Part shown: positions 1 to 64,000 of the stretch, one piece after another
Numbering within the stretch: position 1 is the stretch's first letter
Layout: the number at the start of each line of letters is the position of its first letter
The notes under the pieces: model-generated
What the model was told of the DNA's origin: nothing
The model's input: the letters and a program-made list of their open reading frames with translations, nothing else
Databases searched by the model: none
Made by a program: the position numbers and the translations under genes
Assembly: GCA_964560495.1 (NCBI GenBank)
Contig: CAZLMM010000024.1
Location: forward strand, 316 to 64,315
From: an uncultured Caldilineaceae bacterium
GTDB taxonomy: Bacteria; Chloroflexota; Anaerolineae; Caldilineales; Caldilineaceae
Length of the DNA stretch: 64,000 nt
Reading direction: 5' to 3'

Positions 1-96
1 TTGCCGAGAGCGCCGCGATTGCCACATTTTGCCGGCATGGGCTATGCTTGATGAATAGATCATTTTATTACCGCCAATTTTTAGACCAAACACACC

Positions 97-1149
97 ATGA
101 TCGATCTGCAAACAACTCAACTCCATCGAGAAATTCACGAACAGCCCGGCGTCCTGGCGCGCCTGCTCGTGGAACAACGAGCGACCGCCGCTGCACTGGT
201 CGCCGAGGTCAAGCGTCGCGACGTCAGCCATGTGGTCATTGCTGCACGCGGCACCAGCGACAACGCGGCGCGCTACGCCCAGTATCTTTTCGGCGCAGTG
301 AGCGGGCTGCAAGTCGGTCTGGCGACCCCCAGCCTGCACACCATCTATCAGCGTCCGCCCCGCTTTGGCAACGCCCTGGTCATGGGCATCAGCCAGAGCG
401 GCAAAAGCCCCGACATCGTCTCGGTGGTGGCCGAAGCCCGACGCCAGGGCGCGCTCACTGCTGTGATCACCAACATCCCCGATTCGGATTTGGGGCGAGC
501 AGGCGATTTCGTCCTGGATCTGTGCGCCGGCGAGGAAAAATCTGTTGCGGCCACCAAAAGCTACACAGCCCAGTTGGCAGCTATCGCGCTCGTGAGCAGC
601 CTGCTGAACGGCGATGCGGCCATGCTCGATGAGCTGATGCGCGTTCCCCAATGGGTCAATGAGGCGCTCTCCATGCCCCGCGACATGAGCCGTGTGGCCG
701 AACGCTATCGCTACATGCGCTCGTGCGTCGTCATCGGGCGCGGCTTTAACTATTCCACCGCCTTTGAGCTGGCGCTCAAGGTGAAAGAGCTGACCTACAC
801 CGTCGTGCAGCCCTACAGCAGCGCCGATTTTCTCCACGGCCCCCTGGCTGTCATCGAGGAGGGCTTCCCGGTCATCACCATCGCTCCGTCCGGTATGATT
901 CTGGAAGAAATGAAGAGTTTCATGGACACGGCGAAGAAGCGCGGCGCGGAACTGCTGGTGATCAGCGACGATGAGGAGGCGCTGGAGATGGGGCGCATCT
1001 CCTTGCGCCTGCCCACCGGCGTGCCAGAGTGGTTGTCGCCCATTGTCGCCATCACGCCGGGTCAGCTTTTCGCCATGCACCTGGCCCACACGCGTGATTT
1101 CGACCCAGACCGACCGCGCGCGCTGCGCAAGGTGACAGAGACGCTGTAA
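97..1149 (+). CDS. SIS-domain sugar-phosphate isomerase/deaminase (GlmS isomerase-half-like, no glutaminase domain)
   Basis: 350-aa ORF with SIS-type motifs '[11 protein letters not shown]', '[10 protein letters not shown]' and 'ATKSYTAQL'. Family assignment is from recalled GlmS C-terminal/AgaS-like sequences. Confidence 0.8.
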
Positions 1150-1202
1150 TGGTCAATGGATAATGGTCAATGGGTAATGGTCAGTGAGTAATGGTCAGTG
1201 GT
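1147..1202. repeat. 4 x 14-nt tandem repeat TAATGGTCA(A/G)TG(G/A)N between convergent genes
   Basis: Units at 1147..1160, 1161..1174, 1175..1188 and 1189..1202. The first TAA is the stop codon of the SIS gene. Confidence 0.9.
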
Positions 1203-1215
1203 TGACAGCCGATGG

Positions 1216-3045
1216 TCAATCCGTAAGGGTGCTTTCGTCTATCAACTGGTGGCGGTGCAGACGAGCGTAGTGACCGTTGTTCGCCAGAAGTTCGATGTGG
1301 CTGCCGTCTTCGATGATCCGTCCTTGCTCCATCACCAGGATGCGGTCGGCGCTGCGGATGGTGCTGAGGCGGTGGGCAATCACCAGGCTGGTGCGGCTGC
1401 GCAACACCCGGGCCAGCGCCTCTTGAATCAGCGCTTCGGTGGCGGTGTCGATGCTGCTGGTCGCCTCATCCAGGATCAACACGCCCTCGGGGCTGAGGGC
1501 CAGCGCCCGCGCCAACGCCAATAGCTGCCGCTGTCCCTGGGAAAGATTTTCGCCATTGGGCAGCACCTGGAAGTCGTAGCAGCCAGGCAGCTCCTCGATA
1601 AAGCGCGCCGCATTGCTAAACTCGGCTGCGCGCCGCACCTCGTCATCGCTCAAGTCGTCGCGATATAGACGAATGTTGAAGGCGATGGAGCCCGCCAGAC
1701 AGATCGGGTCTTGGGGAACGACGGCCACCGCGCGGCGCAAATCGTGCAGGGCAAAATCCTTGATATCCACGCCATCCAGACGCACCACACCCCGACACGG
1801 GTCGTATTGACGCGCCATCAGGCTGACCAGGCTGGACTTGCCAGCGCCGGTTGGCCCGACGATAGCCACACTTTGCCCGGCGGGAATGGACAGGGAGACG
1901 CCGCGCAGCACTGGTTCATCAGGGAGATACCAGAAGTGGACATCATCGAACTCCACCGCGCCGCGCACATGGCGCAGGGGCTGGGGATCGGCGCGTTCCT
2001 TGATGGTGGGCATGGTGTTGAGCAAGGCAAAGATGCGTTCCGCCGCGCCCAGGGCAATCTGCACAGTGTTGTACTCTTGGGAAAGGCGCAACACCGGCTG
2101 GAACGCCCGCTCGGTGTATTGGATGAAGGCCACCAACATGCCCAGCGTCGCCCAGCCCGCCAGGACGCCGCGTCCGCCGCCATAGAGAATCAGCCCCATG
2201 CCAACCGCAGAGAGAATCTCTTGCACCGAAAGAAAGACCGCGCTGCGCCAGCGCAGGTTGATGAGCGCGTCGCGATAGCGTTTGTTATAGCCATCGAACT
2301 CCTGCTCGCTCTCATCTTCGCGGTTGAAGAGCTGCACGACGGTCATGCCATGCACCTGCTCGTTGAGAAACGCGCTGATGCGCGCCTGGGCTGAGCGTTC
2401 GCCGCTGGAAGACTGACGGATGCGCTCCCGAAAGTAACGCGTCACGACTGCAACCAACGGCAGCACGGACAGCGAGAGCAGCGCCAGCCGCCAGTTCATG
2501 GCAAACATCACGGTCACGATGACGATGAGCGTCACCCCCTCCACCAGCACGATGACGATGCTGCGCGAGAGCACCGCATTGAGCTGGTCGATGTCGTTGG
2601 TCAGCCGCGCCACCAGTTCGCCCGTGGGTGTGTTGACCAGAAAAGCCCGATCCAGCCCCAGGATGTGGTTGAAGAGGCGGCTGCGCAGATCGGCCAGGGC
2701 GCGCTGCCCGGCCTGTTGTAAGAAATAGGTGAAGGCATAGGTGAGCAGGTAGATGGCGATGGCGGTTGCGCCATAGAGGATCGTGATCTGCACCAACGCG
2801 GCGACGTCGCCGTCGGCGATGGGGCCGTCAATAGCGACGCTCAGCAAGTAGGGAGGCACAGCGTTGAGGAGCGCGACGCCGGTCATGAGCACCAGCGCGG
2901 CGATCACCCAGCGCTTGTATGGCGCCAGCGAAGAAGCCAACAGCTGAAACAGAGCCGAGTCCTGGTTGGCGAGCTCAGAGAGGCGCACTTTTGCTTCATC
3001 TTCAGTTTCGTCACGGCGTCCTGAAGTTGCTTCAGCCTTCGCCAT
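1216..3045 (-). CDS. ABC exporter half-transporter (fused permease + ATPase), second subunit of a heterodimeric pair
   Basis: ORF 1216..3153 trimmed to ATG at 3045 ('MAKAEATS') because the upstream part overlaps the preceding gene. TM-rich N-half; Walker A 'GPTGAGKSS', signature 'LSQGQRQ', Walker B 'LILDEATS'. Overlaps the upstream partner by 14 nt. Confidence 0.85.
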   Translation of the reverse strand: MAKAEATSGRRDETEDEAKVRLSELANQDSALFQLLASSLAPYKRWVIAALVLMTGVALLNAVPPYLLSVAIDGPIADGDVAALVQITILYGATAIAIYLLTYAFTYFLQQAGQRALADLRSRLFNHILGLDRAFLVNTPTGELVARLTNDIDQLNAVLSRSIVIVLVEGVTLIVIVTVMFAMNWRLALLSLSVLPLVAVVTRYFRERIRQSSSGERSAQARISAFLNEQVHGMTVVQLFNREDESEQEFDGYNKRYRDALINLRWRSAVFLSVQEILSAVGMGLILYGGGRGVLAGWATLGMLVAFIQYTERAFQPVLRLSQEYNTVQIALGAAERIFALLNTMPTIKERADPQPLRHVRGAVEFDDVHFWYLPDEPVLRGVSLSIPAGQSVAIVGPTGAGKSSLVSLMARQYDPCRGVVRLDGVDIKDFALHDLRRAVAVVPQDPICLAGSIAFNIRLYRDDLSDDEVRRAAEFSNAARFIEELPGCYDFQVLPNGENLSQGQRQLLALARALALSPEGVLILDEATSSIDTATEALIQEALARVLRSRTSLVIAHRLSTIRSADRILVMEQGRIIEDGSHIELLANNGHYARLHRHQLIDESTLTD

Positions 3046-4789
3046 GGCCAATCTCCTCGCGCTCCTGTTGCACTTCCCGGCGATACATTGCGGCGTAGAA
3101 GCCATTCTGCGCCAGCAACTCCTCGTGGTTGCCGCGTTCGACAATCTGGCCATGATCCAAAACGATGATCTGATCCGCGTCCACCACAGTGGCGATGCGC
3201 TGGGTCACGATGATGCGGGTGCGCTTGAGTTCCGCCTGGCGCAGCTCACGCAGAATCTCGGCCGCGGTTTTCATGTCCACGCTTGCCAACGCATCATCCA
3301 GCAGCAGCACTTTGGGGTCGCGCACCAGCGCGCGCGCAATTGCGGCGCGCTGTCGCTGCCCGCCGGAGAGGGTCGCGCCGCGCTCGCCCACCGAACTATC
3401 CAGGCCATGAGGCAATTGGGGGAGATCGTTGGAGAGCCGCGCACGATCCATAGCTTGAAAAATGCGCTGGTCTGGCACATAGGAGATGCCTAGGGCAATG
3501 TTGCCGCGCAGGGGCATGTTGAAAAGCAACGACTCCTGGGGTACATAGATCACTGTGCGACGCAGCGCCGCCAGCTTGATTTCTCGCAGGTCGTGGCCGT
3601 CGATGGTCACCCGACCTTCTGTGGGGTCGTAGATGCGCCCCAACAGGCTAATGAGCATACTCTTGCCCGAACCGGTGGGACCGACGATGCCCAGAGTCGT
3701 GCCCGGCGGGATCTCCAGGTCGATATGACGCAGCGCCCACCGCTCTTGGTCTTCCATCCAGACGCCCACATCTTCCATGCAAATGTGGCCCACCAGTTCC
3801 ACATCGGGCGCGTTCTCGGGGTCGGCAATCTTGGGCCAGCGATCCAGCACCTCGCCAATGCGCACCGCGGCTGCGCTGCCCTGTTGCAAACGTTCATACG
3901 CATCAGTGATCTGCTGCGCGCCGTTGTTCAGCAACCCAAGATAGACAATGAACTCCACATACTGACCCACGGTCAGGTCGCCGCCGATGATGAGCATGCC
4001 GCCCACATAGACGACGATTGTCGCTGCCATACGCACCACCAGGCTCGGGATGGGCGAGATCGCACCGCTCTGGAGCACAAAATGGAGATTCTGTTTGACG
4101 TAATTTTCATTGGCGGCGCGGAACGCCCGCCCCACGGCTTCTTCCTGCACATAGGCCATGAGCATTCGCGCGGCGTTCAGGTGCTCTTGGGCAAAGGCGG
4201 AGAGTTTGGCGATCTCCTGCTGGACGACGATGAAGGAGTGCTCCAACACGCGCCCCAATCGCATCTGCACCGCGATGCTCAACAGCAGCATCACGACGAC
4301 CATCACTGCCAGCGGCGGGCTGGTGCGCCCCATGAGCGCGGCGCCGATTAGCAGTAGGAAGAAGGCGTGCATGAACATCTGGAAACCTGCGCTGTAAAAA
4401 CGCCAGATGTAGATGAAGTCGCTCGTGCTGCGCGAGAGTAAATCGCCTGTGCCGTAGGCCTGGCGTGTTTCCCGATCAAAGAGCAGGAGGCGCTGGAACA
4501 TATCCTGGCTCATGCGATAGGTGACGCCCGCAGCGATGTTGCCGGTGAGCATACGCAGGAGATAGCGAAAGAGGGCCACGGTGGCTGCCAGGAGCATCAG
4601 CCCGATGGCATACCAGGCCAGCGCGCGGGGAGTCGTGCCTTCGCTAAGCGCATCCACTGCCATCCCCAGCCACATGGGGCTGAACGCGCTGGCGGCTGCG
4701 CCGATGAAGGCGTAGACTGCGCCGATTGCCAGCGCCCGATAGTAGGGGCGCATGTAAGGGAGGAGAACTTGGAGACCGCTCTTCTGCAT
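3032..4789 (-). CDS. ABC exporter half-transporter (fused permease + ATPase), first subunit
   Basis: 585-aa ORF with TM-rich N-half, Walker A 'GPTGSGKSM', signature 'LSGGQRQR' and Walker B 'LLLDDALAS'. Confidence 0.9.
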   Translation of the reverse strand: MQKSGLQVLLPYMRPYYRALAIGAVYAFIGAAASAFSPMWLGMAVDALSEGTTPRALAWYAIGLMLLAATVALFRYLLRMLTGNIAAGVTYRMSQDMFQRLLLFDRETRQAYGTGDLLSRSTSDFIYIWRFYSAGFQMFMHAFFLLLIGAALMGRTSPPLAVMVVVMLLLSIAVQMRLGRVLEHSFIVVQQEIAKLSAFAQEHLNAARMLMAYVQEEAVGRAFRAANENYVKQNLHFVLQSGAISPIPSLVVRMAATIVVYVGGMLIIGGDLTVGQYVEFIVYLGLLNNGAQQITDAYERLQQGSAAAVRIGEVLDRWPKIADPENAPDVELVGHICMEDVGVWMEDQERWALRHIDLEIPPGTTLGIVGPTGSGKSMLISLLGRIYDPTEGRVTIDGHDLREIKLAALRRTVIYVPQESLLFNMPLRGNIALGISYVPDQRIFQAMDRARLSNDLPQLPHGLDSSVGERGATLSGGQRQRAAIARALVRDPKVLLLDDALASVDMKTAAEILRELRQAELKRTRIIVTQRIATVVDADQIIVLDHGQIVERGNHEELLAQNGFYAAMYRREVQQEREEIGHGEG

Positions 4790-5184
4790 GAAGTGACCCT
4801 CGCAACGATCAGCTCGAAATGCGTGCGTTCGTGGCCGGGGAAAGGGCGCTGCACAGAACAGATCACCTCGATTGTAACGGACGCGGGGTCATCAGACAAG
4901 AATGCAAACAACAGGGGTGTGCCTCAACCCGAACAGAAGACGATTGGGTGAATTGTCAAAAGCAACCCGTGATGGGCTTTTGATTTGACGTGACGCAAAT
5001 GCCTTTGTATGCTGGCTCAGCCAGAACACATGATGGTTTGACGGTCCGATGTCTGGAGACTTCGGCGTCCAACCAAAGAGGCGTGGGGTGGTCCTGGGAA
5101 CGCAGGCATTTCGCAGCCGCCGGAATGGCGGCGCACCCAGGTGCGTATGTCGTCTCCACAAATTCGAGAATAGGAGCAGAGTGG

Positions 5185-5853
5185 ATGTGGCATGTTCAAG
5201 AGGAAGGATACACGGCAGTTCCGAGCGCGGGCGCCGGACCGGGCGTTTTGGTTCTCCACCCCTGGTGGGGATTGAGCGACGCCATCAAAGACTTCTGCGA
5301 GCGACTGGCAGAGGAGGGCTTCGTCGCCTACGCGCCTGACCTCTATCATGGCAAATTGGCATTGACCATTGAGGAGGCCGAGGCGCTGAGCGGCCAGCTT
5401 GATGGCGAGACCGCCGACGCCGACATCGCCCGCGCAGTCGATCATCTCTGGCAGCGCGTCGCCCCTGGTCAGGCCGGGATTGGCGTGGTGGGGTTCTCCC
5501 TGGGCGCCTTTTTTGCCCTCAGGCTCTCGTCCGCAGACCCAGAGCGCGTGCGCGCGGTGGTCTTATTCTATGGCACGGGGAGCGGGGATTTCGGTCGGGC
5601 CAAGGCAGCCTATCTTGGACATTATGCCGCAACAGACCCCTATGAGCCGGCGGAAGAGGTCGCCGGCCTGGAAACGGCGCTCAAGTCGGCAGGCCGCCCG
5701 ACGACATTCTTCCGATACGAAAGTGTGGGGCATTGGTTCTTCGAGGCCGACCGCCCCGACGCGTTCAACGAAACCGCCGCCCGACTTGCGTGGGAGCGCA
5801 CAGTCGCCTTTTTGCAAGAGACGGTTGCACTCCCATCTCATCAGACGCCGTGA
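5185..5853 (+). CDS. dienelactone hydrolase family protein
   Basis: ORF 4990..5853 trimmed to ATG 5185, which is preceded by AGGAG at 5173..5177. Motifs 'VLVLHPWWGL' and nucleophile-elbow-like 'GFSLGA'; about 220 aa, typical of the DLH fold. Confidence 0.75.
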   Translation: MWHVQEEGYTAVPSAGAGPGVLVLHPWWGLSDAIKDFCERLAEEGFVAYAPDLYHGKLALTIEEAEALSGQLDGETADADIARAVDHLWQRVAPGQAGIGVVGFSLGAFFALRLSSADPERVRAVVLFYGTGSGDFGRAKAAYLGHYAATDPYEPAEEVAGLETALKSAGRPTTFFRYESVGHWFFEADRPDAFNETAARLAWERTVAFLQETVALPSHQTP

Positions 5854-5871
5854 CGCGCCCCACCGCGTCAC

Positions 5872-5950
5872 GTAGGGGTTTGAACGGCGGCGCAGACTTC
5901 TCTGTCCATGCAACAACACCGATTCGCTGCCGTTCAAGCCCTTCTTCGCG
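5872..5950. repeat. interspersed palindromic element, copy A (about 79 nt)
   Basis: gtaggggtttgaacggcggcg ... cgctgccgttcaagcccttcttcgcg. About 90% identical by eye to 18428..18506. Arms ggtttgaacggcggcg and cg(c/t)(c/t)gccgttcaagcc are inverted. Confidence 0.85.
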
Positions 5951-6010
5951 TGTACGTCTGGCCGCCCACCCCCTCTGCCGTGAGTTTTCAAACGGCCTCT
6001 TTCAATCCAT

Positions 6011-9000
6011 TTACTCGATCACCACTCGGTCGCTGCCGCTACGCCCGAAAACTTCCGGCATGTACATCTCTTCGGCCTTGGCCGGCGGCGCAACGAATTC
6101 GCCTGGCGTCGTGGCGCGCGCCACATAGCTGTAGTTGTAGACGCCATCCCACAGCAGAGGAGTGAAGGCTTCGGCGCGACTGTCGCGCAGGTTCTGGTGC
6201 TGATACCACGTGCCATACCACCACCAGCCATAGGGCGCGGCCATGGGGTCGCCGCCAGGCGCAGACTCGCTCGTGGCCAACGCCGGATTGATCGGCTCGA
6301 AGCCGGCCGGCAGCGGGTCCACCAGGGCCACGTGATAGCGCCGGTTGTCCGCCACCATGGTGAGGTTGATGCGCACACGCGCGCCGGCGCGCACATGCCA
6401 CACGCCATCCTCGTCGCGGCGCACATCCGCCGGGTCGTCCACCGCCGAATAAGTGCGCTGCACCACGAAGCCCATATCCAGCGGATCCAGACGCAGGTCC
6501 GTGGGCGCATAGCGCAGCCCCAGGCGATAGTAGAGCCGGCCGTCGCCCTCCTTGCCGATGACGAAATCCCGCACGCCCGGCTGCTCCACCAGAAAGGACA
6601 TGGGCACGGTGGTCAGCCGCGACTCATTGCTATAGCCCTCGAACTCGTGCTGCGCCACAAAGGTCTCGCCCAGCCACATGCGGGCGATGAAATCGGGCGT
6701 CACATTCTCGAAGGTGTTGAAGTAGCGATCCAGCGCAATGAGCACGAAGACATTTTCTTGCGTGTTGCTCCATGCGCCGTTGGTGCGGTGCGCCAGCAGC
6801 CCGGTTACCACCTTGGGAATCAGCTCATTTTCTGGGTCATCGTTGATCATGGCGTCCAGCACGATAGCGTCGGTGCGCCGGTTGGAATGGAGCAGCACCC
6901 AGGCGTCATCGCCATAGGATGTGGTGAAGTTGGCTGCGCCGGCTGTCTCCACCGCCCGGTTGTCCACATGGCGGCGGATGGCCTCCACCTCGGCGGTCGA
7001 GGCCGGGTCGTCGTTGAGCACCTGCCACAGCCAAGCGATCTGCTCGAGCGACTGGTCGTCCAGCGGTTTTTCGTTGAGCAGATTGCGCGCTTTCGTCGTG
7101 TCCGGATCGTCCATCAAATTGCGCACGTAGAGCGCATAGGCGCTGAGCGTGTCGCGCGTCAGCTCGCTATACCAGGAGGGATAGTATGCCTCGATATTGC
7201 GCAGATGCTCACGCGCCGCCGAAAGCGTTGCGTCAGAGACCCGGTAATCCTTGAGCCGCGCCCGCTGCAAGGCGTGGGCCACGTGGATGGAATAGAAGGG
7301 CACAGACTCCTTCCCCTTTTCCCAGATGGGCCAGCCGCCGTCCAGGTTCTGCATGGATTCCAGGCGCTGGATGTCCCGCGCCATGGCCGCGTCGATTTGC
7401 TCCGGCGGGGGCAGCCCCTCGGCCTGGAACGCGGTGAGTGCGTCGCGCAGAGAGGCGATGCCAAGAACGCGCGAGCTGATCTGCTCGCTGCACTCGAAGG
7501 GGTAATCGCTCAAATAGAGCACAGCGTCGGTCAGCGCAGAGAGCGCCGTAGAAGAAGAGCTCACTTCCAACCCGCCGAACTGGGGAAAGACATTCTGCGG
7601 CTGAGCGATGGGTTGGGCGATTGCGCCCTCGTCCACTACACCATAAACCGCAAAGGCTTCGGTCGTGGCCGGGGTGTAGACCGGCAGCTCGCCGCGCGCT
7701 GCGTCGGCGTAGGCGCCGCTGGCCGCGGCGGCCTGGAAGCGCGCCGTGCCAGCGTTGTCGGTGGTCGTTGGGAAGCGCACCTCCACCCGGTCGTTGGCCG
7801 GTACGACGACGCGCTGACCCGCATTGGCCGCGGTTCCTTCGCTTTGCTCAGGATCGCCCAAGAGCAGATTGCTCACCTCCACCGCTACATCCACTTCCAG
7901 CGCCTCTTCGGTTTGATTCTGCACTACGATGGGCAACTCGAAGCGGTCGCCAAAGTTGAGGAAGCGCGGGGCCGCAGGGCGCACCATGAGCGGCAGGCGG
8001 GCAGTGATGTTGGCCTCGGCTTGGCCGAACTGTTTCTCCGTGGCCGCCACCACCGTCACCCGATAGCGGGTGAGGTTGTCGGGCAGCGTGAACTCGACGC
8101 GCGCTTTGCCATCGGCGTCGGTGCGCACTGCCGGCGCAAAGACCGCCAGTGGGTTGAAGTCAGCGCGCACGGCGATGGGCGTGGGCGCTTCATTGCCCGC
8201 CGCCTGGTCGCCTCGCGCCAACATATCTGCAGCCATTGTCGGCATGGGCGCGGCGGCCGCGAGCATGGCTGCGCTTTCCATCATCGCCTCGCCCCCACCG
8301 CCGATGCCAAAGGCCATGTTGCCCGTCTGTTTGGCAAGTTCTTCCGGGTTGGCCAGCACAATGCTGCCGCGGCCATAGACGCTTTCCACACCGGCGCTGC
8401 GTTCGCTGTAGAAGACGATCAACGGGTCGGGGATGCGGTAGCCGGTCAACGCTAGGATAGCTTCATCCACCACCACCACTGCCAGCTCGGCGTTCTCCAC
8501 TGGCTCGCCGTTTGCATCCACGGCTCTCAGGTTGATGGCGGTCTCGGCGCCTGGCTCCAATTCTGTCGCCTCGGGATCAATCTCTAGTGATAGAGTGCGG
8601 ATCACCGGCGGGATGCGCAGGTTGAGGCTGCCGCTGGCGTAGGCTGGTCGCGGGGGAACGTCCTCCATGGGCTGCCCCTTGTCATCCAGTCGCGGGGCCG
8701 AGCCGTTCACATCCACCTGGATGTTCAGGTTGGGGATGTGTGCGTCCTCGATGGGCACTCTGAGTGTGGTTGAGCCTTCACCCAGCGAGAAGTGCTCGGT
8801 GTAGAGAATGCCGTCGCGGGCAACGGTCAGTTGTCCCTCCGCTGGCGCAAAGGGCGCAATCACCAGGATTTCGGCCACGTCGCCCGGTGCGTAGGTCTCC
8901 TTGTCTGGGATGAGTTCCACCTGCTCCTGCTCCACGCTGCGCGAGGGGATAGTCGGTCCGCCGCTCACCCAGCGGGTGAACATGGTGCGGTTGAGGCGTT

Positions 9001-12000
9001 CATGGTCGTCGCGCACTTCGGCGGTGATGCGATACTCGCCGCCAATGTCGGTGGTGAAGGTGCACAGCGTCGGCTCATTGCCAGAGATGACCGCACACTC
9101 CTGGGGATCGGCCTCAACTTCCTTCCATTCATTGCCCTCGTATTTCCATTCCAGCCGCGCCGCAGTGACGGTTGCGTCGCGCTCAGCGACCGGGTTGCCA
9201 TCCAGGTCGCTGACGATGACTTCCACTTCCAACGGGTCGCCTTGCTCCACAAAGGTGCGCAAGCTGCGCAGCCCCACGTACAGCTCGGAAGGGTGCACCA
9301 ACAGATTTGTGCTGGCGGCCCACGCCTGGCGGTTCACATCCATCACCCGGCCTTCAGCCAGCACAGTGTAGGGACGCGGCTGTTCGCTCTCCACAAAGGC
9401 CATGTCGAGATAGTGCTTGCCGGTGGGGTCGGTCTTGCCGGTGTATGTTTGCGTTCCGCCCTGACCGCCGCCAAAGTCGCCGAAAAAGACATCGCCGGCG
9501 TAGAAGCCGTAGTCATAGATGTACCACCAGGGCGTCCACTCGCCAAAGATAAAATCAGGCCAGTTGGGCGGTGAATAGCTGCCTGCCTGCGAGCTGACGG
9601 TCCAGGTCGTCTCGGCGTTGGGCAGGGGGCCGCCGGCGTAGTATTGGGCCGAGATGGAGACCGTGGCGTCGTCGCCCAGGAAGTAGGGGCCTTCGCCTTC
9701 GGGCTGGGCCTTGACCTCAAATTCTGGACGGCGAAATTCCTGAATTTGGAAAGAGTAGTAGCTATCCACCCCGTAGACGTTGCTCACGCCGCTCGCAAAG
9801 AGGCGGATGTCGCCATAGCCCAGGTTAGCGTTTTCGGGAATTGTGAAGTTGAAGGCGAAGCCGCCCAGGTCGTTGACATCGGCTGCGCCCTCGGCGATCC
9901 TGTTGCCCTGCGGCTCGGTCACCTCATAGTGGACTGAAGTCGGCCCACCCCCCACCAGACCAACATCGCCGTCCTGTCCAGCGCCTACGCGCCGCAGCCA
10001 ACCCTTGACGTGCACCTCTTCCGTGGGGCGATACATCTGGCGGTCATCGAAGACATACCAACGGAGCATGTCGTTGGTGGTTTGCTTGCTCCAGCCCGAA
10101 TTGCCGTAGTAGTCCCACTGGCTGCGGGGCAGGATAGCGACATCCTGGTCTTGAGAACCAACCAGCAAGTAGCCCACCTGGTTGGTCAATTCCAGATCGA
10201 GGCTGCCGTCGTCGCCGGTGACGCCTTCGCTGCTGGCGCCATATAGCTCGATTGTCACATCCTTCAGCGGCGCGCCGTCGGCCAAGGCGGTGGCCCACAC
10301 CAGCAGGTCGCTGTGATCCGAGAAGGCGTCCAGGCCGATCTGGGTAATCTGCACCCAGGATTGGACCACGGTGCGGTCGCGTTCGCCAAAGAGCGGCTCG
10401 GGCAGATCCACCACCACGATGAGATGGCCGGTCGTACTGTCGCCCAGAGCCGGTGTGAGGTCGATCATGGTTTCGGTGATCTCATCCGGCTGCCCTTCCA
10501 CCGAGATGGTGTCTTCCATGACGAGCTGGCCGGGCGGCGTTGGCTGAGGATTGTTCCAATAGTCGCGCAGATAGGTGAGCCAGCTTTTCCAATCATCCGG
10601 CGTCACTGCATAGACCCGCACATGAAGCCGCGGATAGTTGACCGAATAGACGTTAAAGGTGGGCTGTTGCGCCGTGGGGTCAAGGGTGCTCAACACCTGG
10701 GACGGGCCGGTCAGATAGGCGTCGGCGTTGCCAGTGCGGAAGGTGAAGCTTTGGTCGTCCCCCAGGGTCTGGCCAAAGACATCCACAATGGCGCCGCTCA
10801 CAGTCAGCTCGTAGGTGCTGCGTCCGGCGGTCGCGCCCTGCACCTGCAAGACGTTGCCAAACGCGTTGACCACCTTGCCAGGGATTTCAGGTTCGACTGC
10901 CACCCATGCGGGATCAAAGGCTTCAGAATTCAACGGATTGTTGAAGAGAACATCGAAGGGCGCGCCAGGTGGACAGCGTGCTCCTCCCCAACTGCAACGC
11001 GCTTCGGTGACGCGCAAAGGCGCGTAGGTCTGGAAGCTGAAAGCCTGCACCTCTGTCGTGGTCAAGGGTCCTTCAGCGGAGGGTGTACCAGGGCCGATGT
11101 TGACGTTGACCGTGGCGTCGGCCGGGAACTCCTCTTCAGCGCGGAAGGCCAGCCAGCGGCTTTCGCCGGCGCTCTTGGCCAGGTTGCTCACGTCCTTGTC
11201 AGCCGCCACCTCCTCTTCCGTCGCCAGGCGCAGGGCGAACTCCTCCCGGCCTGCGGTGACAAGGATCGTCTCCAACACGGCGACCGGGTCGATGCGCTGG
11301 TCGAGGGCAACGAACATGAGCGTGTCGCGATGCTGAGGGCCATAGCTCGGCCATGAGTTGATGACGGTCGGCGGCGGCGTGGAGAAGGTCCACTGGACGC
11401 TCTCTTCCAACACGCCGCCCGTGGCCGAAGTTGTCCCGGCGGGCACGGCCGCCTCGAAGATCGTAGCCATGGGGAAGCGGTCGATCTCGTCGGACTGATA
11501 CTCAAAAGTCAACGTCTTCGTGCCGTTCCATTTCCACACGCCGGGCAGCTCGGGCGTAAGTTTGACCGGAACATCCGCCGCGCTCAGTTCCTCCAGCGTC
11601 GCCAGGGGAACCATGGGCTGGTTGAAGCTCACCTGCAAGAAAGGCGCCAGGTCGATTGCGCCTTCAGGTGCAAAGCGCAGCACCTCCAGCGGACCGCTTA
11701 CAACATCCGCAGGCGTAGGCGCGGTGGCCGTGGGTGGAAAACTCTCCTCGATGACGACGCTGGGCGTAGGCGGCGGCAGACTGGCCGGCGGCAGGTTGAA
11801 CTCCTCTGCATCGCCAGTTTCTGCTTTCAGCGGCGGCAGGCGATCCAACAATGCCTGCGTTTCAGCGGCAGAGAGGAGGACGCCCGCGGTCGCCGTCGTG
11901 GCGACGGTTGTCTGGGGCCGTTCAGCGCCCTCGCCCAGCACGATGGTCAGGCCGCCAGGCGATGATGGCTGCTGGATGCGCCCGCCGGACGGCGAAGATT

Positions 12001-12151
12001 GGCGACTGGCGCTCCATCCCAGACTGCGGCTGGCGGCGAGGCTGGCGTTGCTGGCCGGGCCGACCTGCGCCAGCAAGAGCGAAAGAATGGCAAGCAGCGT
12101 GATAGCGGACAAGACGCGACGGTTGATAGGTCTTCTATTGGGGTGACGCAT
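6011..12151 (-). CDS. alpha-2-macroglobulin family protein, thioester type
   Basis: 2046-aa ORF with a GGAGGAGG RBS upstream. Hydrophobic signal-like N-terminus 'AITLLAILSLLLAQV' and CxEQ thioester motif 'FECSEQ'. Size and architecture match bacterial A2M (YfhM-type). Confidence 0.85.
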   Translation of the reverse strand: MRHPNRRPINRRVLSAITLLAILSLLLAQVGPASNASLAASRSLGWSASRQSSPSGGRIQQPSSPGGLTIVLGEGAERPQTTVATTATAGVLLSAAETQALLDRLPPLKAETGDAEEFNLPPASLPPPTPSVVIEESFPPTATAPTPADVVSGPLEVLRFAPEGAIDLAPFLQVSFNQPMVPLATLEELSAADVPVKLTPELPGVWKWNGTKTLTFEYQSDEIDRFPMATIFEAAVPAGTTSATGGVLEESVQWTFSTPPPTVINSWPSYGPQHRDTLMFVALDQRIDPVAVLETILVTAGREEFALRLATEEEVAADKDVSNLAKSAGESRWLAFRAEEEFPADATVNVNIGPGTPSAEGPLTTTEVQAFSFQTYAPLRVTEARCSWGGARCPPGAPFDVLFNNPLNSEAFDPAWVAVEPEIPGKVVNAFGNVLQVQGATAGRSTYELTVSGAIVDVFGQTLGDDQSFTFRTGNADAYLTGPSQVLSTLDPTAQQPTFNVYSVNYPRLHVRVYAVTPDDWKSWLTYLRDYWNNPQPTPPGQLVMEDTISVEGQPDEITETMIDLTPALGDSTTGHLIVVVDLPEPLFGERDRTVVQSWVQITQIGLDAFSDHSDLLVWATALADGAPLKDVTIELYGASSEGVTGDDGSLDLELTNQVGYLLVGSQDQDVAILPRSQWDYYGNSGWSKQTTNDMLRWYVFDDRQMYRPTEEVHVKGWLRRVGAGQDGDVGLVGGGPTSVHYEVTEPQGNRIAEGAADVNDLGGFAFNFTIPENANLGYGDIRLFASGVSNVYGVDSYYSFQIQEFRRPEFEVKAQPEGEGPYFLGDDATVSISAQYYAGGPLPNAETTWTVSSQAGSYSPPNWPDFIFGEWTPWWYIYDYGFYAGDVFFGDFGGGQGGTQTYTGKTDPTGKHYLDMAFVESEQPRPYTVLAEGRVMDVNRQAWAASTNLLVHPSELYVGLRSLRTFVEQGDPLEVEVIVSDLDGNPVAERDATVTAARLEWKYEGNEWKEVEADPQECAVISGNEPTLCTFTTDIGGEYRITAEVRDDHERLNRTMFTRWVSGGPTIPSRSVEQEQVELIPDKETYAPGDVAEILVIAPFAPAEGQLTVARDGILYTEHFSLGEGSTTLRVPIEDAHIPNLNIQVDVNGSAPRLDDKGQPMEDVPPRPAYASGSLNLRIPPVIRTLSLEIDPEATELEPGAETAINLRAVDANGEPVENAELAVVVVDEAILALTGYRIPDPLIVFYSERSAGVESVYGRGSIVLANPEELAKQTGNMAFGIGGGGEAMMESAAMLAAAAPMPTMAADMLARGDQAAGNEAPTPIAVRADFNPLAVFAPAVRTDADGKARVEFTLPDNLTRYRVTVVAATEKQFGQAEANITARLPLMVRPAAPRFLNFGDRFELPIVVQNQTEEALEVDVAVEVSNLLLGDPEQSEGTAANAGQRVVVPANDRVEVRFPTTTDNAGTARFQAAAASGAYADAARGELPVYTPATTEAFAVYGVVDEGAIAQPIAQPQNVFPQFGGLEVSSSSTALSALTDAVLYLSDYPFECSEQISSRVLGIASLRDALTAFQAEGLPPPEQIDAAMARDIQRLESMQNLDGGWPIWEKGKESVPFYSIHVAHALQRARLKDYRVSDATLSAAREHLRNIEAYYPSWYSELTRDTLSAYALYVRNLMDDPDTTKARNLLNEKPLDDQSLEQIAWLWQVLNDDPASTAEVEAIRRHVDNRAVETAGAANFTTSYGDDAWVLLHSNRRTDAIVLDAMINDDPENELIPKVVTGLLAHRTNGAWSNTQENVFVLIALDRYFNTFENVTPDFIARMWLGETFVAQHEFEGYSNESRLTTVPMSFLVEQPGVRDFVIGKEGDGRLYYRLGLRYAPTDLRLDPLDMGFVVQRTYSAVDDPADVRRDEDGVWHVRAGARVRINLTMVADNRRYHVALVDPLPAGFEPINPALATSESAPGGDPMAAPYGWWWYGTWYQHQNLRDSRAEAFTPLLWDGVYNYSYVARATTPGEFVAPPAKAEEMYMPEVFGRSGSDRVVIE
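7481..7492 (-). other. codons for the CSEQ thioester motif of the A2M protein
   Basis: Plus strand reads ctgctcgctgca, whose reverse complement tgc agc gag cag encodes C-S-E-Q within 'DYPFECSEQISS'. Confidence 0.8.
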
Positions 12152-12203
12152 AACGGTTTCCTCCTCCGGTGCGTGTGGTCAATTCATACCTTCCCCTTCA
12201 CAC

Positions 12204-12232
12204 CTTCCAGGAAGCTCTGAGCTTCCTGGAAG
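12204..12232. promoter_or_regulatory. perfect 13-bp-arm palindrome upstream of the A2M gene
   Basis: cttccaggaagct ctg agcttcctggaag, located 53 nt upstream of the A2M start codon at 12151. Confidence 0.5.
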
Positions 12233-12399
12233 ATTGGATGCGGGAAGATTCGATGCAAGAAAAATCTCAGACAAACCCTGTGCATGGATCATAGTGGTAA
12301 ACATGCCTGCTTGCAAGCTGATCCAGGACGGGTGAGCAGCGAGGAGTGTTCCGGGCAATTCTGGCGTCGTCTATGGGCCAGGCGTCGCTTCTCTCCAAC

Positions 12400-12430
12400 T
12401 GCGTTTGTCACGCTGCAAGCGTGACCTACA
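12400..12430. repeat. 31-nt direct repeat, copy 1 (contains a 7-bp hairpin)
   Basis: tgcgtttgtcacgctgcaagcgtgacctaca, with internal gtcacgc-tgcaa-gcgtgac. Confidence 0.9.
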
Positions 12431-12470
12431 GCAAGCCAATTTTTGGCAATAAACGATGATGAACTGGGGT

Positions 12471-12501
12471 TGCGTTTGTCACGCTGCAAGCGTGACCTAC
12501 A
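12471..12501. repeat. 31-nt direct repeat, copy 2
   Basis: Perfect match to 12400..12430. A 40-nt unique spacer (12431..12470) lies between the copies. Confidence 0.9.
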
Positions 12502-12622
12502 ATTACTGCAGAAAACGTTTGGCGCCCACCCTCTCAAGTCCGGCTGTAGGGTGAAATTCGGGACAATGGCACACAGAGATGTAGAACAGGCTGGTCTATG
12601 ATATGCCCCAGGGCATAGGAAA

Positions 12623-13474
12623 GTGGCTGGCGGCGATGGGGGTATCTCAGCAATGTCGGCGCAGCAAAGCGAGACGAAGAGCATGGATTACGCAGTGATA
12701 GAAAAAGTCAACGGGCCGTCGCCTGGGCGACAACCAGGAGTGGTCAACGGCGCAGCCGTCAAACCCACGCTCATCCGCCTGGAGGGGCTGACCAAAATCT
12801 ACACCGAGGCAGGCCAAAGCCGCATTGTCTTGGATGAACTGAGTCGTGAATTCTACGCCGGCGAATTCGTCTGTCTCCTGGGCAAGTCGGGCAGCGGTAA
12901 GAGCACCCTCCTCAATCTGATCTCTGGCATCGACGCGCCCAGCGCCGGCCATGTCCACATTATGGGGACGAGTCGCCCCGTCGCCATCACCGCGCTGAGC
13001 GAACACGAGCGCACCCTTTTTCGTCGTCGCCATATCGGCATCGTTTTTCAGTTCTTCAACCTGATCCCCACCCTGACAATTCTGGAAAACGTGACGCTAC
13101 CCCTGGAACTCAACGGTGAGCGGCGCAACATACGCCAGTCTGCCGCCGCCCTGCTCGACCGGGTGGGGCTGGGCAACCGACTCAACGCCTACCCGGACAA
13201 GCTCAGCGGCGGCGAGCAGCAGCGCGTCGCCATCGCTCGCGCCCTGGCCCACGACCCACTGCTGATCCTGGCCGATGAACCCACCGGCAATCTGGATGAA
13301 GAGACCGGTCAGCGGGTGCTCGGCCTGCTGCTGGAGCTGACCCGCGACAGCGGCAAAACTCTTTTCATGGCGACCCATGCGCCCGAGGTAGCCCGCCAGG
13401 CCGACCGGGTGCTCCATCTGGACCACGGCAAGCTGGTGAGCGATGCGGCGTGGCGCGAGGCGCACGAAGAATAA
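12623..13474 (+). CDS. ABC transporter ATP-binding protein (MacB/LolD family)
   Basis: Walker A 'GKSGSGKST', signature 'LSGGEQQR', Walker B '[12 protein letters not shown]'. Start is ambiguous: GTG 12623, ATG 12653 or ATG 12683. Confidence 0.85.
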
Positions 13475-16051
13475 ATGACACTCCACACCATTTTTCGACA
13501 AGTCTGGCGACATGCCCTGCGCCGGCCCCTGCAAAGCCTCTTTTTTGTTCTGGGCGTCGCCATCGGCGTTGCCATGATCGTCGCCATTGACCTGGCCAAT
13601 GGTTCGGCCCAGCGCGCCTTCGAGCTGGGCGCAGAGAGCGTCGCCGGCCGCGCCACCCATCAGATCAACGGCGGACCCCAAGGCATCGACGAGGCCGTCT
13701 ACACTGATCTGCGTCGAGAGATGGGCTATCGCCTGAGCGCGCCCGTCGTCGAAAGCTACGTCATCGCCGAAACACTGGATGTGCAACCCATGCGTCTACT
13801 GGGCGTGGATCCCTTTGCCGAAGGTCCCTTCCGCGCCTATCTGGGATTGGGCGACCAGTCCAGAAATCCGGCCGCCGACTATCTGGCCGAGTTAATGGCG
13901 ACGCCCAACACCGCCCTGCTCAGTCAGGTTGTTGCAGAGCGTTACGGGGTGAAGACGGGCGATGTCCTTTCTGTGCGCGACGGCGTGGCGGAGCATCTAC
14001 TCACTGTCGTTGGTCTTTTGCAGCCCTCGGATGCCCTGAGCCGTCGCGCGTTGGATGGTCTACTGTTGACTGACATCGCTACGGCGCAGGAGATATTGGG
14101 CAAGGTGGGACGGCTCGACCGTATCGACCTGATCATCGCCGAGGGCGAGGAGGGCGAAGCTGAGTTGACTCGACTGCGGCAGTGGCTGCCTGCGGGCGTG
14201 GCCCTCGACGTTGCGACCAGTCGCGGCGGAACCGTGGACGATATGACCGCCGCGTTTCGTCTCAACCTGAGCGCGCTCAGCCTGTTGGCGCTGGTGGTGG
14301 GCATGTTCCTCATCTATAACACCGTCACCTTTGGCGTGGTGCAGCGGCGTCCTGTGCTGGGCGCGCTGCGCGCCCTGGGCATGACTCGTCGCGAAATCTA
14401 CGCGCTGATTTTGCTGGAAGCCGGCGTTTTGGGTCTCATTGGTTCGGCGTTGGGTCTGGCTCTGGGCGTGTTGTTGGGGCGCGGCGCAGTGCAGTTGGTG
14501 ACGCAGACGGTCAACGACCTCTTCTTCGTGGTCTCCGTGCGCGAGATCGACATCCCCACGATGACGCTGGTCAAAGGCGGGATCATCGGCGTGGCGGCAG
14601 CGTTGGTGGGCGCAGCCCTGCCCGCCTATGAAGCCACCAGTACGCCGCCTGCTGGCGCGCTGCGTCGCAGCAGCGTGGAAGATCGGGCGCGGCGTCTGCT
14701 ACCCTGGCTGACCGCTGGCGGCGTGGGGCTGCTGCTCGCGGGCGGCCTGCTCATGATTCCCGACGCCAGCCTGGTCATTGCCTTTGGCGGCCTCTTCGCT
14801 CTTATCATCGGTGCAGCGTTCTGTACGCCTGTTTTGCTCTTGGGGATGATGATGCTCGTCCAGTCCGTTCTGCATGGCTCGGGCGTTATCGCCCGCATGG
14901 CGCCGCGCACAGTGACGCGCTCTCTCAGCCGTACTGCCGTTGCCGTGGCCGCGCTCATGGTGGCGGTCAGCGTCATCATCGGCGTGGGCGTCATGATCGG
15001 CAGCTTCCGCGTCACCGTGGTGCGTTGGCTGGATGATGTGCTGCAAGCAGATATTTTCGTCTCGCCGCCTTCGTTGCAGAGTAACCAGATTACGACCACT
15101 CTTGACCCGCAGGTTGTGGAGCGGTTGAGGCAGTTTCCCGGCGTCGTCCGCCTGGCGACGACGCGCGGGGTGGACATGACCGCGCGGCTGCCAGGGCGCG
15201 ACCAGCCCATCCAGACGCGGTTGGTAGCCTTGAGCCAGGATCTGGCCGGCGACGACCGGCGCTATCACGCGGCGGTGGGCGACGCCGCAGAAACCTGGCG
15301 GGCGGTGGAGCAGGGCGGCGTAGTGGTCAACGAACCCATGGCCAATCGCTATGATCTCGCGGTGGGTGATCCATTGGCGCTGATGAGCGATCATGGGCCG
15401 GTCGAATTCCCCATTGTCGGCGTGTCGGTGGATTTCAACGTCAACCCGACTGTCACCATGCACGACCCGGTCTACCGCCGTCACTGGCAAGATGAAGGCA
15501 TATCGGCGGTGGGTTTGTTCATCGAGCCAGGGCAGGATGTGGACGACAAGGTGGCCGAGTTGCGGGCAGCTTTTGCCGGGACGAACGAGCTGGTGGTGCG
15601 TTCCAATCGCGGGGTGCGCGGCGACGCGTTGGCGGTTTTCGACCGCACCTTTGCCATCACCGTGGCGCTGCAATTGCTGGCGACGCTGGTGGCCTTCATC
15701 GGCATCCTCAGTACGCTCATGAGTTTACAGCTTGAACGCACGCGCGAGATCGGCGTGTTGCGCGCCAACGGCATGACCCGGCGTCAATTATGGCGGCTCT
15801 CCCTGTTGGAAACAGGTCTCATGGGCGTCAGCGCCGGAATACTGGCCCTGCCCACCGGCGTGCTGCTGGCAGTGGTGCTCATCTACATCATCAACCTGCG
15901 TTCCTTTGGCTGGACCCTGGAGATGCAGCTTCAGCCCCAAACGTTCGTGCAGGCGTTTGCGGTTGCGCTCTTTGCTGCGCTGTTGGCTGGCCTTTATCCC
16001 GCCTGGCGTTTGGGGCAGATGCAGCCCGCCGCGGCGGTGCGCGCAGAGTGA
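13475..16051 (+). CDS. ABC transporter permease with two FtsX-type modules (MacB/YbbP-like)
   Basis: 858-aa ORF whose ATG directly follows the ATPase stop (TAAATG). Two clusters of TM helices are separated by large soluble regions, as in duplicated FtsX permeases. Confidence 0.8.
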
Positions 16052-16178
16052 GCTTGCCGCCTCTATCTCCAAGCTGTGTAATGGTTCGCGCTTCGGCCTT
16101 GCTGGATGCTACAATAAGTTGTTGTGGGCAACGACCCTGATACATTTCGTTCAAGAGCACTCCAAGGACTTGCACACG

Positions 16179-17372
16179 ATGAAACTAGCGAAGCAACTTG
16201 AAAAATTGGGCACCGAGACGGCCTTCGCTGTTTCGGCTGCGGCTGCGGCTTGGGCCGCAAAGGGTCACAAGGTCTATCCTTTCCATCTGGGCGACATGAA
16301 CATCCCCACGCCGGAGAACATCGTGGAGGCCACCTACAAGGCGATCCGCGACGGCTACACCGGTTATTGTCCAGGGGCCGGCATCCCGCAGCTGCGCGCG
16401 GTGCTGGCCGACGATGTAGGCGCCAAGCGTGGCGTGCATTACACGGCAGAGCAGGTCTCGGTTCAGCCTGGCGGCAAGCCGGTCATCGGCAAATTTTTGG
16501 CCGCAGTGATGAACCCCGGCGACGAGGTGCTCTACCCCAACCCTGGCTATCCCATCTACGAATCGCAGATCGAGTATCAAGGCGGGGTGGCTATCCCCTA
16601 TGGCTATCTTCAGACCGAGAGCGGCTATGTGTTGGACTTGGACGCCATCAGGCGCTCGGTGAACAACCGCACCGTCGCGCTCATCTACAACAACTATCAG
16701 AACCCCACGGGCGCGCAATCCACCCGCCAGGAGATGGAGGCGCTGGCCGAGATTGCGTTGGAACACGACCTGTGGGTGCTCAGCGACGACGCGTATTATG
16801 AGATTCGCTACGGCGGCGAACCGCTCTCGATTGTCAATCTGCCTGGAATGCAGGAGCGCACGGTCATCCTCTACACCTGCTCCAAGCGTTTCGCCATGAC
16901 GGGCTGGCGGTTGGGCGCAGCCATCGGCCCCCAGCCAGTCATCGACGCCATCAACAAATTCAACACCAACGCCGAATCGTGCACCACCCACTTCATCCAA
17001 CGCGCCATGGTTGAGGCGATCCCTGGCGACCCCAGCGGGCCTGACGCCATCGTGGAAATCCTGCGTCAGCGGCGGGATGCGGCCGTCGCCGGGCTGAACG
17101 CCATCGACGGCGTCTCCATCCATGCGCCTGAGAGCACCTTCTATCTCTTTATAAATGTCTCGCAGATCATGGCGCGCAAGGGGTTGACCCAGGTCAATCA
17201 GCTCATGGATGAGGCGCTGCAAAAGACCGACGTCTCCTTCTGTACGCGCAACCACTTTGGGCGCCCACTGCCCGGCCAGAACAATCACGCCATTCGCCTC
17301 GCCTATTCGGGCATTGATGTTCCCGACATTGTGGAAGGGCTGCAAAGGCTGAAAGTCTATTTCGAGGCGTAA
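16179..17372 (+). CDS. class I/II pyridoxal-phosphate aminotransferase
   Basis: ORF 15906..17372 trimmed to ATG 16179 ('MKLAKQLEKLG') because the upstream part overlaps the permease gene. Motifs 'YQNPTG' and PLP-lysine 'CSKRFAMTGWRLG'. Confidence 0.85.
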   Translation: MKLAKQLEKLGTETAFAVSAAAAAWAAKGHKVYPFHLGDMNIPTPENIVEATYKAIRDGYTGYCPGAGIPQLRAVLADDVGAKRGVHYTAEQVSVQPGGKPVIGKFLAAVMNPGDEVLYPNPGYPIYESQIEYQGGVAIPYGYLQTESGYVLDLDAIRRSVNNRTVALIYNNYQNPTGAQSTRQEMEALAEIALEHDLWVLSDDAYYEIRYGGEPLSIVNLPGMQERTVILYTCSKRFAMTGWRLGAAIGPQPVIDAINKFNTNAESCTTHFIQRAMVEAIPGDPSGPDAIVEILRQRRDAAVAGLNAIDGVSIHAPESTFYLFINVSQIMARKGLTQVNQLMDEALQKTDVSFCTRNHFGRPLPGQNNHAIRLAYSGIDVPDIVEGLQRLKVYFEA

Positions 17373-17375
17373 AAG

Positions 17376-18380
17376 ATGACCCCATTGATCAGTCGAGAGA
17401 TTCGTTTGAAAAGCAGGCCCGTGGGATTGCCCACCGCGGCTAACTTCGAGTTGGTGGAGACGCAACTGCCTGAGCCTGGACCAGGCGAGATGGTGGTGCG
17501 CAATCTCTTCATGTCGGTTGATCCCTACATGCGCGGGCGGATGAACGATGCACGCAGCTACACGCCGCCCTTTCAACTGGGCGAACCGCTGAGCGGCGGC
17601 GCAGTGGGAGATGTCATTGCTTCCAACGGCGGGCGCTTTCCGGTGGGCGCAGTCGTGCTCAGCAACATGGGGTGGCGCGAGGCTTTCGTAAGCGACGGAC
17701 GTAATCTGACGCAGGTGGACGTCACGCTGGCGCCGGCTCAAAGCTACCTGGGCGTCATGGGCATGCCTGGTATGACCGCCTACGTCGGGCTGCTGGACAT
17801 TGGCCGCCCCAAGGAGGGGGAGACTGTTTTTGTCTCTGCGGCAGCCGGCGCGGTCGGTTCGCTGGCCTGTCAGATCGCCAAACTCAAAGGCTGTCGTGTG
17901 GTGGGCAGCGCCGGCGCCGACGCCAAAGTGCAATGGCTGCTCGACGAGATCGGCGTGGATGCGGCCTTCAACTACAAGAACATTCCCCTGCCCGCCGCGC
18001 TGGCGCGTACATGCAAAGAGGGCATCGACATCTACTTCGAGAACGTGGGTGGGGCGCACCTGGAAGCTGCCCTGCAAAAGATGAACAACTTTGGGCGCAT
18101 CATCGTGTGCGGCATGATCGCCCAGTATAACGCAACCGAGGCGCAGCCAGGACCTCGCAACCTGGGGCTGTTCATCACCAGGCGACTCACCATGCAGGGC
18201 TACATCGTCTCTGACCACAACGACCGCCGCCCACAGTTTCTCGCCGATATGAGTCGCTGGATCGCCGACGGCAAGATCACATGGCGCGAGACTGTGGTGG
18301 ACGGGATCGAGAATGGGCCGGCCGCCTTTCTGGGGCTTTTCAGCGGCGAGAACCTGGGCAAGATGCTTGTGCGCCTGTAG
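17376..18380 (+). CDS. NADP-dependent oxidoreductase, MDR superfamily (YncB/CurA/PTGR1-like enone reductase)
   Basis: 334-aa ORF with glycine-rich 'AAAGAVGSLACQIAK'. Overall resemblance to the zinc-independent MDR reductase family, from recall. Confidence 0.8.
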   Translation: MTPLISREIRLKSRPVGLPTAANFELVETQLPEPGPGEMVVRNLFMSVDPYMRGRMNDARSYTPPFQLGEPLSGGAVGDVIASNGGRFPVGAVVLSNMGWREAFVSDGRNLTQVDVTLAPAQSYLGVMGMPGMTAYVGLLDIGRPKEGETVFVSAAAGAVGSLACQIAKLKGCRVVGSAGADAKVQWLLDEIGVDAAFNYKNIPLPAALARTCKEGIDIYFENVGGAHLEAALQKMNNFGRIIVCGMIAQYNATEAQPGPRNLGLFITRRLTMQGYIVSDHNDRRPQFLADMSRWIADGKITWRETVVDGIENGPAAFLGLFSGENLGKMLVRL

Positions 18381-18427
18381 GGCGAAAAAGTGCGTGATGC
18401 GTTAGAGTCCGTTTGAAAATTCACATG

Positions 18428-18506
18428 GTAAGGGTTTGAACGGCGGCGCAGACTTCTCTGCCCGTGCAACAGCACCCATTCGCCGCCGTTCAAGCCCTTC
18501 TTCCCG
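18428..18506. repeat. interspersed palindromic element, copy B
   Basis: Same element as 5872..5950. Both encode 'LLHGQRSLRRRSNPY' in the minus-strand ORF track, which reflects the nucleotide identity. Confidence 0.85.
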
Positions 18507-18526
18507 GCGTCAGTTTGGGCGTCGGC

Positions 18527-18599
18527 AGGGTTTGAATGGCGGCGAACCAACGAGCTCCATCCACGAAAAGATTCGCCGCCGCCATTCAAACCCCTACGG
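18527..18599. repeat. interspersed palindromic element, copy B' (diverged loop, perfect 17-bp stem)
   Basis: gggtttgaatggcggcg pairs perfectly with cgccgccattcaaaccc. Confidence 0.8.
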
Positions 18600-18629
18600 T
18601 CTGCTGTCCATGAATTTTCAAACGGTCTT

Positions 18630-18657
18630 TTACTCGTTACTCGTTACTTATTACTCG
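18630..18657. repeat. 4 x 7-nt tandem repeat TTACTCG (one unit TTACTTA)
   Basis: Read directly: ttactcg ttactcg ttactta ttactcg. Confidence 0.85.
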
Positions 18658-18702
18658 TGACGAGTCTGAATCGGCAACCTTGTGACAAGCTCGGAGGAAA
18701 CA

Positions 18703-19809
18703 ATGAATTCGATACAGCAACTCGCAGCAGCCGGCCAGAGCGTCTGGCTGGATTTCATCGAGCGGGAGATGGTGCACTCTGGCGAGCTGGCCCGGCTGGT
18801 GAGGACAGGGGTCGCCGGCGTCACCTCCAACCCCACTATCTTCCAGCAAGCCATCAGCAAGAGCGCCGCCTATGCCGACGATCTGGCGCACCTGGTCAAA
18901 CAGGGTCTCGACGCCAAGACGATCTTCGAGCGTTTGGCCGTGGCCGACATCCAGGCCGCGGCTGATGTCTTGCGCCCCATCTACGACGCGGCGGGCGGTC
19001 ACGATGGCTTTGTCAGCCTGGAGGTGTCGCCGGCCCTGGCCCACGAGACCGACGCCACGGTTGCCGAGGCGCGGCGACTCCACGCCGCAGTGAACCGCCC
19101 CAACTTGATGGTCAAGGTGCCGGCGACCCGGGCCGGCGTCCCGGCCATTCGCACGCTGATCGGCGACGGCGTCAACATCAACGTCACCCTCATTTTCAGC
19201 CTGGAACGCTATGATGCCGTCAAAGAGGCTTATCTCCAAGGGTTGTCAGATCGCCTGGACAGAGGCCAGGCCATCGACCGCATCGCCTCGGTGGCGAGCT
19301 TCTTTGTCAGCCGCGTGGATGGCAACGTGGACGCCCGGCTGGAGAAGATTGCAGCCGCTCGCCCCGACTGGGCGATGGAGGCGACCGCTTTGATGGGCAA
19401 GGCCGCGGTCGCCAACGCTAAACTGGCCTATCGCCAGTTCCAGACGAAGTTCTCCGGCGCACGCTGGGAGCGGCTGGCGGCGGCCGGCGCACGCGTGCAG
19501 CGCCCTCTGTGGGCCAGCACCAGCACGAAGAACCCGGCCTATCCCGACCTGCTCTACGTGGAGCCGCTCATTGGCCCCCATACGGTGAACACCATGCCGC
19601 CCAAGACCCTGGAAGCCTTTCTGGATCATGGGCGCGTCGAACAGACTGTGGAACAAGGCGTGGAGGAAGTCGCCGGGCAACTGGCTGCAATCGAGGCGCT
19701 GGGCATCTCTTTGGCGCAGGTGACAGAGGAACTTGAGGAGGACGGCGTCAAGAAGTTCGCCGATTCCTTCGTCGATCTGCTGGCTTCCATTGAGCAGCGT
19801 CGGCGCTAA
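18703..19809 (+). CDS. tal: transaldolase
   Basis: ORF 18682..19809 with preferred ATG at 18703 behind GGAGGA (18693..18698). Motifs 'SVWLDFI', 'GVTSNPTIF' and 'MVKVPAT'. Confidence 0.9.
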
Positions 19810-20019
19810 TGTAGGGCGACTGCACGAGCCGCCCCTACGGGCTGTTGGCTTGACTTCTGGGAAGCCGGAGGTTGTCCTTATCACCGCTCGACCTTACACC
19901 GCAAAACCACAGACCGCCAGGGTTCACGCTCACCCGCAACCCTGCCAAAACACCCCTATGTGAAACTAAACAGTATTCGACTTTTCATTTGCTTTTCTCA
20001 ATGAAGGAGCACAGAGACA

Positions 20020-22455
<2,436 letters not shown>

Positions 22456-22476
22456 TCAATGGTCAATGGTCAATGA
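22456..22476. repeat. 3 x 7-nt tandem repeat TCAATGG/TCAATGA in the fadN-like/thiolase spacer
   Basis: tcaatgg tcaatgg tcaatga starts directly after the TAA stop at 22453..22455. Shares the GGTCAATGG core with 1147..1202. Confidence 0.85.
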
Positions 22477-22517
22477 TGAATTGGCAATTGATGAACTATG
22501 GGAAAGAGAGATGAAGG

Positions 22518-23693
22518 ATGACGAACGCTGTGATTGTTTCCGCCGCTCGCACCGCCGTGGGCAGGGCGCCGCGCGGTAGTTTGCGTACTGTGCGCCCGGA
22601 TGATATGGCCGCCGAGGTGGTCAAAGCTGTCGTCGAACGCGCCGGCATAGAGCCGGACGTGGTGGAAGATGTGGTGTTGGGGTGCGCCTTCCCCGAGGCG
22701 GAGCAAGGCATGAACGTAGCGCGCATTGTCGCCTTGCGCGCTGGATTGCCCGAATCGGTCTGCGGCCAGACGGTGAATCGCTTCTGCTCCAGCGGCTTGC
22801 AGACTATTGCCAGCGCAGCCCAGCAGATCATGTCGGGCATGGGTGAAGTCATCATCGCCGGCGGCGTGGAAAGTATGTCCCATGTGCCCATGATCGGCAA
22901 TAAGTTTGTCGCCAATCCTTACCTGGCCGAGGAGTATCCCGGCGTCTATCTGGGCATGGGGTTGACCGCCGAGAATGTGGCAAAGAAGTATGGCGTCAGT
23001 CGCGAAGATCAGGATGCCTTTGCCTTGCGCAGCCATCGGCGCGCCGCCGCCGCGCAGGATGGCGGCAACTTCAACGCCGAAATCATCCCCTTGCAGGTCA
23101 AGATGAAAAGCGGTATGGGCGGCAGTGTCAAAGAGAGCAGCTACATCTTCGACAAGGATGAGGGCGTGCGCCGCGACACATCATCGGAGGCGTTGGCCAA
23201 GCTCAAGCCAGCTTTCGCTGCCAGCGGGACGGTCACTGCCGGCAATAGCAGCCAGACCAGCGACGGCGCTGCCGCAGTGTTGCTCATGAGCGAGGAGCGA
23301 GCCAACGCGCTGGGGCTAAAGCCGTTGGCGCGCTTCATCAGCTTTGCCGTGGGAGGCGTCTCGCCCGAGTACATGGGCATCGGCCCCATTGCAGCCGTGC
23401 CAAAGGCGCTCAAGCTGGCAGGGATGAGCCTGGGCGACATCGACCTCATCGAACTCAACGAGGCTTTCGCCGCGCAGGGGCTGGCGGTGATCCGCGAGCT
23501 GGATTTTGACGAGGAGATCACCAACGTCAACGGCGGCGCCATCGCCCTGGGACATCCCCTGGGCTGCACCGGCGCCAAGCTCACCGTGCAGATTTTGTAC
23601 GAGCTGGCGCGCCGCGACAAGAACGTCGGCCTGGTGACCATGTGCATCGGCGGCGGCATGGGCGCAGCGGGGATCATTGAACGGCTGAATTGA
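22518..23693 (+). CDS. acetyl-CoA C-acyltransferase (thiolase)
   Basis: 391-aa ORF with active-site region 'NRFCSSGLQ' and C-terminal '[16 protein letters not shown]' plus 'CIGGGMG'. Confidence 0.92.
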
Positions 23694-23710
23694 GGGGTGG
23701 AGAGGTATTG

Positions 23711-23746
23711 CAGGGTGGCAGGTTTCGACTTGCCACCCTGTTTTTG
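23711..23746 (+). terminator. Rho-independent terminator after the thiolase gene
   Basis: Stem cagggtggca (23711..23720) pairs with tgccaccctg (23731..23740), with a 10-nt loop and a following TTTTTG run. Lies 18 nt after the stop codon. Confidence 0.8.
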
Positions 23747-23907
23747 TACTGAAATTCCACGACTTGGGCAAAGTGATGGGATCTGTATCCAAGAAGATGC
23801 AACGCAAACTTTTCAGGCGATCACCCAGCTCCACGATATCTCTCGGATTTTCTGGATCTGTTCATCCGTCCGCCAGCGTTGTTTCAACCGTAGCCCATGC
23901 TGTCGCC

Positions 23908-25002
23908 TTATGTTGGGCGAGGCCACGCCACACCCACCTCATCAGCCAGACGCCGCAGGTCATCATAGACCTCTGGATCCAGGGGTGCGCCGTCCCGCAG
24001 CTTTTCCTGCTGGCGACGCCATTCCAGCTCGCCCGGCAGCAAAATCTCTTTGACGCCCGGACGTGGGCGACTGGCTTTGACCATGCGGATGAAGTCATGG
24101 AGATTGGCGTAGAATTGGCTTCGCTCCATGAACCAGTCGATGTGATAGGCGATGAACTGATGCGCCACCTCCTGACGCGCCGGGTCGCTGTAGGGGATGA
24201 CCCCATAGCCGCCGCCGCTCAGCACTCCCGTCAGCACGTCGGTGATGAGGCTCAACGCATAGCCTTTGTACTCGCCCATGGGCAGCAGCGCGCCGTCCAT
24301 GGCTGCGGCGGGGTCATCCGTCGTTTGCCCATCAGGGGTGATAGCCCAGTTGGTCGGCATCTTCTTCCCGTCGCGCAGCAGCCAGCGCATCATGCCCTTG
24401 CCCGCAGTGGTGAGCGCCATGTCCAGGATGATGGGCATGGCATCGGGTGTATCGCCGGTGGGCACGGCCACGGCCCACGGGTTGGTGCCGACCACACCAT
24501 CGATGCCGCCCCACGGCGCCATCTCCGGCCCTGCATTGGTCATGCTCACGCCGATGCAGCCGGCAGCCAACGCCTGGCTGGCCGAGTAGCTGGCCGAGCC
24601 GAAGTGGGTGCTGTGGCGCACGACCACGATGCCCACACCGCACTTCTGCGCCTTTGCGATGGCCAGGCGCATGGCCTTCACCGCCATGACGGTGCCAGGG
24701 CCGTTGTGGGCGTCCACCAGCGCCAATGCCGGAGATTCCTTGACGACATCGAAGGGCGCATTGGGATTGACATGGCGCAGCCGAACGCGCTCCACATAGG
24801 CGCGCACCCGGCGCACGCCCTGTCCCTGACCCTGCAGGTTGCGCAACTCGCTGGCGACCAACGCGTCGGCGATGATGTCGGCGTCTTCAGGCGCCAGATC
24901 CGTCGTGCGCAAGATCGCTTGCGTCACTTCGGCCAATGTATGAACCGCTACAAATCGCAATGGAATCTGTTCGGTCTTGTAGTCGGCGCTGTATTCACTC
25001 AT
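23908..25002 (-). CDS. Ldh_2 family oxidoreductase (malate/L-lactate/ureidoglycolate dehydrogenase type 2)
   Basis: ORF 23908..25458 trimmed to ATG 25002 ('MSEYSADYK'). Motif 'RHSTHFGSASYSA' resembles the family's HFG signature. About 364 aa, typical for the family. Confidence 0.7.
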   Translation of the reverse strand: MSEYSADYKTEQIPLRFVAVHTLAEVTQAILRTTDLAPEDADIIADALVASELRNLQGQGQGVRRVRAYVERVRLRHVNPNAPFDVVKESPALALVDAHNGPGTVMAVKAMRLAIAKAQKCGVGIVVVRHSTHFGSASYSASQALAAGCIGVSMTNAGPEMAPWGGIDGVVGTNPWAVAVPTGDTPDAMPIILDMALTTAGKGMMRWLLRDGKKMPTNWAITPDGQTTDDPAAAMDGALLPMGEYKGYALSLITDVLTGVLSGGGYGVIPYSDPARQEVAHQFIAYHIDWFMERSQFYANLHDFIRMVKASRPRPGVKEILLPGELEWRRQQEKLRDGAPLDPEVYDDLRRLADEVGVAWPRPT

Positions 25003-25064
25003 CGTTGCACCTCGAACGAACTCAGCCACAAGCAACGCAGAACGCACAAAAATTCTCGTTGATG

Positions 25065-26003
25065 TCACCGCCCGCGCAGCCGCGGGTCGAGAAAATCGCG
25101 CAACCAATCGCCCAGGATGTTCAACGAGAGCACCGTGAACATGATAGCCAGCCCGGGGAAGAGCGCCAGCCACCAGAAGCCGCCCAGGAGTTGGTCGCGG
25201 CTTTCGGCCAGCATCCCGCCCCAGGTGGGCACCTCTGGCGGCACGCCCAACCCCAGAAAGGAGAGCGCTGCCTCGGACAGAATGACGCCCGCCACGTTGA
25301 ACGATGCGATGACGATCAGCGGCGCCAGGATGTTGGGCAGGATAGCCCGCCCGACGATGCGCCGATGATTGACGCCGACAGCTCGGGCTGAATCCACGTA
25401 ATCCTTGCGCTTTTGGGCGATGGTTTCGCCGCGCGCAATGCGCGCATAAACGACCCACTGGCCCACTGCCAGGATGATCACCAGGTTCAGCAGACCCGAA
25501 CCGAGGATGACAAGCACCAAAATCGCCAACAAGATGAAGGGAAACGCCAGCTGCACGTCGGCCAGTCGCATGATCACATCATCGGTTCGCCCGCCGGTGT
25601 AGCCGCCGACTACGCCCAGGCTGACGCCGATGAGGCCGCCGATGGCGACGGCCGCCACGCCCACCGCCAGAGAGACTCGCGCGCCATAGACGAGCCGAGA
25701 GAGAACATCACGGCCCAGCCCATCAGAACCCAGAATGAAGGTAAACGAATGGTCGGCAATCTGCACCTCGGTCATGGGGGGCTTGAGGCGCAGGATCAAG
25801 TTCTGGCGATTGGGGTCGGCAGGGGCCAGTTGCGGTGCAAAGAGCGCGGCAATCACCAGGAACGCCAGGATCATGATTGCCAATAAAGGCCAGCGCGCCC
25901 GCAGCAGACTGGTCCATGCCTTGGCAGCATCGGAAGGCTGTCGCCGCGTTGGCGCAACGGGCATACTCGCATCTGTCTCGGGCGCCATCGTCTGGTTCGT
26001 CAT
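25065..26003 (-). CDS. peptide/nickel-type ABC transporter permease (DppC/OppC-like)
   Basis: 312-aa multi-TM ORF with an EAA-loop-like 'DSARAVGVNHRRIV', downstream of a DppB-like gene. Confidence 0.85.
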   Translation of the reverse strand: MTNQTMAPETDASMPVAPTRRQPSDAAKAWTSLLRARWPLLAIMILAFLVIAALFAPQLAPADPNRQNLILRLKPPMTEVQIADHSFTFILGSDGLGRDVLSRLVYGARVSLAVGVAAVAIGGLIGVSLGVVGGYTGGRTDDVIMRLADVQLAFPFILLAILVLVILGSGLLNLVIILAVGQWVVYARIARGETIAQKRKDYVDSARAVGVNHRRIVGRAILPNILAPLIVIASFNVAGVILSEAALSFLGLGVPPEVPTWGGMLAESRDQLLGGFWWLALFPGLAIMFTVLSLNILGDWLRDFLDPRLRGR

Positions 26004-26171
26004 GGTTCAGATCCATGCCCAAACGCGCTGAACAATGAAGATGTCCATGTGTTCCCTGCGCTCTTCGTGATTCATCATCTTCAGGTCAGGCCACATGTCC
26101 CTTCGGACACAAATAACAGAGAAAATGGCGCAAGTAACTTGTGACTCGTTACGAGTCGCAGACGATTGTCT

Positions 26172-27149
26172 TCAGGTCAGCCGGATACGCGGGTCGATCA
26201 TCGTATAGACCACGTCCACCGCCAGGTTGAGCAGCACAAAGAGCAGCGAAAAGACGACGACCGCAGCCTGCACAACCGGGATGTCGCGCTGGTTGATGGC
26301 GTTGAAGACCAGCCGCCCCACGCCCGGCCACGAAAAGACCGTCTCGATGACTACAACACCGCTGAGCAGAAAGCCAAATTCCAACCCCACAATGGTAATG
26401 AACGGGATGAGCGCGTTGCGAAAAGCATGACGCCCGATGACGGTGCGACCGGCCAACCCCTTGGCGCGCGCCGTCGTCACGTAGTCTTGACCTAACACTT
26501 CCAACATGGAAGAGCGGATCAGGCGCGAGTTGCGCGACAATGAGAAGACCGCCAGACAGATGCCGGGCAAAATGACATGGCGCGCCGCTTCGGGCAGATT
26601 GGCGACCGCAGTCTGAAAATCTCCGGCCAACAACGGCTGGATCACCGGCACATGGCCGGAAATAGGCAGCCATCTCAGCCACAAACCTACAAACAGGATC
26701 AACATGATGCCAAGCCAGAAGCTGGGCATGGACTGACCAATCATGGCGAAGAGCATGACGCCGCCGTCCCACGCTGTGCCGCGGCGCGTGGCAGAAAAAA
26801 TGCCGATGGGGATGGCGAGGCTTACTGCCACAAAGATAGCGAAAAAGGTCAGTTCCAGGGTGGCGGGCATGCGTTCCATCACCAGGGCAAAGGCCGGCGT
26901 GCGAGAGCGCAGCGAATTGCCCAGGTCGAGGCGGGCAAGCCCCCAAAGATAGTTGGCGTATTGCACGTAGAGCGGCTTGTCAAAACCGAGCTTGGCGCGT
27001 GTAGCCGCCACCTCTTCCTCCGTGGCGCGTTCAGAAACATATAGGTAGGTTGGGTCGCCGGCCAGGTGCAACGCAAAAAAGGTCAGCAGCGTAACGCCGA
27101 TGATCACCAACACCATTTGCAACAAGCGACGCACCAGGTAAGTCGTCAT
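26172..27149 (-). CDS. peptide/nickel-type ABC transporter permease (DppB/OppB-like)
   Basis: N-terminus 'MTTYLVRRLLQMVLVIIGVTLLTF' and 'TARAKGLAGRTVIGRHAFRNALIP' are typical of the family. Confidence 0.85.
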   Translation of the reverse strand: MTTYLVRRLLQMVLVIIGVTLLTFFALHLAGDPTYLYVSERATEEEVAATRAKLGFDKPLYVQYANYLWGLARLDLGNSLRSRTPAFALVMERMPATLELTFFAIFVAVSLAIPIGIFSATRRGTAWDGGVMLFAMIGQSMPSFWLGIMLILFVGLWLRWLPISGHVPVIQPLLAGDFQTAVANLPEAARHVILPGICLAVFSLSRNSRLIRSSMLEVLGQDYVTTARAKGLAGRTVIGRHAFRNALIPFITIVGLEFGFLLSGVVVIETVFSWPGVGRLVFNAINQRDIPVVQAAVVVFSLLFVLLNLAVDVVYTMIDPRIRLT

Positions 27150-27165
27150 GGGGCAGTGTTCAATC

Positions 27166-27226
27166 GTGCGTCGCCGACGCTACGTTTGCCCTGGCGAGCG
27201 GGGCAAGCGCAGCGTCGGCGACGCAC
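27166..27226 (-). other. intercistronic stem-loop (16-bp perfect outer stem) between SBP and permease genes
   Basis: gtgcgtcgccgacgct (27166..27181) pairs with agcgtcggcgacgcac (27211..27226). Inner ttgccc/gggcaa pairing is also present. Confidence 0.8.
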
Positions 27227-27243
27227 AGGGGAAAGTTAGCGGC

Positions 27244-28872
27244 TTATTGCGGGCTGGCTGTTGTCACGTCGATGATCTCGTCGCGGCGGGGCTGCCAATT
27301 CACGTCATTGCCAACGCCGTAGAAGTCGGGTTGGAAGTACATGAAGAGCCAGGGTGGATCATTGTACATGACTTCCAACATGCGGTCCGTGATCTCCTTC
27401 TCCTGCACCGGGTCGCGTGTGGCAGCCAGTTCGGTCCAGCCAGCGAACCAGTCTGGGTTGTTCCATTCGGTGTAGTTGGTGGCCGCATCGGGTTTGGAGA
27501 TGTCCGACATATCGTAGACCGCGCTCCACGTGCTGCCGCCAGTGCCCACGAAGAAGAGCGGGCCAACTTTGTGCTCGCGCAAGAGCGGTACGAACTCGGA
27601 GCCCCACTCCATTTGCTGTAAATTCACCTTGACGCCCACATCGGTCAGATATTGGGCGATTGCCTGGACGACGGCCACATCATTCAGATAGCGCCCTTTG
27701 CCAGCCATCATGCCCATCTCGAAACGGACGCCATCGGGTCCAGCGGGATAGCCCGCCTCGTCCAGCAGTTGCTTCGCCATTTCGGGGTCGTAGGGATAGG
27801 GTTGTAAATTGGCGTTGTTATTGGGCGGGTTGACCATACTCGAGGCGCGCTCACAGTCGAAGGCGAGGAGCGTCTGGCAGATGGTGGGCACATCCACGGC
27901 GTATTGCAGGGCGACGCGCACTTTGGGGTCTTGGAGAATCTGGCCGTCGGGTGTGCCGCTGAATTCGTCGCCCAGGTTGTAGCCAACGTACATCCGTCGG
28001 GTGCCAGAGACGCCTTTCACCTGGGCTGCGCCGCTGTCGTTGATGGCCTGGTGCTGGTCAGGCGGCACATTGGTGATGACGTCCACGTTGCCGGCGATCA
28101 GTTCAGCCGAGCGCGTCGAAGCTTCGGGAATGACCTTCCATTCCAGCTCATCATAGGCCACATCTTTGAGCGGGTAGTCAGCCACCTTTTCCAGCAGAAC
28201 ATGATCGTCCTTCACCCATTCCACGAACTTGTACGGACCGGAGCCGATGGGGGTGGCCGCGGCGTCCTCCAGGCTCATGGCCGAGTACGAGTCTTTACAG
28301 TGGATGAAGGCTTCGGAGATCAGACCCAGAGCCGGCGATGTGTACAGACCCATGAGGATGGTCACTTCCAGGTCGCTGTCCACCCGCACGCCCTGATAGT
28401 CGATGGCGTCCAAAACGAAGCCCGCCGTGTTGCCGGTGAAGCCATTGGCGTCGTCCGCCGCACGCTCGAAGGTGTAGGCCACATCCTCGGCGGTCAGCGG
28501 CTCGCCATCGTGACAGGTGAGACCTTCCTTGAGCTTGAAAGTCATCTCTTTGCCGTCTTCCGAGAGGGTGTATGATTCTGCCAGGTACGGGTCAAGGGAA
28601 CCGCTCTCGGTGATCTCGAAAAGCGTGGCGTACATGTGGGTGAAAATGTTGGATTCGGCGCGGGAGTTGACGTTCGACGGTTCCAACCCCTGGACATCCA
28701 CCGACTGGGCGATCACCAGTCGGCTCTTTTCGCCCGCTGGCTGCTCGGCAGCTGCGCCGGTGTCGGCGGCGGGAGCGGCGGGCGCAGCCGGCATGGCGGC
28801 GCAGGCCGTGAGCATCGCCATTACGCCGGCCATGAGGCCCACGATCCAGCCCTTTTGTCTACGTGTGGTCAT
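27244..28872 (-). CDS. ABC transporter substrate-binding protein, family 5 (peptide/opine/nickel type), probable lipoprotein
   Basis: ORF 27244..28968 trimmed to ATG 28872 behind AGGAGG. Signal peptide with 'MLTACAA'; about 540 aa, as in DppA/OppA-like proteins. Confidence 0.85.
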   Translation of the reverse strand: MTTRRQKGWIVGLMAGVMAMLTACAAMPAAPAAPAADTGAAAEQPAGEKSRLVIAQSVDVQGLEPSNVNSRAESNIFTHMYATLFEITESGSLDPYLAESYTLSEDGKEMTFKLKEGLTCHDGEPLTAEDVAYTFERAADDANGFTGNTAGFVLDAIDYQGVRVDSDLEVTILMGLYTSPALGLISEAFIHCKDSYSAMSLEDAAATPIGSGPYKFVEWVKDDHVLLEKVADYPLKDVAYDELEWKVIPEASTRSAELIAGNVDVITNVPPDQHQAINDSGAAQVKGVSGTRRMYVGYNLGDEFSGTPDGQILQDPKVRVALQYAVDVPTICQTLLAFDCERASSMVNPPNNNANLQPYPYDPEMAKQLLDEAGYPAGPDGVRFEMGMMAGKGRYLNDVAVVQAIAQYLTDVGVKVNLQQMEWGSEFVPLLREHKVGPLFFVGTGGSTWSAVYDMSDISKPDAATNYTEWNNPDWFAGWTELAATRDPVQEKEITDRMLEVMYNDPPWLFMYFQPDFYGVGNDVNWQPRRDEIIDVTTASPQ

Positions 28873-29068
28873 GGTTAGTTGTCCTCCTGTTGAAATGAGT
28901 AAGGCAATACGAACTGAAACGACTACCACTGCAAAACTGCGGTTGCTCTCGAATCCAGAAGTTTTCACAAATCAAGAACTCCTGGTTTCAAATACAGCCA
29001 AGTGTAAAGTCGACCCGCTGGCGCGACGCCCTGGCAGATCAGGGGAACCCGTCAAAGCGACGCGCTGA

Positions 29069-29098
29069 TTGGCGCGCATCTACTATCTATGATATAAC
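29069..29098 (+). promoter_or_regulatory. possible promoter for the M14/M24/M20 peptidase genes
   Basis: TTGGCG (29069..29074), an 18-nt spacer, then TATAAC (29093..29098) with an extended -10 TG at 29090..29091. The -10 region 'atgatataactc' parallels 'atgatacactcc' at 44996..45007. Confidence 0.35.
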
Positions 29099-29108
29099 TC
29101 GTTCAGTA

Positions 29109-29130
29109 ATTTGTCAACTGTCAACAGTTG
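29109..29130. promoter_or_regulatory. operator-like repeat, copy 1 (candidate GntR site)
   Basis: 22-nt perfect match to 45016..45037, again starting 10 nt after a -10-like hexamer. Lies between the divergent SBP (28872, minus) and M14 (29164, plus) starts. Confidence 0.6.
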
Positions 29131-29163
29131 GCAATCGTTATCGTTCTCGCCTACAGAGGAATC

Positions 29164-30906
29164 ATGCCCGCGCCACAGCTTCGCCCCACCTTCGACCACT
29201 ACCTTGACTACGCCGCCTTGACCGCTGCCGTCCATGAGCTGGCTGCGGCCTATCCGCGTTTCGTTCGGCTGCACGCCATCGGCCACAGCCACCGGGGGCG
29301 CGCCATCTGGCTGCTGGAAATCAGCAACTGGGCCACAGGCGACGAGACGGTCAAATCTGGCTACTACATCGACGCCAACATTCACGCCGAGGAGATCTGC
29401 GGAACCTCCGTGGCGCTCTATACGGCCTGGGCTTTGGTCAGCGACTACGGTCGCGACCCGTTGGTCACTCGCCTGTTGGATGAGCAGATCTTCTACATCG
29501 TCCCACGGGTCAACCCCGACGGCGCAGAGATCGTGCAGACGCTGCCCTTCTATGAGTGGATCGGCAACGGGCGCTATCTGCCGGGCGAGGAGCAGTTCGG
29601 ACCGGGTCTGCACTATGCCGACGTCAACAATGATGGCTTGATCGTGGACATGCGCATCCGCGACGACGCCGGCGAGTGGAAGGTGAGCGAACACGACCCG
29701 CGGCTCATGCTGCCGCGCGCGCCGGACGAAACGGGCGGCGTCTACTACCGGATCGTGCCAGAAGGCGTCCTGATCGATTGGGACGGCGGCGACTTCGTGA
29801 TCCTGCGGCCGCAGGATGGCAATCTCAATCGCAACTACCCTTCCAACTGGGTCCCCGAGAGCCAGCAATACGGCTCGGGTGAGTATCCGCTGAGCGAACC
29901 GGAGATCGCCGCAGTAGTGCGCTGGATCCTGGATCATCCCAACATTGCCGGCATGCAGTGCTATCACAGCCACAGCGGCGTGATCCTGCGACCCTGGCTG
30001 ACTTTCCCGGATTCCCATTTCCTGGGCGAAGACAAGCTCCTCTACCAGATGATCGGCGCAATGGGCGTGGCTGAAACCGGCTACCCCCTCATCTCTGTCT
30101 ACGAAGACTTCACGCCAGACAAGAATCTCAAACGCTACGGCTCCTCCATCGACTGGAGCTTTGGCAGCCTGGGTATCCCCACCTTCAGCACCGAGTTGTG
30201 GGATGTCTTCAAGGCCGCCGGCATCCAGCGCGATGACTATTATCCCTTGCGCAACTTCCCCGAGTGCGACTGGCTCAAGCTGTTGCACTGGCAGGACGAG
30301 GCGCTGGGCGGCGACGGTTTTATGCCCTGGACGCCCTTCGACCATCCCCAATTGGGGCCGGTCGAAATCGGCGGCTGGCGGCGCATGTTTACCTTTCGCA
30401 ACCCGCCGCCGGCGCGTTACCTGGAAGAGATGGCGCGCGTCAACTGCCGCTTCACCCTGCGCCACGCCGCCTGTGCGCCACAGTTGCGCCTGCGCGACCT
30501 CGCCGTGACGCCTGTCGGCGGCGACCTGTGGCAGGTGAGCGCCGTTGTCGACAACATGGGCTTCCTGCCCACGAACCTGAGCGCACAGGCTGTGGCTATG
30601 CACGAGGCAAAACCGGTCGTTGCCGAACTGACCGGGCCGCCAGGGATGACATTCGTGCAGGGTGCGGCGCGCACTGATCTCGGTCATCTAGCCGGCCGCG
30701 GGCAGCGCCACACCGCGTACTCGCGTTTCTACGACTGGCCGGCTTCGGCGCGGGCGGTGAAGTGGATCGTGCGGCTGCCGGCGGGTGAAGCGGTTGAACT
30801 GATGTTGCGCGCCGGCTGTCTGCGGGCAGGGATGGTGGCAGCGACAGTCCGCATCGACGGGCAAGGCGTTGTACACATCGAACTGCCCAACGCGACGTCC
30901 GGCTAG
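29164..30906 (+). CDS. M14 family zinc carboxypeptidase-like protein
   Basis: ORF 29128..30906 with preferred ATG at 29164. Zinc motif HxxE in 'DANIHAEE', preceded by 'GHSHRGRAIWLLEIS', which is typical of the M14 N-terminal region. Confidence 0.75.
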   Translation: MPAPQLRPTFDHYLDYAALTAAVHELAAAYPRFVRLHAIGHSHRGRAIWLLEISNWATGDETVKSGYYIDANIHAEEICGTSVALYTAWALVSDYGRDPLVTRLLDEQIFYIVPRVNPDGAEIVQTLPFYEWIGNGRYLPGEEQFGPGLHYADVNNDGLIVDMRIRDDAGEWKVSEHDPRLMLPRAPDETGGVYYRIVPEGVLIDWDGGDFVILRPQDGNLNRNYPSNWVPESQQYGSGEYPLSEPEIAAVVRWILDHPNIAGMQCYHSHSGVILRPWLTFPDSHFLGEDKLLYQMIGAMGVAETGYPLISVYEDFTPDKNLKRYGSSIDWSFGSLGIPTFSTELWDVFKAAGIQRDDYYPLRNFPECDWLKLLHWQDEALGGDGFMPWTPFDHPQLGPVEIGGWRRMFTFRNPPPARYLEEMARVNCRFTLRHAACAPQLRLRDLAVTPVGGDLWQVSAVVDNMGFLPTNLSAQAVAMHEAKPVVAELTGPPGMTFVQGAARTDLGHLAGRGQRHTAYSRFYDWPASARAVKWIVRLPAGEAVELMLRAGCLRAGMVAATVRIDGQGVVHIELPNATSG

Positions 30907-30946
30907 TACAGGTGGCCTTCAATAGGGCCAGGGTATTGTCCTGCGC

Positions 30947-31090
30947 GAGATGCTTCGCTGGCGCTCCGTAGAAACTCTCGCCGGCGCCAGATGCTTCACT
31001 GGCGTAGATGCTTCACTACGTTCAGCATGACAAAGGCGGTGTCTCTTGCCCGCGCTATGCCACGCGGGGAATTGAAAACTCAGCATGACA
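30947..31090. repeat. cluster of short direct repeats (AGATGCTTC(A/G)CT x3; TCAGCATGACA x2)
   Basis: gagatgcttcgctggcg (30947..30963), cagatgcttcactggcg (30988..31004), tagatgcttcactacg (31005..31020), ttcagcatgaca (31021..31032) and ctcagcatgaca (31079..31090). Confidence 0.8.
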
Positions 31091-31139
31091 ACCATTGGGT
31101 TACTTCCGCCCACGTACACTAGGCAATTTTGGGAGGTGA

Positions 31140-32321
31140 ATGATGCAACCAACGACCACAGCGTTTCGCCCCGTCTATCTCGGCGCGGGCTTCTACCGCG
31201 ACCGCGTTGCCCAGTTGCAGCGATCAGTGGGCGCGGTCGGTCTCGACGGCCTGCTGCTCCTAAACCCGGCCAATCTCATGTGGGCGACAGGCTTTTTCCA
31301 CATTCCCAACGAGCGGCCCATCGGTCTGTATTTGCCAGCCAGCGGCGCGCCGATACTCTTCGTGCCCTTCCTCGAAAAAGAGAACGCCGAAGAGAGCTGG
31401 ATCGCCGACATCCGCTGGTACCTCGAATACCCAGGCGAGACGCCAGCCGAGGTGTGGATGGTGAAGCAGATTGCCGAGGAGCGTATTGGCGTGGATGCAG
31501 CCAGCCAGCGCACTTTCTCCGCTTTGGCCGCTATCAAACCAGGGCTGACGTTGGACGACACAGTGAGCCAGGCCCGCTACATCAAGACAGAGGCCGAGAT
31601 CGAGCTGACGCGCCTGGCTGCGGGCTACGCCGATTATGGGCTGGCCGTCGCCCGCCGGGCTGTGGCCGACGGGCTGCACAGCGGCGTCACTGAGCTGGAT
31701 GTGGTGCAGATTGTTCAGGCCGAGACGACCGCTCGCATGAAGGCCGAACTGGCGGACCTAGTCAACTTCTACCGCGGCGCGGTCAGCCTGACGGCTCACG
31801 CCGGTGCACGCGGCGCGCTGCCCCACGGCCAGCCCGGCCCGGTCGCCATCAAGCCGGGCGATACGCTTATTGTTGGCATCGGCGTCAAGGTGGGCGGCTA
31901 TCACGCCGAGAGCGGCTGCACCTTTGTCGTCGGCGAACCAAGCGCCGATCAACGCTGCTGCCTGGAGGCGACCTGGGCCTGCGACCAAGCCGTCTTGGCT
32001 GCCCTCAAGCCGGGCGCGCTGTGCAGCGCAGTCAACGAAGCGGCCTGGGCGACTCTGCGTGAACATGGCTACGGCGACTTCATCCGCCATCGCATCGGCC
32101 ACGGCATGGGCGTGGAAGGGCACGAGGCGCCCTGGCTGTCCATCGGCGACGCGACGCTTGTGATGGAAAGTATGGTCTTTTCCAACGAGCCGGGCATCTA
32201 TCGCCCCGGCGTTGACGGCTATCGCATCATCGACAGCATGGTGGTCACTGCCACCGGCGCCGAGCGGCTCAGCCGCTATCTCGCCGCCCACGGTCCAGAT
32301 GACCGGGTGATTCCGGTTTGA
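31140..32321 (+). CDS. M24 family peptidase (Xaa-Pro peptidase/creatinase fold)
   Basis: 393-aa ORF with GGGAGG RBS. Pita-bread motifs 'HRIGHGMGVEGHE' and 'SNEPGIY'. Confidence 0.85.
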   Translation: MMQPTTTAFRPVYLGAGFYRDRVAQLQRSVGAVGLDGLLLLNPANLMWATGFFHIPNERPIGLYLPASGAPILFVPFLEKENAEESWIADIRWYLEYPGETPAEVWMVKQIAEERIGVDAASQRTFSALAAIKPGLTLDDTVSQARYIKTEAEIELTRLAAGYADYGLAVARRAVADGLHSGVTELDVVQIVQAETTARMKAELADLVNFYRGAVSLTAHAGARGALPHGQPGPVAIKPGDTLIVGIGVKVGGYHAESGCTFVVGEPSADQRCCLEATWACDQAVLAALKPGALCSAVNEAAWATLREHGYGDFIRHRIGHGMGVEGHEAPWLSIGDATLVMESMVFSNEPGIYRPGVDGYRIIDSMVVTATGAERLSRYLAAHGPDDRVIPV

Positions 32322-32358
32322 ATAGGATGTATTCAAAATCAGTTACAAGTGGTCATTC

Positions 32359-32431
32359 CGTAGGAGCTTGAACGGCGGCGAAGTCCTCATTCTGTAACAG
32401 CGAGGCTTTGCCGCCGCCCTTCAAGCCCGTA
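32359..32431. repeat. interspersed palindromic element, copy C (diverged)
   Basis: gtaggagcttgaacggcggcg ... tgccgccgcccttcaagcccgtac. Same arm sequences with a different loop. Confidence 0.7.
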
Positions 32432-32539
32432 CAGCAAACTAACTTTGAACACACCAATTTGAATAGATGCCCGCGGATCAATAGAGAATCTGCGCAGATC
32501 CGCCCGATCCTGTATCGGTCAAGATGATGGAAAAACGTC

Positions 32540-32560
32540 GGTGCGGTTACGAACCGCACC
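32540..32560 (+). other. 9-bp stem hairpin of the GTGCGRTT-NNN-AAYCGCAC-CTACG family
   Basis: ggtgcggtt acg aaccgcacc followed by tacgaatttc. Confidence 0.7.
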
Positions 32561-32630
32561 TACGAATTTCACGATGTTCTTGACCAGAACAAAATCCGCC
32601 CAATCCGCGTTATCTGCGTTTTTTTAGTTT

Positions 32631-34034
32631 GTGAAAGGAATGATCTTCATGACCGCGATTCACCCTGAACTCCAGGCTGCCTTCGACTGGATCGATGCGC
32701 ATCGCGCCGAGGCCATTGCCGACCTACAACGTCTGGTGCAGCAGAAGAGCGTCAGCGCACAGAACATTGGGTTGGAGGAGTGCGCCAGCCTGGTGGTTGA
32801 GATGATGCACGCGGATAGTCTTGACGCTGCGGCCTATCCACTGGATGGCGGCCCGCCCTGCATCATCGGCCACATGCCTAGCCGCTCCAACAGCAAGACG
32901 TTGCTTGCCTATGCCCACTATGACGTTCAGCCCGAAGACCCGGTGGACAAGTGGAGTTACCCACCCTATGGCGGCGTGATCGACAAGGGGCGGCTTTGGG
33001 GGCGCGGCGCAACGGACAACAAATCGGGCGTGTTGGCCTTCACCAAAGGCGCAAAAGCCTGGCTGCAGACGCGGGGCAGTCTGCCGGTCGGCGTCAAGTT
33101 CATCATCGAGGGCGAAGAGGAGATTGGTTCGATTCACCTCGGCCCTTTCATCGCAGCCAACCCGGAACTGGTACGCGCTGACGCCATGCACTGTCTGGAC
33201 GGCGGCGTCGATCCCAGTTCCATGGTTCCAGATATCGATCTCGGCCTGAAGAGTGTGCTCTTCGTGGAACTGGTGGCGCACGGCGCCAACGCCGACATTC
33301 ACAGCCTCAACGCGCCGCTGTTGCCGTCGCCTGCGTGGGATCTGGTGCGAGCGCTCAACAGCCTGATGGACGCCAACCGACGCATCTTGATCGACGGCTG
33401 GTATGAGGGGCTGTGGCAGTTGGGCGACGAGGAGATGGAGCAATTGGCGGCCAACGCGGCGCGGCTGGACCTGAACAAGCTCAAGGCGGAGTGGGGCATC
33501 GACCAGTTCGCCCTGGGCCGCGATGGGGTGGATGCCCTGCGGGCGCGCGCCTACGAGCCGACCTGTAACATCGCCGGGCTAACCGCTGGCTACCAGGGGC
33601 CGGGCAGCAAGACCATCGTTCCCAATGAGGCGCGCGCCAAACTGGACATGCGCCTGCCGCCGCTGATCGACCCGGTCAAGGCCATTGAAAAGCTCAAGCG
33701 CCATCTTGAAAAACACGGTTTTGGGCGCATCGAGGTGGTCATCCGCGGCGGGACGCCCGAGCCGCCCTACAAGATCAGCGTCAAGGAGGAGATCAGCCAA
33801 GCCATCATCCGCGCCGCCGAGCTGGTCTTCGGCGCGCCGCCGGTCATCAACGGCGTCAGCGCCGAAGGGACGATCCTCAAGCATGTGTGGATGCCGACGG
33901 TGCTCACCGGCTTTGCCCAGCCGGACTGTAATCTGCATGCGCCCGACGAGAGCATCGACCTGGAGCATTTCATCAAGGGAGTGAAGTACGCCGCCGCCAT
34001 CATGTGGGAGTATGGGCGCGAGGTCTCGAAATGA
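32631..34034 (+). CDS. M20 family dipeptidase/deacylase
   Basis: Motifs 'YAHYDVQP', 'GRGATDNKSG' and 'EGEEEIGS'. Start is ambiguous: GTG 32631, ATG 32640 or ATG 32649. Confidence 0.85.
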   Translation: MKGMIFMTAIHPELQAAFDWIDAHRAEAIADLQRLVQQKSVSAQNIGLEECASLVVEMMHADSLDAAAYPLDGGPPCIIGHMPSRSNSKTLLAYAHYDVQPEDPVDKWSYPPYGGVIDKGRLWGRGATDNKSGVLAFTKGAKAWLQTRGSLPVGVKFIIEGEEEIGSIHLGPFIAANPELVRADAMHCLDGGVDPSSMVPDIDLGLKSVLFVELVAHGANADIHSLNAPLLPSPAWDLVRALNSLMDANRRILIDGWYEGLWQLGDEEMEQLAANAARLDLNKLKAEWGIDQFALGRDGVDALRARAYEPTCNIAGLTAGYQGPGSKTIVPNEARAKLDMRLPPLIDPVKAIEKLKRHLEKHGFGRIEVVIRGGTPEPPYKISVKEEISQAIIRAAELVFGAPPVINGVSAEGTILKHVWMPTVLTGFAQPDCNLHAPDESIDLEHFIKGVKYAAAIMWEYGREVSK

Positions 34035-34129
34035 ATGACATCCACCAGGGGATCAAATTCGCAGCGATGATTTTTCAGGAGTTTGCAGAGCGAATCATGA
34101 ACGATTCACCACAATTCTGAGTTGCTGCC

Positions 34130-35512
34130 TCACGAACGCAGTGGTTGAATGAAACGCCCGCTGCCCGGTTCGGCCACGATCTGGCCAGCGTCGAACACCA
34201 CTTGTCCGTTGACAAGGGTTGTGCGCACAACGCCGCGCTGGCTGCGACCGTGATAGAGGCGAGCGATCTCTTTGGCCTTGGTGAACCAACGATTGGCGTC
34301 GATGACGCCGTGTGGCCGCGGGTCATAGATCGTCAGATCGGCGATAGCGCCCACCCGCAGCACGCCCCTCTCTGGGAAAAGGCCAAAGAGCTGCGCCGGC
34401 TGTGTGGAGAGCAAGCGCACTGCCATATCGAGGGAGAATCGTTCTGTCAATGCTTCGGTCATCACGCTGGGCAGGAGCGCCTCTACGCCCGGCGCGCCGA
34501 TGGCGCCCTGCCAGATGTCAGCGACGCCTCGTTCCTTTTCGGCAAGGGTGAAGGGGCTGTGGTCGGTGGTGATGGCGCGTAGCGACCCATCCATCAGACC
34601 GGCCCACAGGGCTGCCTGGTCGGTCTCGCTGCGCAGCGGCGGCTTGATCATGGCAAAAGGTCCCAGGCGATCCATGTCCGGCGCTGTGAAGTATAGATAG
34701 TGTGGGCAGGTTTCACCGGTCATGGGCAGCCCAGCGGCTTGCGCTCCTTGTAGAGTCTGAAGCGCAGCCGCGCAGGAGACATGGGCAATATGCACGTGAG
34801 TCCTGACTGCCGTACACATGACCGCCAACTGGGCCACGCTCATTGCCTCCACCACCGGGGGGCGGCTGGCAACAAAGGCCGCGGGATCAGTGCGCCCCGT
34901 TGCTTTGATGCGCCCCTCGAAGAGTTGGATCAGCCGCTCGTTTTCGGCATGACATGAAAGCAGCCGACCGGTCTCTTTGACCAGTTCCAACGCACGGTAA
35001 ATCTCGTCCTCTTGGTCAAGGCAAAGCCCTAAGAATTCGTCTTCGCGCCCTTTTTGGATGGCATGGGTGAAAATCTTGAAACCGCACGCCCCGGCGTCGG
35101 CCATGCCCAACACTTCGTCCCGGTCCAACAGACCCGGCGCGCCATAGAGACCGAAGTTGACATAGCTTTCCTTGCGTCCCAATGCCTTACGCATCTCGAA
35201 GACGTCGACGCGCGCACAGCAGGGCACGCTGATGGGCATTTCCAACACGGTGGTGACGCCGCCGGCCGCGGCCGCCTGGGTTTCGGTAATGAAGGTGCCG
35301 CGCTCGGGGTGGCCGGGCGCGCGCACATGGAAGTGAATGTCTATGACACCCGGCATGACCAGACAGCCTTCTGCGTTTAGCTCGCGACGGGCTGCGGGCA
35401 ATGCGCCGGGCTGTGCGATCACGGCGATGCGATCTCCCTCGACGCCCAGGTCAGCCGGGAGCTGACCCTGTTCCGTGATCAATACGCCGCCTTCGATGGC
35501 CAGATCTAGCAT
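34130..35512 (-). CDS. cyclic amidohydrolase (dihydroorotase/allantoinase/hydantoinase family)
   Basis: ORF 34130..35662 trimmed to ATG 35512 ('MLDLAIEGG'). HxH metal motif 'DIHFHV'; about 460 aa. Confidence 0.8.
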   Translation of the reverse strand: MLDLAIEGGVLITEQGQLPADLGVEGDRIAVIAQPGALPAARRELNAEGCLVMPGVIDIHFHVRAPGHPERGTFITETQAAAAGGVTTVLEMPISVPCCARVDVFEMRKALGRKESYVNFGLYGAPGLLDRDEVLGMADAGACGFKIFTHAIQKGREDEFLGLCLDQEDEIYRALELVKETGRLLSCHAENERLIQLFEGRIKATGRTDPAAFVASRPPVVEAMSVAQLAVMCTAVRTHVHIAHVSCAAALQTLQGAQAAGLPMTGETCPHYLYFTAPDMDRLGPFAMIKPPLRSETDQAALWAGLMDGSLRAITTDHSPFTLAEKERGVADIWQGAIGAPGVEALLPSVMTEALTERFSLDMAVRLLSTQPAQLFGLFPERGVLRVGAIADLTIYDPRPHGVIDANRWFTKAKEIARLYHGRSQRGVVRTTLVNGQVVFDAGQIVAEPGSGRFIQPLRS

Positions 35513-35525
35513 GAGTCGTAAACCC

Positions 35526-36689
35526 TCACAACAGCGCCTCCTCTGCAAAGCGCGCGAGGATGCACCGGGTCGTTTCCAGTTCTTCGATGACCACATATTC
35601 ATCCGCCGCGTGGGCGACCTCGTAGCTACCCGGGCCAAAGACCACCATTCCTTCCCTGGCAACGTTGGTCAGGTGCTTGGCGTCGCTGCCGGGCAGATAG
35701 CCGACAGGTTCAGGCGGCGCGCCGGTTTCGTCTGCGCAGAGGCGGACGAAACGCCGAAACAGCGCGCTTTCGACGTCGTTCTGAAACCAGTTGCTGATCA
35801 GGAAATCGCCCACGCGATAGGTGCGCTCCGGGTCAGCCGCCTGGCGCGCTGCGACGATCTCTTGCAGCTCCGCAATGACCGCTTGTGGGTCTTCGCCGGG
35901 CAGCATGCGCCGGTCCACGTAAATCGTGCACGCGTCGGCCACCACATTGACGCCCACCCCGCCGCTGATGACGCCCACATTGATGCTGGCCGGCCCAAGG
36001 AGTGGATGGGGGCGACGCTCCAGAACCTCAGACTGATAGCGTTCCAGGTCGAGAATCAGCCGCGCCATGCCATTGATGGCGTTGCGCCCGCGCCAGGGAT
36101 TGGTGGCGTGGGCGGTGCAACCTGCCACATGAAAGGCAGCGCGCAACACGCCCTTGTGCGCCGTCGCTGCCCGGTTGTGGGTCTGTTCGCCGACGACGAC
36201 AAAGTCGCACGCTGGGACGTAGCCGTTCTCCACCAGCCACTTCGTCCCCAACTGGCCGCCCACTTCTTCTTCTGCAGCGCAGACCACCACCAGGCGACCC
36301 TTGAGCCTGTCAGACTGCGCGCCGATTGCTGCGGCAGCGTGCAGCATGGCGGCTAGAGGCGCTTTGTCATCCACGCTGCCCAGGCCATAGACTTTCCCAT
36401 CGACCAAAGCGCCGGCAAAAGGATCGACGCTCCAGCGCGCATTCTGGCCCAGGGGCACGGTGTCGATGTGGGCGTGATAGAGCAGGGATAGCGAGTCTGC
36501 TTCACCCAACACACCGACGACGCTCCAGGCGCGATCATCGGGCGCAACCAGCGTGGTCGTAAAGCCGGCCCGCTGTAAGTAGTCGGCGCAGAACCCGGCA
36601 ATCGCGCGACAGTCGCCGGGCGGATTGGGAGAAGGGATACGGATCAGTTGCTGAAGCAACGCGACCAGTTCGTTGGCGGACAGGCTCAT
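35526..36689 (-). CDS. M20 family deacylase (ArgE/DapE/carbamoylase-like)
   Basis: ORF 35526..36953 trimmed to ATG 36689 ('MSLSANELVALL'), giving an ATGA overlap with the upstream gene. Motifs 'YHAHIDTVP', 'GLGSVDDKAP' and 'AAEEEVGG'. Confidence 0.8.
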   Translation of the reverse strand: MSLSANELVALLQQLIRIPSPNPPGDCRAIAGFCADYLQRAGFTTTLVAPDDRAWSVVGVLGEADSLSLLYHAHIDTVPLGQNARWSVDPFAGALVDGKVYGLGSVDDKAPLAAMLHAAAAIGAQSDRLKGRLVVVCAAEEEVGGQLGTKWLVENGYVPACDFVVVGEQTHNRAATAHKGVLRAAFHVAGCTAHATNPWRGRNAINGMARLILDLERYQSEVLERRPHPLLGPASINVGVISGGVGVNVVADACTIYVDRRMLPGEDPQAVIAELQEIVAARQAADPERTYRVGDFLISNWFQNDVESALFRRFVRLCADETGAPPEPVGYLPGSDAKHLTNVAREGMVVFGPGSYEVAHAADEYVVIEELETTRCILARFAEEALL

Positions 36690-37687
36690 GATGGGATCAG
36701 GTTGTCCACTGTTTGTTCGATGACGCCGAAGAAGCAGCACCACTGTCCCTCGATCACCGATGGTCGCGAGCGCAATCCAAAGACGACACCGTCGCGCGGG
36801 GCGGTCAATTCGGCCAACACATCGCCATAGAGATTGTAAATGACGCCCAGTGGCGTTCCCTGGGCGACAGGAGTCTCGAAGGGCAGGTCGCGATTGCCCA
36901 CAAAGATGCCCGTCGCCGGCGCCAAAAGCGCAATCTGATAGCCCTGCCGCCACGCCGGCGCATAGGCAGGCGTTCCTTCGATCATCTTATAGTGGCGCAT
37001 GACATTGAGGTAGCTGGCGGCCAGGTCCTCGGCCACAACATGGAAATCGCCTGTCAGCGAGCGGCAGTTGCCGCCCAGTTCCACTGTAATGCCGCCCTTG
37101 CCCAGAGACGCTATTATGGAGCTGGGGTTGCCGCCGCCCACTGGGGAACGAAAGACCAGGGACCACTGGGGCCCCATGGCCGCAGCCAATTCCAGGCTGA
37201 CCGGGTTGTCCGACGCAAAGATCATGTGCGCCAGGTAGGAATGTTCGCCGCCCGAATGGACAGCGATTTGCAGGTCGCAGTTCTCTTTCATAGCCAGCCA
37301 GTGAGCATAGGCGATGCGTTCGGTGGGATAGCCTTCGGCCTTGCCGGGATAGATGCGGTTCATATCATAGCTGAAGGTGTCCAGCGGGTCGCCGCGCGTG
37401 CCGGCCGTGAAAGCGTTCACGTTCATGGCGGGCACTGCCACGATTGTTCCGCGTAGGCGTTGCGGGTCGATCTGCTTGAGCGCCAGAAAGATCGAAAAAG
37501 CGCCTTCCGGCTCATCGCCGTGGGTGGCGCCGTTGATCCAGAGCCGCGGCCCTTCTTCCACCCCCCGTGCAACGATAATGGGCATGGCGTAGGGGCGCCC
37601 GGCCATATCAACGCCCGCCTGAATGACGCCCCGTTTCATCTCGCCCGGCATGACCGTCGTCACACCAATTGTCATTGCTTCTGTCAT
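36686..37687 (-). CDS. succinylglutamate desuccinylase/aspartoacylase family deacylase
   Basis: 333-aa ORF with zinc-site-like 'NGATHGDEPEG'. Family assignment is from recall. Confidence 0.75.
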   Translation of the reverse strand: MTEAMTIGVTTVMPGEMKRGVIQAGVDMAGRPYAMPIIVARGVEEGPRLWINGATHGDEPEGAFSIFLALKQIDPQRLRGTIVAVPAMNVNAFTAGTRGDPLDTFSYDMNRIYPGKAEGYPTERIAYAHWLAMKENCDLQIAVHSGGEHSYLAHMIFASDNPVSLELAAAMGPQWSLVFRSPVGGGNPSSIIASLGKGGITVELGGNCRSLTGDFHVVAEDLAASYLNVMRHYKMIEGTPAYAPAWRQGYQIALLAPATGIFVGNRDLPFETPVAQGTPLGVIYNLYGDVLAELTAPRDGVVFGLRSRPSVIEGQWCCFFGVIEQTVDNLIPS

Positions 37688-37696
37688 AGTTGCTCC

Positions 37697-38890
37697 CTAT
37701 CGATGTCGCGCCAGCACGCCAGCCATCCGTTCCAGCGCCAACGCCAGTTGATCCTCTGGCTGCAATACGCTGATGCGCAGCCAATCCACCCACTTTTCGC
37801 CAAAGGCGGTGCCCGGAAAGATGAGCACGTGCCCCTCTTTGAGAAGGAGATAAGCCAGCTCAAAGGCAGGAATGCCGCTGGAAGCAGCGTTGGTGTAGAC
37901 AAAGAATGCACCCTGCGGCTCGCCATAGGTGAAGCCCAGATCGGTCAGTCCGCTCTTCATCAGCGCAATGCGACGCCGGTAGATTTCCCGATACTCAGCC
38001 ACCACGTCCTGCGGACCGGTTGCCGCGGCCAGGGCTGCGTACTGGCTCACAGCCGACAGGGGGCCGGTCGTGGCAGCTTTCACCGCTGTCATTGCCGCAA
38101 TGAAGTCCGCCGGCGCGGCCGCATAGCCAACGCGCCAGCCGGTCATGGCGTAGGTCTTGGAAAAACCGCCCAACGTAACTGTGCGCTCAAACATCCCCGG
38201 CAAACTGGCGAAGCTCAATTGCTCGGCAGGGGGATAGATGTATTTCTCGTAGATTTCATCGCTGATGACGATCAAGTTATGGCGCTGTGCGATCTCGGCA
38301 ATTGCTCGCAGATTGGCCGGACTGACCACCGCCGAGGTGGGGTTGCTGGGCGAGATGAGCAGGATGGCCTTGGTCTTGGGCGTGATGGCCGCCTCCACCT
38401 CTGCGGGCCGCAAGTCGAAGTTGTCTTCCGGGTAGGTGGGCACAAGCGTCATCTTGGCCCCGGCCTGATGGATCGCCTCGTCGTAGCTCGTGTAGCGCGG
38501 GTCAGGCGCCAGGATTTCGTCGCCCGGGTCGAGAAGCGTCTGCATGAGCAGGTAGAGCGCCTCCTGCCCGCCATCGGTGATCAGAACATCGTCGCGTGTC
38601 AGCGGGATGTTGTTCTGGTCGTGCAGGTTGGCCGCCACTGCTTCGCGCAGAGCTGGCAGGCCAGCCGTAGGAACGGGCAGATCAGCCCGTCCATCCAGTA
38701 TGGCCGCGCGAGCTGCAGCAATGACATGTTCTGGCGTGTTGAGGTCTGGGTCGCCGCGGCCCAGAGTAATCGCGTCGGGAATTTGCCCCGCCAGTTCCAT
38801 GAGAGCATAGCGCAGTTTGACGCCGTCAGCGGCGACTGCGCGCAGTTCGTCTGGCGTCACAATCTGACCTGGTGCGACTTTCTGGCTCAT
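37697..38890 (-). CDS. class I/II pyridoxal-phosphate aminotransferase
   Basis: Motifs 'SPSNPT', 'SDEIYEK' and PLP-lysine 'GGFSKTYAMTGWRVGY'. Confidence 0.85.
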   Translation of the reverse strand: MSQKVAPGQIVTPDELRAVAADGVKLRYALMELAGQIPDAITLGRGDPDLNTPEHVIAAARAAILDGRADLPVPTAGLPALREAVAANLHDQNNIPLTRDDVLITDGGQEALYLLMQTLLDPGDEILAPDPRYTSYDEAIHQAGAKMTLVPTYPEDNFDLRPAEVEAAITPKTKAILLISPSNPTSAVVSPANLRAIAEIAQRHNLIVISDEIYEKYIYPPAEQLSFASLPGMFERTVTLGGFSKTYAMTGWRVGYAAAPADFIAAMTAVKAATTGPLSAVSQYAALAAATGPQDVVAEYREIYRRRIALMKSGLTDLGFTYGEPQGAFFVYTNAASSGIPAFELAYLLLKEGHVLIFPGTAFGEKWVDWLRISVLQPEDQLALALERMAGVLARHR

Positions 38891-38893
38891 TCA

Positions 38894-39982
38894 CTAACGT
38901 CCTTTCACCTGGCGCAGCCCAACCTCGAGCGCCTCCAGCGCATCGGCCAGCGAGCCGGAAGGCGCGGCAATGCGGAGCATGCCGGGCTGGCCGAGCAACG
39001 CGCCGTCGCCCACCAGGACGCCGGCAGAGCGGCACGCACCAGCCGCAGCGCTGCTGTCACCCACCTTGGCCGCAACGAAGGCCACCGTGTCCGGTTCCAG
39101 GTAAGCGATCTCAAGGCGGTCGAGGAGCGCAAGGATCGCTTCCATACGCTCGGCGTATTGGGCTTCGATCTCGCCTTCATCCACTTCGACGGCAGCCGCC
39201 AACGCCGCATACTGGCTGGCAGCCGCTGTGCAGATGGTGATGGATTGCTTGAGATCGCGCACCGGCGTAAAGACGCGCTTTGCGCCGGCGACCCAACTGA
39301 CGCGCCACGCCCCCAAGCCCGGCGCCTCGGCAAAGCTGCCGATAGTCAGTGTGCGCTCCGCCATCCCCGGCAGCGATGCAAACCGCACGAAGGGCGCCTC
39401 CGGCCGCACAGGGCCGACGCTCTCGTCTGCGATGACGGCAAGACCCGCGGCGGCAACCCACTCAGCCAGACGCTGCAAAAGCCCTGGCTGATAAACCTGA
39501 CCCGTTAGCGGGTGTGGATTGCTCACGATCAGCAGACCGCCGTGGATCTGCGGCAGTTCGCCCGCCAGATCGAGCACGTGTACGCGCGCGTTGGCGAACT
39601 CCAACCCGGCGCGATAGACCGTGGGCGCCGGCGCCGGCAGATAGACGTCCTGCCCAGCAGCCAGGCCGCGCACGGCTACATAACGCGCCTCGGCCACTCC
39701 GCCGCAGATGGTCGCCAGATTCTCGTCCATCGCCGCCCCAGCCGCAGTCAGGGATGACGCCACCGCACGGCAGAGCGGCGCGATGCCTGGGCGTCGCGTG
39801 TAATGGTCGCACAGGTGGCGTTCGATGGCGTCGATGGTTGACTCGCGCAGCGCGGGCGAGGTGCTGCTGGCAAGAAACTCTTCGCTCAGGTCGATCACAT
39901 CATCGTGCACCGGCGGTGGGACAGGCAGACTACGAGCGCGCTGCGCCGCCATGCCGCCGAGAATGGAAGAACCCATGGTCAT
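38894..39982 (-). CDS. aminotransferase-fold paralogue lacking the PLP-binding lysine (predicted non-catalytic or repurposed)
   Basis: 362-aa ORF collinear with class-I aminotransferases ('SNPHPLTG', 'ADESVG', 'GAWRVSW'). The position of the S-x-S-K lysine reads 'GSFAEAPGLGAWRV', with Glu codon gag at 39326..39328. Confidence 0.7.
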   Translation of the reverse strand: MTMGSSILGGMAAQRARSLPVPPPVHDDVIDLSEEFLASSTSPALRESTIDAIERHLCDHYTRRPGIAPLCRAVASSLTAAGAAMDENLATICGGVAEARYVAVRGLAAGQDVYLPAPAPTVYRAGLEFANARVHVLDLAGELPQIHGGLLIVSNPHPLTGQVYQPGLLQRLAEWVAAAGLAVIADESVGPVRPEAPFVRFASLPGMAERTLTIGSFAEAPGLGAWRVSWVAGAKRVFTPVRDLKQSITICTAAASQYAALAAAVEVDEGEIEAQYAERMEAILALLDRLEIAYLEPDTVAFVAAKVGDSSAAAGACRSAGVLVGDGALLGQPGMLRIAAPSGSLADALEALEVGLRQVKGR

Positions 39983-40437
39983 ACGCCCTGCGGTCGGTCG
40001 CCGCTTTCGCCTTCCTTGTAGACCTGCATGAACTCGATCTCGATACCGCTGACTTCATCCTGCAAGAAGGCCACCCAACCTTCGGGGTGGACGTGGCTGC
40101 CCGTCACCTTGCAGGCGGAGCACTCTTTGAGCGTGGCGCCATTTGCCTGAGCTTCCGTCAGCGCGGCGTCAATATCTTCCACTGCAAAGCAAATGTGGTG
40201 CAGTCCCTCATGGCCGCGCTGGGCGATCCATGAGGCGAAGCGGCCATCTGCATCCATGGATTGCGTCACCTGAAATTCCACGCCGCCCAGGTCGAAGACT
40301 GCGGCGCGATTGCGACTCTTGTTGAAGTCCTTGACCTGGACGCTTTCCGGCGCGCCCAATAGCCGCTTATAGGCGGCCAACGACGCATCCACGTCGCGCA
40401 CAGCAAAAGTCATGTGTTTGATCTGGGTTACTTTCAT
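39979..40437 (-). CDS. VOC/glyoxalase-fold protein (methylmalonyl-CoA epimerase-like)
   Basis: 152-aa ORF with 'HMTFAVRDVD' and 'GLHHICFAVEDID', the paired beta-alpha-beta-beta-beta module signatures. 4-nt overlaps with both neighbouring genes. Confidence 0.7.
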   Translation of the reverse strand: MKVTQIKHMTFAVRDVDASLAAYKRLLGAPESVQVKDFNKSRNRAAVFDLGGVEFQVTQSMDADGRFASWIAQRGHEGLHHICFAVEDIDAALTEAQANGATLKECSACKVTGSHVHPEGWVAFLQDEVSGIEIEFMQVYKEGESGDRPQGV

Positions 40438-41258
40438 GTGACCATCCTTCTGCTCATTTCATCTACGTAAAGCGTCACTTTATGGGGCGCAAACTCGAAA
40501 TCGTACCCTTCCGCAGCGATCGTATCTGCCACTGGGCCGGCGTCGAAGCGCAGACCCGAAAAGCGGCTGGGCGGCTGCAACGCCAGCCAGACGAAGGCCG
40601 ACGCCAACGTGAGCGGATCGGTCCAGCGGGCGCGCTCTGCGTCGCTCAACCCGTTCTCGTCGGCCCGGCGGATGGACGTGGGCTTGATGGGCTTACCCGG
40701 CCCCATGGTGTTGACGGCGATGTTGTGCGCTGCCGCTTCCAGCGCCAGCGCCTTGGTGAAGCCTTCGACGCCATGTTTGGCTGCACAATACGAGACTTCA
40801 TTGACAAAGCCGCGCATGCTGGATCCGCTGGCGATGGCCACGCAATGGCCGCCGCCTTGACGCACCATGTGCGGCCATGCGGCCCACACTCCGTGATAGA
40901 CGCCTGTCAGGTTGACAGCGATCATCTTGCTCCAGAAATCCGGCGTGTGTTGGGCGAAGGGGACGAGCGGCATGATCGCTGCATTGTTGACCACCATGTC
41001 CAGCCGTCCCCATTGGGCTGTGATGGCGGCCGCAGCGTTTTGCATCGCCTGAGCGTCGCTCACGTCGACGACCAGGCTCAGGACTGGGCCGCCGTCGCTG
41101 CGAATTTCGTCCCCGGTCAAAGCCAGCTCGTGCGCGTCGATATCCGTGATGCAGACGCGCGCTCCGGCGCGGGCCAGCCCGCGAGCGATGCCTGCGCCAA
41201 AGCCCCGTCCCGCTCCGGTGACCCACACCACTCGATTTTCCAGCAGGTTCGTCGCCAT
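40434..41258 (-). CDS. SDR family oxidoreductase
   Basis: TGxxxGxG motif 'VTGAGRGFGAGIA', 'NNAA', and catalytic YxxxK in 'YCAAK'. Confidence 0.85.
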   Translation of the reverse strand: MATNLLENRVVWVTGAGRGFGAGIARGLARAGARVCITDIDAHELALTGDEIRSDGGPVLSLVVDVSDAQAMQNAAAAITAQWGRLDMVVNNAAIMPLVPFAQHTPDFWSKMIAVNLTGVYHGVWAAWPHMVRQGGGHCVAIASGSSMRGFVNEVSYCAAKHGVEGFTKALALEAAAHNIAVNTMGPGKPIKPTSIRRADENGLSDAERARWTDPLTLASAFVWLALQPPSRFSGLRFDAGPVADTIAAEGYDFEFAPHKVTLYVDEMSRRMVT

Positions 41259-41275
41259 AGAGAGGGCCGAGAGAG

Positions 41276-41315
41276 ACAGGATGAACAGGACCTAGGGGCA
41301 TCCTGTTCATCCTGT
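41276..41315 (-). other. intercistronic hairpin built from CAGGAT units (15-bp perfect stem)
   Basis: acaggatgaacagga (41276..41290) pairs with tcctgttcatcctgt (41301..41315), with a 10-nt loop. Confidence 0.8.
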
Positions 41316-41324
41316 TAAGGCTTC

Positions 41325-42197
41325 CTAATTCACCTGTAGCAGTTCTTTGATGTTTGCGCCGGCTGTCATCACTGGTTGAATCACCGGCGCCTTGCTCGTC
41401 ATGAGCACGGCGATGCCCGGCCCATAGCCGCTGCGGAAACTGCCGCCTTGACAGACCACGCCGATCGCCATCGCGCCCGCCAGAAAACCGTGGCCATAAC
41501 GACTATCCCAATCAGCCACGGCCACGAGGTCGCCAAAGCGCAGGTCGGCCAAACCGGCCGCGGCGAAGCGCTCTGGGTCGGATGTTTGCAAATTGAGCGC
41601 GCCATTCTCGCTGCCCAAACCGGCCCCTGCCCCCGCCAATACACTCGGCGCGACGCCCCGCACCGGTACAACCAGCTTGCCGTCGCCGCTCACATCCGGG
41701 TTGAGCGCATCCAGCAACGCAGGCGAACAGCTCTTGAACTGGATATCGGGAAACTCAGCGAGCTGTAAACCCACGCCGTGGGCCTGCACCTGCACCTTGT
41801 CGCCCGGCGCCATCTTTTCCAGCGCCGCATCTTCGAAGTGGCAGATGACGTGCTCGGCAAAGCGTCCGCTCTTGCCGATGACAACGCCGATTGCGCCGCT
41901 TGCTGCGCCGCTGACCACCCGCGCTCTATTGCCCAGGCAGGCAAAGACGCTCAAGGCTGCGTTGGCCGGGCCGCTGGTTTTGATGGAGACCCCCGGCTGG
42001 ATCAGCTCCGCCGCCCAACCCAGCGCATGGTCGCCCAGTTTTACATTGTAGACCAGTCCGCCATAGGCCGGCACGACCAGCGGCTCGCCGTCAGCCGACA
42101 CCAGATAGGGACTGGCGGGTAGACCCGGCATGGATGGATTGGCGATCTCACCCAGAACGGAGATTTTTACAAGTTGTGATACGTTTGTTGTCAGCAT
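41325..42197 (-). CDS. uncharacterised protein, DUF4438-like (paralogue 1)
   Basis: 290-aa ORF collinear with the adjacent 286-aa ORF. Shared blocks: 'TN..QLVK', 'VYN..(L/V)G..A.GWA', 'PGVSI', 'GDLVAV.D.D.R.G.GF' and 'GANI'. The DUF4438 name is from memory of that family's length and N-terminus, not from a search. Confidence 0.65.
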   Translation of the reverse strand: MLTTNVSQLVKISVLGEIANPSMPGLPASPYLVSADGEPLVVPAYGGLVYNVKLGDHALGWAAELIQPGVSIKTSGPANAALSVFACLGNRARVVSGAASGAIGVVIGKSGRFAEHVICHFEDAALEKMAPGDKVQVQAHGVGLQLAEFPDIQFKSCSPALLDALNPDVSGDGKLVVPVRGVAPSVLAGAGAGLGSENGALNLQTSDPERFAAAGLADLRFGDLVAVADWDSRYGHGFLAGAMAIGVVCQGGSFRSGYGPGIAVLMTSKAPVIQPVMTAGANIKELLQVN

Positions 42198-42305
42198 GAT
42201 TGGCTCTCGAACATATTCATTTGGGTTTTGAGGTCTTGGGGAGACGGGTTTGGGAATTGCCTATTCCCAAAAACCTCATTGCCTCAAGACACCACTGCCC
42301 GGTGC

Positions 42306-43166
42306 TTACACCATCCCCAACATCCTGGCGATATTGGCCCCTGGGTCAATTACCGGTTCAATCTCGCCGTTGGCGCAGACGAGCATGTCCTGACAACCGG
42401 GGCCATGACCTGTCATGACCGAGTCGCCGTGCATGATCAAGCCGATGGTCACGCCCCCGGGCTTGAAGCCGCGGCCAAAGCGGTGGTCGGTATCCATGAC
42501 AGCCACCAGATCGCCCAACTTCAGGTTGTCGATGCCGTGCTCAGCCAGCGCCGCCCGGTCGCCGGTCATCAAGTCCTGATCGACAAACTCCGGCGTCAAC
42601 TCGGCGCCGCTGCCCATAATGTGGGCTGGGATGGTCGCCACAACCGGGACTTGCAGCCTGCCCGCCGCCGATCTGCCCAATCCCCACGCCTCGATCAGGT
42701 TGGGGCCGGCCTTCTTGACCAACACGCCTGGAAAGTCGAGCAGTTTCATGCCGCGCCCTTCAGTTTTGATCACGATGCGGTCGCCGACGCAGAGCTGTTC
42801 CAGTACATCAGGCGCAAAATCCACCAACAATCGGGCATGTTCTCCGGTGACGACGCCGCGTGCGCCTATGGCAGGCCCGCTGGCGACGAAGGCTTCGTTG
42901 CCAACGCAAGTCAGGTAGTGCATTGCGTGATCCACTGCGTCGTCAGGATGGGCGATAGAGACGCCCGGCTCCACGTGGTCGCCCGCCCAGCCATACGCGG
43001 GAGCGCCGACGCGGGCGTTGTAGACGATCCCTGCCATGCCAATGAGCACCCGTCCGACGCCTTCGGTGTCTGGGCGATAAGGCGAGCGATCCAGCGTCGG
43101 CGCGCTGATGAAACCGGAGACCGCCATTTTCACAAGTTGGTCACGATTCGTCCGCAACATGGGCAT
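42306..43166 (-). CDS. uncharacterised protein, DUF4438-like (paralogue 2)
   Basis: 286-aa ORF, full-length paralogue of 41325..42197. See that entry for the shared blocks. Confidence 0.65.
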   Translation of the reverse strand: MPMLRTNRDQLVKMAVSGFISAPTLDRSPYRPDTEGVGRVLIGMAGIVYNARVGAPAYGWAGDHVEPGVSIAHPDDAVDHAMHYLTCVGNEAFVASGPAIGARGVVTGEHARLLVDFAPDVLEQLCVGDRIVIKTEGRGMKLLDFPGVLVKKAGPNLIEAWGLGRSAAGRLQVPVVATIPAHIMGSGAELTPEFVDQDLMTGDRAALAEHGIDNLKLGDLVAVMDTDHRFGRGFKPGGVTIGLIMHGDSVMTGHGPGCQDMLVCANGEIEPVIDPGANIARMLGMV

Positions 43167-43193
43167 CCTTTTACTTATCGCGTAGTCAAATTT

Positions 43194-44210
43194 TCATATC
43201 ACCCGGTGGGCCAGCGAACCATTCTCTGCAAAGCGCCGGACATTGGCCAGAACATCGCTCATCTGCCGATCCCGTGCGCCGCCCGTGCCGCCGCCAATGT
43301 GGGGCGTCAGAATCACGTTGTCGCACTGCAAAAGTGGATGATCGAAGGGGATCGGCTCGTAGAGAAAGACATCCAGCCCGGCGCCGGCAATCTGACGGCG
43401 TTGCAGCGCGGTCACGAGCGCGTCTTCTTCGATGACGCCGCCGCGGCAAATGTTGACCAGGAAGGCGCTGGGCTTCATCAGCGCCAGCTCGCGCGCTCCG
43501 ATCATCTTCTCGGTCTCTGGCGTCAACGGCGTGGCAAGCAGCACGAAGTCCGACGCCCGCAGGAGATCGTCTTTTTCGGCAAAGACAACGCCTTCCGCTG
43601 TCTCTGCCGTGGAAGGCAGCCTCGTGCGCTTGTTGTAAAGGACCGACATGCCAAAGGCGCGCGCTCGCCGCGCCGTCTCTGCTCCGATCTCGCCGAAGCC
43701 GATGACGCCCAGAGTGCGCCCCACCACTTCGAGCATTTGCGATTGCATGTTCATCCACTGAAACTTGTGCTTGCGCTGTTCAGTGCGGATCGGCTCGACG
43801 CCCAGACTGCGGTACGCGCCAGTCACGGTGGCTACGTGACCGCGTATCAGGTTCTTGCTCAGGGCCAGGATCAAGGTCATGGCCAGCTCGGCCACGGCGA
43901 TGCAGCCGTGGAGCGGCATCGTTGCGACAGCCACGCCGCGGGCGCGCGCAGCGTCAAGATCGACGCCGTCGGGTCGTGCGCCGTAGCGCTGGATCAGCTT
44001 GAGGCGAGGCGAAGCGGCGATCAGTTCAGCATTGATGGCTGTGCTCTGCGTCACGATGGCGTCGGCTTTAGGAAGCAGATGGGCCATTGCTGCGGGCGAG
44101 TCGTCGGCTGGCGCAATCAGACCCAGTGATTGCGCTGGTTGCAGTTTGGTAATCCACTCGAAGTCGGTTGGCGTTTTGGGCTCGGCAAATAGGACGGTGA
44201 AGGTTTCCAT
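43194..44210 (-). CDS. D-isomer-specific 2-hydroxyacid dehydrogenase
   Basis: NAD motif 'GVIGFGEIG', plus 'NICRGGVIEEDAL', 'GAGLDVF' and 'ILTPHIGG'. Confidence 0.85.
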   Translation of the reverse strand: METFTVLFAEPKTPTDFEWITKLQPAQSLGLIAPADDSPAAMAHLLPKADAIVTQSTAINAELIAASPRLKLIQRYGARPDGVDLDAARARGVAVATMPLHGCIAVAELAMTLILALSKNLIRGHVATVTGAYRSLGVEPIRTEQRKHKFQWMNMQSQMLEVVGRTLGVIGFGEIGAETARRARAFGMSVLYNKRTRLPSTAETAEGVVFAEKDDLLRASDFVLLATPLTPETEKMIGARELALMKPSAFLVNICRGGVIEEDALVTALQRRQIAGAGLDVFLYEPIPFDHPLLQCDNVILTPHIGGGTGGARDRQMSDVLANVRRFAENGSLAHRVI

Positions 44211-44215
44211 ATGAC

Positions 44216-44917
44216 CTATACAATCTGGGCAGAGCTTTCCTGCCCGTCTTCTGGCGACCAGTTGGCCAACAGGTGATGAAGCGACTCGGCGATGTGGTCG
44301 CTGAGGATCTGCTTGGCCTGCGTCTTGTCACGCGCCTTGAGCGCCGTAATCAAGGTGGGATGGCTGCCCACGACCTCATCGAGAAATGTGTAAATCTTGT
44401 GGCGGGTGCGCAGACAGCGCCGTAGCCCGACTTCCAGGTTGAGCCACAATTTGAGCGCCAGCTCATGATTCGCCTGTTCGAGCAGATATTCATGAAAACG
44501 AAGGTCGATCTCGACCAAACGCGTAAGATCGCCGCTGCGCGCAGCTTGGCGCATCTCCTCCACGATTTCATCGAGATAGTCGATGTCGGCGTCAGACATG
44601 CGCTCGATGCTGTGGTCGAGAGCCAGGAGCTCGAGCGCCGTGCGCACCGAATATAGCTCCTCCACATACTTGCGGGTCAGCGGCGTGACGATGACGCCTT
44701 TGTAGGGCACGCTCTGGAGCAGTCCCTCTTGTTCCAACTGACCCAGCGCTTCACGGATTGGTCCACGGCTCACCCCAAGTTGTTCGGCGATCTGCGCCTG
44801 ATTGAACTCTGCGCCGGGCGCCAGAGCGCCGTCGATGATCAGCTGGCGGAGCACGCCGGTGACATTTTCCTTGAGCGTGCGCGGCTCAATTCGCTGCAAG
44901 TTCTCCAGATACGTCAC
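44216..44917 (-). CDS. GntR family transcriptional regulator, FadR/FCD subfamily
   Basis: N-terminal wHTH 'QIAEQLGVSRGPIREALGQLEQEGLL' and a helical FCD-like C-terminal domain. First gene of the minus-strand operon. Confidence 0.85.
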   Translation of the reverse strand: MTYLENLQRIEPRTLKENVTGVLRQLIIDGALAPGAEFNQAQIAEQLGVSRGPIREALGQLEQEGLLQSVPYKGVIVTPLTRKYVEELYSVRTALELLALDHSIERMSDADIDYLDEIVEEMRQAARSGDLTRLVEIDLRFHEYLLEQANHELALKLWLNLEVGLRRCLRTRHKIYTFLDEVVGSHPTLITALKARDKTQAKQILSDHIAESLHHLLANWSPEDGQESSAQIV

Positions 44918-44976
44918 TGTTCCTCACCCTCTGCGCCTCATCGCACATTTTTTGGGAAGTTGCTTGCAAATCATGA

Positions 44977-45005
44977 TTGACAACGGATGCGACTCATGAT
45001 ACACT
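44977..45005 (+). promoter_or_regulatory. sigma-70-like promoter for the island-2 transporter operon
   Basis: TTGACA (44977..44982), a 17-nt spacer, then TACACT (45000..45005) with an extended -10 TG at 44997..44998. Confidence 0.5.
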
Positions 45006-45015
45006 CCAAAATTAG

Positions 45016-45039
45016 ATTTGTCAACTGTCAACAGTTGAC
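45016..45039. promoter_or_regulatory. operator-like palindrome, copy 2 (candidate GntR site)
   Basis: atttgtcaactgtcaacagttg (45016..45037) is identical to 29109..29130. It contains 8-bp inverted arms gtcaactg/cagttgac around tcaa and starts 10 nt after the -10 element. Confidence 0.6.
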
Positions 45040-45184
45040 GGTATGATTGCTACATGTTCGCTACAGTCTTCTAACAGCGCCGTCTGTATCGTTCCTTGTG
45101 AACGACGCATGTCTCCCATGTGTTGTCCGCTTCGTTCGTTTTCATTCGTTTGTCGGCACGTTCGATTCAAAGGGGGGCACCATC

Positions 45185-46777
45185 ATGAAGTACAAGATAT
45201 CCTGGATATTGGTCGTCTTGATCGTTGGATTGGTCATTGCGGGCTGCGTTCAGCCCGCGCCAGGCGCAAGCGCGCCGGCGGCGGAGGCCGAGACCAGCGC
45301 AGAGGAAGCCGGGGCCACTGGAGGAGGCGTTTTGACCGTAGCGCGGTCGGCTGACGCCAATCTGTGGGATCCAAAGTTTACGAATGACAATAATTCCCTG
45401 TGGGCGCAGACTCAGATATTCGCCACATTGATGCAGAATTCCCCAGATGGCAAAGAGTTGCTCCCCTGGCTGGCGGAATCCTATGAGTTCAACGATGACG
45501 CCACCGAAGTGACCTTCAAGCTGCACGCGGACGCCAAGTTCTGCGACGGCAGCCCGATCACCGCCGAGGATGTGAAATGGTCGTTGGATCGCGGCAAGGA
45601 AGCAGACTCCGCCGTCTCCTGGCAATTCTTCTCCAACCCAGAAATCGAGGTCATCGACGATCTGACGGTCAAGTTCACCCTGGATCGCCCGAATGTGGCT
45701 TTCCCCCACTATCTGACCCTGTGGGGCATGTCGATCCTTTCCAAGAAATACGCCGAAGAAGTGGGCATCGAAGCCCTTGCCGAGAAGCCGCTGGGCTCTG
45801 GTCCCTTCTGCCTGGATCAATGGGACAAAGGGCAGTTGATCGTGCTCAAACCCAACCCCGGCTATTGGGGGGATGATGGCTCGAAGGTGGATGAGGTGCA
45901 CTTGCGCGTGGTACAAGATGACAATGCCCGCGTTCTCCAGGTGCAGACCGGTGAGGTCGATATCGCCCTGGACATCCCCTATGCACAGGTGGAGGCGCTG
46001 CGTGGGGCGGAGGGCGTCGAGGTGATGGTTGATACGCTTTACGGTACGGCAGCAATCCCGCTCAATCAGCGCACGGTGCCCCAATTTGCCGACAAGAAGA
46101 TTCGCCAGGCTATGGCCCACGTCATCGACCGTCAGGCGCTTGTGGACGCCGTGTTGTTGGGGCAAGGCGAGGTAGCCAAGTCACCCTTCTACGGGCCGGC
46201 GATCCTCTACTGGACAGGTGACTTCGAGATACCTTTCGACCTGGAAAAGGCCAAACAGCTCATGGCCGAATCGAGCGATCCCGATGGCTTCTCCGCCGAG
46301 TTGCTCATTCCCTCCGGCGACACGATGGCGCAGCAGACCGCTGTCATCCTCAAGGATCAGCTGGCGCAGATCGGCATCGACATCACCATCACGCCGGTCG
46401 AGTCTGGCACATGGTGGGAGATGTGGTCTGGCGGCACCTATCAGATGCTCTACAAACTGGGCACCAACGACGTGATTGACCCGGCGGAGAATCTCCCCTT
46501 CGACTTCTGGTCCATCGAGGAGGGCGGCTCGGATGCAGCCTTCACCGGCTTCTATAACGCCCGCATCGTGGAGCTGAGCCAGATGGCCGAGCGCGAGTTC
46601 GACTCGGCCAAGCGCGCCGAGCTCTACTACGAACTGCAGCAGATCGCCATGGACGAGACGCCGCAATTGTGGCTCTTCCATCCCTCCAACCGCTGGGCGA
46701 CGCGCGACAATATCGAAGGTTTCTCGGTTTTCCCCACCGGCTTGCACCGCTTCTGGTTGGCGTCGAAGGCGCAGTGA
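45185..46777 (+). CDS. ABC transporter substrate-binding protein, family 5, lipoprotein
   Basis: ORF 45047..46777 trimmed to ATG 45185 ('MKYKISWILVVLIVGLVIAGC', lipobox-like 'IAGC'). About 530 aa, DppA/OppA-like. Confidence 0.85.
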   Translation: MKYKISWILVVLIVGLVIAGCVQPAPGASAPAAEAETSAEEAGATGGGVLTVARSADANLWDPKFTNDNNSLWAQTQIFATLMQNSPDGKELLPWLAESYEFNDDATEVTFKLHADAKFCDGSPITAEDVKWSLDRGKEADSAVSWQFFSNPEIEVIDDLTVKFTLDRPNVAFPHYLTLWGMSILSKKYAEEVGIEALAEKPLGSGPFCLDQWDKGQLIVLKPNPGYWGDDGSKVDEVHLRVVQDDNARVLQVQTGEVDIALDIPYAQVEALRGAEGVEVMVDTLYGTAAIPLNQRTVPQFADKKIRQAMAHVIDRQALVDAVLLGQGEVAKSPFYGPAILYWTGDFEIPFDLEKAKQLMAESSDPDGFSAELLIPSGDTMAQQTAVILKDQLAQIGIDITITPVESGTWWEMWSGGTYQMLYKLGTNDVIDPAENLPFDFWSIEEGGSDAAFTGFYNARIVELSQMAEREFDSAKRAELYYELQQIAMDETPQLWLFHPSNRWATRDNIEGFSVFPTGLHRFWLASKAQ

Positions 46778-46811
46778 CGACGGAGTAACGGCTGTGTGAG
46801 GCAGTGAGGTA

Positions 46812-46858
46812 GTAAGGGAATGAGGTGATGGGGGTCGCCCATCACCTCATTCCCTTAC
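46812..46858 (+). other. intercistronic stem-loop (21-bp perfect stem) between SBP and permease genes
   Basis: gtaagggaatgaggtgatggg (46812..46832) pairs with cccatcacctcattcccttac (46838..46858), with a 5-nt loop. Confidence 0.8.
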
Positions 46859-46896
46859 CGCGGCGCTATTCCCGTTCGCGACCAAAGAAACGACAC

Positions 46897-47838
46897 GTGG
46901 ACATCCTGATTTTTCTGCGCAAGCGACTGATCCACATGATCCCGGTGCTCTTTGGGATTCTGGTGGTCGTCTTTCTCATGATCCGGCTGATCCCCGGCGA
47001 CCCGGCGCGCATCATGTTGGGCACCCACGCCACGCCAGAGAGCGTGGCTGCGCTGCGCGCCGAGCTGGGATTGGATGCGCCGCTGTGGCAGCAATTTCTG
47101 GTGTTCATGGTCAACGTCTTGCAGGGCGACCTGGGCATATCGCTCGTCTACCGTCGCCCGGTGATCAACGTGATCTTCGAGCGGCTGCCGCCCACCCTGT
47201 TCCTCATTGCCTATGCAGCGATTTTGTCCCTGCTCATCACCATTCCCCTGGCCCTGTGGGCTGCGCTGCGCCAGAACCGAGGGCCGGATCAAGCCGTGCG
47301 GGTCGGTTCCACACTGACCCTTTCCATGCCGAGCTTCTGGCTCGGTCTCAATCTGCTCATTCTCTTTGCCGTGCGTATCCCCCTTTTTCCCGTGGCTGGC
47401 TATGGCGACAGTTTCCTGGATCATCTCTGGCATCTCTTCCTGCCATCAGTGACCATCATGCTGCTTCTGGCGCCCATGTTGATCCGCAGTCTGCGCAGCG
47501 GGCTGATCGACGTGCTGAAAGCTCCCTATGTGGAGTTTGCCCGCGCGAAAGGCATCAGTGAGCGACGAGTGCTCCAGCGCCACGTGCTACGCAACGCCAT
47601 GATCTCGACTGTAACCATCCTGGGACTGAACATCGGCTGGTTGATCGGCGGCACAGTCGTTATCGAGACGGTCTTCACCATTGCCGGCATGGGGTCGCTT
47701 ATCGTCAGCTCCATCTACGCCCGCGACTATCCTGTCATCCAGGGTGTGACATTGGTCTTTGCGCTGCTGGTCATCTCCATCAACCTGGTGACGGACGTCG
47801 TCTACGCTCTACTGGATCCGAGGGTCAGCTATGATTGA
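46897..47838 (+). CDS. peptide-type ABC transporter permease (DppB-like)
   Basis: ORF 46825..47838 with preferred GTG at 46897 ('VDILIFLRKRLIHMIPVLFG' matches the usual DppB N-terminus). Upstream codons are encoded by the intercistronic hairpin. Confidence 0.8.
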   Translation: MDILIFLRKRLIHMIPVLFGILVVVFLMIRLIPGDPARIMLGTHATPESVAALRAELGLDAPLWQQFLVFMVNVLQGDLGISLVYRRPVINVIFERLPPTLFLIAYAAILSLLITIPLALWAALRQNRGPDQAVRVGSTLTLSMPSFWLGLNLLILFAVRIPLFPVAGYGDSFLDHLWHLFLPSVTIMLLLAPMLIRSLRSGLIDVLKAPYVEFARAKGISERRVLQRHVLRNAMISTVTILGLNIGWLIGGTVVIETVFTIAGMGSLIVSSIYARDYPVIQGVTLVFALLVISINLVTDVVYALLDPRVSYD

Positions 47839-48712
47839 CGCGCCTACAGCGAGCGAACGATCCGTGGACAGGCGGGAAGGCTGGTTGGCGCGCTGGGGTG
47901 CTCCGTCTTGGTTGCGACGCACATCCTTGATCTTTGGCGCGGCCGTTCTGCTGACAATCCTGGTCGCCAGTATCTTTGCTGGGCAGATCAGCCCACATGA
48001 CCCCATCGCTCAGAATTTGTCGAACACCCTGCGACCGCCCAGCACCGAACATCCCTTCGGCACCGACAACTTCGGTCGCGATATCTTCAGCCGTGTGCTC
48101 CACGCTGCCAAGCTCGACTTGATGATCGGCGTGCTCTGCGTGCTCTTTCCCATGATCATCGGCGTGCTGCTCGGCTGTCTGGCAGGCTACCTGGGCGGCC
48201 ACACTGACACGGTGATCATGCGCACGGTGGACACCTTCACCGCTTTCCCATTCCTGGTGCTGGTGATCGCCATCATCGCCATCATGGGGCCGGGGCTGTA
48301 CAGCATGTTCGTCGCGCTGACGCTGGCGGGATGGAGCGCCTACACGCGCATCGTGCGTGGGGAAATCCTGGTGGTGAAACGAGCGGAATACATCCAGGCG
48401 GCGCGGGCGTTGGGCTATAGTCGATCGCGCATCATGTTTCGCCATGTGCTGCCCAATGTGGTCTCGCCGGCCGTCATTTTTGCCATGGCCGACATCGTAC
48501 TCGTGATCCTCTCCACCACTGCGTTGAGCTTCCTGGGCCTGGGCGTACAGCCTCCCACGCCTGAGTGGGGCAGCATGATCGCCGAAGGCCGCGTCTACAT
48601 GATGACCGCGTGGTGGCTGGTAACGCTGCCTGGCCTGGCAATCGTGGCCGTAGGTTTGGCGCTCAGCTTTTTTGGCGATGGCCTGGCCGATCTCTTGCGC
48701 ACCGAGGATTAG
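47831..48712 (+). CDS. peptide-type ABC transporter permease (DppC-like)
   Basis: 293-aa multi-TM ORF that overlaps the upstream permease gene by 8 nt. EAA-loop-like 'QAARALGYSRSRIMFRHVLPN'. Confidence 0.85.
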   Translation: MIDAPTASERSVDRREGWLARWGAPSWLRRTSLIFGAAVLLTILVASIFAGQISPHDPIAQNLSNTLRPPSTEHPFGTDNFGRDIFSRVLHAAKLDLMIGVLCVLFPMIIGVLLGCLAGYLGGHTDTVIMRTVDTFTAFPFLVLVIAIIAIMGPGLYSMFVALTLAGWSAYTRIVRGEILVVKRAEYIQAARALGYSRSRIMFRHVLPNVVSPAVIFAMADIVLVILSTTALSFLGLGVQPPTPEWGSMIAEGRVYMMTAWWLVTLPGLAIVAVGLALSFFGDGLADLLRTED

Positions 48713-48715
48713 CCG

Positions 48716-49698
48716 ATGGAGCCAATTCTGGAGGTGCGCGACCTGACTACGCAGATCGCAACCAAACGTGGGACGCTGACCGCGGTGGATGAAGTCAGTT
48801 TTTCGTTGCAGCGCGGCGAAATTCTCGGTATTGTGGGCGAAAGCGGCTGTGGTAAGAGCATGACCTGTCGCTCCATCCTCCAGCTCCTGCCTGCATCTGG
48901 CAGGGTGGTGGGGGGCGAGGCCATCTACGGCGGGCGCGACCTTCTGAAGCTCCCAATCAAGGAGTTCAACCAGTTGCGTGGTCGGGAGATTGCCATGATC
49001 TTCCAGGACCCCATGGCCGTGCTCAACCCAGTGCATCGGGTGGGAGACCAGCTGACCGAGGCCATGTTGGAGCATGGCATCGTGAAATCGAAGGGTGCAG
49101 CCAGGGCGCGCGCCATCGAGCTGCTGCGCAAAGTGGGCATTCCCGCGCCAGAAGAACGGCTGGCCGCATATCCCCATCACTTCAGCGGCGGCATGTGCCA
49201 GCGCCTGGTGATCGCCATTGCCTTGGCGTGCGAGCCGGCCATCATCCTGGCCGACGAACCGACGACTGCCCTGGATGTCACGATCCAGGATCAAATTTTG
49301 AAGCTGCTCATTGGTCTCCAACACGAGTTGGGTCTGAGCCTGCTGTTGGTGACCCATGACATGGGGGTTGTGGCGCAAACATGCCAGCGAGTGGCGGTGA
49401 TGTACGCCGGTAAGATCGTGGAGCTGGCGGACAAGGTTGCGCTCTTTACCGCGCCCCGTCATCCTTACACACGGGGCCTGCTCGACTGCGTGCCCCGCGT
49501 CCAGGAAGATGGCAACGTGCGTCCCTTGACGCCCATCCCAGGCGCGCCGCCTGATCTGGTGCAGCCGCCCAGCGGCTGCCGTTTTCACCCGCGCTGCCCA
49601 TTGGCCAGCGACGAGTGCAAACAGGGCGACTTCCCACTCCGCGAGGTGGCGCCAGGTCATTTGAGCGCGTGCATCAAGCATGAGCAGATGAGAACTGT

Positions 49699-49702
<4 letters not shown>
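48716..49702 (+). CDS. peptide-type ABC transporter ATP-binding protein (DppD/OppD-like)
   Basis: Walker A 'GESGCGKSM', signature 'FSGGMCQR', Walker B '[11 protein letters not shown]', and the C-terminal oligopeptide-type extension 'GCRFHPRCP'. Confidence 0.9.
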
Positions 49703-50808
<1,106 letters not shown>

Positions 50809-50852
50809 CCATTCACACTTTTCCCAACAAGCACTCAACAAGGAAGATCACC

Positions 50853-51527
50853 ATGGCCCACGATCCCTACTACGATCTGATCACTCTCCCCCCCGAACCG
50901 CCTTTCGAGCCACAGCGCACTGCCCTGCTGACCATCGATCTGCAATATCTGGACGCGCATCCCAGCGGCTGGATGGGGCGACTGTGTCGCGACCAGGGCA
51001 AGCCCGACCACCTCAAAGAGCGTTTTGACTTCATCCAGGATATTTTGCCCAACGTGCGTCGCCTGCAAGACGCCTGCCGCGCCCATGGCGTCGAGGTGAT
51101 TCACATTCGTGTGGCGTATCGCACGCGCGATGGGCGCGATGGCCGCCGTGCGCTCAGCGCCGATCTGGCCACCGTCACCCACATGGAGGCGCGCGATGAT
51201 GATTTTCTGGAAGAGGTCGCGCCCATTGGCGATGAGATCGTCATCGACAAGACCAGCGCCGGCACCTTCAACTCAACCTCCATCGACCAGATTCTGCGCA
51301 ACATGAACATCAATCGTCTGTGGGTGACAGGCATTGTCACCGAGGGCTGTGTGGAGATGACCGCCCGCGACGCTGCTGATCGGGGCTTCCTGGTGACGCT
51401 GGTCAGCGACGGCTGCGCCTCATCCACCCACATCGCCCATGAAGATGCGTTGCAGCGCATGGGCGACGGCGGGTTGATCAAAGTGCGCACGGTGGATGAT
51501 CTGATCGGCCAGTTGGCCGCAGCATGA
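50853..51527 (+). CDS. isochorismatase-family cysteine hydrolase
   Basis: 224-aa ORF with D/K/C triad context: 'LLTIDLQ', 'IDKTSAG' and 'VTGIVTEGCVEMTARDA'. Confidence 0.8.
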   Translation: MAHDPYYDLITLPPEPPFEPQRTALLTIDLQYLDAHPSGWMGRLCRDQGKPDHLKERFDFIQDILPNVRRLQDACRAHGVEVIHIRVAYRTRDGRDGRRALSADLATVTHMEARDDDFLEEVAPIGDEIVIDKTSAGTFNSTSIDQILRNMNINRLWVTGIVTEGCVEMTARDAADRGFLVTLVSDGCASSTHIAHEDALQRMGDGGLIKVRTVDDLIGQLAAA

Positions 51528-51531
51528 TGCG

Positions 51532-52731
51532 ATGGAACCAATGACAACGCCAACCACGCCGCCGCTCTCGCGCAAGATTCAGTCTCTGCAAGGGGGCGCC
51601 GAGACATCCTTCACACGCATGTTGCGCCTGGCAAGCCAGACGCCCAATCTGATTTCTCTGGGCCGCGGCGATCCAGACGTGGCGACGCCGCCGCACATCG
51701 TGGAGGCCGCAGTCAAGGCCATGCAAACGCGCCATGTCAACTACACGCCGCCGCCAGGGATGCCGGCGCTGCGCGAAGCCATCGCCGACAAGCTGGCGCG
51801 AGAAAACGGCCTGCGCTATGACCCGATGAGCGAAGTCCTGGTCACCTGCGGCGCGCAGGAGGCCATTTCGGTCATCATGCAGACGCTCCTTGACCCAGGG
51901 GACGAGGTGCTGCTGCCAGACCCCTTCTACACCGCCTACGAGATGGCGATTGGCCTTGCCCATGGCAAGGTGGTGCATGTGCCCACCTACGCAGAACAGG
52001 GCTTCGAGGTGCAGCCCGCGGAGATTGCGGCGCGCATCAACGAACGTACGCGCATGATCGTATTGGTCTCGCCCAATAACCCGACCGGCGGCGTGATCTC
52101 GGCAGCCAGCCTGGAAGAAATCGCCGCGCTCGCCGTTCGCCACAACCTTATCGTTGTCTCGGATGAATTGTATGAAAAGGTGATCTTCGACGGCGCGCAG
52201 GCGCCCAGCATCGCCCGCCTGCCTGGGATGCGTGAGCGCACCATCATCATCAACGGCTTTTCCAAGACCTATTGTATGACCGGTTTTCGCGTGGGCTATC
52301 TGGCCGGGCCGGCAGCGTTGATGGCAGCCCTCTACGAGCCGCACCACATCCTTACCATCTGCGCGCCCACCGCCAGCCAACACGCAGCCCTGGCCGCCTT
52401 GGCCGGCGACCAGGGCTGCGTCGATGAGATCGTCGGCGTCTTCGCCCACCGACGCCGCGCCCTGCTCGACGGCTTGCGCAGCGTCGGCGTTCCCTTTCCC
52501 CATCCGGCAGGCGCGTTCTTTGCCTTTGGCGACATCCGTGCATCCGGCATGACCTCGGCGGATTTTGCGGTGAAGGTGTTGCAGGAGGCCGGCGTGCTGG
52601 TCTTCCCGGGGACGCAGTACGGGGCGTGCGGCGAAGGCTTTCTGCGCATCTCCTATCTCGCGCAGGTTGCGAACATCGAAGTAGCGGTGGAACGGTTGGG
52701 GCGAGTCTATCACAGCGCGCGGGGAGGGTGA
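51532..52731 (+). CDS. class I/II pyridoxal-phosphate aminotransferase
   Basis: Motifs 'SPNNPTGG', 'SDELYEK' and 'NGFSKTYCMTGFRVGY'. Close paralogue of 37697..38890 and 59165..60337. Confidence 0.85.
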   Translation: MEPMTTPTTPPLSRKIQSLQGGAETSFTRMLRLASQTPNLISLGRGDPDVATPPHIVEAAVKAMQTRHVNYTPPPGMPALREAIADKLARENGLRYDPMSEVLVTCGAQEAISVIMQTLLDPGDEVLLPDPFYTAYEMAIGLAHGKVVHVPTYAEQGFEVQPAEIAARINERTRMIVLVSPNNPTGGVISAASLEEIAALAVRHNLIVVSDELYEKVIFDGAQAPSIARLPGMRERTIIINGFSKTYCMTGFRVGYLAGPAALMAALYEPHHILTICAPTASQHAALAALAGDQGCVDEIVGVFAHRRRALLDGLRSVGVPFPHPAGAFFAFGDIRASGMTSADFAVKVLQEAGVLVFPGTQYGACGEGFLRISYLAQVANIEVAVERLGRVYHSARGG

Positions 52732-52738
52732 GACTCAC

Positions 52739-54103
52739 ATGGTCATCGACTACCTGAGACAGAATCGCCAGCAAATAATCGACGACCTGCGCCAGTTCAT
52801 GCAGCAGCCGAGCGTTGCGATCCAGAAGCTGGGCATGATGGAGTGCGCCGACCTGCTCTGCCGCCAGATGAGTGCATTTGGCATGTCCCCCCGGCTGTTG
52901 CCCACGGCCGGCTATCCGGTTGTCTACAGTCGGCTACAAGGGGAATCCGACTACACGCTGCTGATCTACGGTCACTACGACGTGCAGCCGGTTGATAACC
53001 TGTGGAGTTTTGATCCCTGGGGCGCTGTGATCGACGATGGACGCATCTATGGGCGCGGCGCAGTAGACGACAAGGGCGCAGTGATGGCTGCGTTGCAAGG
53101 CGTGCGCGCCTACCTGGCCACCAATACGCCCCTGCCCGTTTCAGTGATCTTCCTCATCGAAGGCGAGGAAGAGATCGGCAGCCCCAATCTGGCGCATTTT
53201 CTGTCTGCCCATCGAAATCTGCTGCGCGCCGATGCGCTGATCAACTTCGATGACAATGTTTGGCCCGACGGACGACCACGAGTCGTGACCGGCATCGGCG
53301 GCGGCGCGCTGATTCGTATCGAGGCGCGGCGGCCGCGCGAGTTTCACGGCATGATGGCGCCGCTCATCGAGAACGCGCTCTGGCGGTTGCAAAACGCGCT
53401 CGCAACGGTGCGTGCGCCGGACGGCGCCATCACCATCGACGACTTCTTCGAGGACGTGCGACCGCCCACTGCAGAGGAGATGGCGGCCATGGCCACGCTG
53501 CCCTGGGACGGCGCGCATTTGCTGCGCGACTCTGGCCAAACGGCCTTCGTGGGCGGCGTCAGCGGACTGGATGCCCTCACTCGGCTCTACCTGACGCCGT
53601 GCTGCAATCTCGTCGGTTGGGAGGGCGGCTATGTGCGTCCCATGCAAAAGAGCGTGGTGCCCCATTTCGCCGCCGCCGAGCTTGATTTCCGCACCGTGCC
53701 CAATCAACGGGGTGAGCGCATCGTGCAGATGTTACGCGACCACCTGGATCGGCGCGGTTTCACCGACCTCAGCGTGGAGCTCCTCGTCGAGACGGACTGG
53801 TATCGCTGCGCGCCCGATAGCCCGGCCGCGACCGCCCTGGGCAATGCTATCCGCAAGACCTTTGGTGTGGAGCCGGCGCGCCAGCCGACCTATCCGGGCT
53901 TCGGCCCTGAACCCCTCTTCGCCAAAATTCTCGGCATCGACGAGCAGGCCTACAGCGGCTTTGGCCCAACGGAGGATCGCCTGCACGCGCCGGATGAGTA
54001 CATTCGCATCGAAGACTACCTGAACGGCGCGGTCTGCACAGCAAATTTGCTGGAGGAGTATGTGAAGGTGAAACGGTCGGGCAACGGGGAGTTGAGGTCG
54101 TGA
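52739..54103 (+). CDS. M20 family dipeptidase/deacylase
   Basis: Motifs 'YGHYDVQP', 'GRGAVDDKGA' and 'EGEEEIGS'. Paralogue of 32631..34034. Confidence 0.85.
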   Translation: MVIDYLRQNRQQIIDDLRQFMQQPSVAIQKLGMMECADLLCRQMSAFGMSPRLLPTAGYPVVYSRLQGESDYTLLIYGHYDVQPVDNLWSFDPWGAVIDDGRIYGRGAVDDKGAVMAALQGVRAYLATNTPLPVSVIFLIEGEEEIGSPNLAHFLSAHRNLLRADALINFDDNVWPDGRPRVVTGIGGGALIRIEARRPREFHGMMAPLIENALWRLQNALATVRAPDGAITIDDFFEDVRPPTAEEMAAMATLPWDGAHLLRDSGQTAFVGGVSGLDALTRLYLTPCCNLVGWEGGYVRPMQKSVVPHFAAAELDFRTVPNQRGERIVQMLRDHLDRRGFTDLSVELLVETDWYRCAPDSPAATALGNAIRKTFGVEPARQPTYPGFGPEPLFAKILGIDEQAYSGFGPTEDRLHAPDEYIRIEDYLNGAVCTANLLEEYVKVKRSGNGELRS

Positions 54104-54140
54104 TGCCTTGGGGGTGGTGGGGAGCGAATCCCCATTCACC

Positions 54141-54180
54141 ATTTTCCATTGACTATTTTCCATTGATTATTTTCCACTAG
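54141..54180. repeat. about 3 x 14-nt tandem repeat ATTTTCCATTGA(C/T)T, reverse-complement relative of the GTCAATGG family
   Basis: Units at 54141..54154 and 54155..54168, plus a truncated unit at 54169..54180. The reverse complement reads agtcaatggaaaat. Confidence 0.85.
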
Positions 54181-54192
54181 AAAGACACAGCG

Positions 54193-55320
54193 ATGGCATC
54201 TCTCCTGGAACGTGACAGACGCTATGCGGCCCTGCGCGCCATGATGGAGGAGCAGGGCTACCGGGCGCTGATCCTGGCGGGCAACGCCGAAGCCATGCAG
54301 CGTGGCTATGTGCGTTATGTCTCCGACTGGCGGTTATGGGGGGGCAAAGGCTTCGCCGTCTTTCCCCTGGAAGGCGACCCGATCCTGGTGCTGGGCGCCG
54401 GCTCTCAGTCTTTCTGGGCGAAGGAGGTCGGCTGGATCAATGATGTGCGGCCCACATTGAACATGGTCGCCACAGTCGGCGATGCGTTGGCCGGCCTGGG
54501 ACTGGCGACTGAGCGTATCGGTGTGGTGGGACTGGGGCAGGTGATGGTCTATGGAGATGCGCTTGCCCTGCAAGTCGCCTTGCCTGCTGCGCAGCTGGAA
54601 GACGCCGCGCCCGCCGTCGACCAGATCATGGCGATCCGCAGCGCCGAAGAAATCGCCTTGCAGACGGAGAGTTATCGCTCCGTCGCGCTTGCCCATGAAC
54701 GGCTGGAAACTGCGCTTCGACCGGGGCGCAGCGAGCGCACGATCATGGCCGAGGCCGTGGAGCTTCTGGCCGAGCAGGGTTGCCTGGATGGCATTGCTCA
54801 CCTGACGGTGGGCGTTCGCCCGTTTTTGCGGCCGCCCACGGACCGGCTCATCAGCGCCGACGATGTGGTCAAGGTTTCGTTGGAGTTCGCCGGTCCCAGC
54901 GGCTTTTGGGTCGAGTTATCCGCGGTCTACTCGTTTCGCCGCCCGACTGCGCGCGAGTTGCACTACTTCGAGACCTGCGTCCAGGCCATCGAACGCGTCC
55001 AGGCGATGCTGCGCCCAGGCGTGGAAGGTCGCGCGGTGACGCAGACCATCGAGGCGACCTTCAGCGAAGCGGGCTGGCGCGTCAGCGGGCGCGGTCTGTG
55101 GGATGGACATCTCATTGGCCTCAATGTGATCCGCCCACCCTTCGGGCTGATGGATAACACAGACCGCTTCCAGGAAAACATGGTCTTCAACGTGCACCCT
55201 GGTCTGGTGGTGGATGACGATGGCTTTGGCATTTTTGTTCAGGACAATCTGCTTGTCACACCCACCGGCGGCAAACCGCTTGACGAGTTTGCACACCGGT
55301 GGCGCATCCTTGCCGAGTGA
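54193..55320 (+). CDS. M24-fold protein (creatinase/Xaa-Pro peptidase family)
   Basis: 375-aa ORF with an N-terminal creatinase-like domain ('YRALILAGNAEA') and a C-terminal pita-bread-like domain. The metal ligands are not clearly recognisable by eye. Confidence 0.7.
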   Translation: MASLLERDRRYAALRAMMEEQGYRALILAGNAEAMQRGYVRYVSDWRLWGGKGFAVFPLEGDPILVLGAGSQSFWAKEVGWINDVRPTLNMVATVGDALAGLGLATERIGVVGLGQVMVYGDALALQVALPAAQLEDAAPAVDQIMAIRSAEEIALQTESYRSVALAHERLETALRPGRSERTIMAEAVELLAEQGCLDGIAHLTVGVRPFLRPPTDRLISADDVVKVSLEFAGPSGFWVELSAVYSFRRPTARELHYFETCVQAIERVQAMLRPGVEGRAVTQTIEATFSEAGWRVSGRGLWDGHLIGLNVIRPPFGLMDNTDRFQENMVFNVHPGLVVDDDGFGIFVQDNLLVTPTGGKPLDEFAHRWRILAE

Positions 55321-55332
55321 GGATAGGAATCT

Positions 55333-56745
55333 ATGACTAATCAGAAATTCGTGGGCATTCAGATCAGCCCCATCAGCTTTATTGACGAAGGCGCTGACGC
55401 CGTGCTCCACGCGCTGCAAGAGCGTGTGGGCGTCAACGTGCTCATGATCGGCACGGTCTCCTGGCTGGGACTCAAAGCCGGGCGCAGCATCTCCCACAAG
55501 CTGGATGGCTGGCCCGACCACGGCGTGCCCGAACCCATCGAGATGAAAGGCGGCGCCTATTTCAACCCCCACCCGGAGTACTACGCTCATACCGCGATCA
55601 AAGAGTTCCGCGCCAGAGATGAGGCGACAGCCGGCTTCGATGTGCTGGAAGCGGTCATTCCTGCCGCCAAAACACGGGGAATGCGCGTCATGCCCGAGCT
55701 CATGGAGCCGCTCTTCAAATATGCCGGCCACGGTTCGGTGAATAACGTCGCCATTGCCAACATGCCCCAATATCTGGAGGTTGATCTCTATGGCCGCGTC
55801 GGTTCGGAGCCATGCACCAACCACCCGGATTACCGGCGCTGGTGGTGGAGCATGGTCGAGGATCAATGTCGCAGCTACGCCATCGACGGCGTCATGTGGT
55901 GCAACGAGCGGCGCAGCCCCCTGGATCAGATGGTTTCTGGCCAAGCGCCCGGTTGTTTCTGCGAGCACTGCCGTCGCGAGGCCGCGGCGCGCGGCGTCGA
56001 TGTGGAATCGGCGCGCAAGGCGTTCCTGCCGGTGTGGGAATTCTTTCAGCAGGCGCGCGCCGGCGACGCCTTCGTGGATGGCGCGCTCATCGAGTTCCTG
56101 CGCATGCTCTTTGCCAACCCGGAGATCCTCATCTGGGAGCGCTTCTGGCTGGAGCGCAACAAAGATTTGGATCGGGAGATCTACGGCCAAGTCAAGTGGT
56201 GCAATCCCGATCTGGAGTTCGGCCTCAACGTCTGGAATCGCAATCACTTCAATCTCTTTCGTAAGGCCCAGTGGCCCTGGGCCGAGCAAACGCGCTACGC
56301 CGATTGGGTCAAGCCCATCACTTACCAGCACCAGGCCGGCCAGGTCTATGTGAAAGAACTGAGCGACCTGCACAAGTCGATCTTGCGCGACTTCACGCCG
56401 CCCGAACTGACGCCCATCATGTACAAGCTGCTGGGGTTGCAGGAAGCGCCCTGGGAAAAGCTGGTTGCAACAGGCATGGACCCGGACACCTATGTTTACG
56501 GCCAGTGCGCCGATGCTGTACGCGGCGTCGGCGGGAAGATCCCGGTCTACATGGGCATTGGCGTGGACGCGCCGCGCGTGCTGCCCGAACAGGCCAGGTG
56601 CACGCCCGACATCGTTTATCGCAGTGTGCTGGCGACTTATCGCGCCGGCGGCCAGGGAGTGATCTTTGCGCCGAACTATGCCAGCATGCACCTGACGAAC
56701 CTGGACGGCGCGGCGCGCGCGTTGCGTGAGTTGGGAATTGCATAG
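55333..56745 (+). CDS. uncharacterised protein with a GH42-like Cys cluster (possible TIM-barrel hydrolase)
   Basis: 470-aa ORF with coding-like composition. Cys pattern 'EPCTNHPDY', then about 46 residues, then 'GCFCEHCRRE'. I can assign no confident family. Confidence 0.6.
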   Translation: MTNQKFVGIQISPISFIDEGADAVLHALQERVGVNVLMIGTVSWLGLKAGRSISHKLDGWPDHGVPEPIEMKGGAYFNPHPEYYAHTAIKEFRARDEATAGFDVLEAVIPAAKTRGMRVMPELMEPLFKYAGHGSVNNVAIANMPQYLEVDLYGRVGSEPCTNHPDYRRWWWSMVEDQCRSYAIDGVMWCNERRSPLDQMVSGQAPGCFCEHCRREAAARGVDVESARKAFLPVWEFFQQARAGDAFVDGALIEFLRMLFANPEILIWERFWLERNKDLDREIYGQVKWCNPDLEFGLNVWNRNHFNLFRKAQWPWAEQTRYADWVKPITYQHQAGQVYVKELSDLHKSILRDFTPPELTPIMYKLLGLQEAPWEKLVATGMDPDTYVYGQCADAVRGVGGKIPVYMGIGVDAPRVLPEQARCTPDIVYRSVLATYRAGGQGVIFAPNYASMHLTNLDGAARALRELGIA

Positions 56746-56755
56746 AACGCGAATT

Positions 56756-57703
56756 ATGAAAATCTATGTTGCCGACCCGGCCATCCGCGCCGAACAGATC
56801 GAGGCCATCCGCATTCGCCTGCCCACAGATTGGTCGCTGGTTGACGCACCTGACGGCGCAGCAGCTATCTTGACCGAGAACGTGGATGTGACGCCGGCCC
56901 TACTTGCTGCCGCGGGCGACACTCTGCGCATGGTCTTTCGCCTGGACACCGGCCACGCCGCTGTACCCGCTGGGCTGACCGCGCCTGTGGTTGACCTGCC
57001 CAATACCGCGCTGGTGGGCGTGGCCGAGCACACGGTCATGCTGATCATGGCGCTAAGCCGCCATCTGCTCGCCGTCATTCGCCAGACCAACGTCCAGCAG
57101 TGGCTGCCCGAACGCAGCCAGCCTATCCTCACCGACCAGCGGCGTTACACCTACAACTGGATCGGCCTGCGAGAGTGGGGTGTGTTGTATGGCAAAACCG
57201 TGGGGTTGGTGGGGCTGGGGCTGATCGGCCGCGCTGTGGCTGTCCGGCTGCGCGGCTTCGGCATGAAGCTGCTCTACACGCAGCGTCATCGCCTCGATCC
57301 GACCGCCGAGACGCGCCTGGGCGTGCAGTGGCGCGAGTTCGATGCGTTGCTGGCTGAGAGCGACTTCGTCAGCCTGCACCATCGTTTTCAGGAAGGGCCA
57401 GATGGCAATGACAAGCACATCGGCGCACGGGAATTGGCGCTGATGAAGCCGACCGCCTATCTGATCAACACGGCGCGCGGGCGGCTGGTGGATGAAGACA
57501 CGCTGGCAGATGCGCTGCGCCGCGGCCAGATCGCCGGCGCCGGTCTGGATGTTTTTCGCTACGAACCTTTGCCGGCCGACAGCCCGCTCTTTGCTTTGGC
57601 CGGCGACAATGTGATCCTCACGCCGCATGTGGCCGGCGCACCGTTGGCCGACGCCTGGGCGATGATCGCGCGCGAGCTGATTGAACATTTGCAACACGAA
57701 TAG
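56756..57703 (+). CDS. D-isomer-specific 2-hydroxyacid dehydrogenase
   Basis: ORF 56726..57703 trimmed to ATG 56756 ('MKIYVADP'). Motifs 'GLVGLGLIG', 'NTARGRLVDEDTL', 'GAGLDVF' and 'ILTPHVAG'. Confidence 0.85.
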   Translation: MKIYVADPAIRAEQIEAIRIRLPTDWSLVDAPDGAAAILTENVDVTPALLAAAGDTLRMVFRLDTGHAAVPAGLTAPVVDLPNTALVGVAEHTVMLIMALSRHLLAVIRQTNVQQWLPERSQPILTDQRRYTYNWIGLREWGVLYGKTVGLVGLGLIGRAVAVRLRGFGMKLLYTQRHRLDPTAETRLGVQWREFDALLAESDFVSLHHRFQEGPDGNDKHIGARELALMKPTAYLINTARGRLVDEDTLADALRRGQIAGAGLDVFRYEPLPADSPLFALAGDNVILTPHVAGAPLADAWAMIARELIEHLQHE

Positions 57704-57728
57704 GAATCGATCCGAAGCAACCAGCCAT

Positions 57729-57747
57729 GTGCGATTGGGAATCGCAC
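57729..57747 (+). terminator. hairpin of the same family, possible terminator after the 2-hydroxyacid dehydrogenase gene
   Basis: gtgcgatt ggg aatcgcac followed by ctacggttttcgc. Lies 26 nt after the stop codon at 57703. Confidence 0.45.
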
Positions 57748-57779
57748 CTACGGTTTTCGCACTTTGATCATTCATTTAT

Positions 57780-57893
57780 GTATCTTCTCAATGACTGGTG
57801 GTGCGGGCATGAGGTGGGGCGGAACAACCTGTTCATAGTGAGCGGTGATTGCCTTCCGCCCTATCTCACGCCTCCCACTTATTGAGAAGATAC
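57780..57893 (+). other. nested inverted repeats in the leader of the amidohydrolase gene (candidate structured RNA or tiny MITE)
   Basis: Outer arms gtatcttctcaat (57780..57792) and attgagaagatac (57881..57893) are perfect 13-mers. Inner arms tgaggtggggcgg (57810..57822) and ccgccctatctca (57856..57868) match at 11 of 13 positions. Confidence 0.6.
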
Positions 57894-57923
57894 TCATTCA
57901 TCATCTCAAGGAGACGTCACACT

Positions 57924-59150
57924 ATGCCCGAACCACCTGCCTGGCACTATCAGAAGATCATCAAGCCCATGTTCGACGCACCCAAAGAACAGCGCATCCT
58001 GCGGGGGCGCGTGCTCACCTGTGTGGGTGACGAAGTGTTCGAGGACGGTTTTGTCGAGTTCGCCGACGGCAAGATCGTTGCCGTTGGCCCGGCCAGCGAG
58101 CTGGGCGAGCGGGCAGCCCAGGCTGTCAACACCGGCGGCGCAATCCTGCCGGGGCTGTTCAACAGCCACGCCCACCTGGCCTGGGATGGCATCCATGACC
58201 TGGCGCGCCAATCCATGGACGATGCGCCGGAGATCAGCGCGTACAAGAGCGCGGGCAATATGCTCATCTCCTTGCGTTCCGGCGTCACTACTGTGCGCGA
58301 CCTGGGCATGAACAAGACCAATTTTTTTGCCAAACAAGCGGTGGCCCAGGGCATCTTCCCCGGCCCGCGGCTGCTCATCTGCGGCGAGGCCATCATCCAG
58401 ACAGGCGGCCACACCTATTGGTGCTGCCGCGAGGCCAGCGGCGCAGACGAGATGCGTCGCGCCGTGCGCGAACAGGTGCGGGGCGGCGCCGACCTGATCA
58501 AGATCATGGCTTGTCACGACACCCTGGAATTCACCGACGAAGAGCTGGATGCGGTCATCGACGAGAGCCATCGCAACGGCCTGCCCATCACCGCTCACGC
58601 CACCTACAATGCCTGCATCGAGCGCGTGGCGCGCTTCGGCGTAGACTGCGTGGAGCATGGCGGCAGCATGAGCGACAGCACGATCCAGCTCTTGCTCGAC
58701 AAGAACATCCCCATCGTCACCACCTTTGCGCCCCTGGTCATGCAGAGCAAGCCCGAGCTGGCGCGCCAGTTCAACGTACCCGAATGGAAGATCGCCGAAC
58801 GGCAAAAGGCTGTGGGCGACCCCAGCCGTTATCAAGGGCTGATCAACGCAGCCAAAGCCGGCGTGACCATCGGCTTTGGCACCGACGCCGGCAGCCCAGT
58901 GGTCGGCCATGATGTGATTGCGCCCGAGATGGAATTCATGGTGCGACTGGGGGTGAAACGCGACAACTACGACGCCATTCGCAGCGCAACCAGCGTTGCG
59001 GCCAGGATCAACCGGCTGGAAAAGAAGTTGGGAACGCTGGAGGTTGGCAAACTGGCCGATGTCATCGTGGTCGAGGGCAACCCACTGGAGGAGATCGACG
59101 CCCTCAGCCGGGTGACGATGACTTTTCTCGAAGGTAAACGCATGGTATAG
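57924..59150 (+). CDS. amidohydrolase family metallo-hydrolase
   Basis: ORF 57849..59150 trimmed to ATG 57924 behind AAGGAG. HxH motif 'NSHAHLAWDG', plus 'ITAHA' and 'GTDAG'. Confidence 0.8.
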   Translation: MPEPPAWHYQKIIKPMFDAPKEQRILRGRVLTCVGDEVFEDGFVEFADGKIVAVGPASELGERAAQAVNTGGAILPGLFNSHAHLAWDGIHDLARQSMDDAPEISAYKSAGNMLISLRSGVTTVRDLGMNKTNFFAKQAVAQGIFPGPRLLICGEAIIQTGGHTYWCCREASGADEMRRAVREQVRGGADLIKIMACHDTLEFTDEELDAVIDESHRNGLPITAHATYNACIERVARFGVDCVEHGGSMSDSTIQLLLDKNIPIVTTFAPLVMQSKPELARQFNVPEWKIAERQKAVGDPSRYQGLINAAKAGVTIGFGTDAGSPVVGHDVIAPEMEFMVRLGVKRDNYDAIRSATSVAARINRLEKKLGTLEVGKLADVIVVEGNPLEEIDALSRVTMTFLEGKRMV

Positions 59151-59164
59151 ACGGGAGCGCCATC

Positions 59165-60337
59165 ATGAACAATTCGCCTCTGATGCAGGCGCTGGCCGGG
59201 CGCATGGTGGAGGAGGATGTTTCTTTTCGCACCAGGATGTTGGAGACCGCCGCCAGCCTGCGCGACGTGATCGCGCTGGGGCGCGGCGACCCGGATTTTC
59301 ATACGCCCCGGCATATTGTCGAGGCGGCCAAGCGCGCCATCGACCAGAATCAGCACCACTACACCCATCCCGCCGGCCTGCCCCAGCTGCGCGCAGCTAT
59401 CGCCGACGCCCTGTGTCGCGAGAACAATCTGGACTATCGCGCCGACGAGATCATCGTGACCGCGGGCGTGCAAGAGTCCATCATGTTGTGTATGTTGGCC
59501 CTGGTCAATCCGGGCGATGAAGTGTTGATCACGTCGCCGCGCTTCACCACCTATGACCAGGCAGTGGTCATGTGCGGCGGCAAGCCCGTCCCCGCGCCCA
59601 CCTTCGAGGAGCACGATTTTGCCCTCATGCCAGAAGAAATCGAGGCGCGCATCACGCCGGCCAGCAAAGCGCTGGTGCTGGTGACGCCCAACAACCCCAC
59701 CGGCGCAGTGACGCCGCCGGCGGTCATCCGCCAGATCGCCGACTTGGTCGTGCGTCACAATCTCGTGTTGATCAGCGACGAGATCTACTCGAAGCTCATC
59801 TATGAAGGCTCCGAGCATCTCTCGGTCGCTTCGCTGGCTGGCATGAAGGAGCGCGTCATCACGCTCAACGGCTTCTCCAAGTCCTACGCCATGACCGGTT
59901 GGCGCGTCGGCTATCTGGCTGCGCCGGGCGAGTTCATCCAGCGGCTGATCGAACCGCGCCACACCCTGAGCATCAACACTAATACGCCTGCCCAATATGC
60001 GGCGCTGGCTGCGCTCACCGGCCCGCAGGATGTAGTGGAGGCCATGCGCGAGCAGTACGGCGAGCGTCGCGCCTATCTAATGAAGGCGCTCAAGGAGATG
60101 GGCTTCACCTATGGTCATCCGGGCGGCGCGTTTTACATCTACACCAACGTGGCGAGCACGGGAATGCCGTCGCCGCAGTTCTGCGAGGAGCTGTTGCGCC
60201 GGGCGCAGGTGATGATCTTCCCGGGCAGCATGTTTGGCGACGACTCGGATCGGTATGTGCGCATCAGCTACTTGCAGCCCATCGAGCGCATCGAGCAGGC
60301 AGTCGAGCGTATACAGCGATTCATGGAAAGCCTATAG
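59165..60337 (+). CDS. class I/II pyridoxal-phosphate aminotransferase
   Basis: Motifs 'TPNNPTGA', 'SDEIYSK' and 'NGFSKSYAMTGWRVGY'. Confidence 0.85.
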   Translation: MNNSPLMQALAGRMVEEDVSFRTRMLETAASLRDVIALGRGDPDFHTPRHIVEAAKRAIDQNQHHYTHPAGLPQLRAAIADALCRENNLDYRADEIIVTAGVQESIMLCMLALVNPGDEVLITSPRFTTYDQAVVMCGGKPVPAPTFEEHDFALMPEEIEARITPASKALVLVTPNNPTGAVTPPAVIRQIADLVVRHNLVLISDEIYSKLIYEGSEHLSVASLAGMKERVITLNGFSKSYAMTGWRVGYLAAPGEFIQRLIEPRHTLSINTNTPAQYAALAALTGPQDVVEAMREQYGERRAYLMKALKEMGFTYGHPGGAFYIYTNVASTGMPSPQFCEELLRRAQVMIFPGSMFGDDSDRYVRISYLQPIERIEQAVERIQRFMESL

Positions 60338-60392
60338 ACAGGATGGCAGGATGGACAGGAAAAGTTGATCCTGCAAATCCTGTCATCCTGTC
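60337..60392 (+). other. imperfect long hairpin built from GNCAGGAT units after the aminotransferase gene
   Basis: gacaggatggcaggatggacagga, then aaagtt, then gatcctgcaaatcctgtcatcctgtc. The outer 9 bp gacaggatg/catcctgtc are perfect. Confidence 0.7.
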
Positions 60393-60417
60393 CAATCACT
60401 GACTACCGGTGAACTCA

Positions 60418-61476
60418 ATGAACACAACACCATTGCGTATTCTCCAGGTTGGACTGGGCGCGCGCGGGCGCATGTGGGGCGAAATCATTGACCGACGGAG
60501 CGATGTAATGCACAGCGGGCTGGTCGATGTCAATCCCCAGGCTGTGGCGGCCTTCCAGTCGACGCGGCCGGGCGTATCCGGCTTTACCAATCTGGACGAG
60601 GCGTTGGCAACCGTCCAGAGCGACGCCGTGCTGTTGGTGACGCCGCCCGAAGGTCATCTGGCGCAGGCGCGACAGATTTTCGCGGCTGGGCTGCCGCTTC
60701 TGGCGGAAAAGCCGCTGACCGTCGACCTGCCCGAGGCGGTGCAGATTGTCGAGCTGGCGCGGCGGGCAAACCTGCCACTGATGGTGGGGTTGAACTTCCG
60801 CTACTTGCCTGTCAGTCGCAAGATTCGGGAGTTGGCGCTCAACGAAACATTGGGCAGTCCAGGTTTTGGCTGCTTCACCTATCTGCGCAACCGCGACGGC
60901 AGGCTGCCTCATCTCAACAAATATCCCCTTACCATGCAGCACCCTATGATGTTGGAGCAGAGCATTCATCATCTGGATCTGATCCGCTTCTGCTATGGCC
61001 GCGAGGTGGAGCAGGTGCACTGCCGCACCTGGAATCCCGGTTGGAGTATGTATGCCCACGACAGCAATGTGAGCTGTTTGCTGACTTTGGCCGGCGGTCT
61101 CGAAGTGACGTATCTGGGCACATGGACCGGCGGCTGGAACGAACTGCAATTCCAATGGCGCACGGATTGCAGCAAGGGCGTCATTGTGCAGCGTCAATTG
61201 TTCGAGGACCTGGCTGTTGCACGCACAGGCGACGCCAGTCTCACGCCCATCGAGCTGCCGCCCTTCCGCGCTTTTTATGACGACACAGACGCACTCATGA
61301 GCGCGTTCAAGGCTCATCTCCATGACGGCGCGGCGTTGGAATGCAGCGGCGTGGATCACCTGTATACGCTGGCGCTCTGTTTTGCCGCCATCGAGAGCAG
61401 CGCCAAGGGGCGCGCCGTGCAGATGCACGAATTCTATGCGCGCCAGGGCATTGCGCCTCCCGAAACAACACGATGA
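60418..61476 (+). CDS. Gfo/Idh/MocA family oxidoreductase
   Basis: N-terminal Rossmann 'LRILQVGLGARG' and 'LAEKPLT'. Start is either GTG 60409 or ATG 60418. Confidence 0.8.
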   Translation: MNTTPLRILQVGLGARGRMWGEIIDRRSDVMHSGLVDVNPQAVAAFQSTRPGVSGFTNLDEALATVQSDAVLLVTPPEGHLAQARQIFAAGLPLLAEKPLTVDLPEAVQIVELARRANLPLMVGLNFRYLPVSRKIRELALNETLGSPGFGCFTYLRNRDGRLPHLNKYPLTMQHPMMLEQSIHHLDLIRFCYGREVEQVHCRTWNPGWSMYAHDSNVSCLLTLAGGLEVTYLGTWTGGWNELQFQWRTDCSKGVIVQRQLFEDLAVARTGDASLTPIELPPFRAFYDDTDALMSAFKAHLHDGAALECSGVDHLYTLALCFAAIESSAKGRAVQMHEFYARQGIAPPETTR

Positions 61477-61482
61477 AGAGTT

Positions 61483-61527
61483 GACAAGATGATAATCCAT
61501 CCTGTGAATCCTGTCATCCTGTCTGTC
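61483..61527 (+). other. related CAGGAT/ATCCTGT repeat hairpin
   Basis: gacaagatg ... atccatcctgtgaatcctgtcatcctgtctgtc. Shares 'aatcctgtcatcctgtc' with 60376..60392. Confidence 0.65.
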
Positions 61528-61541
61528 AATATCCTACGCCG

Positions 61542-62513
61542 ATGAAAATACTTGTCACAGGCGGTTTGGGTTTCGTTGGCGTCAACGTGGTGAGAGCATT
61601 GGCTGACCACGAGGGCGTCCAGGTGATCGCCGCAGACATGCAGCCGTGGGATGCAGCCATCGAGCGTTTCCTTGCGCCGGTGAAAACGCGCATCCGCTAT
61701 TGTCGGCTGGATGTGCGCGATGCTGATTCGTTCGCCGGGCTGGTTGCCGACGAGGGCGTTACGCACGTGATCCACGCCGCCGCCGTCACTGTCAACGACG
61801 AACAGGAGTGCACGCGCGCCGCCGAAGTGGTGGGTGTGAACCTGGGCGGCGCCATCAATGTGCTCAATTCTGCGCTGCGGTGCGACCATGTCGAGCGTGT
61901 GCTGATGTTGAGCAGCAGCGGCGTCTATGGCGCACCCAAACGCCCACCCGGCAGAGCACAACGTGAAGGCGGCGCGCTCGATCTCACCAATCTCTACGCC
62001 ATCACCAAATACAGCGCCGAGCTACTTGCCGCCCGCTATGGCCGGCTGACCGGCAAGCCAATGGCCTCGCTGCGTCTTTCCGCGGTCTATGGACCCATGG
62101 AGCGACTATCGGCCAGCCGGCCAAACGTCAGCGCAATCCAGCGGCTCTTTTGCGCGCTGTGCGACCAGCGCCCCCTGCGGCTGGCCGGCCCTGCCGTGAA
62201 GCGTGACTGGACCTACGCCGCCGACATTGGCGCGGCGGCTTGGGCGATGCTCCATGCGCCCCTCTGGCGACACAACGTCTACAATGTAAGCTGCGGCACA
62301 GCGCTGCGCTTCGACGAGGCAGCGGCGGCGTTTAGCGAGAGGGGATTAGCGGTGACATGGGTGGACGACCCCGACCAGGCTGATGTGGCGATGCGTCCGC
62401 AGCAGGCGCGCGTCGCGTTGGATATCGGTCGCATTCAGCGAGATGCAGGCTTCCGGCCAGCCTTCTCGCTTGGCGCAAGCATCGACGATTGGCTGGCATG
62501 GAATTCGGGCTGA
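61542..62513 (+). CDS. NAD-dependent epimerase/dehydratase (extended SDR)
   Basis: Motifs '[16 protein letters not shown]' and YxxxK in 'YAITKYSAE'. Confidence 0.8.
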
Positions 62514-64000
62514 TAGGATTTTTCCAGACTGTCGCCTAACGCCGCCGCCAGGGACGCCACATTGGGCGGCAGATGGATGTTGCGATGCCCTCCCTCCACC
62601 GTGTGGACAGTGACGCCGCCCAGCGCCAATGCGCCCCACCCGCGCTGGGGATCGAGCGAGCCGGTGAGCGCGCTGGTGATGGTGCGCCCACGTGCGGCAA
62701 AGAACGTCACTGTCCCTCTGTAGGGTTGTGGACGATATGCGCGAATGGCGGCCAGATGGATTTCCATGAGCCGGCGTTGGTGGTCGGGCACGAAGACCGC
62801 GTCGTCGGCCAGCACATCACGGATATCCACGGGCGTCGCTTTCTGGGCTCCGTGGATAAGCCGCCAACGCCAACGATGCATTTTGCGCTGGGCGCGCCAG
62901 ACAATCTCTTGCGCGCCCAGCCGCCAATAATCTTCCAACCAGTAGGGTAGATTGCGCCAGATGGCGAGCAGGCGTTGCGCATCCAGACGGCGCGCGCTGC
63001 GGCGACGTGCGCCTGGCGCGTATCCTTCCATGATTGCCACCAGCGCCGCCTGTTCTCCCTGGGCTTCCAGTTGCCGCGCCATCTCGAAGGCAACCACGCC
63101 GCCAAAACAATAGCCCCCCATGCGGTAGGGGCCATGGGGCTGCACGCTGCGCATGGCGGCGATGTAGCGCGTCGCCATGTCCTCCACGCGCAGGTCCGGG
63201 GCTTCATTGCCATCCAGACCGGCAGCCTGCAGGCCGTAAAATGGCTGATCTGGCCCTAACAGCCGCGCCAGATCGACATAGCCCACCACGCCGCCGCCAA
63301 AGCCGTGGACGCAGAAGAAGGGCGGGCGAACGCCACTTGTCTGGATTGCCACCAGTGTAGGCCACTCCTGCGGCGCGTCGGGTTGCGCAAGATGGGGCGC
63401 AAGTTCAGCGATGGTCTGGCTGCGAAAGAGCAGGGCCAGCGGCAAACGCACGCCAAACTCATCTTCAATGCGGGCGAAGAGACGCACGGCCAGCAATGAA
63501 TGACCGCCCAGATCGAAAAAACTCTCGTGGATGCTGACGCTGGGCAGGCCAAGCACTTCGGCCCAGAGGGCGGCCAGCTTTTCCTCGACGGGAGTCGTCG
63601 GCGCGCTCACTGCCGCCGTGGATCGTTCGGCGTCGGGCAGTGGCAAGGCGCGACGGTTCACCTTGCCGTTGGCTGTCAGGGGCAGCGATTCGAGCTGAAT
63701 GTAGACAGCCGGCGTCATGTAGTCGGGCAGGGAAGCGCGCAGAAAGTTACGTAGATCGCTACTGGTTGGCGCGGACGGTCTGGCGGATGTGAAATAGGCG
63801 ACCAAGCGCATGTCGCCCGTCGCATCTGGCCGGGCGACGACCGCGCAGGCGCTCACATTGGGGTGCAGAGCCAGCGTCGCTTCGATTTCGCCCGGTTCCA
63901 CACGATAACCGCGTACCTTCACCTGGTCGTCCACGCGCCCTATAAACTCTAGCGCGCCGTCCCAACGCCAGCGCGCCAGATCGCCAGTGCGATAGATGCG
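62435..64000 (-). CDS. non-ribosomal peptide synthetase, C-terminal part (end of A domain, T, TE); 5' end lies beyond the window
   Basis: The frame stays open to 64000 and reads '[31 protein letters not shown]' (A8-like). A10-like 'NGKVNRRAL'; carrier motif '[12 protein letters not shown]' with Ser codon at 63497..63499. TE region has '[10 protein letters not shown]', 'GGYCFGG' and 'GGH'. Confidence 0.9.

Follow-up and report, generated by a model that had tools for sequence, protein, structure and literature searches.

At the edge of the 64,000-nucleotide stretch of DNA that we analysed (the window) lies the 3′ part of a nonribosomal peptide synthetase (NRPS) gene. Translation of positions 62400-64000 gave a minus-strand frame of 521 codons, open from base 64000 to a stop codon at 62435-62437 and carrying the following features:

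62435..64000, minus strand: 3′ part of the NRPS gene (open frame; Pfam AMP-binding_C, PP-binding and Thioesterase; 5′ part past the window edge)
63626..64000, minus strand: adenylation C-terminal subdomain, approximately residues 1-125 (Pfam AMP-binding_C and motif coordinates)
63980-63994, minus strand: A8 motif, YRTGD (motif coordinates)
63644-63670, minus strand: A10 motif, NGKVNRRAL (motif coordinates)
63392..63583, minus strand: peptidyl carrier domain, residues 140-203 (Pfam PP-binding and motif coordinates)
63494-63508, minus strand: carrier motif, GGHSL (motif coordinates)
63497-63499, minus strand: Ser168 of GGHSL, the phosphopantetheine-attachment site (motif coordinates)
62573..63322, minus strand: type I thioesterase (TE), Pfam span residues 227-476 (PF00975, AlphaFold2 model and Foldseek)
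63107..63109, minus strand: TGT codon of Cys298, the nucleophile in GGYCFGG (coordinates and alignment to solved TEs)
63026..63028, minus strand: codon of Glu325, the inferred triad acid, at position I directly after beta6 in AIMEGYAP (alignment and strand order in the model)
62741..63016, minus strand: long lid insertion, approximately residues 329-420 (model helix TE134-175 and a ten-residue clade motif)
62585..62587, minus strand: codon of His472, the triad histidine in EGGHRN, in the loop that follows the final core strand (alignment and model)

The three Pfam matches cover residues 38-113 (AMP-binding_C, E 1.2e-13), residues 140-203 (PP-binding, profile positions 1-66 of 67, E 5.2e-19) and residues 227-476 (PF00975, profile positions 2-211 of 226, E 5.3e-29, 102.5 bits against a cut-off of 26.4). 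The TE thus follows directly C-terminal of the carrier domain, and the stop comes after residue 521. In the AlphaFold2 model (pLDDT 90.2) the structured TE domain spans approximately residues 214-495 and has the strand and helix order of an alpha/beta-hydrolase. The domain therefore combines what defines a type I TE of NRPSs and polyketide synthases: the PF00975 match and fold, fusion to a carrier domain, and, as placed by alignment and model, the nucleophile Cys at its elbow, a post-beta6 acid and a histidine past the last strand. Translation, Pfam and motif coordinates confirm the first-pass annotation of this frame, which listed A8, A10 and GGHSL followed by a TE, and the NRPS termination module that it proposed is borne out as an adenylation subdomain-carrier-TE end by Pfam, alignment and model. 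The specificity-conferring residues of the adenylation (A) domain (A4-A5 region) fall past base 64000, with only the A10 lysine inside the window. The window reaches no more than the final third of a single gene and gives no basis for predicting a product.

Catalytic residues of the thioesterase

Rather than lying off the nucleophile column, Cys298 sits in the catalytic-serine column of solved TEs, in agreement with the earlier claim that a cysteine here replaces the nucleophilic serine. That column holds Ser in Skyxy-TE 7crn (GWSLG), NocB (GGWSFGG) and GbnD6 (GGYSQGG), Cys in AB3403 (GGWCFGG), and Ala in 7dxo (GWALG), which is titled as a mutant of 7crn and differs from it at this residue only across the aligned stretch. 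The model places Cys298 at the turn from a strand to a helix, the nucleophile elbow. Across an alignment of 121 sequences the column is Cys in 73 and Ser in 46, and since the closest relatives all carry Cys there, we conclude that Cys298 is not a sequencing slip. One independent contig from JGI metagenome 3300043267 (L017, 1,393 bp, carrying P0143) is 100% identical to window positions 61454-62846 and ends inside the TE, before the Cys codon.

The first-pass annotation also expected Asp and His partners, the latter in a GGH near the C-terminus. The histidine was correctly placed: His472 follows model strand TE256-261, aligns with the GAH histidine of NocB-TE, and occupies a column that is His in 97 of the 121 sequences. 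The acid column, however, holds Glu325 rather than Asp. This residue directly follows model strand TE111-117 and aligns with the Asp of AB3403 (VMIDTRAP), in a column that is acidic in 111 of 121 sequences (D 82, E 29) and N in a further 9. Alignment and model together lead us to infer that Glu325 is the triad acid, in the ordinary arrangement of the EntF/AB3403 type.

A second conserved acid, Asp450, lies in a DPxxGW motif of the beta7-beta8 loop (99 of 121 sequences), 14 residues past beta7, and the residues immediately after the model beta7 are Arg-Gly-Arg-Thr. The D..GW motif apparently also occurs in NocB-TE, as judged from a local alignment. Asp450 counts against certainty that Glu325 is the partner of His472.

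Between the acid and the histidine, the unusually long lid is predicted to form a 42-residue Arg/Trp-rich helix (TE134-175), and its ten-residue motif is common to P0001, P0121 and L002.

A cysteine thioesterase clade and the architecture of its members

Cysteine TEs make up about 2% of known or studied TEs (PMC13288461), and the earlier description of them as rare stands for that set; it does not stand for the clade to which the window TE belongs. A library search with the TE gave 38,969 matches at E ≤ 1e-3, of which 4,669 reached E ≤ 1e-30. Of the 150 cluster representatives nearest to it, 114 have a Cys nucleophile and 32 a Ser, and the triad seen most often is Cys/Glu/His (70 representatives). 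Clustering at 50% identity gave at least about 110 Cys-carrying clusters, which mostly pair Cys with Glu rather than Asp and are found in compact NRPSs with one to three modules. A length of approximately 1,300-1,450 aa is common among the top representatives, the few named close matches are Chloroflexota, and in some relatives (P0122, P0124, P0126 and P0154) the TE seems to occur twice in one polypeptide, once internally. Judged by sequence, the window TE falls within an extensive, uncharacterised environmental clade whose usual active site pairs Cys with Glu; its cysteine is uncommon among studied enzymes and normal for its own clade.

A thioester acyl-enzyme, as formed by a cysteine TE, favours cyclisation and unusual release chemistry. 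The Cys/His/Glu clade, with its Arg/Trp-rich lid and NLPYW motif, could conceivably act, rather than by plain hydrolysis or cyclisation, as a thioester-preserving transacylase that passes the peptide from Cys to another thiol, an amine or a carrier. We consider this unlikely; if true, it would represent a release or hand-over logic so far undescribed for NRPS TE domains.

We compared the fragment with relatives to ask what lies past base 64000. The fragment is colinear with residues 883-1377 of P0121, a condensation-adenylation-carrier-thioesterase (C-A-T-TE) protein of 1395 aa, at 57% identity. All six close relatives with genomic context (L001, L002, L008, L010, L016 and P0121; 49-73% TE-domain identity to the window TE) place a C domain ahead of the terminal A domain. 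Five of the six also have more NRPS genes or modules upstream (L001, L002, L008, L016 and L018), whereas L010 shows a single module only. The P0121 locus encodes an intact A-T, C-A-T and C-A-T-TE set that was seen in three samples, and the NRPSs that close relatives terminate have up to three visible modules. The whole protein is therefore most likely a C-A-T-TE enzyme of approximately 1,390 aa that terminates a small NRPS with one to three modules.

Searches for the upstream sequence found no contig that extends the gene past the window edge. An upstream walk by homology with residues 1-210 had a best match of 59%, and protein-pattern scans found best matches of 53% identity in GTDB genome contigs (a Candidatus Promineifilaceae MAG) and 52% in metagenome contigs. 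No metagenome contig contained the exact 41-mer at 63931-63971. The terminal A-domain codes of the relatives, read by a motif-anchored, approximate procedure, are heterogeneous and look Pro-, Val-, Leu- or beta-Ala-like.

Adjacent genes and alternative readings of the locus

The genes next to the fragment lie on the plus strand, convergent to it, and encode an Opp/Dpp transporter, a peptidase, an amidohydrolase, an aminotransferase, a Gfo/Idh/MocA oxidoreductase and an epimerase. The first-pass annotation had raised the possibility that the last three supply tailoring or precursor functions. We reject this role: they converge on the NRPS gene, fall within the uptake and catabolism block, and none of the three is found again next to the close relatives whose genomic surroundings are known. 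The aminotransferase belongs to class I/II and is not a sugar aminotransferase. We conclude that the adjacent plus-strand genes are a separate Opp/Dpp-type block for peptide uptake and catabolism. GC content is flat (0.60-0.64) over the last 24 kb of the window, and we likewise rejected a horizontally acquired island. The scanned parts of the window contained no taxonomic marker gene or tRNA.

These neighbours also bear on whether the gene might instead encode a stand-alone A-T-TE protein of approximately 900 aa, lacking a C domain, in which one amino acid would be handed from Cys to an external acceptor, perhaps with the help of the oxidoreductase and epimerase next door. Many relatives of 860-912 aa do begin directly with an A domain; one of them (P0011) lies in a sugar-nucleotide and polysaccharide locus, and another (P0018) adjoins a GFO_IDH_MocA gene, the same kind of gene as that beside the window fragment, together with an MbtH gene. 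However, the A-T-TE proteins are just 44-47% identical to the fragment, whereas the C domain is present in every one of the six closer relatives, and the GFO_IDH_MocA and epimerase genes of the window, on the other strand and convergent to the NRPS gene, form one run with the peptide-catabolism block. We therefore regard a stand-alone protein as improbable, and quite so.

We give very little credence to the region being a decayed remnant with no working upstream NRPS: the upstream part does lie outside the window and several relatives look fragmented, but the 521 codons are open, each of the three domains covers almost its whole profile and keeps its catalytic residues, the P0121 locus is intact in its three samples, and the fragmentation of L008 and L016 is consistent with assembly error because the names of their contigs indicate approximately 2-3x coverage.

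Comparison with known thioesterases

Natural-product enzymologists take an interest in TEs that depend on cysteine, of which few have been studied so far (ObiF, SulM, MacB/PmxB and AB3403). The first-pass annotation tied the cysteine to the beta-lactone- and beta-lactam-forming release of the obafluorin and sulfazecin synthetases. Release of that type would convert a Cys-bound peptide with a beta-hydroxy or beta-amino residue at its C-terminus into a beta-lactone or beta-lactam. ObiF1-TE (obafluorin beta-lactone) and SulM-TE (sulfazecin beta-lactam) do share with the window TE a Cys nucleophile and an expected S-acyl-enzyme; the modelled lid is long, and the specificity region of the terminal A domain is encoded past 64000, which leaves room for such a residue. 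In ObiF and SulM, though, the triad Asp has moved to the loop following beta7 (position II) and beta6 is not followed by an acid (ObiF1 has Gly there); in SulM the elbow reads Gln-Cys-Asn and the pocket is rich in Arg (PMC11298585, PMC6668435). The window TE has Glu in the post-beta6 column and no acid among the residues immediately after the model beta7, and its elbow reads Tyr-Cys-Phe. Neither ObiF nor SulM was detected in a PDB sequence search with the window TE, even at E ≤ 10, or among the 50 best fold matches to the model. The approximate terminal A codes of the relatives do not look Ser-, Thr- or Dap-like, and the L018 locus has no transaldolase or Dap genes. The tie to beta-lactone or beta-lactam release is thus not borne out: the window TE lacks the hallmarks of these enzymes, and we consider membership of their type highly improbable. 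Cysteine TEs form S-acyl intermediates (PMC6668435) and also carry out macrolactamisation (PMC13288461), and therefore a Cys nucleophile is not proof of a four-membered ring.

Taken together, we think it likely that 62435-64000 is the 3′ end of an NRPS gene encoding an adenylation subdomain, a carrier domain and a TE with a Cys298/His472/Glu325 triad, probably as part of a C-A-T-TE protein, that the TE is not of the ObiF/SulM type, and that the neighbouring genes are separate. In such an enzyme, the phosphopantetheine arm on Ser168 would deliver the finished short peptide, and Cys298, activated by His472 and Glu325, would take it by transthioesterification to give an S-acyl enzyme, from which hydrolysis or attack by an intramolecular or external nucleophile may free the product. 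The window adds one more Cys TE, probably that of an uncultured Chloroflexota, and the search around it shows a sizeable uncharacterised Cys-TE clade, a reasonable starting point for genome mining or biocatalyst discovery rather than a new principle.

The nearest solved relatives by sequence and by fold are Skyxy-TE, AB3403, NocB-TE, FAS-TE, EntF and Pks13-TE, with Foldseek matches at E 1e-17 to 1e-13 and a probability of 1.00 for many. Skyxy-TE (skyllamycin, PDB 7CRN/7DXO) and NocB-TE (nocardicin, PDB 6OJC/6OJD), the best or near-best matches, share the canonical position-I triad, although they use a Ser nucleophile and are bifunctional, epimerising TEs that act on longer peptides. EntF, like the window TE, has its acid right after beta6.

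AB3403 (ABBFA_003403 of Acinetobacter baumannii, PDB 4ZXH/4ZXI) is the second-ranked distinct protein by sequence (E 6.5e-23; the third entry, after 7crn and 7dxo) and by fold (E 1.2e-15). It is a single-module C-A-T-TE NRPS, a size like that of most close relatives of the window TE. Both combine a Cys in GG(W/Y)CFGG (GGWCFGG in AB3403, GGYCFGG here) with an acid at position I, right after beta6 (VMIDTRAP versus IMEGYAP; AB3403 position from PMC11298585). AB3403 differs in having Asp rather than Glu, a different lid and a proteobacterial host, and the fold alignment of the complete TEs gives only approximately 24% identity. It has been termed uncharacterised (PMC11298585), and we therefore transfer no function from it. 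MacB-TE and PmxB-TE (macolacin and polymyxin), which are macrolactamising, use Asp rather than Glu and cyclise lipodecapeptides from large assembly lines, but they share the Cys/His/acid triad, and by residue numbers their acid lies 27 residues past the nucleophile (Cys89, Asp116; PMC13288461), as Glu325 does from Cys298.

The NRPS fragment and its predicted active site

The minus-strand frame is open to the window edge and, as the first-pass annotation had proposed, encodes an NRPS end module, with AMP-binding_C, PP-binding and Thioesterase PF00975 in one open frame. Each motif that it named was found where it had been placed (residues are counted from the window edge).

64000 (window edge) to stop 62435-62437, minus: 3' part of the NRPS gene, open frame of 521 codons
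Residues 38-113, minus: AMP-binding_C (Pfam)
Residues 140-203, minus: PP-binding (Pfam)
Residues 227-476, minus: Thioesterase PF00975 (Pfam; E 5.3e-29; profile positions 2-211 of 226)
63980-63994, minus: motif YRTGD (A8)
63644-63670, minus: motif NGKVNRRAL (A10)
63494-63508, minus: motif GGHSL, with PCP Ser168
63107-63109, minus: Cys298 (TGT) in motif GYCFG
62585-62587, minus: His472 in motif GGH

In NCBIfam, the fragment also matched EntF and other NRPS models over their C-terminal parts. The visible part is intact, with zero frameshifts: the PCP retains Ser168, and the TE has its Cys, His and acid in canonical positions. Because the window ends at motif A8, the module's N-terminus lies outside view.

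In phmmer alignments to solved structures, the column of Cys298 is occupied by Ser in Skyxy-TE 7crn (GWSLG), in NocB-TE and in GbnD6-TE, by Cys in AB3403 (GGWCFGG), and by Ala in 7dxo (GWALG), an entry titled as a mutant of 7crn that differs within the aligned stretch solely in the nucleophile column. We also modeled residues 208-521 with AlphaFold2 (input alignment of 90 sequences; pLDDT 90.2, pTM 0.88), and in this model, numbered separately with the prefix TE, Cys298 sits between strand TE85-90 and helix TE92-106 in a classic nucleophile elbow. Alignment and model agree in identifying Cys298 as the predicted TE nucleophile, as first suggested. Of the two expected partners, His472 of the C-terminal GGH lies in the loop past the last core strand (TE256-261), while the predicted acid is Glu325 rather than Asp, directly after the next strand (TE111-117). 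A long lid spans approximately residues 329-420 and contains a 42-residue helix.

A second conserved acid, Asp450 (62651-62653), occurs in the motif DPxxGW of the beta7-beta8 loop in 99/121 sequences. Given that NocB-TE also has an Asp shortly ahead of GW in the corresponding region of the local alignment, and that NocB uses no acid in the loop after beta7 (position II), we read Asp450 as a probable structural residue.

By established TE chemistry (PMC10510592, PMC6668435), the peptidyl-S-pantetheine would be transferred to Cys298 to form a thioester acyl-enzyme, which would then be released by water, an internal nucleophile or an external nucleophile. The lid probably excludes water, and a thioester intermediate with a long lid would be no less compatible with cyclization or aminolysis than with hydrolysis.

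Neighboring genes and related loci

From 45047 to 62513, every gene is plus-strand and converges on the NRPS gene; the order is as follows.

Plus: Opp/Dpp-type importer (SBP_bac_5 binding protein, two permeases, two oligo_HPY ATPases)
Plus: class I/II aminotransferase
Plus: M20 and M24 peptidases
55333-56745, plus: ORF of 470 aa without a Pfam match
Plus: D-2-hydroxyacid dehydrogenase
Plus: amidohydrolase
Plus: second class I/II aminotransferase
Plus: GFO_IDH_MocA oxidoreductase
61542-62513, plus: NAD-dependent epimerase/dehydratase

The epimerase, oxidoreductase and aminotransferase had been raised as possible tailoring genes, but they are convergent with the NRPS gene, and none of the block genes recur beside the NRPS loci of close relatives. 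We read the block as a peptide-utilization locus unrelated to the NRPS. The NRPS and epimerase/dehydratase genes share 79 nt at their 3' ends (62435-62513), and the last ~26 NRPS residues, approximately this overlap, fall outside the stretch aligning with the homologous protein P0121. The same overlap recurs on L017, an independent JGI contig from sample 3300043267 with 100% identity to window 61454-62846. The GC content of the region is flat. Peptide-uptake/catabolism genes such as SBP_bac_5, M20 peptidase and amidohydrolase form two sets in the window, at 27244-35662 and 45047-62513; a full Opp/Dpp-type importer belongs to the second, together with M20 and M24 peptidases and a pair of class I/II aminotransferases. 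A 534-aa ORF at 29083-30687 is without a Pfam match, and the window's largest ORF (2046 aa) lies at 6011-12151 on the minus strand.

P0121, a C-A-T-TE protein of 1395 aa, matches the fragment colinearly over its residues 883-1377 (57% identity), and therefore ~880 residues are expected beyond the window edge. The P0121 locus is intact and was found in three independent metagenomes; it and the loci of other relatives (L handles) are organized as follows.

P0121 locus: ABC transporter genes, then A-T (605 aa), C-A-T (1166 aa), C-A-T-TE
L001: C; A-T; A-T; TubC_N-dock-C-A-T-TE
L002 (Ca. Promineifilaceae MAG): ...C-A-T; C-A-T-TE
L008: C-A-T-C-A-T-C-A-T-TE
L010: C-A-T-TE plus a PPTase
L016: C-A-(T)-C-A-T-TE

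A C domain precedes the terminal A domain in 6/6 close relatives with genomic context, P0121 counted. The fragmentation of L008 and L016 is probably assembly error, since their contig names point to only ~2-3x coverage; L001, L002 and L010 are likewise broken. Many top representatives in our exhaustive phmmer search are ~1,300-1,450 aa long. Stand-alone A-T-TE proteins (860-912 aa) make up the more distant relatives, at 44-47% identity. Two of them, both with a Cys TE, have notable neighbors: one lies on contig L006 (7975-10683), in a sugar-nucleotide/polysaccharide locus with GT2, pyruvyl transferase, epimerase, RmlC-like, DUF4910, Aminotran_3, NTP_transferase and PIG-L genes, and the other on contig L009 (1742-4453), flanked by a GFO_IDH_MocA gene and an MbtH gene. 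These stand-alone relatives may aminoacylate a non-peptide acceptor. An internal TE within an NRPS is unusual; four large relatives (P0122, P0124, P0126 and P0154) have two TE elbows per predicted polypeptide, the first internal, following module one, and the other at the C-terminus, with two TE stretches confirmed by Pfam in P0124 and P0126. Both elbows read GGYCFGG in three of the four, and the second elbow of P0154 reads GGYSFGG.

Approximate, motif-anchored extraction of specificity codes from the relatives' terminal A domains gave heterogeneous results: the P0121 code is Pro-like, and those of other relatives resemble Val, Leu or beta-Ala codes. The A4 motif F-V-D-S-x-W-E occurs in several of these domains (L002 3362-6331, P0123, P0128 and P0152); in an approximate alignment anchored on its Trp, code positions 235 and 236 fall on Val and Asp, so that the code reads VDW, as in the beta-alanine-type specificity code. 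The extracted codes suggest that the clade is not bound to a single C-terminal residue.

Frequency of cysteine at the nucleophile position

Cys types make up ~2% of studied TEs (PMC13288461), in keeping with the rarity first claimed for this active site; within the window TE's own clade, however, that claim does not hold. The nucleophile column of our 121-sequence alignment (query plus the 120 best word-indexed homologues) contains 73 Cys, 46 Ser and 2 Gly. The active-site residues co-vary across columns 298, 325 and 472: Ser is paired with Asp in 46/46 cases and Cys with Glu, Asp or Asn. Within this set, all relatives above ~47% TE identity have Cys, nearly all with Glu. The exhaustive search covered 1.84 billion 50%-identity representatives and matched 38,969 at E <= 1e-3 (4,669 at E <= 1e-30); among the best 150 of the 38,969, Cys occurs in 114 and Ser in 32, and Cys/Glu/His is the commonest triad (70/150). 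Judged from these alignments, Cys is the norm in the clade. A group of 860-aa A-T-TE proteins in the 121-sequence alignment (P0056, P0064, P0065, P0073 and others) keeps Cys and has Phe in the His column.

Comparison with solved thioesterases

The first-pass annotation had linked the Cys to beta-lactone or beta-lactam formation. A four-membered ring is not implied by Cys, because MacB-TE, also a Cys TE, is macrolactamizing (PMC13288461). ObiF1 and SulM gave no match in the sequence search of solved structures, even at E <= 10, and were not among the 50 best fold matches. In ObiF and SulM, Cys is combined with a triad Asp shifted to position II; Gly occupies the usual post-beta6 site in ObiF1, and the SulM elbow is Gln-Cys-Asn (PMC11298585, PMC6668435). 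In the window TE, by contrast, Glu325 fills the post-beta6 column (position I) and the elbow is Tyr-Cys-Phe. It therefore lacks two features that define the beta-lactone/beta-lactam type, which argues against that assignment, and matches the AB3403/EntF arrangement. The nearest solved relatives by sequence and fold are Skyxy-TE, AB3403, NocB-TE, animal FAS-TE, GbnD6-TE, EntF-TE, Pks13-TE and Vlm2-TE. AB3403, itself uncharacterized (PMC11298585), has Cys with Asp at the usual post-beta6 place (PMC11298585, PMC6668435), and this Asp aligns with Glu325. We conclude that the window TE belongs to an uncharacterized Cys/Glu/His subclade whose nearest solved relative is AB3403.
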